From Geosiphon pyriformis uo1 (lineage: Eukaryota; Fungi; Glomeromycota), in assembly GCA_016748015.1 (NCBI GenBank), contig JAAOMT010000678.1, positions 101,015-165,014 of the forward strand: a stretch of 64,000 nt of DNA, read 5' to 3'. Below, piece by piece: positions 1-64,000 of the stretch. Made by a program: the position numbers and the translations under genes. The notes beneath the pieces were generated by a model. That model saw only the letters and a list, made by a program, of their open reading frames with translations, was not told the origin of the DNA and searched no databases. Numbering within the stretch: the stretch's first letter is position 1; every line of letters begins with the position of its first letter.

Positions 1-499
1 ATATGGCTCAACTGAATTAGAAGCTGCCATAGTCATTTGGGCTCTTAAATACTTTCAACAATACCTGAAAAATGGAAAAGAATTTGACATTATAACTGAC
101 AATATTGGCCTCAAATGGCTCAATAAAAATAAAAAAGAACAAAGTGCTAAACAGTCTTGATGAAATGATTTTTTAGCAGATTACAAATATATTATACAGA
201 AAACTACATACCAATATTGATAGCCTTTCAAAAATAAGACAAGATTAACACCACCAACAAATTCCACCACAACTTACCAACTTACCAACAAAATAAACAA
301 GCAACAAATAAATTTCAGAAATTACAACAACATCAAAAATTATTTGGAGACTCTTATTATGCCAGAAGATTAGTCTCCAAGTGAAAAACATTGTTTACAA
401 CATCAATCAAAACAATATTTTATACATCACAATAAAATTTATTACAAGAATCATAAAAACCCAAACCAATCACTCAAATTAGTACAAGAAAATAAAAAA

Positions 500-1550
500 G
501 AAACAATTCTATACAACATATACACTTGGAAAGAGATGGAACAATTCAAAGAACTTTTGAACAATATTTTTGGTCTCACATGTAAAAAAACATTCAACAA
601 TATGTAGAATCTTGTAATAGTTGTCAAAAAAGAAAAGAAACTCGCCCCACAGAACTTTTAAATCCAATCAAAGTTGAACAACCTTTTGACAGAGTTGGAA
701 TTAATTTAGTCGGATTATTACCTATCACAACTTAAGGAAATTGTTATATTGCAGTTGCAGTAGATTATCTTACCAAATGGCCTGAAGCTAAAGCCATTTA
801 AAGAGCAGATGCAAAATTCATAGCAAATTTCATCTATAAAGACATTATTTGTAGACATAGATGTCCAATTAAACTCTTATCTGATCAAGGAACACATTTT
901 GTAAATAACTTGATACAAAAAATTTGTGAACAATTTAATGTCAAAAGACTTTTATCATTACCCTATCACTTTCAAACAAATAGATTTGTAGAATGTTTCA
1001 ACAGAACATTATGTGAATTATTAGCCAAAGTCTCAACAGATTTTGAGCAGAAATGGGATATTTTTATTCCATCAGTATTACTAGTATACAGAACACTAAA
1101 ACAAGATACTATGAAACACACACCATTTGATTTGACTTATGGAAGAACAGCAATATTACCAATTAATTTTACAGTAGAAACATACTCTATGCAACCAATT
1201 AATGAAGAAAATTTTCAAGAAACACTCCAAAGAAGAGCCTACACTTTTCTTAGTACATTGGAAAGAAAAAGACACATAGCAGTTTCTCATATTAAACACT
1301 CTTAAGTCTTACAAAAAGAAAAACATGACAATAAACTGTCATCAGTTACCAATGAATTTAAAGTTGAAAATAAAGTTCTCTTACACAAAATTAAGACTGA
1401 AAAACAATGGAATGGAAAATTTGAACATAAATGAGATGGACCATTTTATATTTATGAAATTTTAGGCAATAGATCATACAAGTTAAGACTTGATGACAAA
1501 ATACTAGCAAAAGTTGCACATAGAGATAAATTGAAACACTATTATTTCAG
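500..1550 (+). pseudogene. Gypsy integrase (Zn-binding, rve core, C-terminal region), interrupted by stops
   Basis: Includes ORF 910-1305 (rve core end, WDIFIPSVLLVYRT..TPFDLTYGR). In-frame TAA/TGA codons fall where CAA/TGG would be expected. Confidence 0.9.
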
Positions 1551-1874
1551 AAACAATCCTGAATCATTAATTTCACAAATTAGTACACATTCCCCTTTAA
1601 TTAATCCTAAAGATATTCCCTGAAATTTAGAACCAATAATTATAATAAAACAACAATCAAACTTAAACACTTAATTTAACATTTTCACAAACTCTTTTAA
1701 AATACACAAAACATAAATCAAAAATAGTAAATAATTAGAAAAACATTCAAATCCAAAAACAAATAAAAATCTTATAACCAAAAATAATTTTCTTTATTCT
1801 TTTTTTTTTTTTTATTAGTTAGTCATTTTTATCATAATTATTCCTCAAAATATTCAACAAATATCCCAAAATTA

Positions 1875-2540
1875 ATGTTAACTTTGAAAACACTTTTTGA
1901 CTTATCCATAACAATTAATAAAAGTCAAATTAATTACATTCAGAAAGAAATCACAGCCCCAGTAGTAAATAATTCTCAGAATTATCACTCCTATAGAAGA
2001 AAAACAAAAGGTCACTCTGAAAATAAGTTATCAGAACTTTTGAAGCAAGCACTAAAAGAAAATCTTTTAATTGCTCTTATTGACATTCCACCAAATGCCA
2101 CAATTCAACAAAAACTTTTACTATTTCTTAATGAACAGAACAATAAACATATTCTTATATATAGATATTTTCATATTGAAAAAACACTTTATGAACGAAA
2201 ACTAGAACTTAAAACAACCAATATTACTCCTGAAGCTATACAAAAACAAATTCACAATGAATTCAAAACAGCAGCTGAATCAATAAACACTCACTATAAA
2301 CTTAGAGCAGCATTTAAACTTTATAATTTATTCAATACTTGTAAAAACATTCTACAAAATCCAATACTTCATCCAATAAAGATTCAACACATTGGAAAGC
2401 TCACAGTACTGAAATTTCAACAATTTTCAGACCAAATCACTTCAATTATCTTGGACCACTATCTTAATATCACAGATAGTGCTTGGACTTTGACAAAGCT
2501 CAGTCTTGAGGAGGAGATTATGTTACCAGTAGAATTTTAG
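1875..2540 (+). CDS. Additional 221-aa ORF of the Gypsy element between integrase and 3' LTR; function unknown
   Basis: Open frame that runs through the PPT and 20 nt into the LTR. A decayed homologue lies on the minus strand at ~13170-13820. Confidence 0.55.
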   Translation: MLTLKTLFDLSITINKSQINYIQKEITAPVVNNSQNYHSYRRKTKGHSENKLSELLKQALKENLLIALIDIPPNATIQQKLLLFLNEQNNKHILIYRYFHIEKTLYERKLELKTTNITPEAIQKQIHNEFKTAAESINTHYKLRAAFKLYNLFNTCKNILQNPILHPIKIQHIGKLTVLKFQQFSDQITSIILDHYLNITDSAWTLTKLSLEEEIMLPVEF

Positions 2541-3147
2541 CTATTAATTAGCATGAAATTACCCTCATAATTCCTATTATTAATTAGCATATATTATTAT
2601 TATTTCGATTATCACTTATTATTTAATCAAATTATTAAATATTATTACTTAATCAATAATCCGATTTGTACTCTAGAAATTAAGATGATCAAATTACACA
2701 ATACCCTGAACCATTTAACATAGTCAAAATTCGCCGAAATTAATGAAAATTGGCCGAAATAATCAATAGTTCAGTAAAATAACTTGTAGTTTACCAAAAT
2801 ATATCTTTAGTTTACCCAAATTATAGCAAAAAAGAAAAGTGCAAGTTCAAAGACTAGTACTATAACAAGTTGTATAAAAGAAGAGCTTCTCTCATTAAGA
2901 AAATATATTCTCATAGTATCTTATCATAGTACTTTACTTTAGATATCTTAATTGAAACAAATCACCTTTTACACATTCAAATAAAAATTAAATATTCGAA
3001 AACCAAAATCCTTAAATTATTATACTTAAAATTCTCTTAACACAACTAACGTTTTGGAATTGATTAGCTACTAATTTCAGTAATCTGTTAGTGATTCTAG
3101 ACCTGAATAAAAAACGTTTTCCTTAACAGAATTCTATTTCTTTTACA
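2521..3147 (+). repeat. 3' LTR (~627 bp, TGTTA...TTACA)
   Basis: Follows the PPT, has TG..CA ends and an internal TATAAAAG, and is homologous to 12574-13173 in reverse. Confidence 0.85.
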
Positions 3148-6100
3148 TTTTTTTTCTTTTTCTTATTATAATCATTAGGGTAGTCTACAGACAAAATTCC
3201 TGTAGAAAAGTTGACTTTCACAGCAAAGTAACTACACATTTTTAGTAAGATTCTAGACAAGCAATTTCTGAGAAAAAGTTGATGTTTACTACAACATAAC
3301 TACATAAAATAACTGGCAAGGAATTGGCCATTCCACTTATAAGCCCAGTAATTCAAATTATAGGAGATAATTTAAAGATAAATTCAGTTATTGGAGATCT
3401 AACTACTTTCTGGAAACGTGAATTCACAGCAAATCAACATTAACAACATTCAAGAAAAAAGACCAAAAACCTCTGATAACAGCATGCTCAGAGACAATAC
3501 AGACTTAGAGAAAACTGCCATATTAGCAAAAAAACCCATTTACTTATTTTTGACAATGTCTGAATGTCTTTTGACTTTTCTCCACATGACCAACAGATTT
3601 TTTTTTAAAATAACTTGATGAATATGCTCTCTTTTGATCTAGCATTTGCAGTAAAAATTAGAAACACCCACATCAAACTTGCATATATTCAGTAATGCTT
3701 AACTGTCTATGAACAAAGTGACTGTGCTAAAGACAGATACACATTCTAATACTAAAGTGATAGCTTGCAGTTCCATCAGTATAAAGAACAGTAAGCCAAG
3801 AACTTTTACATCAATACTCGTCTTGGCTTTTAGAAAATAAGCTGCAGTGCCACTACAGACACCAATAGACCCCAAACCTTTAACAGAATTATTAGTATAA
3901 ACATCAATAGAACCATGTTTAGAAACAAACAAATGCTCAAAAATAAAACCAATATTACAAAAAAAGTCAGTGAGAACAAAATAAAACACCATAGTTACAC
4001 TATTGCCCAAACCACTATTTTTGACAAAATTACTAATAAAGACAAACTAGGTAGAAATTGGACCTCTGGGGTCAAGCTTCTTTCATCTACAAAAAGTGTT
4101 CCAAATAAAGCACATGTCATGATGATCTAAAAGTTGGTTGGCAAAAATGAGGCTATATTTCTTGAAAAAATTCCTCACATTTAGATAACTACTTAGGCTC
4201 AATATGTCTAAAATTAATACACCAGTCCCAGTCTAAAAAACATTAGGAAGAGCACCATCCAAGAAAGTGTTGCACAAAGTGAGAACATGTATAGCACTAG
4301 TTAAAAAACAATTCAAAAGATTAATAAATAATATGACTAGAAAACAGAAAAGATGCCAGGACATCCAGCTAGATGCTTGTAAATCTATTGCTTTGTGGTC
4401 AAAAAACCTGTCAAAAGTCTTATCAGCATTACTAAAATTGACCAGGTTGGCCATCAAACTTTCAGTAAGCATCTGCTCAAAAGACTTTAAGCCATATAAT
4501 TCAGGATAATGCAGTGTTACACTAGGAAAGTTTTTAGACAAATTTGCCTTGAACTTAAGCCTTTTTCTCAACAATTTGTCCTATTTCTTGCAAATACTTT
4601 TAGAGACAAAGCTAAATTGAAGTCTGTAATAAATGATAGACTGCAAAACAACAAAAACCAAATACAAAAATTGTTTCTTAGTGATGGTTTTTCTCAAAAC
4701 CACATTCAAAAAAAATTTGACATTGACATGAATTTTGGCTAGACTTAGCTTGAACAAGCCTTCAGTTGGAAAAAAATTCCCAAATAATGATAAGACTTGC
4801 CCTTTTCAACCACTGAAATTTTTGATCTATTAATGAACAGTTCAGCCTTCTGAATACTTTGGTTAATGAGGATAGCAACAGTTTTTTCAATATTTATTGA
4901 AATGTCATTAATGGAAAAAAACTTATTGACTATGTTCAAAATGTTTTGTATTGCTATTAAGCAGTTTCCAATCCAAATTGTGTTATCAACAAAGACACTT
5001 GTAACAAAAAATGAAGTTTTGTCACTGCTCAAGTCAAGCTTATCCAACTTAGTATAGAATCTTGAACATATTCTGTAGTCATACAATTGTTCATGTTTTT
5101 TGACTTTGCAGAGCAAAAGATCATAGAAAATTTACCATAACAGTAGTAAAAACACTTTCTTTTAATCTAGATCATTGTGCACAATATAACTATCGGATAG
5201 ACCAAAATTTGTCATAACTTGATTGAATTTATCATTGTGTATACTGCCAAAAAAGTTTATGAAGTGAGGACACATTTTGATCTTGACTAAACTATTAAAC
5301 AAATAAAACCATTTGACAGAATTATAGATCTTGTGCATATTCTAGAAAACCAACCATAACTCTTTGTTTTTCTCCAAAGCATCTTTGACAATTGAGCCAA
5401 CAGCAAAAATAAAGGATTGTGTGAAAGTATTCTTCAATACCAAAAAATTGTCATTACATAAAACATCAAACCTATTATAAGCCAAAGAAATCCTGTCTAA
5501 AAAGATCTTAGACAAGATTTTTTGTGCAGTCTCAATCAGTGCTATCAGCTTAGTATTGGTGAGAGTATCTTTCCAATTATACAGTTTAGAAATCATGGAA
5601 ACCCAGAACCCCTTTTATTGTATAAAAACCCTTCCAGATTTTAATTACCCATTGAAAATGCTCAAAAAACCATTGAAAATTAGAAAATTGCTATTTTTTC
5701 AGAGCTCATTGGGAATACCAGAAAGTCTAGCAGTCTTACTATCTGACAAGTCCCTGACAACCTGTAGAAGTTCATCTATACTAATGTCACACATAACCTC
5801 TGAGAATGTATTATTATTGATGTAATCTAAAGAATTATATTGATCAAGCCAATAACTTGACAAAGCACCAGAAACCAAGTATTTTTTCGTCTAATTTTCC
5901 ATTATAGTATCAACCAAAGACTTGACAGTCTGAAACTTCAAAATAAGCTCATCATCAACAATCAAATAATTGAGAACTATCTCTCTAAAAGACCTATCCA
6001 GAATGCTTTTTATTATTTTTACTTATCTGAACAAAAATTTTCCATGTATTTTGCCATGGCTATTCTGATGGAATCATCTTTGACAACTCTATATTTATAA

Positions 6101-9100
6101 TATTTGGACCTATAATAACCTTTTTTGACAACCAAAATGTAATGTAAAATATCCTCAACCCTAACATCTTTATTGATCATAATACAAATCTTGGATGCTT
6201 CTTTTTCAGTTATGCCTATCCAAGTACCAACAAAGCAGTCAGTTTCCAAACTCAGACCTGAATTTATACCATTGACAATCTTGGATATCAACAACTCTAA
6301 CCTATAAAATTTTAAAAATAACTTGTTTTTTGCACCATTGAATTCACTAAACCAGAATCTGGAGAAGATTTCATCAGCAGAATTAATTATCACTTCTTTA
6401 AGAATGTCCCATATGATATTCAAATTACCATTGTGTTTTGCATTATGAAATATAACTGACTTCTTCAAAAATTTGTTCAAAGAACATTCCATAAAATGTT
6501 TTCACTTATCAATATTTATGTCCTTCAGCTTGAACTTTCAGCAATTTCTATTAGTGTGTTTGCATATGCCTCCCAATTGAACATCCAAAAAACCACTCAA
6601 GTCTACTAAAACTGAGACAGTTTTGTGATCAGTGTCAAAAAACTTAGACACAGAGTCAACCTTGTAACTGGCTACAGCCAAAATCAGACTTCTACTAATA
6701 AAGATATGATCAATAACTTTCTTAATATTCCTTGAGTTGCTTCATATAAAAGCCCCAACCAAAGAATGTTTACCAAAAAAATTGACCAAACCCAGATTTA
6801 AACAGAATCCATAACTCACACTCTTTTTAGACCTGTTTTCATTGAAATTGCTGCCCAAAACAATAAAACTACTGGAATTGACCACTTAAGCTATAAAGAA
6901 ATTAATACCAAGTATCTGGCCAAATCAGTTACCAAAAGAAACACAAGTGTACAAACCAATAATTGAGACCAAAATCTTGTTCTTAAAAAGAAAACACACT
7001 GAAACAATGTGACCAGAAATCTTTTCTATCTTGAAAACATGTTGAGCCAAAGAATTGTTCATAATTATTATTATTTCAGTCCTAAGAAACTTATTATCCA
7101 GGCCAGATGTGAAAATACATACACCATCAAATTTGTTTATAATCCATAGTCTAATATTAAATTTTAATTTTGTTTCTGTAACAATAAACACTATATTTTC
7201 CAAATTTATGTACTACCAAACAACATCTTTCTGTTTGGCAGAAATATTGATACTCCAAACATTGCATATAGCAATTCTCTAAACCAGATCTATTATTGGA
7301 AAGAATAAAAAACAAGAACCAAACCAGCATTGTTACATTTAGCCAAAAGGCTCATAACAGTATTTAACAAATTGTTCAAAGTTTCTTCCATTTTTGAAAC
7401 AACCAAAGGATTAAAAACCACCACTCTTACAATAGTCTCACCACTAGTGACCACACTTGAACTCTTACTCATTACTATATTTGTCTCTTGATTTTGTGAT
7501 AAAGAGGTTATTAATGACTGACATCTAGGACTAGGCTGAAAAATCATCAGCCTAAATGTGTTCAATTTTTTAGCCAACTTGTCAACACATTTCATAAGAC
7601 TGGCAAGACTATGCTCAAGAGTGGCAAACTTATTGTTCAATTTTATAAACACTACCAGAACAGGTTTCAACTCCGAAAAAAACCCAGAAGCATTTAAGTT
7701 ATTATGCACAGAAAAAAAAGAAAATAAAGACCTACCAACAATCTTGGCCCAAGAGACACCTCTAAAAGAAACAGGAAGGGAAATAGGAGCAGAACATTTA
7801 GCATAAATAAATGCCAGCCTGTTTTTATTAGTCTCCAACAGTATTCTGTGAGATAAGCCACTAAGAGAAAATTTCTCACCTATAGAACAGCTCAAAGAGG
7901 TATGACCCAATTTCTCATACTTAGTATACTTAGCAGAATTCAGACAAGACCAATGCAAATAAGCACCTCTTAAGACAGATGTAATTTCCAAAACAGCATC
8001 CAGTGACTCAGCTGAATTAAAACAAACAACAGCACATCTGGTTCAGACATAAGAAACAGGATGTCAATCGATAACACATGTTTTTCCACTTATAAAATCA
8101 ATAAAATTTTAAATGTTATGTGTATTTATTCCAACAGGCAGAGTGTAAAGCAATACCTTATGACTGTTCCTAGCATTTTAAAATTCTTTGTTATTATCAG
8201 CTCTGGCCACATGCATGGCATCTTTCCTAATTAGAATAGATTATTTAGCTGTGACTAAATTAACATGATCTGATTGCTCAAATTCTATTACAGCCTTCTC
8301 TCATAGCCTTACCAATTGTATCTTGATTGACTTAACCACTCCAAATCTGAATAGTGCAACATATACAGCCTTAGCTGATATTCTAATTGGAATTTTTTTT
8401 ATTACCACAGCCTGATCTAAATGACTAGTAAATTTCTTGAGATTAGTGTTTACTAAAATATTTGCTGCTTTTGCCTTTTTGGTAGTCTGTATCAAACTAG
8501 ATTCAGAAGTGAAGAAAGCATAGATGATCTCTGAGAATTTTAAAGAAGTAGAGGCCTCCCAAAACTATTAACTTTAGAAAACAACTTCATGACTACCATG
8601 AGCTTTTCTTGAGAAAACTTTTCAGCAACTTTATCCAAGCTAATATCTATAGTAAAAAACTTTTGAACTAAAACATTAACCAGATTTTTTAATAGAGGAG
8701 AGAAAACCACAGGAGCATCCAAAAAAATATCATCATTATCAACACCATTTAAAAAATCAATCTTTTTTAATAGCATATCCAAAGTTTTTTTTGTCACTAA
8801 TCTTGGACTTTTTGGTGTTTGGTTGGAATTACTCTTATTAAACAGACTCCTCTCATTATAATTCACACTGGTTTCCTTTACAAGACACTTTTTCTTTATA
8901 TCAATACTATCAAATTTAGTGGTGTTACTAGTTTTAGACCTCTAAGAACTACCAACTAATTTTTCAGACAAGACTATTCTATAAACAGCACTATCTTTTA
9001 GAACACCAATTTTTTTTTTTCTAGAAGCTATGTCTATTTCACCACTACTAATACTAAAGCCTTTAACAAACTTTTTTATTACAGCAATACTACAGCCAAC

Positions 9101-9200
9101 AGTGGCTTCATAATCAAGCAAGAAGAGTTTGAATTTATCATACTGAATTGTAAAAACTTCTTTCAAAAAACTTATGACTCTTTTTTGTAAATTTGAAACA
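3148..9200 (-). mobile_element. Degenerate LINE (ORF1 with eroded CCHC knuckle; ORF2 APE endonuclease-RT-RNase H; 3' UTR and A-rich tail)
   Basis: APE motif IVFIVTETKL (6925-7203). RT-region IALIETAQKILSKI, SVFVDNTIW and YLGIF. RNase H VYTNNSVKGLG..MELQAITLVLECV..LFIDS (3699-4010). ORF1 knuckle KYEKLGHTSLSC. T-rich tail on the + strand at 3148-3170. Confidence 0.9.
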
Positions 9201-9499
9201 AAAAAGAAAAAGAAGTTTTTTAATTAATATTAAAATATTAATATTAATTTAAATATTTAGGATTTAAAATTATTTGACAATATTTTATTTTTAATATATT
9301 TAAATTTTTATTTTATAATAATAAAATATATAAAACAATAATAACTTAGATTTAACAAACAAAAAAATATTTTATAATATAATAATTATAAATAACAATT
9401 ATATTAGTAAAATTTAAAATATTATTAATATAAAATAAACATATATTAGGCTTTATTTTTTTAAATTATAACAAATATATAAAACACTATTACTACTAT

Positions 9500-12400
9500 T
9501 AAAAATATTAAATATTAATTTAAAGTAGCAATAATTGAATATAGAAAATACATGAAAAAACTTGAAAAGTTTATAAAAAGTAAAAAGAAAGATAAACTAT
9601 GTAAATTAAAGAAGAAATTAAGAGAAAAAAATAAACAGATATTAATAAAAAAGAGGCATAAACAGAAAAAAAAAAGAGTTGAATAAAAAGCAAATAATTT
9701 AAATATAAAAAAAATAAATAGAAAATATAGGTGCAAAAATTATAAAATATGTTAATTTAAACAAATAAAATAAATAATAACTTTATAACTTAGATATTAA
9801 AAAATAGTATAGAATAAAAAATTGTAAAAATTACTTTTTTATACTCTATATTTTTTTTAATATTGTTTATTACTTATTTTTTTGATAATATCTGTTATAA
9901 TCTTTTAATTTATTTTTTATTATTAGTTAGTTTTTTCTATACATACAAATATTGTTTAAATAATTTGCTTATTTTTTTTAATATTTTATATTAATTTTAT
10001 TAATCTTAATAATTATTAATTAAGATTCTAAATTGTTAAACAAATCAAAAACAAATTAATAAAGTATAAATTAAACTATTTTATTTTTAGAAAAACTATT
10101 AGAAAAAAAAAGAGAATACTTAATCGAATTTTTAAAAAATTAGATAATTTCAATAATAAATAAAATAATAAAATTATATTAATACAATTATAAGTATAAG
10201 AATACTATAAAAAGGTAGTAAAAATCTGGAATCTAGTTGTTAATTGTAACAATTGGTGTAATAACATAAAAGACAAAGTTTTTGTAATTACTATCTTATA
10301 TTTTCAAAATATTCAAATAACTATAATATTAAAAACAAGATTATAGATTTCACAAAATATTAGATATTTAAAAATAAACATAATTGGCAAAATATTTTAG
10401 TTAGAATATAATTAGACAATATTTTAGATATTTTACATATTTTTTTTATAATAATTCTAATTTAAACTAAGATTACATGTTAATTATTATTAATATCAGA
10501 AATTACAGGCTTTTTTATATATTTTATGATCTTAATATGGAAGATATAAGTGATAATTAAATTAAAAATATCTATTAAAACAAAAACATATTGCAAATTT
10601 TAAGACATATTTTTAAAATATTTTATAAAAATATGATTTTTCTTTATTTAACTTTTTAAATTATAGATTTTGAAATAGTTAATAAAGTATTTTTTATTAA
10701 ATTTTTCAATTATAAGAATAAGTTTTAATAACATAAAAATTAATATAATTTTGGATTTTAAGTTGAATACTATTATTTTTAAAATAATCATTATAAATTA
10801 TAAAAAAATTGCTATTAAGTTCTATAAAAGTAAGTTTTATCTATATTATAAAACAAAAATTTTGAAAAAACTTAAAAAAATTAACAATATATTAAAATTG
10901 CTTTATAAAAATTTAAATATTATAATACTTTATATTATTACAAATATAGTTAGGTTAAAAATTACCAAGATTAAAATACTAATTATTTGTAATATTGCTA
11001 TTAACATTTTTGAAATTCTCAAAAAATTATGCTGTATTTGTATTTTACAATCAAAACAATTATTCTGAAATTAAAAATAATTTAAAAATATTCTGTTATA
11101 TTATTGCTTTTATGTATAATTAGAACAAATATATTAAAGTATTGTTAATTGAAATTAACATAAAATTTATTATAAAAAAAACCTTTTATTTCTCTTTAAT
11201 AATTTTTTACAAGCATTTTAAAATTTTTTTTTGTTGTATTTACAATCTTAATTTTATTACAATCATAAATTATAAATTTTGGCAGAAAATATTTAAGCAT
11301 GCTGCTAATAATTTGGTTTTATTACTTAATTTATTCAAAAAATATGCTTTTTTAATGCTATCAAAAAATTTTAAATATAAGAGTAATAATTCTGAACTTG
11401 ACTTTTCAGTATATTAAGTTTATTATTGTTTTATAAATTTATAAATAATAATTATTATACTATTTTTAATACTTCATTAAATCTGTTTTAAAAGTTATTT
11501 TTGGAAATTAGATAATATTCAAAAAATTTAACATTTTTTTTTAGTTTCTAATTTTAGTATTATTAATTTTAAAAAATTTTTAATAATTTCTATTATAAGT
11601 TTAATTTATTTTGTTAAATTTATTTTAAGTATTAATAATACTATTTTTAGCTATATATTTATTGTATAATTATTTTTTATTAATTTTTGATTATAATACT
11701 GTTGTATTTTTTTATAGGTATATTATTAGTTTTCTTAAAATTAATAATTATAAAATACTTATATAAATATGTATTTTAATTAAAAATATTATTACAATAA
11801 ATTAAATAACTTAGTATAAGGCTTATATACTTAATTTTTTTATTTAAATCAAAATTTTATTGATTATATAAATTTTAATTTATTTATGTTACAGTTATAT
11901 AAAATAATTTATTTATATAAATATATTATTAATTTTTTTTATTAACTATAATAATTTTTATTTTAAATATGTTAATAAATTTTTATTATAACAATTTAAA
12001 AATAAATAATATAAAAAATATTTTTATGTAAATTAGAATCTAAATTTTAAATATTTGTATAAATTACTTATTTATTAATAATAACAATAATATTATTTTT
12101 AACTTTTATATTAAATTTATTTATAATTATTATTTTAAATTTTTAAAAACTTTAATTATTTTAAAAAAATAATACAATTATTAAAAAAGTTTTTTTTAAT
12201 TAATTTGAAAATATTTTGTTTTTTAAGCACTATTATTAGAAGTTTTTGGTCTTTTTTTTTAAATGTTGTTGTTGTTACTTTAATATGAATTTTTACTTAT
12301 TAGAAACTATTAAATCTTTAATAGCTGAATTTATTATCAAATTATCTCTTATAATTTAAACTATTAGACTTATAAATAAAATATTCAGTTTTATGCCAGT

Positions 12401-12573
12401 TACTTTGTGTAGTTATTTTATAGTAAAAGTCAACTCTTTTTTAAAAATTGCTTATTTAGAAGTTTACTAATAATGTGTAATTATTTTGCTGTGAAAATTA
12501 ACTCTTTTACAAAAATTTTATCTATAAACTATTCTAATATATATAATAAAAAATAAAATAAAAATAAAAAAAA
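9500..12573 (+). mobile_element. Extremely eroded retroelement-derived DNA ending in the same 3' UTR and A-tail as the LINE at 3148
   Basis: 12220-12573 aligns in reverse with 3148-3490. The upstream part is too AT-eroded to assign. Confidence 0.55.
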
Positions 12574-13173
12574 TGTAAAAGAAAAATTTTTGTTTAAGAA
12601 ATTGTTTTCTGTTTAGGCTTAGAATAATTAATAGATTATTAAAATTAGTAGCTAGTCAATTTTAAAACATTAATTGAGATTTAAAAAATTTCATATAATA
12701 ATTAATTACAATAAATTATGTTTTAAAATATTTAATGCTTTATTAATTTGTACTAAAAAACTTATTTTAAAGAAGATAATTCTAAAATATAATATATTTT
12801 TTCGAAAAAAAAAGCTTTTTTTTTATAAACTTGAACTTTTCTTTTTGCTATAATTTTGATAAATTAAAGATATATTTTGGCAAACTATAAATTATTTTTA
12901 CAAACTATTAGTTATTTTAGTAAACTGTTAAATTATTTTATGAAATTTTACAAATTTTAACAAATTCTTGAATATTATAAAGTTTAAAATATTGTATAAT
13001 CTAATCATTATTTTTGTGTATTTGTATAAATTTAGTTACTAATTAAATTTTTGATATTAATAAGTAATTAATTAATAAATATTAAATTGAATTAATAATA
13101 ATATATGTTAACTAATAATAAAAATTATAAAAATAATTTTATGTTAATTATTGACTAAATTCTATTGATAACA
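12574..13173 (-). repeat. 3' LTR of the second Gypsy copy (~600 bp)
   Basis: Ends tgtaaaa (12574) and taaca (13173); matches 2521-3147. Confidence 0.8.
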
Positions 13174-16100
13174 TATTTTTTCTTTAAGATTAAGTTCTGT
13201 TAAAGTCCAAATATTATTCATAATATTTAAATAATAATTTAATATTATTAAAGTAATTTGGTTTAAAAATTATTAAAATTTTAGTTTTGTAAGCTTGCCA
13301 ATATATTGAATTTTTATTGGTTAAAATATTAAATTTTGTAAAATGTTTTTACAAATATTAAATAAATTATGAAGTTTTAAAAACTGCTTTAAGTTTGTAT
13401 TACATATTTGTTGGTCTAATTATTATTTTGAATTTATGATGTATTTGTTTTTATATGGCTTTAAGAGTAAAATTGGTTGCTTTGAGTTCTAGTTTTTATT
13501 GATGCAGTATTTTTTTAATTTAAAAATATTGATAAATAAGAATATATTTACTGTTTTTGTTAAGATACAATTAAAGTTTTTGTTGTATTATAGCATTTGA
13601 AAAAATGTTCATAGAAATAAACAATAGATTTTTTTTAAAACTTGCTTTAAAAGTTCTGGTAATTAAATTTCAAAATAACTTTTTGTGTTTTTTTATAAAA
13701 GTAATAATTTTAAGAATTGTTTATTATTAGTGTTGTAATTTTTTTTAAATATAATTAATTTGATTTTTATCAATTATTATAGATAAATCAAAAAGTGTTT
13801 TTAAAACTAATATTAATTTTTGAGATATTTATTAAATGTTTTGAAGAATAGTTATTATAAATTATAAAAAAAATACTAAATTGTATTAAAAGAGAAAATA
13901 AAATTATTTTTGGTATAGGATTTTATATATTTTTGGTTTGAATATTTTTTAGCAATTATTTTTCTATTTTTGTTTGATATTTTTGTATTTATTTTTTAAA
14001 AAAAGTATTAATATAAATTAATTTAGATATTCAAAATTAATTGTTGTTTTATTAAAATTATTAACTCTAAGTTTCAAGAAATATTTTCAGAATTAATTAA
14101 AAAAGAATATGTACTAATTTGTGAAATTAATATTTTAAAATTAGTTTTAAAGTGATAATATTTTAATTAATCTCTATATATAACTCTCATTAAAATTTTG
14201 TTATTAAGTCTTAACTTATATAATTTATTGTCTAAAACTTTATAGATATAAAATATTTTATTTTATTTATGGTCAAATTTTTTATTCCATTGTTTTTTGG
14301 CTTTAGTTTTGTATAAGAAAACTTTATTTCCAATTTTGAATTTATTAGTAATAAGTAGCAGTTTGTTATTATGCTATTTTTTTTGTTAGGCTTAAAAATG
14401 TTTAATATAAATGACTATAATTTGTTATTTTTTTTTCAATATATTAAAAAAGTATAAGCTTTTATTGAAATGTTCTTTGAAAATTTTCTTCTGTAATTGG
14501 TTGCACTAAATATGTTTTTATAATAAAATTAATTAAGACTTTAGTTAATAATTTATATAATATTTAATTAAAACATTCTACTAATCTATTTGTTTGTAAA
14601 TAATAAAGTAATAAGAATAGTCTTTTGATTTTAAATTGGTCACAAATTTTTTGTATCAAGTTGTTTATAAAATGTTTTTTTTGATTAAATAAAAGCTTAA
14701 TTAAATATCTGTATTTATAGATAATGTTTTCATAAATAAAATTTGCTATTGACATAGTATCTGCTTTAGTTTTGAACTATTTAATAAGATAATCTACTAT
14801 AATTATAATATAATAATTTTCTTGGTTTGTAATAAATAGTGGTTCGACTAAATTAATATCAATTTTATTAAAAAGTTGTCTAACTTTGATTGAATTCAAA
14901 AGTTTAATAGAGTGAGTTTTTTTTTTTTTTGACAACTATTACAAAATTTTACATATTGCTAAATATTTTTTTATATATAAGACCAAAAATAATATTTAAG
15001 TGTTTTTTAGATTATATTATTTCTTTTTAAGTGTGTTAATAATAGATTTATATACATATTATATAGAATTGTTTTTTTTATTTTGCTAAACTAATTTGAG
15101 TAAATTGTTTTGGGTTTGGTAATTTCAATAATAAATTTTGTTATAATATAAAAAATATTGTTTTGATTAGTGTTATAATCAGTATTTTTTACTTAAAAAC
15201 TAATTTTTTAACATAATGAAAGTCTTTAAATAATTTTTGATATTGTTATAATTTTTAAAATCTATTGTTTGTTAATTAATTATTGTCATTTAGATTATAA
15301 TATGGTTAATATTGGTATTAATTTTGTCTTATTCTTAAGAAACTATTAATATTAGTATATAATTTTTTAGATTGTAATAAACAATATATTTGTAATTAGC
15401 TAAAAATCTAGTCTATTAAAATTGTTTTACATTAAGTTTTAAACTTTTTTTGTTTAGCTATTTGAAACCAATATTATTAGTAATAATATTAAATTTTTTT
15501 TCTTTTTGTAATTACTGTTGAAAGTATTTAAGACTATAGATAATAGCTGCTACTTTTAATTTAATAAAATTATATTTAAATTGTATGGCAGGCTGATTTT
15601 CGATTAGAAAAATAAGTATAGTTGTAATTTTTTTATTAGTTTAGGTTTTTCAAATTTAATTTTATATTTATTATTTTTATTAAACAAAAAAATATTAAGA
15701 GCATAATATTTGGGCATTATTTATTATTGTAAAACATGATATATTTTTTATATAATTGAATGTTTATTTGCTTTAATCTTTGAATTTAAGCTTTTTAGAT
15801 TAAATAAATATAATTAATAATTTAATAATACATTTTTACTTTATTTTTGTAATTGTATCTAATAATTTTAAAAGTGTATTTAATATATTCAGCTTTTTTT
15901 ATTTATCTAATATCTTTTTAGATGGCTTTATTAATTAAGATCATAATGAGATTATAGATTATTTTAATATTATGTAGATAATAATAAAGTTTATTAAGAG
16001 TATTATTATATATTACATATAATATCTAAAAGTAACAAATCTACCTAAACCAATTATTGAATTTATCTTCCTTAAAATTTTTGGAAAACATTATAAATAG

Positions 16101-17200
16101 AACAAAATACATATTGAAAAGTATTGATATAATTAAGATAATAATGCTAAAACCAAAATATTTTTTTAAATTTATGATTTTCATTAGTGTAATATTAAAT
16201 ATTAAAAGAACCAGATTTATTTTGGTATTAATAATTTTTGAAAATCTTGGTTATTCTTAAAGAAATATAAAATCTTGAACTATAAATATGATTTTAATGA
16301 TTACAAAGTTTTTTGTTTAGAAAAAAATTTGGTTGTAAAATCTTAAATAGAGTATTATTTAATGTTAATAAAACTGCTAACATACATTTTTGTTTTACCA
16401 AGCAGCAAAAATATATAAAACTGAGACTGTTAAAAATATAGCTCTTATTATTAAGATTGCTATTTTATAATAGAGGTTATAGTAATTTTTAGATTTGAAT
16501 ATTAAAAAATAAAAAATAACTTGTCAAAATTATTAATTTATATTCTAGATTTAAATTATTTTTATATTAATTAAAATAATATGTTTATCTAAAAAATTTA
16601 TAAAATAAGAAAAATTTTATTTTTACACAAAAAATTACAATAAAATAATGAATTTTAATAAAACTTTCAAGTTTTTTTTTAAAAAAATCTTTTCAACAAT
16701 AATTAAGCTTTAAATTTAATATCTAGAAATTTTATACAAAGCTTGTAATTAATTCATAATATATTTAGTTTATTATTTTATCTTAATATAAATATTAAAG
16801 ATGAATAAAATATGTGTTATTATAAAATAACAATAATATACAATACCAGACTTTATTTTTTTATTATTTATAGTAAAAAAACAGAATTTTATAACTTTTA
16901 TATAGCCCTTTAAAATCCAATCTTTATACAAATAATATAAAATCCAAACTTTAAACATGCAAATAGTTAAATATTCATTAGCTAAAAATTTTATAGCTTA
17001 AAGTTATTGAAAAAAATTTAAATAAAAGTATATTAAAATTTTCACAAATTGGCTTAATTATTTTTATAAAAGAATATTTAATAAAATGGTTTTTTAAAAC
17101 TTATCACAGCTTAACATATTAAATTTATTTTTAAAAAACTTTGGTTTATAAAAGTTATTATTATTGTTATAAATATTTAAATAAAATAAATATTATTTGT
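12574..17200 (-). mobile_element. Second copy of the same Gypsy family, inverted and heavily C>T/G>A mutated (3' LTR, extra ORF, integrase, RNase H, RT remnants)
   Basis: Collinear reverse homology to 1-3147. ORF 14564-14755 (..LLYYLQTNRLVECFN) matches the integrase. No 5' LTR was recognised and the right boundary is approximate. Confidence 0.85.
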
Positions 17201-18036
17201 TTACTAAGTCATATTTGTTTAAACTGATATAATTAATCTAATAAAATAAAAAAAGTGTAATGAATATTTTTTAATATTAATTAATTTAATTTTTGACGAA
17301 AATAAATCTGATAAATTAAAAAAGTAATATATATATATATTTTAATATAGTTAAAAATTCAAAAAAGTATAAATGACCAATTAAATGGTTTCATATTTGA
17401 GTTTTTTTAGTATTTATTTATTGCAATTTTATTTAATGTTAAAATTTAAATAAATACTTTAAAAACTTATCAATAAAAATTTTAACAATTATAAACATAA
17501 ATATAGTTATAATTCAGTTTAATAAATAATACTTAATACTTTTTTGGTAAAAAATATTAAAATATTAAAAAAAGTTACAAAATAAGAAATAATTTGGCAT
17601 CTACTTAATTAGCTTCTGTTTATTTACTATATAAATTTTTAAAATATTCAAGAATTTAAATGTATATTAAATTATCTAGTATAAATTTTATTTGGTTTTT
17701 CATAATAAAGTTTTACATTTATGGTTAACAAAAATTTTTATCAATAGTATTAAAATAAAGTATTTTGTTAATTAATTATTTAATATTTAAAATAATTAAG
17801 CATAGTTGTTTTATTTCAATGTACATTTTATTAAAATCTAAATCAGCTGCAACTATAACCTTTTTAAATTTCAAGTACATGTATAATGAAATCTAAGCCA
17901 CTTAAATCAGAATGATTTTCAATATCTATTTAAACGCTATCTGTATAACCATGCCATAACGGCGAAAATTTTTGCTCTTCTGGTTAAATACTATACACTC
18001 GATTTAAAAATTCCGCGACTATATCATCATAAAATA

Positions 18037-20399
18037 ATGTCTTCAGCCGCCAAGTTACCTTTGCTAAAAACACCAACGTTACCAGTATCAGTCGTCGAAT
18101 GGTTTGAAACCTCTATTCGTGACAAACAGATCAAATATTTTGAATACAAGAAATTTCATAACAAAAAACAGCTTGGTGATGAAGCTTTCAGCGCGTTAGA
18201 GAAGGTAAATTATACTATAGGTGGTATGGATATAATATTTGCATTGAAAAAACTTAAACGAGTCCCAGAAGATGATAAAACAGAAATAGAAGAATTCATA
18301 AAAGAGGTCTGAATGAAAATTTTTTTACATGATTAGTAAAGTGAGAATTGCTATATTTTTTATGCTAAAAAATTCCTAAAAACTTTTTAGCTGAAATTCC
18401 TGCAAGATATTGATTTTTTTCCCTACATTCAAAGATTTTATGGTCTTAGCAAAACTATAGAAGGTATTTATTCTCAAGGCTCTATGATAAAATTTATTTT
18501 ACAAATCCTAACCTTACTTTATGAAAATGCTTTAGATAATAATATAAAACATATTTTAGTTTTTGAATACGCTAATGGAGGTTCTTTGCGTGATTACCTA
18601 TCATTAGAGTTTCAAAATATGAATGGAAAAGAAAAGCTTCGGATGGCACAGGAATTAGCAAGGGGAATTCAATGTCTTCATGAAAACCAAATGATTCATC
18701 GAAATCTTGTAGGTTTTACACTTTGATATTTCAAAAGCTATTTAAAGATTAGACTCCACCACTAAATTGTTTATTTTTAGAATTCATCAAATATTTTAGT
18801 GCATAACAAAACGATAAAAATATCCGATATTGGTCTTCCGAAAAATCTAAGTGAAATGCTAGGCTTAGCCAATGAGGTTAAAGGCCAACCTGCTTACATA
18901 GACCCTCAATGTTTTAAAGATGAACAATTCCTTCGAAATAAGAAATCAGACATTTATGCTCTGGGCGTCCTCCTATGGGAATTAACAAGTGGTCGCTCAC
19001 CATTCAAAAATACTAAAAAGTGGACACTTATGTGTAAGGAAATTTTAATTTAGCACATTTCTTTAAAAGTTCTACTTATATGTAAAAACTTCCAATATTA
19101 TTAGTCCGAATTGCTAATGGTATACGAGAAACTCCTATCGAAAAGACACCAACTGAATATATTGCATTGTATAAAAGGTGTTGGAATGAATTACTCGATA
19201 AACGGCCTAGCATCAACGAAGTGAACGAAAAACTCGAGGGAATTCAATGGAATTCGGAACATGCTTTGAGTTCTCAAACGGGCTACGTTGAATTAACACC
19301 GCAGTTAACAAGTGAAACCACCTTAGTAAGCTCAATGGGTTTGGCTAATACAAGCATCATGGCTCTTTTACAAGACATTTTCATTATAATCAACGAAGGT
19401 TTAAACATCTATACATATGAAGACATCTCAAAAATAATTCCTCGGGTAGAAAAACACCTTACAAATACTGGGCAAAGTTCCACAGATCTTTTCGATTCTA
19501 TAAAAGTAACTCAAATCTCATCCAATTCAGTTTTTGTGCTTGGTTTTTTTTACCAATTTGGAATTGAGATTGATATCAACTTGGAGCAGGCGTTTTTAAA
19601 ATATCAGAAAAGCGCTTCTCAAAAAAACCCCTTGGGACAATTTTTCCTCGGAAAATGTTATATGGAGGGTACCGGCACTGAAAGAAATAATGAAAAAGCA
19701 GTTGAATGGTATACCAAATCAGCGGAAAATGGACATTCAAATGCACAATATAACCTTGGGGTTTGCTATGAAAATGGTAAAGGAGTAACCAAAGATCTTT
19801 CAAAGGAAGTTGAATGGTATACTAAAGCTGCAGAAAAAGGACACTCAAATGCGCAAAATAATCTTGGAGTTTGCTATAAAATTGGGGAAGGAGTGACCAA
19901 AGATCTTGCAAAAGCAGATAAAAAAGCAGCAGAAAAAGAACATTCAGTTGCACAGTTTAACCGTGCTTCTTGCTATAAAAATGGGAAAGGAGTAACCCAA
20001 GATCTTGCAAAAGCAGTTGAATGGTATACTAAAGCTGCGGAAAATGGACATTTAGATGCGGAAAATATTCTTGGAGTTTGCTATGAAAACGGGAAAGGAG
20101 TAACCAAAGACCTTGCAAAAGCAGCTGAATGGTATAAAAAAGCAGCGGAAAAAGAACATGTAGATGCACAGTTTAACCTTGCTTCTTGCTATGAAAATGG
20201 GAAAGATTTTGCAAGAGCAGTTAAATGGTATAAAAAAGCAGCGGAAAAAGAAAATGTAAAGGCACATTATAGCCTTGCTTCTTGTTATGAAAATGGGAAA
20301 GGAGTAACCAAAGATCTTTCAAAGGCAGATGAATGGCGTACAAAAGCATCGCAACTACGTACAAAAGTAACAAACGATTTGACGTTTAAACTTTTATAG
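18037..20399 (+). CDS. Tyrosine-kinase-like domain plus Sel1-like repeat protein (5 exons), predicted pseudokinase
   Basis: Exons ~18037-18306, 18391-18463, 18536-18708, 18781-19033 and 19105-20399 with GT-AG introns. Kinase motifs FALKKL, FEYANGGSL, AYIDPQ, KSDIYALGVLLWEL and YKRCW. About 7-8 Sel1 repeats (AQYNLGVCYENGKGV..KAVEWY.KAAE). Confidence 0.92.
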
Positions 20400-21060
20400 A
20401 CTCTTAATTTCTTAGTAATAAAACAGAACTAGAACTAGAACTATTAATCTTCACTATGGAATTATAATTTTGCGATATACTAGTTTGAGAATTGATCGAA
20501 AAATAATATTCTTTACTGAGATAATCTTTGCATCACAATCAGCTTTAAGATATTAAAAAAAGTCTCAATGGAGAACTTTTTTTAAGGGGAATAAGTTGTT
20601 TTTTGAAACTTGCTACAACTTGATTTATTGAATTTTTTTTAAACGACTTTGGTTTGCAAGAACTGTCATTGTTGTTATCAATTTTTAAAAGTATATATTT
20701 TGCATATTAAATTATATTTGCCTAGCGTAATATATTAATCTAAACGAGAAAAAAGAATATTTTCATTAATTTTAATGAATTTTATTTTTAGAATGCTGAA
20801 TTTGATAAACTGAAAATTAATAAAAAATAAATCCTTAAATATAGTTAAAATTTAAAAACGCTTTCTTAAACATGGATGGTTTTAAGAAAATATAAATAAA
20901 TTATTAAATTTCAGTTATCTTTTAAATTTATGACCAAACTCTTTCACTCAATGACAAACAGGTTTACTTTTTCTAAACGACTATCAACAATTATAGACAT
21001 AATATGGGTATTTAATTTAATCGGTAATAAATAAAAATGGTATAATAGCAAGCTAGAAAA

Positions 21061-21093
<33 letters not shown>

Positions 21094-22350
21094 TGTATAA
21101 AATATTATTAACCATTGTTCATATATGTTAAAGCAGTATTTTTTGATGAAATATATTACCATTAAAATTCTATTTTGATATTTCTTACGAGGAAAGGTAA
21201 TTCTCTTCCAAATGAATGAACATTTTTTAAAATAATATTGCTATTTCGATTGAAATTAAATGGGTTTGTGGGATATGCTCTATTATGGGAAAATCAGAAT
21301 GAAATTTAGGCATGTGAAATTCTGATAATCTATATAGTTATTTTAGAAATCTCAAAATTTAAAGGGCATAAAGAAACGTTTACACGATATAGCATGCACC
21401 GGTAATGAAATAATGACATTAAAAAAATAGGCCAAAACTCTGTAATCTATAGAATTAAATAAATATTCTTAACACAAAACCTAATTGGAAGTTTTTTGGT
21501 AACTCCAAGGAAATAAAGCATTGAGAATTTCTCATGTTTTTATCAAGCTTAAAGAAAGCTTGATAATATTTACATCAAATTGGTCGGAGTCAGTCAAAAT
21601 AAAAGCTAAAATTTGAGAGAAAAAGCATCCTTAAATGCCCTTCTAAATATTTGTAGGCAACGCATAATTTCTTAGTTGTTTATGAATTTAGGAAATTGCA
21701 GTCACTGTTTATTTAGACTAATTTATAAATTTTTAAACTAAAATTGTGAATTCATTAATTAAAATTTTATGTATTTTGTTAAAATGAATTATTGTATGTT
21801 TTAATTTTCAATATCTTAGTTAATTAAATTTTGATTTACAAAATTCTTATAATTTTGTTAAAAATAAGTAAAAATAATTTTTTTTTTAAAAATTTTAACA
21901 TTAAATTTATAGAATTTTAGATAATATTTTTTGATCATTTTGATATTTTTAAAGAATCAAAAATATTTTGTAATTACTGTCCACGTGAAAAAACTTAACA
22001 AACAACAGACAAAATTTACCACATACAAAGGTTTTTTAGTTTTTTATCCATCCCAAATACTGTAAAAGCTCATGTAATAAACTTCATTTTCACTATTTTC
22101 AAAGCAGAATCGAATTTGTGGCTTTTTAAATAATTCATAATAATACATTTTTAAAGAATCTGAATCATTGGTAAAAACTAGGTTGAACAAGTTACTAAAT
22201 CCAATGTCACAATCTTGGAAATTGATTATCGTGAGTAAAGGTGAAAGAATTAAACTTTAAATTTTATATCAATAATAACTTTTAGCTTCAGCCATTCTAA
22301 TAATATCTTCGTGGAATTGTAAATTTCACACACTGTATAGTAATTCCGTC

Positions 22351-23743
22351 TTAGAGATTCAGCCATAGAAAGCCCCCAGATGGACATTGCATCATCACCT
22401 CAAAATAAGGACCATTATGCGTACCATAATTACTGGTTGAGAATTGGTTGTTACATAGCTGTAAAAAAAATAAGGATGAAGATGAAAGTGAAGAGGATTC
22501 AAATAAATAATTCTTTAAATTTTAAGAAAGAACTTTTAAAAATATTCACCTGACTCTCTTCAATAAAATGATCTGGCACTGATGCTGGTCCTGCACAAAT
22601 AAATAACATTCCTGTAGAACATAAACAATCATCTGATTCAATCCAATATTCCATCATCGAGTGGGTGTAAAATGATTTAGAAACACTCGGTGGTAGCCTT
22701 GGAACATAATCATCCATATTAGTAATCCGGTGAATATACATCTTATCAGCATGTGAATTCACATAATGGGCAAATTGACGATTGCCAACTCGAGGTTGTC
22801 CGAAAGTATACACACTAATGTTTTGTTTAAGGTTGAGCGCTATTAATTCTAGCATTCCAAGTAAAACATATACTGAAATGCTCAAAGTAAAATGATTAAT
22901 TTTAAATTAAAAAAACCCCCACCCCTCAAATATATTTTTATTCGAAAAATTCTATAAGCTTCTTACCACTACCCGAACCATGTCCAACTCCGATGACATT
23001 TTTGATTGCTTCATTTTGAAGTTGATAATCATAAAATTCTTTAAATTTTGGTTTTATGATCCTAAAATGTTTCTGAAACTCATAGTCAATTTTTGCTCCA
23101 TCGATTTGAGGATAAGGAACCAATATATTTGGCCTATTTCTCCAGTATTCCTCATTTCCTAATGGTTCCCCTCTTATAGTGATAACTATCGCGTCACTAA
23201 GAGTATAAAATCCAGCTACAACAGAATCGGAACTATTCTGTCACGACAAAATTATTTTGAAAATCAAACCTCCTAGTTTTTAAATAAAATACCATAAATT
23301 CCTGGCCCAATAGCTTGCACTTCATCAAGACAATAAGAACTCGCAGCAAGCATTGCGTATTGATCGAGATAATCTTGTACAACAAAGTATTTTATATTTC
23401 TTTTGAGTAAAATATGTCTGTTAATCTCTTTTGTATTATTGAAATTCAAGAAATCGATTGATAATGAGATGTTTTTTGCGGCAAAAAAATTTTCTTTATT
23501 TTTTAAATTTGGCCCTGGTAAAATTTTCACTTGTTGAGCCATAAGATTCTCATGAGCATTATTTCCTGCTAGAACAAGGTTTGAATGAGCCGATGGTGTA
23601 AGATTGCCAGAATGTTGGGAGAACCTCCATGGTATTATTATTTCCCAGGAAAACTTTAATACAAAAAGAAAAGCGATAAAGTATAAATGAAATATACGAC
23701 TTCCTAACCGTCTTTTAGTATAAAGTGTTGATTTTTGATGCAT
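22351..23743 (-). CDS. Class-3 lipase (Lipase_3) homologue, multi-exon, nucleophile elbow GHGSG
   Basis: Motifs IVITIRG, VGHGSGSVY, YTFGQPRVGN, RITNMDDYVPRLP, EYWI and THNGPYF. Hydrophobic N-terminus. GT-AG introns keep the frame. Confidence 0.88.
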
Positions 23744-24199
23744 ATTAATAACTAAAACCTCTTAAATAATGATTTTGAAGTATCTCCGAATCTTTTAAGA
23801 CTTTAAAGCAATTTATCAATTATTTGATATCGTGGGAATTTTTCTTATTACAAATACTGTAATTTGTATCAACGACAAATAAATTATCCCTTTTTCCTCT
23901 GTGGTTGTTTGTTTGTTTGTTTATTTATCCAATTTTCCTTGATATAACTATATTTTCGAGACTTAAAATAAAATTGGTGAGATAAAATAAATAAATGATA
24001 TTAGAATTGAGAAACATGTCAAAGGCCTAAAGTGATATTATATTATTAATACTATATAAATTATTTTAGGGAATTGCTCCCCCATCATGTGATATAATTT
24101 TACGTCATAGTTTCGTATTCAACTATATATAGGAACAACATATTAACGAGTTTATAATCAAAGAGCTCTAGGAATAAACTTAAAAAGTTTTCTTTTGAT

Positions 24200-24980
24200 T
24201 TTACAAGTAATTACATCTTTTTATAAAATTACAGATTATATTTACCACCTCCAGAAACATCATATAGCTCTTGTGAGATGATGATAACACCTTTACATAC
24301 TCCCAAGGATATGTAGTTACAAAAAGACGCTCTGCTGCTAATGGTACTCATATTATAATCAAATGTAATCAGGGAAATGAATATAATGCTTCTAAAAGAC
24401 TTGTATTAGAAGATCGACAACGAAAAACAGCAACTCGATTAACAAACTGCCCTTTTACTGTATATGGACGATTACTCAAAGCTGATGAACGCTGGCATTT
24501 AACAGTTCGCAATGCTGAACATAATCATGAGCCATCTGATAATATTGCTGGACATCCTACTGCTCGACGACATAAATCCAAACAGAAAGTATTAGTTTCA
24601 CAAATGTTAAATACAGGCATTGCACCAAAGGCAATTTTGACAGCATTACGACAGGAAGATCTTGAGCAACATGCAATTTCAAAGACTATTTATAATGAAC
24701 AGGCACATCTTCGAAAAATAGACTCAATTAATTCAGATTTCAACTAAATCTCTTGCAATTGAGAATCCTTTTAATCAACGAACTCGAGGACGTCCTTTAA
24801 GTGCTTTAAATCGCTCTAAACAAAATATTGCTCATCAAGAATCATCTATTCAATGAAATTTATCCCAATTTGAAATTGTTGAAAATGTTTCTTCTCAAAT
24901 TCAAGTACGTAAATGTAAAATTTCTAAGAAACAAGGCCATAATATTCGGACTTGTCCACAACGAAGTGTTTTTTAATTAT
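24200..24980 (+). mobile_element. Internally deleted Mutator/MULE (FAR1-like) transposase remnant
   Basis: FAR1-type TATRLTNCPF..W....HNH, then PTARR..KTIYN joined directly to C-terminal RTRGRP and a KC..SKKQGHNIRTCP knuckle. The DDE core is absent; stops and frameshifts are present. Confidence 0.75.
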
Positions 24981-26599
24981 AAAACACTATAAATTACTTA
25001 AGGCATAATAAAAAATTGAATATATAATCTATATTCAATTTTATATAAGAAAAAGCTATTTTTTATTTTAATTAAACTAATATTTATTAGAATTACTAAT
25101 AAATAAATATTAAAATTATATATATATTAATATCACGTATTGCGGATGGGTCGTTGGTACTAGATTTTGAAAGCAAGCTTACCTAATATGAATCGTTCTA
25201 GATTTGTCTTTGAAAAATATTCTTTAAATGATTAAAAAAATCATATGTATATATTTCATACTTGAAAACTTTTTAATTTAAAATTTCAAAGAAGCTATAT
25301 ATTAGTCTTGTTTGGTAGCTTATTGAGCACATACAATTCATAAATTGATCAATATTTATATTCAAATTGTAAAAACAGGCACACAATTTAAATGTCTACA
25401 AAATTCATTAAGGTATTTTGAATGCTATTTAAATTTTAAAAAGATGTTCACACAACAAAAATTATATTAGTTATCGGTTACATTTACTTGAAATCTCAAG
25501 CCATTTAATAAATAATTTTTATCAAAAATTGTTAGCATAACGTAGAGTGTTAGTTTAAAATTAGTGGTAAAAAAATTTACTGTAAATTTAAATATTTTTG
25601 AACCCAATTTCCCTCAATGTTATAAACCCAATTGATTGTAATTTAGAGTAATTCCTAAATTAGATTTAGCCAGAAAATGAGACAACAAACAAACGAACAT
25701 TTAAAGTGCCTTCTAGTTTTTTTATAAATAATATTTTGATATATTCTAATATAAATTCTCTTGCCAAAATATATTAATTATTTGTTTCCCAAAATATAGA
25801 AAACTCCGATCTTTTTTTTTATTAAATCTCTTTAACTGCTAATGATTAAATACAAATCCAATACACGATTCTAATTAACAAGTACTGATTTTAATTCTTT
25901 CACGAATTATTTGAAAATTTTTTTTTCGAAATGCCCAGCTGAATTGATACCCCTTTTATGAGTTTTTTTTCTCCTCCCTAGCATTAAATAAATGGTCTTT
26001 ATAAAAAAAAGATTTGCTTTCTGATTTTTGTCACATTTGTGATTATTTTCTCGCAAATTATTTATTTGAAGGAAAAGTGCCAAATGAAATGGCCAGTCTT
26101 AAAATCAAAAACTTATCAATTAAATGAAAATGAGCTTGAATTCAATGATTTCGCATCTATACCTATATAATATCAAAGTACTTTCCCCCACAGCAAGTGA
26201 TTTTGACCATGGAAAATTGTACGATTAAGTCTGGCAGGACTCCCAACCAAACATTGATTCTAAATTTACAACAAATCCATTGAAAAGTTGACGAAAAGAT
26301 AAATATAAAAAAATTGTTGTTGTGACGTTTGCCGGGTTAGAGTTTAAGTTAAAAGATTACCTAATAAAAGGCCCCCTTATTGTAGACACAAGTAGGGTCT
26401 ATAATATTAATTGGATGATGTAATTGTCATGTGATTAAAAAAATGCGATACTAGAACATAAGAAATTTAACTACCCGATTGAAATTGCTGAAGTGAAAGC
26501 TAACTAAATTATTCAAATAAATTCTTTTAATTAAATTAATAACTTAGTTGTATATTATTACAATTTTACAATATTTAATTGAAATTATAGTATTACAAA

Positions 26600-29500
26600 C
26601 ATATATGCATTATAACTGATTTTATTTAAATTTTTATAAAGCATCAAGCTTTATAAATATGTATAATTGTTATTAAAATATAAAAATCAAAATAGAAAAT
26701 TGTTTAAATTATTTATCATTAAAATTTACAAATACTGTATTTAATTTTATTGATTTTCATAATTAATAGACTCATTTCATAATAGTTGTCTCCATTGTCT
26801 TCTTCTTTTTAATTATCAATTTCAACAAATTTATTAGTATGACTTAATTCTGCTATGTAAATTTTTTTAATTAGATAATTACTGTGTTAAGTTATATTAT
26901 TGGATAAAATCTATACTATTATAAATTACCATTTTTCTAATTAATAATACTGCTAAAATTTTGGCTTAATTCTATTAATTCAACATATCTTTTTTAAATA
27001 TTGTAGAAAAACTGTAGACTAATATTTAAATTCAAATTTTCCAAACAATTAATATTTGGCTTTTTTAATAATGTGTAGTTATTTTGCAGTAAAAATCAAA
27101 TCTTTTGCAAAAAATTTCAATTATAAATTCTTTCAATAATATGTAACTACTTAACTGTAAAAGGCAAAAAATTTCAACTGTAATCTTTTCAAAATGATAA
27201 ATTTAAAATGTGTTTTTTTAATATGAAATTTTAAAATTCAAAAATTATTTTACCAAAAATTAATTTTAATTGTGTATTAGTTTCGAGTTTTTGGGTTTAT
27301 TAAAATTTAAAAACCACAATAATTTTTAAAATTAATTAATTTAAGATTAAGAAAGAAAAAAAATAAAATACATTTTTTGAAAAAAAAAACTCTTTTTTTA
27401 TAAATTTCAATAAACTATTTATTATAATCTATATACTTTTTGTAAATCAATACTAATTTTGCTTAACCAATAACAACCAATTAATAACTAATTAAAAAGA
27501 TTTAATAAATAAATAAATAAATTATTTAATAATCCTCCAAAAATAAAAACCACGATAATATATTGTTTATAATTTAATTTAAAAAAAATTAGGCTTTTTT
27601 GAAATTAAAATTAAATTTTTTATTTAACAGTAATTTTAAATATTTATTAAATATTTTACTTATATTTTCTGGTTTTTTACTGATATATTATTATAAAACT
27701 TTATACTTTAAAACAAGATCAAAATATTTTAGCACTGCTGTATTAAGCTTTATTAAAATTTAAAGAAGTTTTATTATTTTTTAAATAATGTTTAGTCATC
27801 AGAAATAGTGGTAAATCAATGATAATATTATAATAAATTCTTAAAAACTTAATATAAAACCAGTTTGTATGTTTTTTTAAATAAGTAAGAAGAGTTAAAT
27901 AATTATTAAAAATTAAAAAAAATAATTTAATTTAATTTTTTAAACTGCTATTTCATAAAATTTATTAATATAACCAAAATAATAGAAAAGTTAGTAACAT
28001 AAAAAAACATTTATTAGTGTAAATAAAAAAACAAACCATTTATTTAATAATATATAAATTTTTTTGGTAAAATTATTAATTAAAAATGTGTCACAAAAAA
28101 TTTGGCATTATAATATGAAAATATTTTTGATTAGCAGTTTTATAAAAAAAATTTACATATGTGTCTTTGTTTTAGTTTTGTTTATTTTGCTATATTAATA
28201 ACTATTTTTTCTTATATCAACTATGAAAAACAAAAAAATTCTACAATTTTGGTTATATTAATAAGTCTTATAAGATAACAGTTTGGAAAATTATTTTATT
28301 CTATTTTTTCTAACTTTTAATATTTGTTTAGCTCTTATTACTTATTTAAAAAAACATTTAAAATGGTTTTATACCAAATTTTTTTTAAATATATTTAAAT
28401 AGAAATTTGAATCTCTTTTGACAAAATTAACACAGGTTTTAATTATAAACATATAGATAATTTTTATTAATTTTTTTGTTTTTTATGATTTGGATAAAAA
28501 ACAAAAAATAAGAGATAAAATATAAATTAATTATTATTAAAAAAGTTTTTTAAAGCTTTATTTGATAATATATTAGAAATTTTTTTTAACAAATTTGTAT
28601 TTGTATCACTACTAATATAGTTAATACACTAAAATAAGCAGAGCTTAATGTTTTAATATATTAATTCTGAAAATACTTATGTAAAAGCAAAGTATTATTT
28701 CTTTTATACCAGACAAATTTTTATTTATATATAATATTAATATTAATTTATTTAAATAAGTGGTTATTAATTTCTAATGTAAAAAAATATTTTGTATGGA
28801 AACAGAAAAAAACTATTTTTATTAAGTGAAAAGTTTAAAAACCAAAATATTTTTTCTTTAAATATTAATACTATATTAATTTTAAATTTAATTAATCTTA
28901 TTACTTTTGTAGGTATTATTCTTATCAAATATATTATTATTCTAATTTGTTAATAAAATGTTGATTTCTTTGTTTGCTTTATTTTTATGCTTAAAATTAA
29001 TAAGAAAATATTTATATCTTTTAGAATTATTCAAATTATAAACAATATTTAATAAATAAATATTATAATAAACATAACTGTATTAATAAGATTTCTTTAG
29101 TTTAATAAGCAAATTACATATTATTAATTTATATTGTTTGCTTGTCTTTTGATAAGCATTTAAAATCATATGTCTTTAGTTTAATTATATATTTTTTTGA
29201 TCAACTTGTTTCAAAAATTGGTTTTCCTAAAACCTAAATAAATTTACAATGGCTTTTAACAAGCTTATATATATGTTTTAATATATTAACATAGTAGTTA
29301 AAGTCATAGAATCTAATATTCAAAACAACTTTTTTGACATATTTTTAAAAAAAAGTTATTATAAAATTTCCAAGTTTTAGTAGGTTACTAAAAAAAATTA
29401 CTTTAGCAAAAAAAACATTTTTTGAAATTATAGTTTTAAGAATATAAACAATATTAATGCTTATTTTGACAATTGTATATTGAGTATAAAAATTATTCAG

Positions 29501-32000
29501 ATAAAATTATGTGAACAATAAAACTAATGTCTTGCTAAAACTATCAATTACATAAAAACACATAATGTTTTTTATAATAGTATAATAAATTAAAAAGGTA
29601 ATACTACTAAAATATAATAAATTAAGCTTGCTAAAATTGGCTATAAGTTTTTTTTGGTAGTTTTAAGATTGTTTTGTGCAGCTTTTTTTTTATTTTTTAT
29701 TACTAGTATATTTTTAACATATTCAAGAAAATCAGATTTATTTTATATTATTACTAAAATACTTTTTGAATTTTTTAGAAAAAAAAATGTAAAATTATTG
29801 TTAAACATAGAAGCAAAAACTAAAAAATACTAAAAACAGCACACAAAATAAAAACATATTTTTTAATTTTGTTACAAAAAAATTCGATTTGAAAATCAGA
29901 ATTACTGCAAAATAAATTTAAAAAATATATAATTAATATATTTATAAATTTAACCAGCTCTATTTCGAATTTAATTTTGGTAAATTTTATTTTAAAAAAG
30001 GCAATCATAATCACAAATGCTAATTTATTTGTTTTATCTATTTTATTATAATAAAGACAGTTATTAAGTTCTTAAAACTAGTATTTGTTAAAATAAAATA
30101 AAAACAGCTATTATGAAAATTAAGATTATATTTTTCTTAAATCTAAATATAAACATACAAAAAACTTTACAAAAAAAAATATATTAAGAAAATTTAACAA
30201 TTAACCAGCATAAATTAGCAAAGTATTAAATAATTTAATAAATTTTTTCATAAAAACTTAATCTTGTTGGGTTTTATTGTTAAAATTGTTAAAAATTAAG
30301 TTTTGAGTTTTATATATCAATTATAAATTGCAATAATACTATATTTTAGTTATATAAAATAATTGTTACAAAAAATTATAATTAAATTAAATATAATTAC
30401 AAGTTAATTTACTTGAATCTTAAAAGTATAATATTAAACTTAACAAATACAATACAAAAAAATTCAAATTCAAAAATTAAATTAAAATTTAATCAAATCA
30501 AATAATACTAACTATTATCAGTTTTTACTAGTTTGCTGTTTAAAAACTAGACAAAACTTGATAGCTTATCTTTATAAATAGAAAATTTATTATTTAAAAG
30601 TTAAGTTTTTTTATTGTATTTCTGTTAATTAATTACTTAAAAATTAAACCAATAAACAAATTATGCTAAAAAAATTATTGTTTAAAAACAAATATAAGAT
30701 TTTTTTTTTATACTTTCAAATATTATTTACTATTTAAAAGCTGTATAAACAATATAAGTTTTACTAGTTTGTTGTTTAAAGACTATATAAAACTTAATAA
30801 TTTATTTTTATAAATAAAAAATTTATTATCTAAAAATTAAGTAAAGTTTTTTTATTTGTATTTCTGTCAATTAATTATCTAAGAATTAAACCAATAAACA
30901 AAATTGTGTTAAAAAAATTATTGTTTGAAAACAAACATAATATTATTTTTATATTTCTAAATATTATTTATCATCTAAAAACTATATAAACAATGTAAAT
31001 TTTACTAGTTTGCTATTTAAAAATTATACAAAATTTGGTAATTTACTTTTACAAATAGAAAGTTTACTAATTAAAAATTAAATAAAATCTTTTTACTTGA
31101 CTGATTACTTAAAAATTAAACCAATAAACAAGATTATATTAAAAATATTACTATTTAAAAACAAGTATAATATCTTTTTTTTATACTTCTAAACATTATT
31201 CATTGTTTGAAAATTGCATAGACAATATAGATAAAAAAAAATCTTTATTAATTTGTTGTCTAAAAACTATATAAAGCTTAATAACTTATTTTTACAAGTA
31301 AAAAGTTTATTATTTAAAAGTTAAATAAAATTTTTTTATTTGTATTTTTGTTAATTGATTATTTGAAAATTAAATCAATAAACAAAATTGTATTAAAAAA
31401 ATTGCTGTTTGAAAACAAACATAAAATTTTTTTTATACTTTCAAGTATTATCTACTATTTAAAAACTATATAAACAATATATGTAAAAAAAACTCTACTA
31501 ATTTGTTGTTTAAAGATTATACAAAACTTGATGGCTTATTTTATAAGTAAAAAATTTATTACTTAAGAGTTAAATAAGGTTTTTTTTATTTGTATTTTTG
31601 TTGATTAATTATCCAAAAATTAAATCAGTAAACAGAATTATGTTAAAAAAAATTACTGTATAAAAACAAGTATAATATCTTTTTTTTATACTTTCAAATA
31701 TTATCTACTGTCAAAAAACTGTATAATTAATATGAGCTTTACTAGTCTGCTGTCTAAAAACTACACAATACTTGGTGGCTTATTTTTACAAGTAGAAAAT
31801 TTATTACTTAAAAGTTAAGTAAATTTTTTTTACTTGCATTTCTGCCAACTGATTACTTAAGAGTTAAACCAGTAAACAGAATTGTGTTAAAAAGATTACT
31901 ATTTGAAAACAAGCATAATATCTTTTTTTTACACTTTCAGATATTATTTACTATCTAAGAATTGTATGGACAATGTAAATAAAAAAAAAAGAGAAAAAAA
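26600..32000 (+). mobile_element. Highly eroded repeat block, probably nested retroelements, ending in a tandem array and A-tail
   Basis: Near-total loss of G/C. LINE 3' UTR-like motif tgtgtagttattttgcagtaaaaatcaa at ~27072. A-tail at ~31978-32000. Confidence 0.5.
30521..31990 (+). repeat. Tandem array of 6 units of ~235-250 bp
   Basis: Units begin with variants of tttactagtttgctgtttaaaaact at ~30521, 30757, 30999, 31243, 31492 and 31736. Confidence 0.9.
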
Positions 32001-33588
32001 ATAACAGACCAAATATTTTCTAATTATCAAAGTGACTTATTAAAAATTGACTTTAATAGCATTAAATCTATAAAAATTTGAGATTAGATAAGTAACAAGA
32101 GCTAAAAAATTATTGAGAATTAGAAGAAATAAAATAAAATAATTTTTCAAACTGCTATTCTATAAAACTTACCAACATAACCAAAATAATAGAATCTTTT
32201 TTGTCACTCTTAGTTGATATAGAAAAAAAACAGTTGTTGGTACAACAAATGAGCAAAACCAAAACAAAACACATGTAAAAATTTGTGTAAAATTGCTGAT
32301 CAAAAATATTTTTACTGCTATTTGACATGTTTGGTGAAAATATTTTATGGTGTATTTTTGATAAATAGTCTTACAAAAAAAATTTATATGTTCATTCAAG
32401 TGAGTATTTTACTCTTTTATTTGCACCAGCAACTTTTCATTCCACATTTTTTTTATTATTAAGTTTATGCACAATTACTTGTATTCTGCTTAAAACTTAA
32501 CTAACCTCTAAAAACTTGTGGCTATTAGTAATTATATTCGGTTAGCTTACATTGATAACAAAAAATTCTCAATATTATAGAACATAAAACATCTTATCAT
32601 GTTATCGATCAACATAATGATATTTTTCGTGAACCAAAAGGTGATTATGTACATAGCACTTTGGAAGAGCCTGTTTTCTATTGTTTTTTAAGAAGAAAAT
32701 ATAAATTAATTATTGGTGAAAATAATGTGAATTATAAATTGTGAATCTGAAAAATTAAATCAAAAGTCTCATTCAATTAATCAAATTATACAGAACAGCA
32801 CATTCTGAAAATTAATTTTTCAATTTTCAATTTTTATTGTTGAATTAAGTACTGTGTATACAAGAAAAGATTTGATTTTTTTGTCATAGTTTTTATTTAA
32901 AGTGAAATAATATTTTAGTTGTGATAAAAGCTTTAAATTATGAGATTTTTGAATCAACACAGAATTTTAAAATAAAGTCTGATATAAATAATTTTACATT
33001 TTAGCAATTAATTATTACAATTATGAAAATTCTAAATTTTGAGTATTAAATTATTTAAATTTTTAATATATTCTTTGAAAAATTTATTTTGTTATTGTTT
33101 ATATTAAAACATAATTTATTGTTATCTAAAAAAAATTTAAATACTCTGAAAATAATTGTAGAAAAATTAAAAAAAATTTTAAGTAGAAAATTCATAATTA
33201 TTAAAGATGTTTACAGTTTAAAGATCATATTATGTAAATTTTAACAATTTTTTTTATTTCTCTCTGGTATTGTTGAACAAGTTGATAAATTAATTCTATT
33301 AAGTTATTCACTGTTTAAGAAAGTTGCAAATAATTATATGATTAATTAAATGAATTTTAGAAAAGTAAAAAATTTTCTTAAAAAAGTGATTGATTGATTG
33401 ATTTTTGATTTAATTTAAAGAGAGTTTTCAATTAACATATTTAATAATATAATTTGTTTTATAAATTTCAATCGAAAATTTGGCTTTTTATTTTCTTGAA
33501 AGTAAAAAAGAAATTAATGATTGCAATTATTGACAATTTTAAGCCAGATTTCATTAATTATATAACTGTTGTTTTTTAAATAAACAAA

Positions 33589-34345
33589 TTGATTGATTGT
33601 GAACTTTATTCAAAAGCTGCAGAGGCGGGTAATACAATGGCACAAAACAATCTTGGATGGTGCTATCAAAATAGATTAGGAACAAGGAAAAACGAGGGAA
33701 AAGCATTCGAACTATATTCAAAAGTAGCAGAGGCGGATAATATAATCGCACAAAACTGTCTTGCAAATTGTTATCGAAATGGATTAGGAACAATGAAAAA
33801 CGAGGGAAAAGCATTCGAACTATATTCAAAAGCAGCAAAGATGGGACTTTTAAAGGCACAAAACAATCTTGGATGGTGCTATCAAAATAGATTAGGAACA
33901 AGGAAAAACGAGGGAAAAGCATTCGAATTATATTCAAAAGCAGCAAAGATGGGACTTTTAAAGGCACAAAACAATCATGGATGGTGCTATAAAAAAGGAT
34001 TAGGAACAACGAAAAACGAGGAAAAAACATTTGAGCTATATTTAAAAGCAGTCGAGGCGGAAAGTACAGGTGCACAAATCAATCTTGCAGATTTCTATTG
34101 ACGTGGATTAGGAACAACGAAAAACGAGGAAAAAGCATTTGAACTATATTCAAAGGCAGCAGAGATGGGAGTTTTTAACTTGAATCGAAATGGACTTATA
34201 AGTGCACATAATAATCTTAGAACCTATTATTCAGATTTATGGAGAGCAATGAAAAATTGGGAAAAGCCGAACTCTACTTAAAGCAGCAGAGATGAGAAAT
34301 TTAAGCGCACAATACAAATTGGATGGTGATATCAAAATGGATGGG
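33589..34345 (+). pseudogene. Sel1-like repeat gene fragment (108-bp repeats)
   Basis: AQNNLGWCYQNRLGTRKNEGKAFELYSKAA repeats. No ATG or N-terminal domain. In-frame TGA at 34099-34101, with repeats continuing past it and then frameshifting. Confidence 0.8.
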
Positions 34346-35031
34346 GAAATATTAATTTTGAAAATTTTATTAACTCTGCATAAATAATTTATTTTATTAT
34401 GTAAAATATAGTTTCTGATGAATATTTATTTTTGGTTTAGCTAGATTTTTAACTTTTCTAAAATCTTGGTTCAAACTGGTAACATATTGTTTTAAAGTAA
34501 TTTTTCTTCTCTAAAATTTAGAGTTTTTAAATGGTTTTTTTTTTGATTAAAAGATTAAAATAAATGGGATAATATAGCATTTATTTTATTGATTCTAGAC
34601 AACAAAAATAATTTATTAATATTAAAGTAGAGTCAAAAAAAGACAGATAAAATTGTGTATAGAAAAAACTAGAGCGGAAAAATTCATGGCTTTTAATAAT
34701 ATAATACATATATAAAATTAACAATTAGAGTATTTATTTGCATTAAAATCATATAGGTTTGGAAAGGCATTAGCAAAAAATTTCAGCTTTTTTTGTATTA
34801 AGTGTTGAAATAAGTGGTATGTTTTTACTTAAATTGTGTAATTGGTTAACTTCTTTTTTGCCATAATTTTTATAATATTTCCCCATAGGATGGTCGTTGC
34901 TTTATAAGGATTCACGAATCACAATATTATATTTAATGATAAAACGAGTGGCTAGACACATCTAATACATGTCTATTATTGACTATGTACTAAAGGATTG
35001 ATAGTAAAAGAACTACATTCAATAAAGCATT

Positions 35032-35157
35032 AAATAATAATAATAATAATAATAATAATAATTATAATAATAATAATAATAATAATTATAATAATAATAA
35101 TAATAATTATAATTATAATAATAATAATAATTATTATTATAATAATTATAATAATAA
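35032..35157. repeat. Imperfect (AAT)n microsatellite
   Basis: Read directly from the sequence. Confidence 0.95.
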
Positions 35158-35852
35158 AACATTAATTTCAAATCTCAATTGATAATATTATGTTTTTATT
35201 ATAATTTATATATATTAATTAACTATTTTTTGATATACAGTAACTTTGTTAAATTTAATTTTAATTATTATTAGCACATAAATTTTATTAATATTATTAT
35301 GCATAATTCAGTAAAAGATAATTAGATATAAAAATATCAACATAATATATTTTACACTCTTATATCCATAATTATTGCACTTATTTACGAGAAACTGTGC
35401 AAATCAGGTGTAAATTTGAGATAGGAAAAATAAGAATTATTATTATCAGAACATAAATATGAAACTATGATCTGTTCAACAATTTCTCATGAAATCACTT
35501 TTGTATATCAGTTTGAATTCATTGTTGACGGATATGGAACTATTAGTAATTGATATAAAAATAACCTAAATCATTCAAAAAACAAAAAGGTAATGATAAA
35601 AAAAATGGTTATATGTAGCTAAAATGACATTCATGTATTTTGTAAATATTTATTGTTAGAGTCTATGAAAAATTCCCATGGAAAATCAATCCTCAAGTCT
35701 AGTCTAATATTCCCTTTTTTAATAAATTGGGTGGGATTTCTTTTTATAAAGATTTTAAGGCTAGACCTGATTTACCGAGCGATGCGAGGATGCTAAATAA
35801 TGGATAACTCCCAATTATTAATCAACTAATCAAATAATATTTTATGGTTTAA

Positions 35853-35966
<114 letters not shown>

Positions 35967-36568
35967 TACAGTTAATTTCAAATATAAATTCAAATCAAAA
36001 ATTTCCAAAATTAATTTATTAAAAAGATGTGAAAATAAAATCTCTAAATTATATATATATATATATATATATAATGACACAGATATACGAACCTTCTCTT
36101 TTTTTACTATTTTTTTATCTTTCTTAATTTATTTCTTAATTATTTGTTTGATTGCTTAATAAATTTAAATGAAGTGAGATATTCTGTAGATTATATTCTA
36201 AAACATATATTTTTATTTCATATCTGTTGAAACTAGATTAAAAATGTAATCTTCAACGAAAAAATATTTATTTATCTGAAAAAAAAATTAATTCATTAAT
36301 TCTTTTTTGATTAAAGGTTCTATTTTCTATATGAATTTAAATCATTTCTCATATTATTTACATCTATAAACAATTGGGTGATGATTTAAGATTTTAAACC
36401 AACTTGATAAAGCAATCTCAATGAAAATAATAAATAATATCATTTCTATTTTTCGACAGCGTTCAAAGATAATCATTGTCTAACACAGATCGATTATTTA
36501 ATACATATAACTAACTACTACTTTCGGGAATACATATATAAAAGATTTAATTATTGATCTTTACTCAC

Positions 36569-36571
<3 letters not shown>

Positions 36572-36626
<55 letters not shown>
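36572..36626. repeat. (TTA)n microsatellite
   Basis: Read directly from the sequence. Confidence 0.95.
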
Positions 36627-36796
36627 CATCATAATAAATAGTCTAAAATTCTTTATTCACAACCTATTTTATTTTCGTTAATTAAAAACTAATAACATCA
36701 TATCCAATGATCTTACTACTATTTTATATAAATTATTTTATTCTAAGCATCAAATCTCTGTCAATATTTAATCCAAATATAGAAATAAAAATAGAG

Positions 36797-38486
36797 TCAC
36801 ACTATAATTTGATCTTGAATTATATCCGAGTTATTCGTAGCAAAAAATTCTCCATCCATATTCTTCTCGCGCCTGTTTTCAGCCGTTCCAAAAAACTTAC
36901 TTTTGCCTTTCGTTTTTTTGAACTTATAAAAAAAGAAGCCACATATTGCTAAAATAATTATAACTACAGGTATTAGAACACTTAAAATAATGTAAAGTCT
37001 CTTGTTATGTGACTTTGATCTAGTAATTATAGCTTTCACTAAAGGAATATTGAGATCATGACCATTAACATTTCCTAAAGAAAAATCTGTTTGGGTAATA
37101 TTCACGATATCATGTTGATTAGTCCAGCTTTGTGTTGTCATATTGAAGATAATCATGTTTGAAAGGGTACCCAACAATGGATCCGATTTTGCTGGAGGAA
37201 TACCTCCATATATCTAATTGAATTAATTCCCCACCACCCAAAATATTTAAATATATATATTGATTAAAAATTGAAAATCATCTAAATATAAAAAAAGCAA
37301 AACTAAATGCGAAACAAAAATCATACCAACACAGCATCAGAATTAGAAAATTGAGCATAACTAGCCCGGTTCCTTAAAGATGTTAGATTACCAGATTGAT
37401 TTGATGGTATTTTAGCCTTATCAAATTCCATCCTTGTTAAATCAAAAGGAATCACCGGAATTTGTTTATTTGAATCTTTTTCACCATCATCAGTGACGAC
37501 TATATATAATTTCTCATTTAATGAGCCAACAAAAGCATCACTTATTATTGACGAAAATGTTGACTGAGGAGAAAGCCAGCCATATATTTCATTATAAATG
37601 TAAGCTATAGAAGTGCCATTTGAATCTGGTGGTGCTTGTCCTCCAAACACAAAAGTATTACTTTTTATATTTGCGATTCCAGGAGTATTTGTAATATAAT
37701 CCTAAATCAAAAATAGAATGCATAATAGTATTTAACAAAGAACGAAATAGTAAGAAAAATTATTTTCCAAAATTTTAAAAAAATTTACCGGATTACTAAT
37801 TTTATCCAATTTCCAAATTTCTTTAGAAATATCTAATTTAAGAACCGTGGGATTCATAGTTGGATATATCCAATGAGCAGTCCAAATTAAAAAAACATTT
37901 GGTTCTATGAGAACAGCTCGAGGACCAGGTATAGAAATTTTTTCAAGTTCTGGTGGAATGGCAGTTCTAATATCAGGTTGATTCCATTCTTTTTTTTTAA
38001 AATTGTACCATTGTAATGGTTGAATAGGCGAATTTTGATTCACAGTAGACCTCCCACCAAATATAATGAGAAAACCGGCATTTGGCTCAACTACACATGC
38101 TCCATCGCTGATACCAATAGCTCCTTTACTACTTTCTCTTTTCCAGGGAATTGAATCTGTGGTAAATGGTAAACTCGCCGAATAAAAAAGTTCAGTTTGT
38201 TGATCTGGTAAGTGATACCAGTCTTTACTACCACCAAATAAGTAAAGTTTATTTTGATAAGTCACCTAAAGAAATTATTAATTAAATTAAAAATGTTAAT
38301 AATATATCAAATAAAATATTTTAAAAAGAAAGAAAGAAAGAAAGAATGAATGAATGAATGAATGAAATATATTACCATGCAATGAGAATGTCTAGTACCA
38401 GGTCCTTCATCTCCTAGCACTTTTGTAATTAAAATGATTAATTCTATGGTTATGATATAACTCAAGAAAGATATTTGAAGACGCAT
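36797..38486 (-). CDS. Signal peptide + kelch/galactose-oxidase-like beta-propeller + single TM protein
   Basis: ATG at 38486 (MRLQISFLSYIITIELIILITKVLG..RHSHCM). Kelch-like NKLYLFGG, LIIFGG and FVFGG. TM segment LYIILSVLIPVVIIILAICGFFFY followed by a basic tail. GT-AG introns. Confidence 0.85.
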
Positions 38487-40789
38487 TTTAAATTTTAGTC
38501 AAAGAATCTTTGTTACTCAGTTTTTATAATTATTTGAAAGAAACTATTTATAGCTACTTTAAAAATTAAATGTTTATTTGGATTCGAATCCTTCATTACC
38601 TATTTTTCATCAAAATTACTAACTCAAGGTAAAATCTAGTAATTAGGAGAGAAATAGCCATATTGATAAAAAATATTTTTACTATATTTGGGTCTTTCAA
38701 CCAGACTATTTATCTTCATTTCTTACTTTATAAAGACTAAAAGATAATCATTTAATTGACTATCACTTTGGATTACTAAATATCCTTTTATGTATTTGAA
38801 TGTCAATAAAAATTTAAAACAGATAAACTATATTTTTTTCCGTTGGTCTAAATATATATTAAATCTAATAAAACTACTTTATCGCACAACTGATAAATAC
38901 ATCAATCGGATGGCGAGAATTAAGAGATATAGCCTTGTTCAAATCGGGTAAGGAGTCATTATAACGTCCCAATAATCGATATACGTCAGCTTAATTAGTA
39001 TCTCTTTTAAAAATTACTTTTGTCTTGTATCAAATCTACTGCAGGAAGACAAAGTTAAACTAACATCACTTTAATTTGAAAAAAAATTGCTTAATATAAT
39101 TCTTTATTATTAAAATAAGTTCAAGCCAACTTTTAAACAAATTGCTCTCTCTCTCTCTAAGAATTTCATAAACTTTCTAAAAATTATATCAGAGTTGCTA
39201 AATTAATAATCTCATTGAATTTGAGAAAATTTTTCATCAAAGACATTATATGTATTAGTTTAAAATTATATTTGAGCCGTTCTAAACTTTGATACGATAT
39301 TCCGAAGTGGGTTTTTAGTGGGAATAATTTCATTTTGTAATGAAAATCATATCCTGTTTTAAATTAAATTTCTTATATACAAAAGACTTGAGATCTTGAC
39401 CAAATTGTAATAACTTATGAAATTAGGTATTTTAAATTTGATAGAATTAATTTAAAAATTTTTACATTTATCCTATTATAAATTCAACAAAATCATCCAC
39501 CAATGACAAATTATTTGTTTTATCGAATAGTAAAATCTGTCAAAAACAATAATAAATAACCTTAACTATACTGTCTATTTCTTTGGCCTTGTTTATTGTA
39601 TTCTTTTATATCCAGCTGAAAACAAAGCAAAACATGTTTAATTGTGCATAAAACTTTTTGACTTCAGAATTAAGGAATTTATTATTAATCTTATTATTTA
39701 TTTAAATTCTAATTCTAATTTTTTAATATTATGTAATAAATAGAAAATTAAAAACAAAATTTTAATTTTAATTTTTTTTCAATTTATTTATTGTTAAATA
39801 TTTTTAGTTAACATTTAAATAATAATTTATAAAATAAATTTTTTTTTAAAACTAATAGTTAATTAAAATTGAAAAAAATTTGTAGTTATTTATTTTTATA
39901 TTATTTATACAATAATTTTTTGGTTATATTAATTTAAATTATTTTTTTGTTGAACATGTAATTAATAGTTTTTTAAGTAATAAAATTTTATAATATGTGC
40001 AAATATTATTAAACTAGTATAAATATTAGCTTTAAATTAGATTTTTTGTTTTTAAAACTTTATTTACTATATTTAGTATTCCAAAAATTGGTAAATTAAA
40101 TTGTATTTGTTTAATTAATTAAAAAACTAAAATTTGTTTAACTAGTAAACAAATTAATAAAAGCTTAACAAATTACCTATTTTAAAAATTTTATTTTAAA
40201 TTAATATAAATTTATTGTATATAATTTTCTTTGATTTTTCGTTTTTATTATTTTAATATAAAAAATATATGTATATATTAATATTTATTATTTTTGGGCA
40301 ATCACAAATTAAAAATAAACAATTTCTATATATATAGAATATATATTAGAAGAAATTTTGTAATAATAATTAAATGCTTAATTTTTTATTAAAAAGCTTT
40401 AATTATAAAACACAAAAATTTAAGTTAAGTATTATTATCTTAAATTTTATACCAATAAAACTTTTGCATAAAGCTCTTATTTAATTATTTAATTTTAAAA
40501 ATTAATTAAAAAATTATAATATAAAAAATTATTTTATAATTATATTTAACAATCAAATAGCAAAATATTATAAATAATGAAATTATTTGTTTTTTATAAA
40601 TTTATTTTACAAATTTTATTATAAAATTTATATTTTTTTAATTAAAAAATTTTGTTAAATTATAATTGTTGTTTTTAATTTAGTTAGAAAATATTTGTTT
40701 ATAATTTTTGTTAACATAAATAATTTTATTATTATTATTATTATTATTTAATTAAAATAGAATAATATTAAATATTATATAAAAAACAT

Positions 40790-43700
40790 TTTAATAAACT
40801 TAACCAGCAAATTAAACAACCAGGAATTAGACTTCTAGAATCTAGTCTTTTTTACTTATAAAAATTGCTTTATATAAAACATATATTATAATAATTCAAA
40901 AATTGATTTGCAAAAATAATACTAAATCTCCTTAGTAAATTCACCACATGTTATCAGAATGTTAGTTACACTGGCCAGAAAATAATTCATGAGATTAATT
41001 AACAATATAGTTAAAAAACATAGAGATTGTTAAAATATTTAGCTGATGACTTATAAATTCATAGTTTTATATTCAAATAATTTGTCAAGAATGTCATTCA
41101 AACTACTAAATTTGCCAAAAATTTTCAGTATACATCTACTTAAATGTCTTTAGATTATACAATTCAGAATAGAAAATGGTTTTATTGAAAAAATCTTTAA
41201 GTAAATTGGCTTTAAGCTTAAGTCTCTTTCTCAATATTCTGTTCTACTTCTTATACATATTTACTAAAGCATAATTAAACTGCAATTTATAATAAACTAT
41301 TGACTATAAAATAGCAGACATTAGATATAAAAACTGCTTATTAAATACTGTTTTTTTTAATACCAGATTTGTAAAAAACTTGATATTCAAATGAGTTTTG
41401 ACAAGATTTGGTTTAAAAAAATCATTAATAAATAGAAATGCCCAAGTATCTATAAAATTTACTCTTTTTGGCTATAGAAATATTTAAATTACTTATTAAT
41501 AAATAAGAAACTTTCACACTTTAATTGATGAAAATAGCAATTGTTTTATATATATTAATAAAAATGTCATTGATTTAAAAAAATTTACCAGCTATATCTA
41601 AGATATGCTAAGTAGTAAACATATTATTTTCAATTCAAATTGTGTTATTTACAAAGGTATTTACTGCCAAAAAAAAAGTTTTGTTATTTTTAAAATTCTG
41701 TTTGTCAGTTTGCATAAAAAATTTTGAATCTAATTTGTAATCATACAAATTGTCATGTTTTTTAATCTTGTAAAGCAAAGAATCATAAAAGATTTTCTAT
41801 AGCAATAGCAAAAATATTTCATTCTAATCCAGTTTATCATGAACAATATACTTTTTGGCAAATTCAAAATCTGGTATTACTTAATTGGTCTAATTATTGT
41901 GTATATTTTCAAAAAACCCAATAAATAGAAGCACATTTTAATTCTAATTAAACTGTTTTTTAATTAATTATATTTAATAAAATCATATGCTTTATCTATA
42001 TTCTAAAAAATTAACTATAACTCCTTGTTTTTTTTAATGTATTCTCAATAACAGAACCAACAGCAAAATTAAGAATCTGAGTAAATATGTCTTTCAAAAC
42101 TAAAAAATTATTATTATGCAAAACATTAAAATTACTACAGATCAAAAAGATTTTATTTGAAAAAATTTTAGATAAAATTTTTCAGACTGTTTTAATTAAG
42201 ATAATTGGTCTAGTATTTGTAAAAATTTTTTTTTAATCATATAGTTTTGGTATCATAGAAACTTAGACTTTTTTTTACTGTATAAAAACTGTATTTAACA
42301 CCAAACATATATTGAAAATATCTAGTAAATCACCTAAAACCTACTTATAATCATGTTTTTAGAGTTTATTAGAAATGCCAAAAAGACTAATGGCTTTTTT
42401 ATTAAGTAAATCCTTGACAATTTGTAAAAATTTATCAAACTTAATATTATATATTACTTTTGAAAAAGCATCATTATTAATATGCTTTAAAAGAACATAT
42501 TAATTAAACTATTATTTAGATAAAACTTTAAGCATTATGTGTTTTTTTGTCTATTTTTTCATAATTGTGTTGATTGTAAATTTAACTTTACATAGTTTTA
42601 GAATTAATTTATCATAAATTACCAAATAGTCAAGTATTATTTTTCAAAATGGCTGATCTAAAACATTTCTAATTATCTTTTTTTTATTAGAACAAAAATT
42701 TTTATATATTTCTCTATAGTCTTTTTGATAAAATTATTTCTGGCAATTTTAAATTTATAATACTTAAATTTATGGTATTTTTTTTGATTTTCAACAAATG
42801 ATGTAGAATCTCTTTTAAACTTTTGCTTTTATTAAGCATAATATGTGCTCTAAAAACTTTTTTTTTTAATAGTAATCTAAGTATTAATAAAGTAATTAAT
42901 TTTTGAATTTTAATTCAAATTCAAGCTTTTTATAATTTTGGCTACTAACAATTTTAGCTTAAAAAACTTTGATGATTGCTTATTTTTTAAACATTTGAAT
43001 TTACTAAACAAAAATCTAGAAAACATTTTATTGACAGAGCTTATTACTATTTTTTTCATAATCTCTTACATTGTATCCAAATTATCACAATCTCTTGTAT
43101 TGTTAAATCCAGTCATTTTTTTCATGAATCTGTTTGATAAGCACTCTTTAAACTGTAATAATTTATTGCTATCAGCATCATTAATTTTGAACTTCTATTT
43201 ATTTCTATTAACTTGTTTACAATTATTATTAAAGTAAGTATTTAAAAAACCACTCAAGCTAACTGCAACTGAAACTGGCTTGCAATTAGTATTAAAAAAT
43301 TCAGACACAGTGTTTATTTTATGATTAGTAACTACAGATATCAAATTTTGGTTTACAAAAATAAAATCAATGACCTTTTTGATGCCTCTGAAATTGTTTT
43401 ATGTAAAAGCTTTAACTAATAAATATTCATTAAATGAGTTAATTAATCCTAAATTTACACAAAACTTGAAACTTACACTTCTTTTGAACTATTTTTATTG
43501 AAATTTTTACTTAATATCACAAAAATACTAGAATTAACTGTCTTGACAATAAAAAATTTAATTTCTAATATCTAACCAAATTTAATTTTAGCAGAAGCAT
43601 TAGTATACAAACCTAAGATTATAATTAACAATTTACTTTTAAACAAAAATTTTACTAAAATAACTCAACCAGAAATTTTATTACTTTAGAAACATGTTAA

Positions 43701-45930
43701 GTTGATAAATTGTTTATAATAATAATTACTCTAGCATCAAGAAAATCTTTATCAAAAATTTGCATTTTATTAAATTTGCTTATAATTCATAGTCTGATAC
43801 TAGATTTTAACTTTGTTTTCATAATAATTGAAACCATATTATCCGAATTTACATGTCAATAAACAATGTTTTTTTGCCTAGTAAGAATATTAAGACTCCA
43901 AACATAACATGTTGCAAACTTCCAAATTAGATTACTTATTAAAATAAAAAAGTGCCAAATAATCTAAGCTAGCATACAACTGATTTAATTTCACCAAAAC
44001 TGAGTCAACAAATGTTTTAAAAGCTACTAATTTCGACTTCAGACTGCTTATCTTAATGGTTAAAATTTTTGAATAACTTATACTTAACACTAAAGTCTTA
44101 GTCTTAACTAAAAAAAGAGGTGAAAATAAAACTTATGAATTATCCAAAACTATACTTAAATTCAGACCAGAGATAAATGTATTTATTGAAACTTGAAAAA
44201 AAGAAAAAAAAAGCCATTGGAATTCAAATTATATTACTAAATTTACATACAATATCAGAAACTTGGTCAGCCAGCAGTTCCAAAAAATATTTCAAAGAGA
44301 CCAAATAAACACACATAGAAAAATTATCTAACAAAGTAGATAAAGTTTTTTTATTAAAACTCAAAATATTAAAGAAAAAAGAGCCAAAAACAAAACTAAA
44401 AATTAAAGTGCTAAAGACAAAAACTGCTAAATTACCTAAGCTTATAATTTGTTATTAAAAACAGCAGAGTAAAAAATAGAAATGTTTTTTTTAACATACA
44501 ATTTGGTTAACTGAAGATGATTTTCATTTGAAACAACTTTCTTAAATACTTTTGTAGACAAAGAGATTGAGAAATTATAAACATTATATTCTAAAGAGGA
44601 ATGTCTAAAATGTCTATACTTTTTGCAATAAATTAGATCTAATCTGGTCTAAGATAATTTAATACTACCAAAAATAAACTCTGTGCAAAAAACAAATTTC
44701 AGCATCTCATTTAATTCAAAACCAATAGCAGTACAGCAAATTCTATTGCCATTTTCAAATAATCTATTAATAATACATGTTTTTTTATCAGCTCTTTTAA
44801 TTAAAATACTAAGATCATGAACAGTTGTTTCTACTGACAAGATAAACAAAAACACTTTAAATTGATTCTTAAACATCCAAATATTTTAATCTCTCATGGC
44901 TTTGGCCATATGCACTGAATTTTTTCCAATTAGAAATAATTATTTTGAAGCTAATTGATTTGTCTGTCTTAATTTGGCAAACTTTACTACAGTTTTCTGT
45001 CATATTTTAATGAGCTGAATTTTGATTAATACAATTTGACCAGGATATAGTGACAATAATCATTTTTTTAAACATATTTATGAGAATTTCTTTGATTATT
45101 ATAGCCTAATCTGAGCATACTCTTTGTTATTTGACATTATTGTTTACAATAATCCTTTTATTTTCAGCTAATAATTTAGTCTTCTTCATACTTTCTTTTG
45201 ATGTAAATATTAATTAAATAATTTTTTTAAATTTTGAGAGGATAATTGCCTCTCAAAACTATTAATTAATAAAAACATTTTTCTAATGCACTGGGTTTTT
45301 GTCATAACTGATTTTTTTTTCACAGTTAAAAAATTAATGTCCAATATATAAGATTTTTTAACATTCATTTTAATTTGAGTCTTAACTATCTTAGGGTTAA
45401 TTTACTTTCTGTTTAGAGAAATATTGAAAGAAAAGAGGAGAAAACTTTTATCTTCATCTATTTTAAAGTCAATTACACCAATGAAAGAGCCACCATCTAA
45501 GCTTGTATTTACCCTTTTAGCTTTAAAAATAGACACAGCTGAGCCAAGAAAAAAACCACTACCAGAACCCATTGTATTATTACCAACTTTACTATTACTG
45601 GATTCATTACTTATATTTGAATATATGCCACCACTAAGACCAGGTTTGACCAAAGATATTTCTTTTTCATTACCAGAATGTTTAACATTGTCCACAGAAA
45701 CCCTTTTCTTTTGAGAGAAAGTTCCTTCAACAGGACCATGAAGGGCTCCCTTGGGCACTTTCTTTTTAGATATATTGCTACTTGAAGCAGCTTCCAGGTT
45801 TACCACAAAAGAGTTGCTATATTGAGAAATGTTGAAAGTAAAATAACTAGGAAGATAAAAACAAAAACTTCTTTTTCAGAAAATGCTCTTTGGAGAATTT
45901 TGGACGTAGGAGAGAAAGAAATTTTTTTGG
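40790..45930 (-). mobile_element. Degenerate LINE related to 3148-9200 (ORF1, APE, RT)
   Basis: ORF1 start MVNLEAASSSNISKKK.. (45402-45806). Collinear similarity to the APE and RT regions of the first LINE. Eroded DNA continues to ~39700. Confidence 0.87.
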
Positions 45931-46713
45931 ATAATAATATAAAATGTTTTATTCAAATTCTGTAATAATTTCATGTCCAAAATGGTCAAAAAATTTAATT
46001 TAAGAAGATAATAAAATTTATAATATTCAAAAATTTCTAAACATTAAAATTTTTTCATTATAAAAATAAGGTTTTGGATATTTCAATGTCTCGCTATTAA
46101 TCCTGTTAAAGTCAAAAAAGCAAGATTTATCATTAATAACCAGCATTTTTTAGATAAAATTAAGCCCAGAATATTAATATTAAATCAAGTAATTTATTAA
46201 AACAATAATTGTTTGAGTGAAAAAACCCAAAGAAAATCTGAACTATAGACGTAGCTTCTAAAGAAACTTCTCTTTTACCAGAAAATGGTTTTTTTGAATT
46301 ACGAAAAATCGATATTTCGTTTAAATCAAGCAAAAATTTGTCAAAGTAAAAGTTTATTAATTGTTCTCGTATTTTTGAATTTTCAAAAGGTGGAAACGTA
46401 AAAGGTGGAAAAAATTACAAAGTTTTGAATTACTATTTGTAACGGTAAAAATTAAATTAAAATTGAGGATATAATTAGACTGATTATTTTCTTGACTCAT
46501 GAATAAAAATAAATTCCAGATTATTTCTTTTTGAATTTTTGGATCATTGTCAAGTATTATTAATCTGCTAGATTACAAGTGAAAGATATCTGACAAATAT
46601 TCTCTTTAAAATTAATATTGAAACATGGCAAAATTATTTTTTCAATTTAGATTTTCTAGAAATCTTCATTTAGACGAAAGTTTTACTTATTTTTCTGCTT
46701 GGTAAAATCTTCA

Positions 46714-48907
46714 TCATATACTTGCCCTTTGAAGATTCGCCACTGGCTTCTCGAATGGTGGCTCCTTATACTCAGCCAGCCCATTCCCATTAGGTAACGG
46801 CGAGGCCGCACTCGGTTCACTAAGCATACTATTAATTGTTGCTTGTGACATCTCTGGAATAAATGATCTTCTACTCCCTCTATAATGATACTTCCAAAAC
46901 AAGAATCCACCAAATGATATAATTGATGCCCCCACCACTGAAACAATAATAATTCCCCATCTTCGAAGATTTCGTAATTCAGAATCAGAAATTTTTGAAG
47001 CTTCCTCACGGCGTTCTTCTTCGTCTGTTTCCGAGGCTTCATGTTCTTCGTGGGTTGTTTGTCTACTGGTAGGAGAAGGTGGTTGAATTGGGATTTGATC
47101 CAAATTTTGAGGTGGTGATTGGCTTGAGGCAGATGAGGCAGAGGATTGTGATGGGATTGGTGGATTTGAACGAGTGAGTAAGTTGGTCCATTTGAAATTA
47201 GAGTTTTTAATGTCGAGGATATTAATTTTTGAACTTGGTTTATTATTTCGTAATCCTAAAGAAAAAAAAACATTATTATTATCAAGATCAAATGAATTTT
47301 AATTAAATAAGTGATTTCGAAATAAAAAAAAAGTTGGAACAACTTACCAAATGCAATAATCATGAAATCATCGTAAAGGGTCGCTGTGTGAAATATTATG
47401 GAGCCTTTTGGTCCTTGTTCCTGATTTTCTATTACCGGTCGTCTCCATCTTAAAGTTATTATATCCAGTACTAACAAATTATCATCTGAACTATAAAAAT
47501 GAATAAAGAAAGTGTTGAGGAAATCTTGATTCATCACAATTGCATTGAAATCTTTTAAAGCAAATATATTTGCCTTGAGTCCGAATTACCAGCACCAGCT
47601 TCGTTATTACTACCGTATATTATGATTTCATGTTGATTTGATGCTATAAAAATGAATAAATTATGATTTTCTATCTTTAGGAAAAGATTAAAATCTGTGC
47701 TAGGTTATATAATTTTTTTTCGATAGCTTACCCAGGACAGCAGAATGCCCCGCCCGCGGGGTTAATAGAACGTTAGAGATTGATTTCTAAAACAAAGGAA
47801 TGTAAAATTTCGAAATTTATTTCAACCCCCCCCCCCCCCCCCCCCTAAATATCAATATTTGGTGTAAAATTTCACGACATACCGCCACGTTCCACTGTGA
47901 TGCCACTGTATCAAATATAAAAATCTAAACAATAATATAATCAGATTTTTTAAAGAGAGAATTAAAAATATAATTTTAATCATTAGTTAATCATGGGTAA
48001 ATATACCTCATTCAGCTCCCTAGCCTTTTGACTCCCGGTCCAATAACCACCTAAATAAAACACCCGACCATCTGGAACCAATGTTGCAGTATATCCATAA
48101 AATGGTTGAGGTCCATTCATAATATAGCCCCACGTTGAATTTTTTGTATCGAAAATGTACATGTTATTATCCATTTTTGATATATTTTGACCGCCAAAAA
48201 TATAAATTTTCTCGTTGCTGTCTTTTATTGAATTAATTTGGTTTCGTGGTGTGGGAGAAATTTTAATAGAAAGATTGGTAATTTCTGAAGTATTTGAAAT
48301 TCTTTTAGATTCCAGAGATAAGGAAGGAGGAAGAGATATTGTGTAGATATTGTTGGATATTTTTGAGATATTTTTCGAAGAGCCTATAACCTAAATTTGA
48401 TTGGGATTTAAATTGAGTTGAGTTGATTTGAGTTGAATTAAGTTAAGTTGAGTTGAAATTGATTTAAGTTTAGATTTTTAATAAAAAATCGTTCGTACTC
48501 ACCCCACCAAAAAGAAATAATATTTGATGCCTATCTTGATCAAATCCAATCGACGCCGCAGCTGAGTGAACACCTTCAAACTCATTGTTCTTATCTTGTT
48601 TTATGCTTTTGAATTTTACACTCGTATCGATAAACTCCAAACTCTTATTCTTCCCAAAATTTAAATCATCCTTTGATAAATCTAAGTAAAATATTTCACG
48701 AGAAATTCTCAAAGAATTCTTAGGAGCGGTAGACAACTGACCACCAATGAAGTAAATATTTTGATTAAGTAATATTGCAATATGTGATGAGCGTGGTTCT
48801 GGTGTGAACGATGCTTGTGATGTTGAATATGTTAAGTTGGAAAGTATCATTAGGGAAAGGAAAAATGGTTTTAGAAATGATGAGATTATGAAATACTTGA
48901 AAGACAT
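46714..48907 (-). CDS. Signal peptide + kelch-repeat beta-propeller + Ser/Pro stalk + single TM protein
   Basis: Motifs PRSSHIAILLNQNIYFIGG, YTATLVPDGRVFYLGG, PRAGHSAVL and FHTATLYDDFMIIAFG. TM segment WGIIIVSVVGASIISFGGFLFW. About 7 exons. Confidence 0.9.
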
Positions 48908-50032
48908 TTCAGAAAATTTAGAAAATATTTGATAGGAAATAATTTGGCTTTATAAAGTGATTAAATTTCAAACGATGGTAGACTCACTGAATTAAAAGAA
49001 GTTGAAGTTTACGATTAAATGACCAGTCGAAAAAAAAAGGAAGAAATTTTACGAGCACTGTATAAACGATCGAAAGTTGACCTCTTAATTCCAATAGCAT
49101 AAGGAATTTATTCATTGTTTGTTGAAAATTTTACGTGTGTGATAGACTATCCTCTTGGAATATGATATGGCAATCATTTTTATTATTGTTTTATCTTCTG
49201 CTAAAATGATATTCAAAATTGGGCCCCATTTCATTTGTTTATTAAGAAAGATAGGTTGGATGATGGGTAACCGTTACTTTTCTCATGATAATCATCATCA
49301 AATTTTTGTTTGATATGTTTCGAAAATTCATTCACCTGATAGCGTATGATTATTGCTGCTTTTTGGCTATCCGCATTTCTGTTTCTAAAGTTCATTGTGA
49401 ATGATCATGTTTAAATTTTTTCTATTAGTTAAGAGCGTAATGAATGAATGAAAAACTAAATGTAATTTATTAAAATAATAGTCATTCATGAACTACTTAT
49501 TCTTTGTAAAAATGCGAGCCGATTCTGATCAATAATGATTTGTTTTCCTTAATAATTTCGTTATTTATCTTTCTTTCCTTATCAAGAAAATGTGCTGGTG
49601 GTAAAGGATAAATTTAACATTGTTTAGATATTCCATGTTCTGAAATATTTTCCGATAAATAAGTGACGCATTTAGATCGACAGGGATCGCTTCCCAACCG
49701 GAGTGATCAAAGGGATTTGATTTTAAATGTTATGTAGATTAAATTTCCTAAAAATGGTTAAAAAACATTTTCATGCGGGGGATAATGCACATAAAAAAAA
49801 GTCGAAACTAGGAAATTATAAATAAAATGATATTTGATGGGAATCAACAAATCAACCAATCAATATCTTATCGATTATAGATTATGAAATTTTTTGTTCA
49901 ATATAAATTGAATCAATCTTTTAATCAATCAATCATTTGACTATATAATCACATGAATGGATAAATTTTTTGAAAAATAGTATTTTTAAACCAAATTCAA
50001 TACTTTTAAGAAATCTCATATAAAGATCAATG

Positions 50033-50033
<1 letters not shown>

Positions 50034-50080
<47 letters not shown>

Positions 50081-50090
50081 TATAATTATA
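50034..50090. repeat. (AAT)n microsatellite
   Basis: Read directly from the sequence. Confidence 0.95.
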
Positions 50091-51709
50091 GTTTATCTTT
50101 TCCTATGTGTTAAGAATTGTCATAATTTAGAATTCATTAAGAATTTATGAGCTTTATTATTCAATTCAAAGTTATCAATTTTTTTTATAATGTTTAATAT
50201 TCAAATAAATAAAATGAGGTTGAATAAATGGTTAATTGGTAATTGAAGAAAATCTCAAAGTCTATTGAACTTATTTATTGACTGTCATTCTTTTAAAATG
50301 ATTTTTAATATTGTTGAAGAGTTTTTTTAATTAACAAGGAACTTTTCCAAAATGATAAATTTAAACACATAATAAAATTATCTTCTTCAAAACTGAAATT
50401 CAAACTATAAAATTCTTATTATTTCGGAATTATGAAAATTGAATTGATCAGATGTGGTAGTTTGACTGAAAAAGTTATTCTTTTTGATGCTTAAATCTTG
50501 TCAATTAATATTCGTCCATTTAATAATGTAGAAAACAATAAAAATATTTAAATTAAATTTAAAATACCAACATTAAATTTTTTTTATAAATCGATGATTT
50601 ATTCAATTAACAGAAATATTTTGATCACTATTTAAGACAAATAAAAGATCATTCGAGAGTTTAAAATCTTAGCTGTGAAACTTTAATTTTAACCCAATAA
50701 AAATATACTTCATTTATTCGAATCAATAATTTTTTTTTGGTTAAAATTTTTATCTTCTCAACATTATGCTCCGGTATTTATTTAACTTTCAATCAATTCT
50801 GTATAACCTCTTGTAAAGCTTGAAAATTGTTTAATAAAAAATATCTATTTTCACAAAGTCTTCTTGACTTATTACTATATACAAAAAGCATATTTATTAT
50901 ATTATTTAATCTTAAATTAGAATATTTCTTATTTTACATGAATTTCTTAAAATTTGAATGAAACAAGTTTGATCATCATCATGATACACATCTTCCTGCA
51001 TGCTTAGTATGTAATTTTATTGAAGATGCAACTTTTTATTAGAGTTCTTATTCAATAGGAAATTCGATTATCATTTCCTTCTATAATTAGATCTCCGATA
51101 AATTGCTCAAATTCTTGGCATCTCCTTGAGCTTGTATTTGTTTTGCACTTTGTATGTCCTTCCACAAATATAACACGGCATTTCTGTCTTGGCAACAGAA
51201 ATTTCAAAATAAAAGTTTCTTAAAAAAAAGTTACTATAATAATGCGCTAAAAATTTATTGAAGACTTAGCCACTTACCTTCTGTGTTCCATTTTTATGTC
51301 CCAGACTGTATTTCAAATTTTTCACTAAGTAACAGTAAATATTGGATCAGATGATAACAAAATTTTTAGTCAAGATTTCACACGCATTAAAATAACAAAA
51401 GAATTTCTCACAAATAATGATTGTCTTTGAATTTGATTTTGCGAAATCGACAAAAAATATTTGAACCCAAATAAAATAACACACGATCTATCAAAGGTGA
51501 ATGAGGATTTGTATATTTATCATATAAACGTTTTTTTTGCTATTCTTTCTCCGCAATTTCAACTGATTGTGGCGTTTCATAAAATTCGATAATCCTGCTT
51601 CGAAAAGATTATTCTAGAGCTCAAAAATATTCTTTACAAAATTTTACGCATCTGCCATTTGCATATTAATTTTACTCTTTTACAAAAAATTTATTTGAAC
51701 AACTTCAGA

Positions 51710-52192
51710 ATGCCCCAATTCCAAAGCAGACCTTATAAATGGTCCGAAACTCAAACACAAGATTCGATCACATTATACCCTTACCCCAACTCAAAAACTT
51801 TTCCAATATGGGCTATCGTAATTATTGCAATATCATTTGGATGTATGGTTTTATTGGCCCTTAATGAGCTTTGGAGAAGGTGGAAAAGAAAGAGAGAAGA
51901 TTATTTGATTAGGAATGGAATAACGACTGCGACTTATTACGTTAATTCCTTTAGTTCAACAAATGACGAGCAGCAGCAGCAGCAAGATGAAAATTTAAAA
52001 AAAGCAACTAATAATATTTCACAAGTAAAAACTGAATCGACCGAAAAAAGCCTCGCTGTGATTACAAAAATCTTTGGTTTACCAACAAGAATTGGAAAAC
52101 ATGGAAATAAGAAATCTGGAGAAGTTGGTAACCCTACTTCAAAATCAGAAATTGTACAGATGGAATCAATTTTGGAAAAAGGAATTTGTTGA
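51710..52192 (+). CDS. Small single-pass membrane protein, function unknown
   Basis: First ATG at 51710. TM segment IWAIVIIAISFGCMVLLAL followed by WRRWKRKR. Coding-like composition with a poly-Q run. Confidence 0.7.
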   Translation: MPQFQSRPYKWSETQTQDSITLYPYPNSKTFPIWAIVIIAISFGCMVLLALNELWRRWKRKREDYLIRNGITTATYYVNSFSSTNDEQQQQQDENLKKATNNISQVKTESTEKSLAVITKIFGLPTRIGKHGNKKSGEVGNPTSKSEIVQMESILEKGIC

Positions 52193-54999
52193 TGGGTCTG
52201 ATACAGATGTTTTTGCAAGTGAAAAAAAAATTAAGGATAAGGAAAATTAAAAAATGATAAAAAGTTGGTTCTCAAAGATTTTTTCATTAATAGAAGCAGC
52301 GAAAGAAAGGTTCCCATTGAAAGTTTCGACAAGTTTGGACGAGATTCATAATAAACAGTAATTATTAGCGTATTTGGTTTTATTTTTAGGGATTTTACGG
52401 CATTTTGATTTAAATGATTTATTTAACTCATGTAAATCCTTCCTTTATCAATTCCTCAAAGTTGAATTATTGAAATTCTTTGTAAAAATTAAAATCCCTT
52501 CTGAAGCTTGTTCAATAAAAGTAATTACATTTTTCACATATCTTTGAATTTTTATATTTGTAAATGAAAAAAAGTAATTTTAAAGTTTTAAAAAGTTTTA
52601 AACTTTTAATAAAAAGCTATTTTAGATTTTGTTCTTATAAAATTTTTTTAAATAATTAGCAAAATAATAGGTTTTCTTTAATATTTTAATGTTTTTTGAA
52701 ACCAAATAACAATCTTTATATTCCTTGAAAATCATCAATGTTTATAAGTTGAACAAATTTGTTAACTTTTTGCAACAAAACATTTTCCGAAATTAACAAA
52801 TTTGCTTTGTATATATCTGGTCAAGCCATAATGCTAATAATTGTTAATGTGCAAAAAATTTTCTTTTCAAAATTTCATATACATTTGATTCTCCCATTTC
52901 AAACTGATTTGTTAATATATTATTTAAAATTGCTGAGTTGATAGTTTTTTAATTTAAAAAGTTTAATTTTTTGAGCAAGTATGAAAACATTGTGTTTCCA
53001 TTTTTGAGTCTGTGATGGATTTATATTATGTTCGATAAGTGAAATCTTTTTTTCCTTACTTGTTTTAGTATAGGCCTAATAAAAAAACAAATAATTAAAA
53101 TAGGAAAAGTAACAAAAAGACGGAATAATTAATGATTTACAAAGCAAATTGAAGCCATAAAAAAAATTAGCTCTTATTGTTCTAGAATTGAATCTGTGAT
53201 AAAAATAAATTCAAAATAACTGCTTTTTTTAATGTTAAAATATTGGAGCCAAATCCAAGCTAAATATTATTTACATATAACAAAAAATAATTTCCTGTTA
53301 TCTATTATAATTTCTTACTTTTGGGGACCACTATGGTTTAAGAATATACTTGGATTTACAATGAGTAGGTTTGTTTTTATCAAGTTCGGTATCGTTGAAA
53401 TATAGCCAAACGCATTATGCTTGCTTAATTTATTTTCTATTAACTTGTTTGTTCCGTTATATTTATACTATTCAAAATATTAAATTTAGATATATACTTT
53501 GAACTTTTTTCATAGGCTTACCATAACAAAGCTAATGATTTTAACCAGTTGACTTGAGATTTTTGATATGTTGAAGCTTTATAGGAAATTCAAATGTTAG
53601 TCCAGGCAAGAGAATTTAGAGGCCTTTAACTACTTGTGCCAGAATCTGCAAAAAAGGCACGTTGATTTTCTTAACCTGTCCGTCGGTCAGGTTGCGATTC
53701 AACAAGTCATTTAAAATCAGCTGATTTATCTGAGCTCAACCAATTGCCTTATGAGCTATTAAGCTGACACAACTCTCATTCTCCTTTATGTATAATACAT
53801 AAAGTTATGATGATGTGAATAACTTTTGAACTTGTGAAAACATAATACAAATCTCATTTATACAAACCATCTTTGACGTCTTTGTTCAATCCTTCAACAA
53901 TATACGAACAAGTCTTCAAAATTACATCAATGTCTGTGTGCTTAAAATCCAACATATCTGCTTGATCTTTGCCTTGAAATCGGATTCCCTTTTGTCGCTT
54001 CAGAATGTCGGGTATCTCAACACAAGATCGGTGTAATTAAGTTATCAATTCAACATACTATCATGCTCAAGTCAGATTTATCCCTCAGTTCGTTCTTCCG
54101 TTATATTACATTTAATATTGCTGGGAAAATAGAAAGCCACAAATTAAGAAAATAGTTTAAAAACAACTTGCAAATTTTTGTCTCTGATCTCAAAGATCCC
54201 CCAAAAAAATTATTTATTTCAACTTTTTATAATCCTTATACATACAAAAAAAGGCTAATAATTATATCTTCCATGGTAAAGAAACTAACAACCAAAATAA
54301 CTTACAAGTACGCAATATTTCCCTTACAAGTATTTGACCCACAAAGTAGTCGTTGAAGCGTTAAATTGCACAATAACAGCCCATTTATGGTATGCTAACA
54401 AGTACGCAACCTTTCCCATTACAAGTACGCAACTAGCAAGATAGTTGGTAACGGGTAACTCGGGCTATTAAATAACCGAATAAATTTACATTAAAGTTTT
54501 GTTTCTATTCTAGTACCTTCTGCCTAATTTGGACATTTCGATATAGTGCTTACGGATAGTATTTAGTTCTCATTTGTAACAAAAATGCTCTGCTTTTCAT
54601 CTTCCAGAGTGCCTTGTGTGAACGAAAACCTAAAAATTTTTGAGTGAAGGTTTTTCCGATTTTTATATATACTATCATCATAAATCGATAACAATCTTTA
54701 ATTTACTATTTAATTAAACAGCGACTTCAAAATTCGCCAGAAAAGAAATTTGTAAAAATGCTCGAGAAAGAGAGGAAAAATTGCACGCATTATTGGACAC
54801 TCCGCTAATTCTGTTAAAATTAACAAAAAATAATGGCCAAAATTTTATTATTGATAAACATTCTGAGCTTCAATTCTCTGGGAAATTAAAAAAATTCCAG
54901 CAATAAGAAATATACCAACTTCAAACTTCTATGTACACTAGAACTTTATATAAGATTTACTTTTGTTTTTTTTCCAGAGTTTTCATTAATGTGTAAAAA

Positions 55000-55560
55000 A
55001 CCAATGATTAATGAGGTAAACCGATTCAAACGGCGAAATTGGCCAGTACCTACAGAGAGGGTTAGTTATCTGTTCTTTGGACAGATGAATCCTCTATAAG
55101 CACTGACTCTTGTAAAAAATTTCGCTTATGATGTCATAAAGTCATAAAAAAGAGCTTCACAACCCTGATCATATACGAGCAACCATTTAAGTAGACGTAA
55201 ATAGGCATGTACACCTCACCTCAGGTATGACTGGTGAAGCATATGGAAACCAATAATTATGATCACCAAAGAAACAATTTCCCAGGAAGATAACGCTCCA
55301 ATTCACAAGTGTAAGCTTGTGAAAGAACTCCAAGATAATCTTGGAATTGTGAATTTGGAAGGGCCTCCACAATTGCCAGATCTTAGTCCAATAGAAAATA
55401 TGTGGAGATAAGTTAAAAATTCGATTTGCCGGGACAAAAAGAAGCTAACTTGAAGGGGACAGTATTGCTTGAAATGTATTTCCATTAGAGAAATTCTTCA
55501 ATATATGGACTCAATGTCAAAACATGTTAAAAGAAAGGGTTATGTGACCCATTGATAGAC
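55000..55560 (+). mobile_element. Tc1/IS630-family (DDE_3) transposase remnant
   Basis: Motifs SVLWTDES, QEDNAPIH and PPQLPDLSPIENMW, with stops and deletions. Confidence 0.82.
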
Positions 55561-55639
55561 GTTTGTTTTCAATAATAAGTTTATTGTGAAAAAGGTTACT
55601 TTTATTACATATACCTCGTGAAATAATCCTTGTCATTAA

Positions 55640-57148
55640 TTATTTAAGGAATCCCTTCTGATTAAGATTTTTCGGGCTACAGTCATTCATTCTTACCCCA
55701 AAGTATGGTTCTTTATGTATAAAATTACCATGTACATTATTTATTGACTGACCAGCATTGCATTCCTTTGAAAATTGAAAATAATAAAAATAAGTTTGTT
55801 TGATTGACATTTATCCATTAGTAACAATTTTAATCAAGACTAACCTCATTTTCTCCAGACATGACCCCATACGGAAACTCGAGTTCAGCACGTAACTCAT
55901 GGTATTTCCAACTTTGTGACCCATAGTCAAACCCTCTACATTCATAGAATGAATCTTCTTCATTATTTTTCTCCGTTAGACATTCACATGATCCTGGTAA
56001 AATCCAATACTCTGTCTCAAAGTGTTCCAAAAGATCATTTTTAACCCCAGGCGGTGGAAAATGTGGAACGTGGTCATTAAAATAGGTGATTCGTTGAACT
56101 TTCAATAATTTGTTGACCAGTCGGGCAAATACAACGTTACCAACCCTCGGGGCACCAAATGTAGTAGTTGAAACTTTCAAGGCAGAAAGGTTCATTTGAG
56201 GAGATACACCAATATCAGACATCAAAAATGATTGGATTCTCCATGTCAGTCCAGCGATTGTTGCATAAGCTATCAAATTTTTTTTTTGGTAAATTAATAA
56301 TTTTTATAAAATTTTTTCATTAAGAGAACATACCACCACCAATTGCATGCCCAACAAAGGAGATGAGCTGAACATTCAAGCTCTGATAGCCAATTAGTAA
56401 AGATTGAATTCGAGTAAATAACGATTTACGAATCGCTAAAAAATCAATTTGCCAATCTTTATCGACCCTAATCAGGCTATTGGATTTGAATCCCTCTACT
56501 TCATACGTTATCAGTTGAGTGCTTCGAGCTGCCCATTGATCTTTTGTCAGTTCAGGTCCTTTGATCAGTGAATTGAATAAATCAAGTTTGAGTTACTCAT
56601 TTTATTAGAGTATATTGATGATGAAAAATTCGAGTTATATAATTTTTGTTACCCTTAAAATTTATAATCAATGTTTTGGTGAATACTTCCATATTTATAT
56701 CAACTTCAAGATAAAATAACCAAAGCAATTAAATTAGCCTTTTAAAATTCTCAGAGTTAAGTAAATATTCAAAACCTTTCAAACGGCCACTAGGGACATT
56801 TGCACCAAGCTCTTTATCATCATTGCAATAAATATAATTCGCGAAAAACGCTGCCAACTTCAATTGTCGAAAAGAATTAAAATCCTGTTTAATATCAATT
56901 AATCGTTTTGATTTTCCATTCACCGCACGATTGTTGAGTAATGTCAAGGGACCAGGAACAGAACTAGGAATGGATGATATGCTTGATTTATATAATCCAT
57001 GACTTAGGTTATGATGCAGATTGGCCTTTTCTAAGCTTTTTAGACTCCGCCATGATGAAACTGGTACTTTTAAAAACTGATGAGTTTGAATAAGAATTAA
57101 AAGAAAAAATATTAATAAGCAATTATTTCTATTGAAAATTTTGTCCAT
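55640..57148 (-). CDS. Class-3 lipase (Lipase_3) homologue, multi-exon, nucleophile elbow GHAIG
   Basis: Signal-like N-terminus. Motifs FVGHAIGGAY, TTFGAPRVGN, RITYFNDHVPHFP, EYWI and HKEPYFG. GT-AG introns. Confidence 0.88.
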
Positions 57149-59942
57149 TTCAAATCTAAGTCTACTAGTTTTTCAAATACTCCAAATCTCAAAATAAATG
57201 TTATATATAAACGCATGGAATGCACGATCGATGTGTGTGTTTGTTTGATAGGAATGCAGGATGATACGGTGTATTGCAAACAAATTAATTTTGATAAAGA
57301 ATATTCGTGTTTAGATTAAACCTTTTGGTGATTTTAATCTTTTGATAAAGGTTTCGGAGCAATGGAAATAAAAGCAAGAATTCAAGAAAAAAGAATATTT
57401 AAATGCCCACTAAATTTTTGTAAGCAATGCGTTAACTTTTTATACAGTTAAATATTTATTTTGTGAAAATGTGATGCCTAAACTGTATAAGAAAAAGGGT
57501 TTATTACTAGATATAAAACATTTGTAAAAAAATATCCATTTTTAAATTGAAATTTGGTGTGCTATTATGTGATAGTTACTTAGATTTTCTGCGTCTGCTT
57601 CCTCTCCATTGAAAGAGATTTCGGATGTGTTTATGATATAAATCATTAAATAACTTAGACCTAAATTTTATTTCATATGCATTTTTTCCCAGTTATACCC
57701 TCAACTTATGCAATATTCTTGAAATAGGTTGCCAAGTTTTATTATCTGCTAAGAGCTTTAAAACCATTCGACTTGATTGTAAAACTTTATTTCTAAATCG
57801 GTACCTTATTAATAAATAATTTAACGTGTTATTAAGAAATTCTTTATGCCTCAATATTTTGCAACCTCCCAAGTTTTACCAATTTTAGTACAAAATTAAT
57901 AATAATTTTTGGGTAACTTTGCATCAATTTCAGTATTTGATATTTAAACTGATCATTATTACTTCGAATAAGCTATCCAAAAGTACCAATTTTAAATCTG
58001 AAAAATAAGAGAGTAAAAGTTGTCTATATATGTAGATCAAAGAAATTTTGAGAATACTCTTGGTATTAATTGCCAATGTTAAACCATAAGGGGTTAAAGA
58101 TTTGCTAACAATACCTAAACATAATAACATTTATATATTCTATATTCTGTAGAGTTTTAATATCAAATATTCGAAATATTCAAAAATACAGCAATTTTTT
58201 ACAAAAGCCTTATTGCTATGAAAAGTGACTTTTATTTCTTAAAATCTAATATGCTTGAAAAAAATAAGTAAATTCTGAAAGTAAACTTTTTGTTTTGAAT
58301 CAAATACATGTACATTTTTGTAATAATTATGCTAATTTTTAAAACTGAAAAGAATTATACCAATAATAACAACTTTAGAAATATTTTAAAAAACTTTTAA
58401 TTATAAAAATTCTATCAGTCTCGATTTTAATAATAACAATCTAAATAGTCTAAATAAGAAAACATTGAATCTTTCAGATTAAAATTCTAAAATTTTCAAC
58501 TTAAAAACAATCCGAAGAATTGAAGTTTCCATTATGATTGAAAAGTATGTACATATTTCAAAAAAAGAAATTGTTTGTCTTATTTCTTATTTTAAAATTA
58601 TTTAGTTTGCTATTTTGAATGCCAAAATAAGATCAAAAATATTAAACCAAAATTATATGTTAACCTTTATCTTATTTTTATTGTCATTAAGAAAGTTTAA
58701 AAAACTTTTAAGCCTCGTTAATAATAGTTGAAAATCTGAAAACTTGACATATTAAAAGTTCAAAACCATAAAATTCTTTGTTTTTTATAAGATTGAAGTT
58801 TACAATGCCAAAATTTATTATTTTATCTAAAATGTAAATTTTTTTACCTTTAATAATTCAAAATTTATTAATATATAAATATAATTATAGGCTCACACAC
58901 ACAAAAAAACGGTAAAAAAATATGGAAAAAAAACCTTATAAAATAGTTTATATCACATTTAAATATAAAAATTTTCATCTGTTTCAAAAACAAATAATAT
59001 TGTATTTACAATTTATTAAAAAAGTTTCAAATATCTCAAACCAATAGTTCAGCAAATTTGATGATTGAAATTTTACTTAAATGATAAACTTATGAGCAAA
59101 AATATTTGAAAAACCAAACCTTTTAGTGTTTCTAAAAATCTTATTAGAAAAATTTATCTTAAATTATATTTTCTAATATATTTGATTCAATATATAAGTT
59201 TATTAATTCTTCACAGATATTTTACTACAAAATTTATTTAATAGCAGCATTATAGTTTGAACCTAGTTAGATTTACCGGTAACAACAATATAGGATTTAC
59301 TTCTGTGCTTTAATTTGAGGCTTAATTCAGATTCTAGCGAGTCTCTTCCAATTTCTTTGATTTAAAGAATCTTTTTAAATAATAAATTTTCAATTAAAGT
59401 TGAAGCTACTCATGTCATTATTTTTGGTCAGTTTGTGAATTAATCAATCAATTACAGATAAAAAACAAATATTATAAAAATTATAATGAATATCTTGCTT
59501 CACCATTTTTTACTCAATCAATGCTCAAAACAAAAATTCTCGTTGGTCAGGAAAAATATTATAATTCTTAAGGTTTTCTTTCTTCACGAAGTTCATTACT
59601 AGAAAGATTTTATTAAACATTTATAAAACTAATGTCATTATTTAAAAGCAAGTCGAATATAACAGTAATAAATGATTTAGTAACAACATTGCCCTAATGC
59701 TAATATATAAACCAGATTAAAATAATATCTATATAGATGTACTCTAGTTGTAAATAGTCTAATAACTTTATCATTATTAAAGACTAGATAATCATGTAAA
59801 AGTTCAAATTTAGCATTAAATTAATTTGGGTAAAATCCGAAAGTTCCTCTCAAAAAAGTATGAACCAGAGGTAATAGCCATAAATTTCGGTTCATTATAA
59901 ATTGGTGATTATGATAGTTATTAATGCGAATAATATTCAACT

Positions 59943-60074
59943 TTACATAATTGAACATTGACCGGTGCCGCTACCATCGTCTGGGTCACCGGTAGGTCCT
60001 TTAATAGAGCCGTTACCAGGAGCGATAATCGTGAGAGGATTAAAGGAGGATTGATTGTTGGTAGTTGGTTGCAT
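59943..60074 (-). CDS. 43-aa CaaX peptide, candidate farnesylated pheromone precursor (copy 1)
   Basis: MQPTTNNQSSFNPLTIIAPGNGSIKGPTGDPDDGSGTGQCSIM*. GC-rich island, A-rich start context (gaaaatATG), upstream TATAAAA, and a paralogue differing mainly at synonymous sites. Confidence 0.85.
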   Translation of the reverse strand: MQPTTNNQSSFNPLTIIAPGNGSIKGPTGDPDDGSGTGQCSIM

Positions 60075-60175
60075 ATTTTCAAATTATTTGATTTATTTTG
60101 AATGTTACTGCTTTGCTTTTTTTCTCTTTATTAGTTTGGTTGAATTGAAAAATTAAATTGGAAAAGTACCACTAG

Positions 60176-60317
60176 TTTTATAGCAAAAAATCATCTTAAC
60201 ATCTAGTACATGTATGCGAAACAATGTTAAGTGAATTATAATGTGAAAATGCAAAAATCGATAGAATATCACAGATAATAGATTTTGACATATGCATTGT
60301 TAAGATATCTCAACAAT
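60176..60317 (-). promoter_or_regulatory. Promoter of copy 1: TATA box, AACAATG site and inverted HMG-site palindrome
   Basis: TATAAAA at 60176-60182 (minus), AACAATG at 60220-60226, and CATTGTTAAGATATCTCAACAAT at 60295-60317. All are conserved in copy 2. Confidence 0.65.
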
Positions 60318-60599
60318 ATCCCAAAAGATTTAAAAAGCATATTAACTTTCAAAATCAGTTATAGTATTGATTTCTAATATTATATTCTACTCGGCGTAAC
60401 TAAAGTATAAGTTCAGCTATTAAGGAGGTTTTTATAACAATAATTGCTAAAAAGTTGTTATTCTGCATTGTGAATCAAAATCGCCCTTCTTGCCTTTCAT
60501 ATTGTTAATTTGTTGCAGCTAAAATTACTTGATCAATCTTTTAGCAATAAACTAAAGAATGTTTCTATCACGAAAAACCAAATTGAGTTTTTAAATAAT

Positions 60600-62600
60600 T
60601 TATCAAAATAAATTCTCAAAATAAACCACTAAAAAAATTTTTCTCTTTCCTAATTTTATGACCACGACTAGAACAAAGAGTAAAAAGGTTTCAAATGTTA
60701 TTTTCCCTATAGTAACTAATAAAGTTTCAACAAAAGAAGGTTTCTCTGCTATCAAAGCAGCTAGTCAAAACGTTCTGGCAACATTCTCCTTAAATATTGA
60801 TAGTGAAAAGCTGTCTTTGGTGGCTTTTAAAGTATTTTTCTCATCTTTGGCTGGTGGTTCTTTTTCAGTCAAAGTTTTTTTCAAGAGACGCACTTGGGTC
60901 AGTTCCAATGTTGTTTTTATTCTCTCTAAGAGCCCCAAAGTCTTCAATAATAGGCCATTTAACAAGCTGGTTTTTTCTGTTTTTACCACTAATACTATCA
61001 CTACCACTACTACTTTACAAATGGCCAAAAAAACTAAAAACTTCAAAAAACAGCAACAGTTATTTGTGTTTGCTATTGTTACACTAAACTTCTTTGTGGT
61101 TTTAGATAAGATCTTAGATAAAATCTCTCTAGCAGCAATTAGCTCTCTTTTTAATGTAAATAATAACAACAATAGCATATCTTTAAAATAAAAATTAATT
61201 ACTGGCTGTATTGCCAAATGTGATGTCTTTTAGCAGATCATTGCCAGTTTTAAAAGCAACTTATTAAGTTACTTAATTTTAAGAACTGAGCTAATTAAAT
61301 GGAAACAAAATCAACCTTTTTTTCTTTGTTTTTTGGTACTGTCTTTAGTAATACCTAAAAGACAATTTCCAGTTGTTAAATGTTTTTTGGATAAATAATC
61401 TCTATTTTAATATCTGGTGTTATATTTAAAATTAAATTGGTTTTAATTAGTTTTTTATTCAAGTTGCTGTTTAGCTTTATTGAACTTAAATCAGTTTTTA
61501 AACACAATATTAAATTAAAGTCTTTTTTAATTGTTGTTATTAATATTGTTATTAATGATTTTCTTTTTTTTGATTTTACTTAAGATTACAAAAATTTTTA
61601 TAGTGACTTTTAATTTTTTTTTTTATTTCTGTTGTATTTTATAATATTCTTCTTAATATATTTTTTAATAATATTAAAAACACTCTTGGTGTTTTTGGTA
61701 TTGTTATTTTAGTAAAGTTAAATCCTAGTAATTTGTAATAATATGTTATTGTTAATTTTAAAAACTTTTTATTTGTTACTATTATTTTTAATAACTAGTT
61801 TGTGTGAATTAAAAAACAGTATTAAGATTTTTTTGCTTAACCAAAAAGAAATTATTATTTTAAAAAACAATTTTAAGACCAAATTAGTCAATTTTTTTTT
61901 TAGTTATACTGTTTTTAAAATCAGTAATCTGATTTTTCAAGTTAATAATTATATTTGTTTTATTTTCTGCTTTTTTAATTTTTATTGTTATTAATGCTTT
62001 GTTATTATAATATTTGAATTTTATAAATTTTTGAATCTTTTTATAGTAAAAACTAGAATTTTATACAAATATTGTATTTAGTAAAAAACTTTTAAATGTT
62101 GTTATTGTTACAAGTATTAGAGTTTTAATTATTTTTTTGCTAATTACAAGGTGTTATTATCTATTTTTTAAGTTGTCTATTAAAATTACTGTTGGCTTTA
62201 AGTTTTTTGTATTATTTTTTATTAGTAAAAAATTTTATGCTAAGATTTTTGCTCTTTTGGCTTTTTTTTTTGTTATCTTTTTGGCTGTTTTTGTTATTAA
62301 TTTTGTTGTTAAGTCTAAATTAGATTGTTTGGATTTTAAATTGCAAGTTTGGCTGTTTTAATTAAATTTGTTATTAAACTAATTGGTTTTTTGGTTACTT
62401 TGGTTATTATTCTTTTAAACACTTCTTTTGTCTTATATGTAGAAATTAAAAGTTTGGTTTTTATTATCTAAGATAAAATGTTTGTTCTTAATAAGACTCT
62501 GGATCAGCTTATTTTAAATGTAGCAATAGTTAAAACTGAATGTAGTTTTAATAATGTTTATATAGATGATGTAATATTGATCTATTTGATAATAAATTTT
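60600..62600 (+). mobile_element. 5' fragment of a LINE-like element (ORF1-like region), increasingly eroded downstream
   Basis: ORF 60658-61191 (MTTTRTKSKK..) has the same Ser/Thr/Lys-rich, transition-eroded character as the other ORF1 regions. The right end is approximate. Confidence 0.6.
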
Positions 62601-63517
62601 ATACTAGACTAATTACTTTCTGAAAATGTCAACCTAATAGTATTAAGTCTAATATGAATGTAATGCTAAATAATTAAGTGACTTAATTTAAAATAATAGT
62701 ACACTAGTTTTTATTATAAATAAAATATCTTCTTAAAATAGGTTTTCCTTTTTAGATTTAACATAGTTTAGCTTAGACTGAATTTATATCTGGTCATATA
62801 TAGAAAGCATATGAACTACTTCTAATTTAAGTTATTGAGTTTAATATATTGTATTAAATAGTGGTTAGACTATATATTAAATATAACAAAAAATAAAAAT
62901 AAAACACTCAGACATTTGGTACAAATACTTACTCTTACTTTAAAACCAAATTGGATGAGAATTTTAAGACTATAGCTACTACCATTTATGTGTAAGTTGT
63001 AATTCAAGTTGATAAACTTTTACAAATATTTTGCATATTCATTGAAAATACCTATATAAACAAAATAGTCAAATAGTTTTAAAACCAAAACTTAGAATAG
63101 ATTTAATTGCTCCTATTTCATTTTCGAAATATCTTATGTTTGAACCAGTTTAAAAAAACAAATTTTTCAATCGAAAAAATGTACTTTAACCCCAATAGCT
63201 GGAAAAATTTTTTACTATAATTCAACTAACCTTTCATTATCATCACTTTGTTTATAAAATAGTTTATCACAGCCTTTTTAGCAAATCTATCCTTGAAATT
63301 TGCCGATAGTGGAATAGGAATATCAATAGCGTATTTTCTTCAAAAAGAGATAATTTTGAATTCAAATTTATTTTTTTATTAATTTGCAAATTAGTGGTAC
63401 ATAGCGTAAAGCTAATTGGATAATCAAACTTAGTGTAGTACTTTTAGTTCTTGGTACAACATTCTCACGTTTTCTATATTAGTTAATAATTATTTTGAAA
63501 GACAATATCCTTGGAAT

Positions 63518-63663
63518 ATTGTTGAGATATCTTAACAATGAATCTGTCGAATTAATATTTAAAAAGAATAGATTTTTCAATTTTAACATTCTGATTCACT
63601 TAACATTGTTTCTAATACATGTACTAGATGTTAAGATGAAGGCTTTGATTTTTTGCTATAAAA
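63518..63663 (+). promoter_or_regulatory. Promoter of copy 2: inverted HMG-site palindrome, CATTGTT site and TATA box
   Basis: ATTGTTGAGATATCTTAACAATG at 63518-63540, CATTGTT at 63604-63610, and TATAAAA at 63657-63663. Confidence 0.65.
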
Positions 63664-63763
63664 CTGGTGGTGCTTTCCCAATTTCTTTCTCAATTCAACT
63701 AAAATAACAAAGAAGAAAAGAGCAAAGCAGTAACATTCAATATAAATCAAATAATTTGAAAAT

Positions 63764-63895
63764 ATGCAACCAACTACAAATAATCAATCTTCCTTCAATC
63801 CTCTCTCGATTATCGCTCCTGGTAATGGCTCTATTAAAGGACCTACTGGTGACCCAGACGATGGCAGTGGCACCGGTCAATGCTCAATTATGTAA
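63764..63895 (+). CDS. 43-aa CaaX peptide, candidate farnesylated pheromone precursor (copy 2)
   Basis: MQPTTNNQSSFNPLSIIAPGNGSIKGPTGDPDDGSGTGQCSIM*; 122/132 nt identical to copy 1. Confidence 0.85.
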   Translation: MQPTTNNQSSFNPLSIIAPGNGSIKGPTGDPDDGSGTGQCSIM

Positions 63896-64000
63896 AGTTG
63901 AATATTATTCACATTAATAACTCTCCACTCTTGACTATCACCATCCAATTTATCATCAACCGAAATTTATGCCTATTATCTCTGGTTCATACTTCTAATA

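Follow-up and report, generated by a model that had tools for sequence, protein, structure and literature searches.

A multicopy family of 43-aa CaaX peptide genes in Geosiphon pyriformis as candidate precursors of an a-factor-type lipopeptide pheromone

The window, i.e., the whole 64,000-nt stretch of DNA analysed here, comes from the genome of Geosiphon pyriformis (Glomeromycotina, Archaeosporales), in agreement with an earlier note on this DNA that had called its host Glomeromycotina-like. It holds two 132-nt ORFs (copies A and B), each encoding a 43-aa peptide that ends in CSIM and is followed by TAA. Both ORFs lie where that note had placed them and encode the peptides it had given. Copies A and B are separated by 9 synonymous substitutions and a single conservative one, and copy B differs from the commonest coding sequence of the gene family described below by 14 synonymous and 0 non-synonymous changes. 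They are divergently oriented, with start codons 3.7 kb apart, and are contained in an inverted repeat whose arms are 90% complementary and whose conserved patches extend further on both sides. Respective coordinates are provided in Table 1. The start codon of copy B has an A-rich context and is preceded by an in-frame TAA 12 nt upstream. A third local copy, whose coding sequence is identical to that of copy A, is found 1.7 kb past the window end (G000:C622:166753-166881). A signal peptide, already said to be absent in the earlier note, is unlikely for both peptides, given an N-terminus without hydrophobic stretch and a maximal 9-residue Kyte-Doolittle mean of 1.19. Rfam matches were not found within the window.

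Table 1. Features of the two CaaX peptide genes and their inverted repeat (window coordinates).
Feature	Position	Strand	Remarks
CDS, copy A	59943..60074	minus	43 codons + TAA; T15; CSIM end
CDS, copy B	63764..63895	plus	43 codons + TAA; S15; CSIM end; majority peptide of the family
Promoter + 5' leader, copy A	60075..60324	minus	mirror image of that of copy B
Promoter + 5' leader, copy B	63511..63763	plus	blocks conserved across 33 copies
Promoter sites, copy A	AACAATG 60295-60301; CATTGTT 60220-60226; ATTGTT 60312-60317; TATAAAA 60176-60182	minus
Promoter sites, copy B	ATTGTT 63518-63523; AACAATG 63534-63540; CATTGTT 63604-63610; TATAAAA 63657-63663	plus
Family promoter element			ACATTGTT-N-AACAATG
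Conserved 3' flank, copy A	59856..59942	minus	putative 3' UTR; inverted repeat; family downstream DNA pattern
Conserved 3' flank, copy B	63896..63994	plus	putative 3' UTR, non-coding; inverted-repeat arms I1 + I4
Inverted-repeat arms	59913-60164 and 63674-63925		90% complementary
Conserved patches of the inverted repeat	59856-60324 and 63511-63994

Both copies belong to a gene family with at least 37 loci in the Geosiphon genome, 33 of them intact and for the most part arranged in arrays. The count is a lower bound, because the arrays on contigs C729, C578 and C551 reach the contig ends. Among the intact copies there are 29 distinct coding sequences, and 24 copies encode an identical peptide. 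Family-wide dN/dS is 0.015 (dS ~0.53, dN 0.008), and variable sites are distributed over codon positions 1/2/3 as 5/2/32. That is, the family is under very strong purifying selection over the whole 43-aa peptide. With at least 37 matching loci and a clear coding signature in the 33 intact ones, the pair is far beyond chance. High copy number and the repeat-rich, AT-rich surrounding DNA would also fit a non-functional repeat or transposon fragment with a fortuitously open frame. This explanation is refuted by the codon-level signature (dN/dS and codon-position statistics at the given dS), such that the probability we leave to it is next to nil. Furthermore, the conserved unit of about 600 bp per gene is made up of promoter and coding sequence, has graded rather than sharp edges and is separated from its neighbours by unique spacers, and the peptide is conserved in another fungal family (Ambispora, see below).

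Start codon, stop position and the Cys at position -4 are invariant among the intact copies, and none of the 33 has an upstream in-frame ATG. CSIM is found in 33/33, where the codons of Cys40 (TGC/TGT), Ser41 (TCG/TCA/TCT) and Ile42 (ATC/ATT/ATA) vary only synonymously, and a stop follows at codon 44 in 33/33 (31 TAA, 2 TGA). The DNA 3' of the ORFs shows frameshifting indels, stops in every frame and no codon periodicity. The family genes are thus stand-alone intronless ORFs and not exons; the earlier note had raised terminal exons of longer genes as a possibility, which is at odds with the fixed stop and the non-coding downstream DNA. GenBank models suggest another arrangement, in which a longer gene is spliced and the ORF makes up no more than its first exon: several deposited models (Geosiphon G9A89_*, 50-792 aa; likewise in Ambispora) begin with the ORF and splice near its 3' end, where the GTAA at the ORF end looks like a splice donor. 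However, these models differ in their donor sites and have unrelated tails, TGA in two copies destroys the GTAA, and the last codons ahead of the invariant stop vary only synonymously. Given also the absence of any coding pattern downstream and the Ambispora copies, which likewise end with CaaX plus stop, we regard the first-exon arrangement as highly improbable. Since the downstream DNA is non-coding, the spliced tails of the GenBank models are artefacts, i.e., the current public gene models at the family loci are wrong.

Upstream of the ORFs, the family shares a common promoter layout, with a TATA box at -103 to -147 and the promoter element listed in Table 1. In Geosiphon and Ambispora alike, each promoter holds 1-4 ACAATG/CATTGT sites, compared to a background of 0.24 per 400 nt, and these are located at -150 to -310. 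The ACAATG clusters resemble HMG/M-box-type sites, and HMG-box factors would probably drive transcription. Together with the conserved TATA box, these sites are indirect evidence for transcription; exact-product look-ups of the Geosiphon peptide and of three Ambispora peptides gave no match. The partner site known as Ste11-box (AACAAAG) was not seen in the Geosiphon and Ambispora promoters.

Orthologues are found in Ambispora leptoticha (4 copies, all within a single contig of 18 kb) and A. gerdemannii (2 copies). These six copies encode peptides of 39-43 aa that are built alike, with CVIM, CVIV or CIIW as C-terminus directly ahead of the stop. The CaaX box with its stop is therefore conserved across two families of Archaeosporales; a loss of the CaaX Cys in homologues, which the earlier note had considered, is found neither in the intact Geosiphon copies nor in the Ambispora orthologues. 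Asn21 is invariant in Geosiphon and Ambispora, and its spacing to Cys40 would result in a 19-residue product if the precursor were cut there. In exhaustive HMM and word-index searches, members of the family were confined to Geosiphon and Ambispora. For Glomerales and Diversisporales this outcome carries little weight, given that ORFs of 43 aa are rarely included in annotations. The sole match of a metagenome scan (L046) was rejected as a chance occurrence of SKGPTGDPDDG inside a GC-rich 727-aa bacterial-type ORF, and two weak HMM matches (P0013, P0019) as unrelated repeat proteins.

A receptor gene is not present in the window, as the earlier note had observed, but the genome encodes a single intact Ste3 (PF02076; 148 + 75 bits in two exons) on contig C642. 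No family member is found on that contig. That is, the peptide genes are unlinked to Ste3 and there is no P/R locus linkage of the basidiomycete type. The Ste3 promoter, which we inspected for co-regulation of the receptor, is free of ACAATG sites. Ste2 (PF02116) was not detected in the genome, although a gene split into exons may escape detection and the control for Ste2 had no match anywhere. A search for further pathway orthologues, as proposed in the earlier note, was successful for Ste14 (ICMT) and Ste24 in addition to Ste3; Rce1 (PF02517) was not detected in the genome, which is no proof of absence given that exon-split genes can be missed. Beside these, the genome contains three beta and two alpha prenyltransferase loci, M16 proteases and many ABC_membrane loci (ABC-B type transporters), among which any Ste6 counterpart is a candidate only. 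For arbuscular mycorrhizal fungi, Ste3, Ste6 (with an orthologue in Rhizophagus) and the MAP-kinase cascade have been reported along with 'no peptide pheromone coding genes' (PMC3834313).

We compared the family with known lipopeptide pheromones. Like S. cerevisiae MFA1/MFA2, the genes encode short signal-less precursors (43 aa vs. 36-38 aa) with one C-terminal CaaX plus stop, are present more than once, and share their genome with the Ste3 receptor class as well as Ste14, Ste24 and farnesyltransferase genes. Asn21, Ile24, Lys25, Gly26, Asp30 and Pro31 are at the same precursor positions as in a-factor, whose mature form is YIIKGVFWDPAC-VIA with cleavage at N21|Y22. When using an MFA1 N-terminus that we take to be MQPxT, 11/33 ungapped identities are obtained (shuffle P ~5e-6), a value that we treat as a hint and not as a test. 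In contrast to a-factor, the Geosiphon peptide has seven more residues between Asp-Pro and Cys, the part predicted to be mature is acidic and hydrophilic where that of yeast is hydrophobic, at least 33 copies oppose the two of yeast, and conservation is equally strong in pro-region and mature region. The resemblance in sequence may reflect either homology or convergence.

S. pombe mfm1-3 are multicopy CaaX lipopeptide precursor genes, too. In their promoters, an HMG-box factor has its M-boxes (ACAATG/ACAATA) at roughly -150 to -190 (PMC1693924), and similar ACAATG-type sites are those found upstream of the Geosiphon and Ambispora genes at -150 to -310. On the other hand, sequence similarity between the coding regions is lacking, and no counterpart of the Ste11-box was seen in the Geosiphon and Ambispora promoters.

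With basidiomycetes (Ustilago mfa, Cryptococcus MF, tremerogen, rhodotorucine), Geosiphon shares the sole detection of Ste3 without Ste2 as well as multiple, often clustered pheromone genes. Mature basidiomycete pheromones are hydrophilic and rich in Gly/Pro/Asn/Asp/Ser ahead of the farnesyl-Cys. The composition of the Geosiphon peptide is Gly/Pro/Ser/Asn/Asp-rich as well, and its putative mature part is acidic and strongly hydrophilic (GRAVY -1.03). Basidiomycete pheromone genes adjoin receptor genes in the mating-type locus and differ by mating type, whereas the Geosiphon genes are apart from Ste3 and encode essentially one peptide in all copies.

For Yarrowia, a-factor-like genes were found via CaaX and Asn filters, with 7-14 copies in some species (Srikant et al., bioRxiv 10.1101/2021.09.28.462209). 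Compared to these, the Geosiphon family is outside Dikarya and has a several-fold higher copy number. The features behind the Yarrowia filters are all found in the Geosiphon family, namely a short ORF, CaaX plus stop and several copies that are more than 85% identical, and an in-frame Asn, sought 5-20 residues before the Cys, is located at distance 19.

Each gene of the family combines a TATA promoter with a 43-aa signal-less, hydrophilic precursor that ends in a farnesyltransferase-type CaaX box (CSIM). We consider it probable, with moderate confidence, that the family encodes precursors of a farnesylated a-factor-type lipopeptide that is sensed by Ste3. Those genomic predictions of the earlier note's pheromone reading that were examined are borne out, i.e., the genes are stand-alone, multicopy and selected, Cys and stop are kept, and Ste3 and CaaX-processing genes are encoded in the same genome. 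By analogy to a-factor, M-factor and basidiomycete pheromones, we infer the following route from gene to receptor. Bound by HMG-box factors, the ACAATG clusters would probably drive transcription. The thiol of Cys40 would be farnesylated by a Ram1/Ram2-type enzyme, the last three residues (SIM) cut off, at least by Ste24, and the new C-terminus methyl-esterified by Ste14. The N-terminus would then be trimmed, with the invariant Asn21 as a possible cleavage point, which would result in an acidic lipopeptide of 19 residues that is rich in Gly/Pro and ends in GQC. This would be exported via an ABC-B exporter and activate the single Ste3-type GPCR, with a putative role in mating, hyphal fusion or autocrine self-signalling. 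Since a C-terminal CaaX precursor yields one peptide per gene, a high copy number would be a way to high output.

Several observations speak against a pheromone. First, the N-terminal half of the peptide is as conserved as the rest; pro-regions of pheromone precursors usually drift. Second, there is a single type of peptide and a single receptor, and a mating-type asymmetry is not visible. Third, the putative mature part is hydrophilic and acidic, unlike yeast a-factor. Further points are the missing linkage to Ste3 and the ACAATG-free Ste3 promoter, the failure to detect Rce1 (no proof of absence), and a range restricted to Archaeosporales in our searches, although short ORFs are rarely annotated. 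The first observation, i.e., the constraint on all 43 aa and not only on the C-terminal mature part, would also be expected from an intracellular prenylated micro-protein, a farnesylated and membrane-tethered regulator or structural element that is not secreted. All eukaryotes have genes for CaaX processing, which therefore fit this explanation and a pheromone equally. Still, at least 33 near-identical copies are hard to explain for a tethered regulator, and the peptide carries neither a polybasic nor a second lipid signal nor a recognisable domain. Size, signal-less CaaX layout, multicopy arrays and HMG-type sites are as in lipopeptide pheromone genes, and there is an orphan Ste3 in the same genome, such that we consider an intracellular role unlikely.

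A secreted lipopeptide could also act independently of Ste3, e.g., as a signal to the symbiotic partner or as an antimicrobial or surface-active peptide. A gene dosage this high points to production in bulk, Geosiphon and Ambispora are both obligate symbionts, and the peptide genes are unlinked to a Ste3 gene whose promoter is without ACAATG. However, the partners are cyanobacteria for Geosiphon and plants for Ambispora, and the peptide is conserved between the two fungi despite this difference, which argues for a fungus-intrinsic target. Furthermore, we know of no class of farnesylated fungal peptides other than pheromones. A role apart from Ste3 therefore appears quite improbable to us, and a Ste3-sensed pheromone is the reading we retain.

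The existence of sex in arbuscular mycorrhizal fungi, which have long been regarded as asexual, is an old and unsettled question, and lipopeptide pheromones have to our knowledge been documented in Dikarya only. The CaaX family of Ambispora and of Geosiphon, itself related to the fungi of arbuscular mycorrhiza, provides a concrete candidate ligand for the orphan Ste3 of this group, which makes the question directly testable. A stronger claim, which we put forward only tentatively and hold to be rather doubtful, is that the peptide of Archaeosporales shares common ancestry with the a-factor-type pheromones of Dikarya and is what the orphan Ste3 of Glomeromycotina naturally binds. In that case, the pheromone class would be older than Dikarya, with a farnesyl-peptide/Ste3 pair that predates the Mucoromycota-Dikarya split. 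In this scenario, arbuscular mycorrhizal fungi would still be using a pheromone system, amplified here to more than 30 genes, possibly for the recognition of partner or self ahead of hyphal fusion.

Finally, a homeodomain gene is located 21 kb from two family copies on contig C657. It was rejected as a case of MAT linkage, as it encodes a lone low-complexity 604-aa protein without a paired HD locus. Given our own estimate from locus counts, such a proximity has a probability of about 5% by chance.

Reading the DNA of 59700-64000 directly and listing its ORFs, we find the two genes announced by the earlier note in place and with the respective peptides (see table). Both encode MQPTTNNQSSFNPL(T/S)IIAPGNGSIKGPTGDPDDGSGTGQCSIM, i.e., the peptides differ in one residue only (Thr/Ser), and the other nine of the ten differing sites between the coding sequences are synonymous. 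The copies are divergently oriented inside an inverted repeat with 90% complementary main arms and extra conserved patches further out. Since the coding sequence of a third copy, 1.7 kb past the window end, is identical to that of copy A, a more recent inverted duplication flanking copy B is indicated.

A six-frame search of the 128-Mb Geosiphon assembly (G000) places this pair in a multicopy family of at least 37 loci; the number is a lower bound, because the arrays on contigs C729 and C578 reach the contig ends. Intact 43-codon ORFs are found at 33/37 loci, and four are degenerate (two with stops, one with a deletion yet ending in CLIM, one fragment). Most copies are spaced by 2-4 kb within arrays. 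Similarity between copies is limited to about 600 bp around each ORF and the spacers are unique; what is repeated is thus a gene together with its control regions rather than a sharp-ended transposon.

Location of family copies and further features (positions without prefix refer to the window; C, contigs of G000; L, DNA stretches read)
Feature	Position	Strand	Remarks
Copy A ORF	59943-60074	minus	132 nt, 43 residues then TAA
Copy B ORF	63764-63895	plus	132 nt, 43 residues then TAA
Inverted repeat, main arms	59913-60164 / 63674-63925
Inverted repeat, extra patches	out to 59856-60324 and 63511-63994
Third local copy	G000:C622:166753-166881 (L027/L043)
Copies on C622			3 (A, B and third copy)
Copies on C729	889-900 kb and 949-964 kb		11
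Copies on C578	286-315 kb		5
Copies on C551			6
Copies on C657	387080 and 389542		2
Homeodomain gene	G000:C657:365669-365839 (L047 4671-6485)	minus	single exon, 604 aa, low-complexity
A. leptoticha copies	L044 6250-6381, 4564-4692, 13232-13360, 14447-14566		4 on one 18-kb contig; true ORFs read from DNA
A. gerdemannii copies	L045 8307-8435; L051 10001-10129		2; true ORFs read from DNA
Sel1-repeat ORF	19167-20399	plus	7 repeats, E 7.6e-74
Kelch-repeat fragments (two) and class-3 lipase fragment	37732-38265, 48470-48907, 55830-56276	all minus
177-aa ORF with overlapping antisense 150-aa ORF	60658-61217	plus (177 aa)	between copies A and B
T-rich low-complexity DNA	61200-62500		~1.5 kb
Extremely low GC	10001-18000 and 28001-32000		12-16% GC

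The 33 intact copies comprise 29 different nucleotide sequences, while 24/33 encode the identical peptide. Pairwise Nei-Gojobori estimates over the 31 copies that are most alike yield a dS of 0.53 and a dN of 0.008 (dN/dS 0.015), with 5, 2 and 32 variable sites at the three codon positions. Identity is 0.905 in the coding part compared to 0.66-0.76 in the flanks. Within the CaaX box, Cys40 (TGC/TGT), Ser41 (TCG/TCA/TCT) and Ile42 (ATC/ATT/ATA) show synonymous variation only and Met43 is fixed. The stop is always codon 44 (31 TAA, 2 TGA), and no intact copy has an in-frame upstream ATG within its upstream open frame of 1 to 52 codons. We regard it as nearly certain that the family genes are real and strongly selected.

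GenBank models from Geosiphon and Ambispora would instead make the ORF an exon of a longer gene, a possibility also raised by the earlier note: they begin with the family ORF and splice out into tails whose length ranges from 7 to about 750 residues. The fixed stop, the mutually unrelated tails (with differing donor sites) and the non-coding downstream DNA argue otherwise. In a set of 16 closely related copies, the coding part shows 0/0/18 variable sites by codon position, and the 200 nt downstream show no codon periodicity (10/10/10 and 14/14/14), indels of 1, 8, 11 and 22 nt, and stops in all frames. Furthermore, the two TGA stops abolish GTAA, the splice donor used by gene predictors. The ORFs thus stand alone, and the annotated tails are gene-prediction artefacts on a very short ORF. 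Affected Geosiphon G9A89_* models (on C729, C578, C551, C700, C704 and C622; protein models P0001-P0012, P0015) continue beyond the peptide into an unrelated tail or a neighbouring gene; P0015 is a Kelch-like protein fused to a degenerate family copy. The Ambispora models share this mis-splicing problem.

When 1.84 billion representative proteins were searched exhaustively with a profile, relatives turned up in Geosiphon, Ambispora leptoticha and A. gerdemannii and nowhere else; a broader profile, used in a word-index search, gave the same picture. The Ambispora ORFs encode peptides of 39-43 aa whose last four residues are CVIM, CVIV or CIIW, directly followed by the stop. Aligned with the Geosiphon peptides, they leave M1, N6, Q8, S9, F11, N12, I17, N21, G26, P27, T28, D30, Q39, C40 and I42 invariant. 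The CaaX cysteine, whose loss in homologues would have spoken against a lipopeptide, is therefore kept in two Archaeosporales families with different symbiotic partners (cyanobacteria for one, plants for the other), as are the stop and the general architecture.

Conservation extends into the promoters. In the 33-copy consensus, a CTATAAAA box that hardly varies lies about 105-145 nt ahead of the ATG, and the start codon has an A-rich context before it. Further upstream are a TATTGTTTC block (about -160), a palindrome of the form ACATTGTT-N9-CTTAACAATG (about -245 to -220) and another ACAATG (about -295). The promoters of most Geosiphon copies examined and of 5/6 Ambispora copies each contain 1-4 instances of the ACAATG/CATTGT core, a putative site of the HMG-box (SOX/MATA-HMG) type (background: 0.24-0.25 per 400 nt). 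In S. pombe, mfm1-3 (M-factor) carry ACAATG/ACAATA M-boxes at -150 to -190 for the HMG protein Mat1-Mc (PMC1693924); the parallel is suggestive.

Every computational filter applied in the search for yeast a-factor-like genes (10.1101/2021.09.28.462209) is passed by the family: the ORF is short, a stop comes directly after the CaaX, an Asn precedes the Cys by 5-20 residues, and several copies share more than 85% identity. The yeast a-factor precursor is cut between N21 and Y22 (PMC2148179), its mature part and CaaX being YIIKGVFWDPAC-VIA. Counted from Met1, N21, I24, K25, G26, D30 and P31 occupy the same positions in the Geosiphon peptide and this precursor. Including the N-terminal extension of MFA1, 11/33 ungapped identities are observed (shuffle P ~5e-6). 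We treat this resemblance as a lead only; it might stem from deep homology or from processing constraints common to both precursors. Unlike a-factor, the Geosiphon peptide has seven additional residues ahead of the Cys, its putative mature part is hydrophilic and acidic (GRAVY, i.e., hydropathy mean, -1.03), and the whole precursor is conserved.

With regard to the receptor, on whose presence the earlier proposal depended, the Geosiphon genome contains one Ste3 gene (PF02076), for which two exons (148 and 75 bits) give full-length coverage; it starts with ATG, and no disruption is seen. Among the processing genes listed by the earlier note, ICMT/Ste14, the Ste24 N-terminal domain and M16 proteases (Axl1/Ste23 family; two loci) were found, as were three prenyltransferase beta loci, two alpha loci and many ABC-B-type membrane domains. 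Rce1 (PF02517), also sought, and Ste2 (PF02116) gave no match in the six-frame genome search, which exon-split genes can escape, such that this is no proof of absence. Most pathway genes occur in all eukaryotes, so that finding them permits the proposed system but does not diagnose it; the informative result is the single orphan Ste3.

Farnesylation of the peptide is predicted with good confidence, since the CaaX box is canonical (X = Met) and the Cys is fixed in every one of the 39 intact members from three species. Our best explanation for the family is a complete a-factor-type system in which Ste3 would be the receptor, and we consider it fairly probable. Systems of this kind are already known in Dikarya; what is new is the occurrence in Glomeromycotina, along with the very high number of copies and a precursor conserved over its whole length. 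In Rhizophagus, Halary et al. 2013 (PMC3834313) reported Ste3, Ste6 and the MAPK cascade and stated that they had found no genes for peptide pheromones, and for Glomeromycotina KEX2-processed alpha-like repeat proteins alone were described (Le Marquer et al. 2019, PMC6339444). In the literature covered, which is incomplete, a CaaX pheromone is reported for neither Glomeromycotina nor Mucoromycota; this is absence of evidence.

The two family copies on C657 lie about 21 kb from a homeodomain gene, a proximity with a chance expectation of roughly 5%; this gene is not organised as a paired HD1/HD2-type locus. The ORFs between copies A and B have no Pfam match and are followed by the T-rich DNA; this stretch is not common to other family loci. 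The window as a whole is AT-rich (12-33% GC), its extremely low-GC parts lying between gene-bearing segments of about 25-33% GC. Its Sel1-repeat, Kelch and class-3 lipase families are typical of expanded Glomeromycotina genomes.
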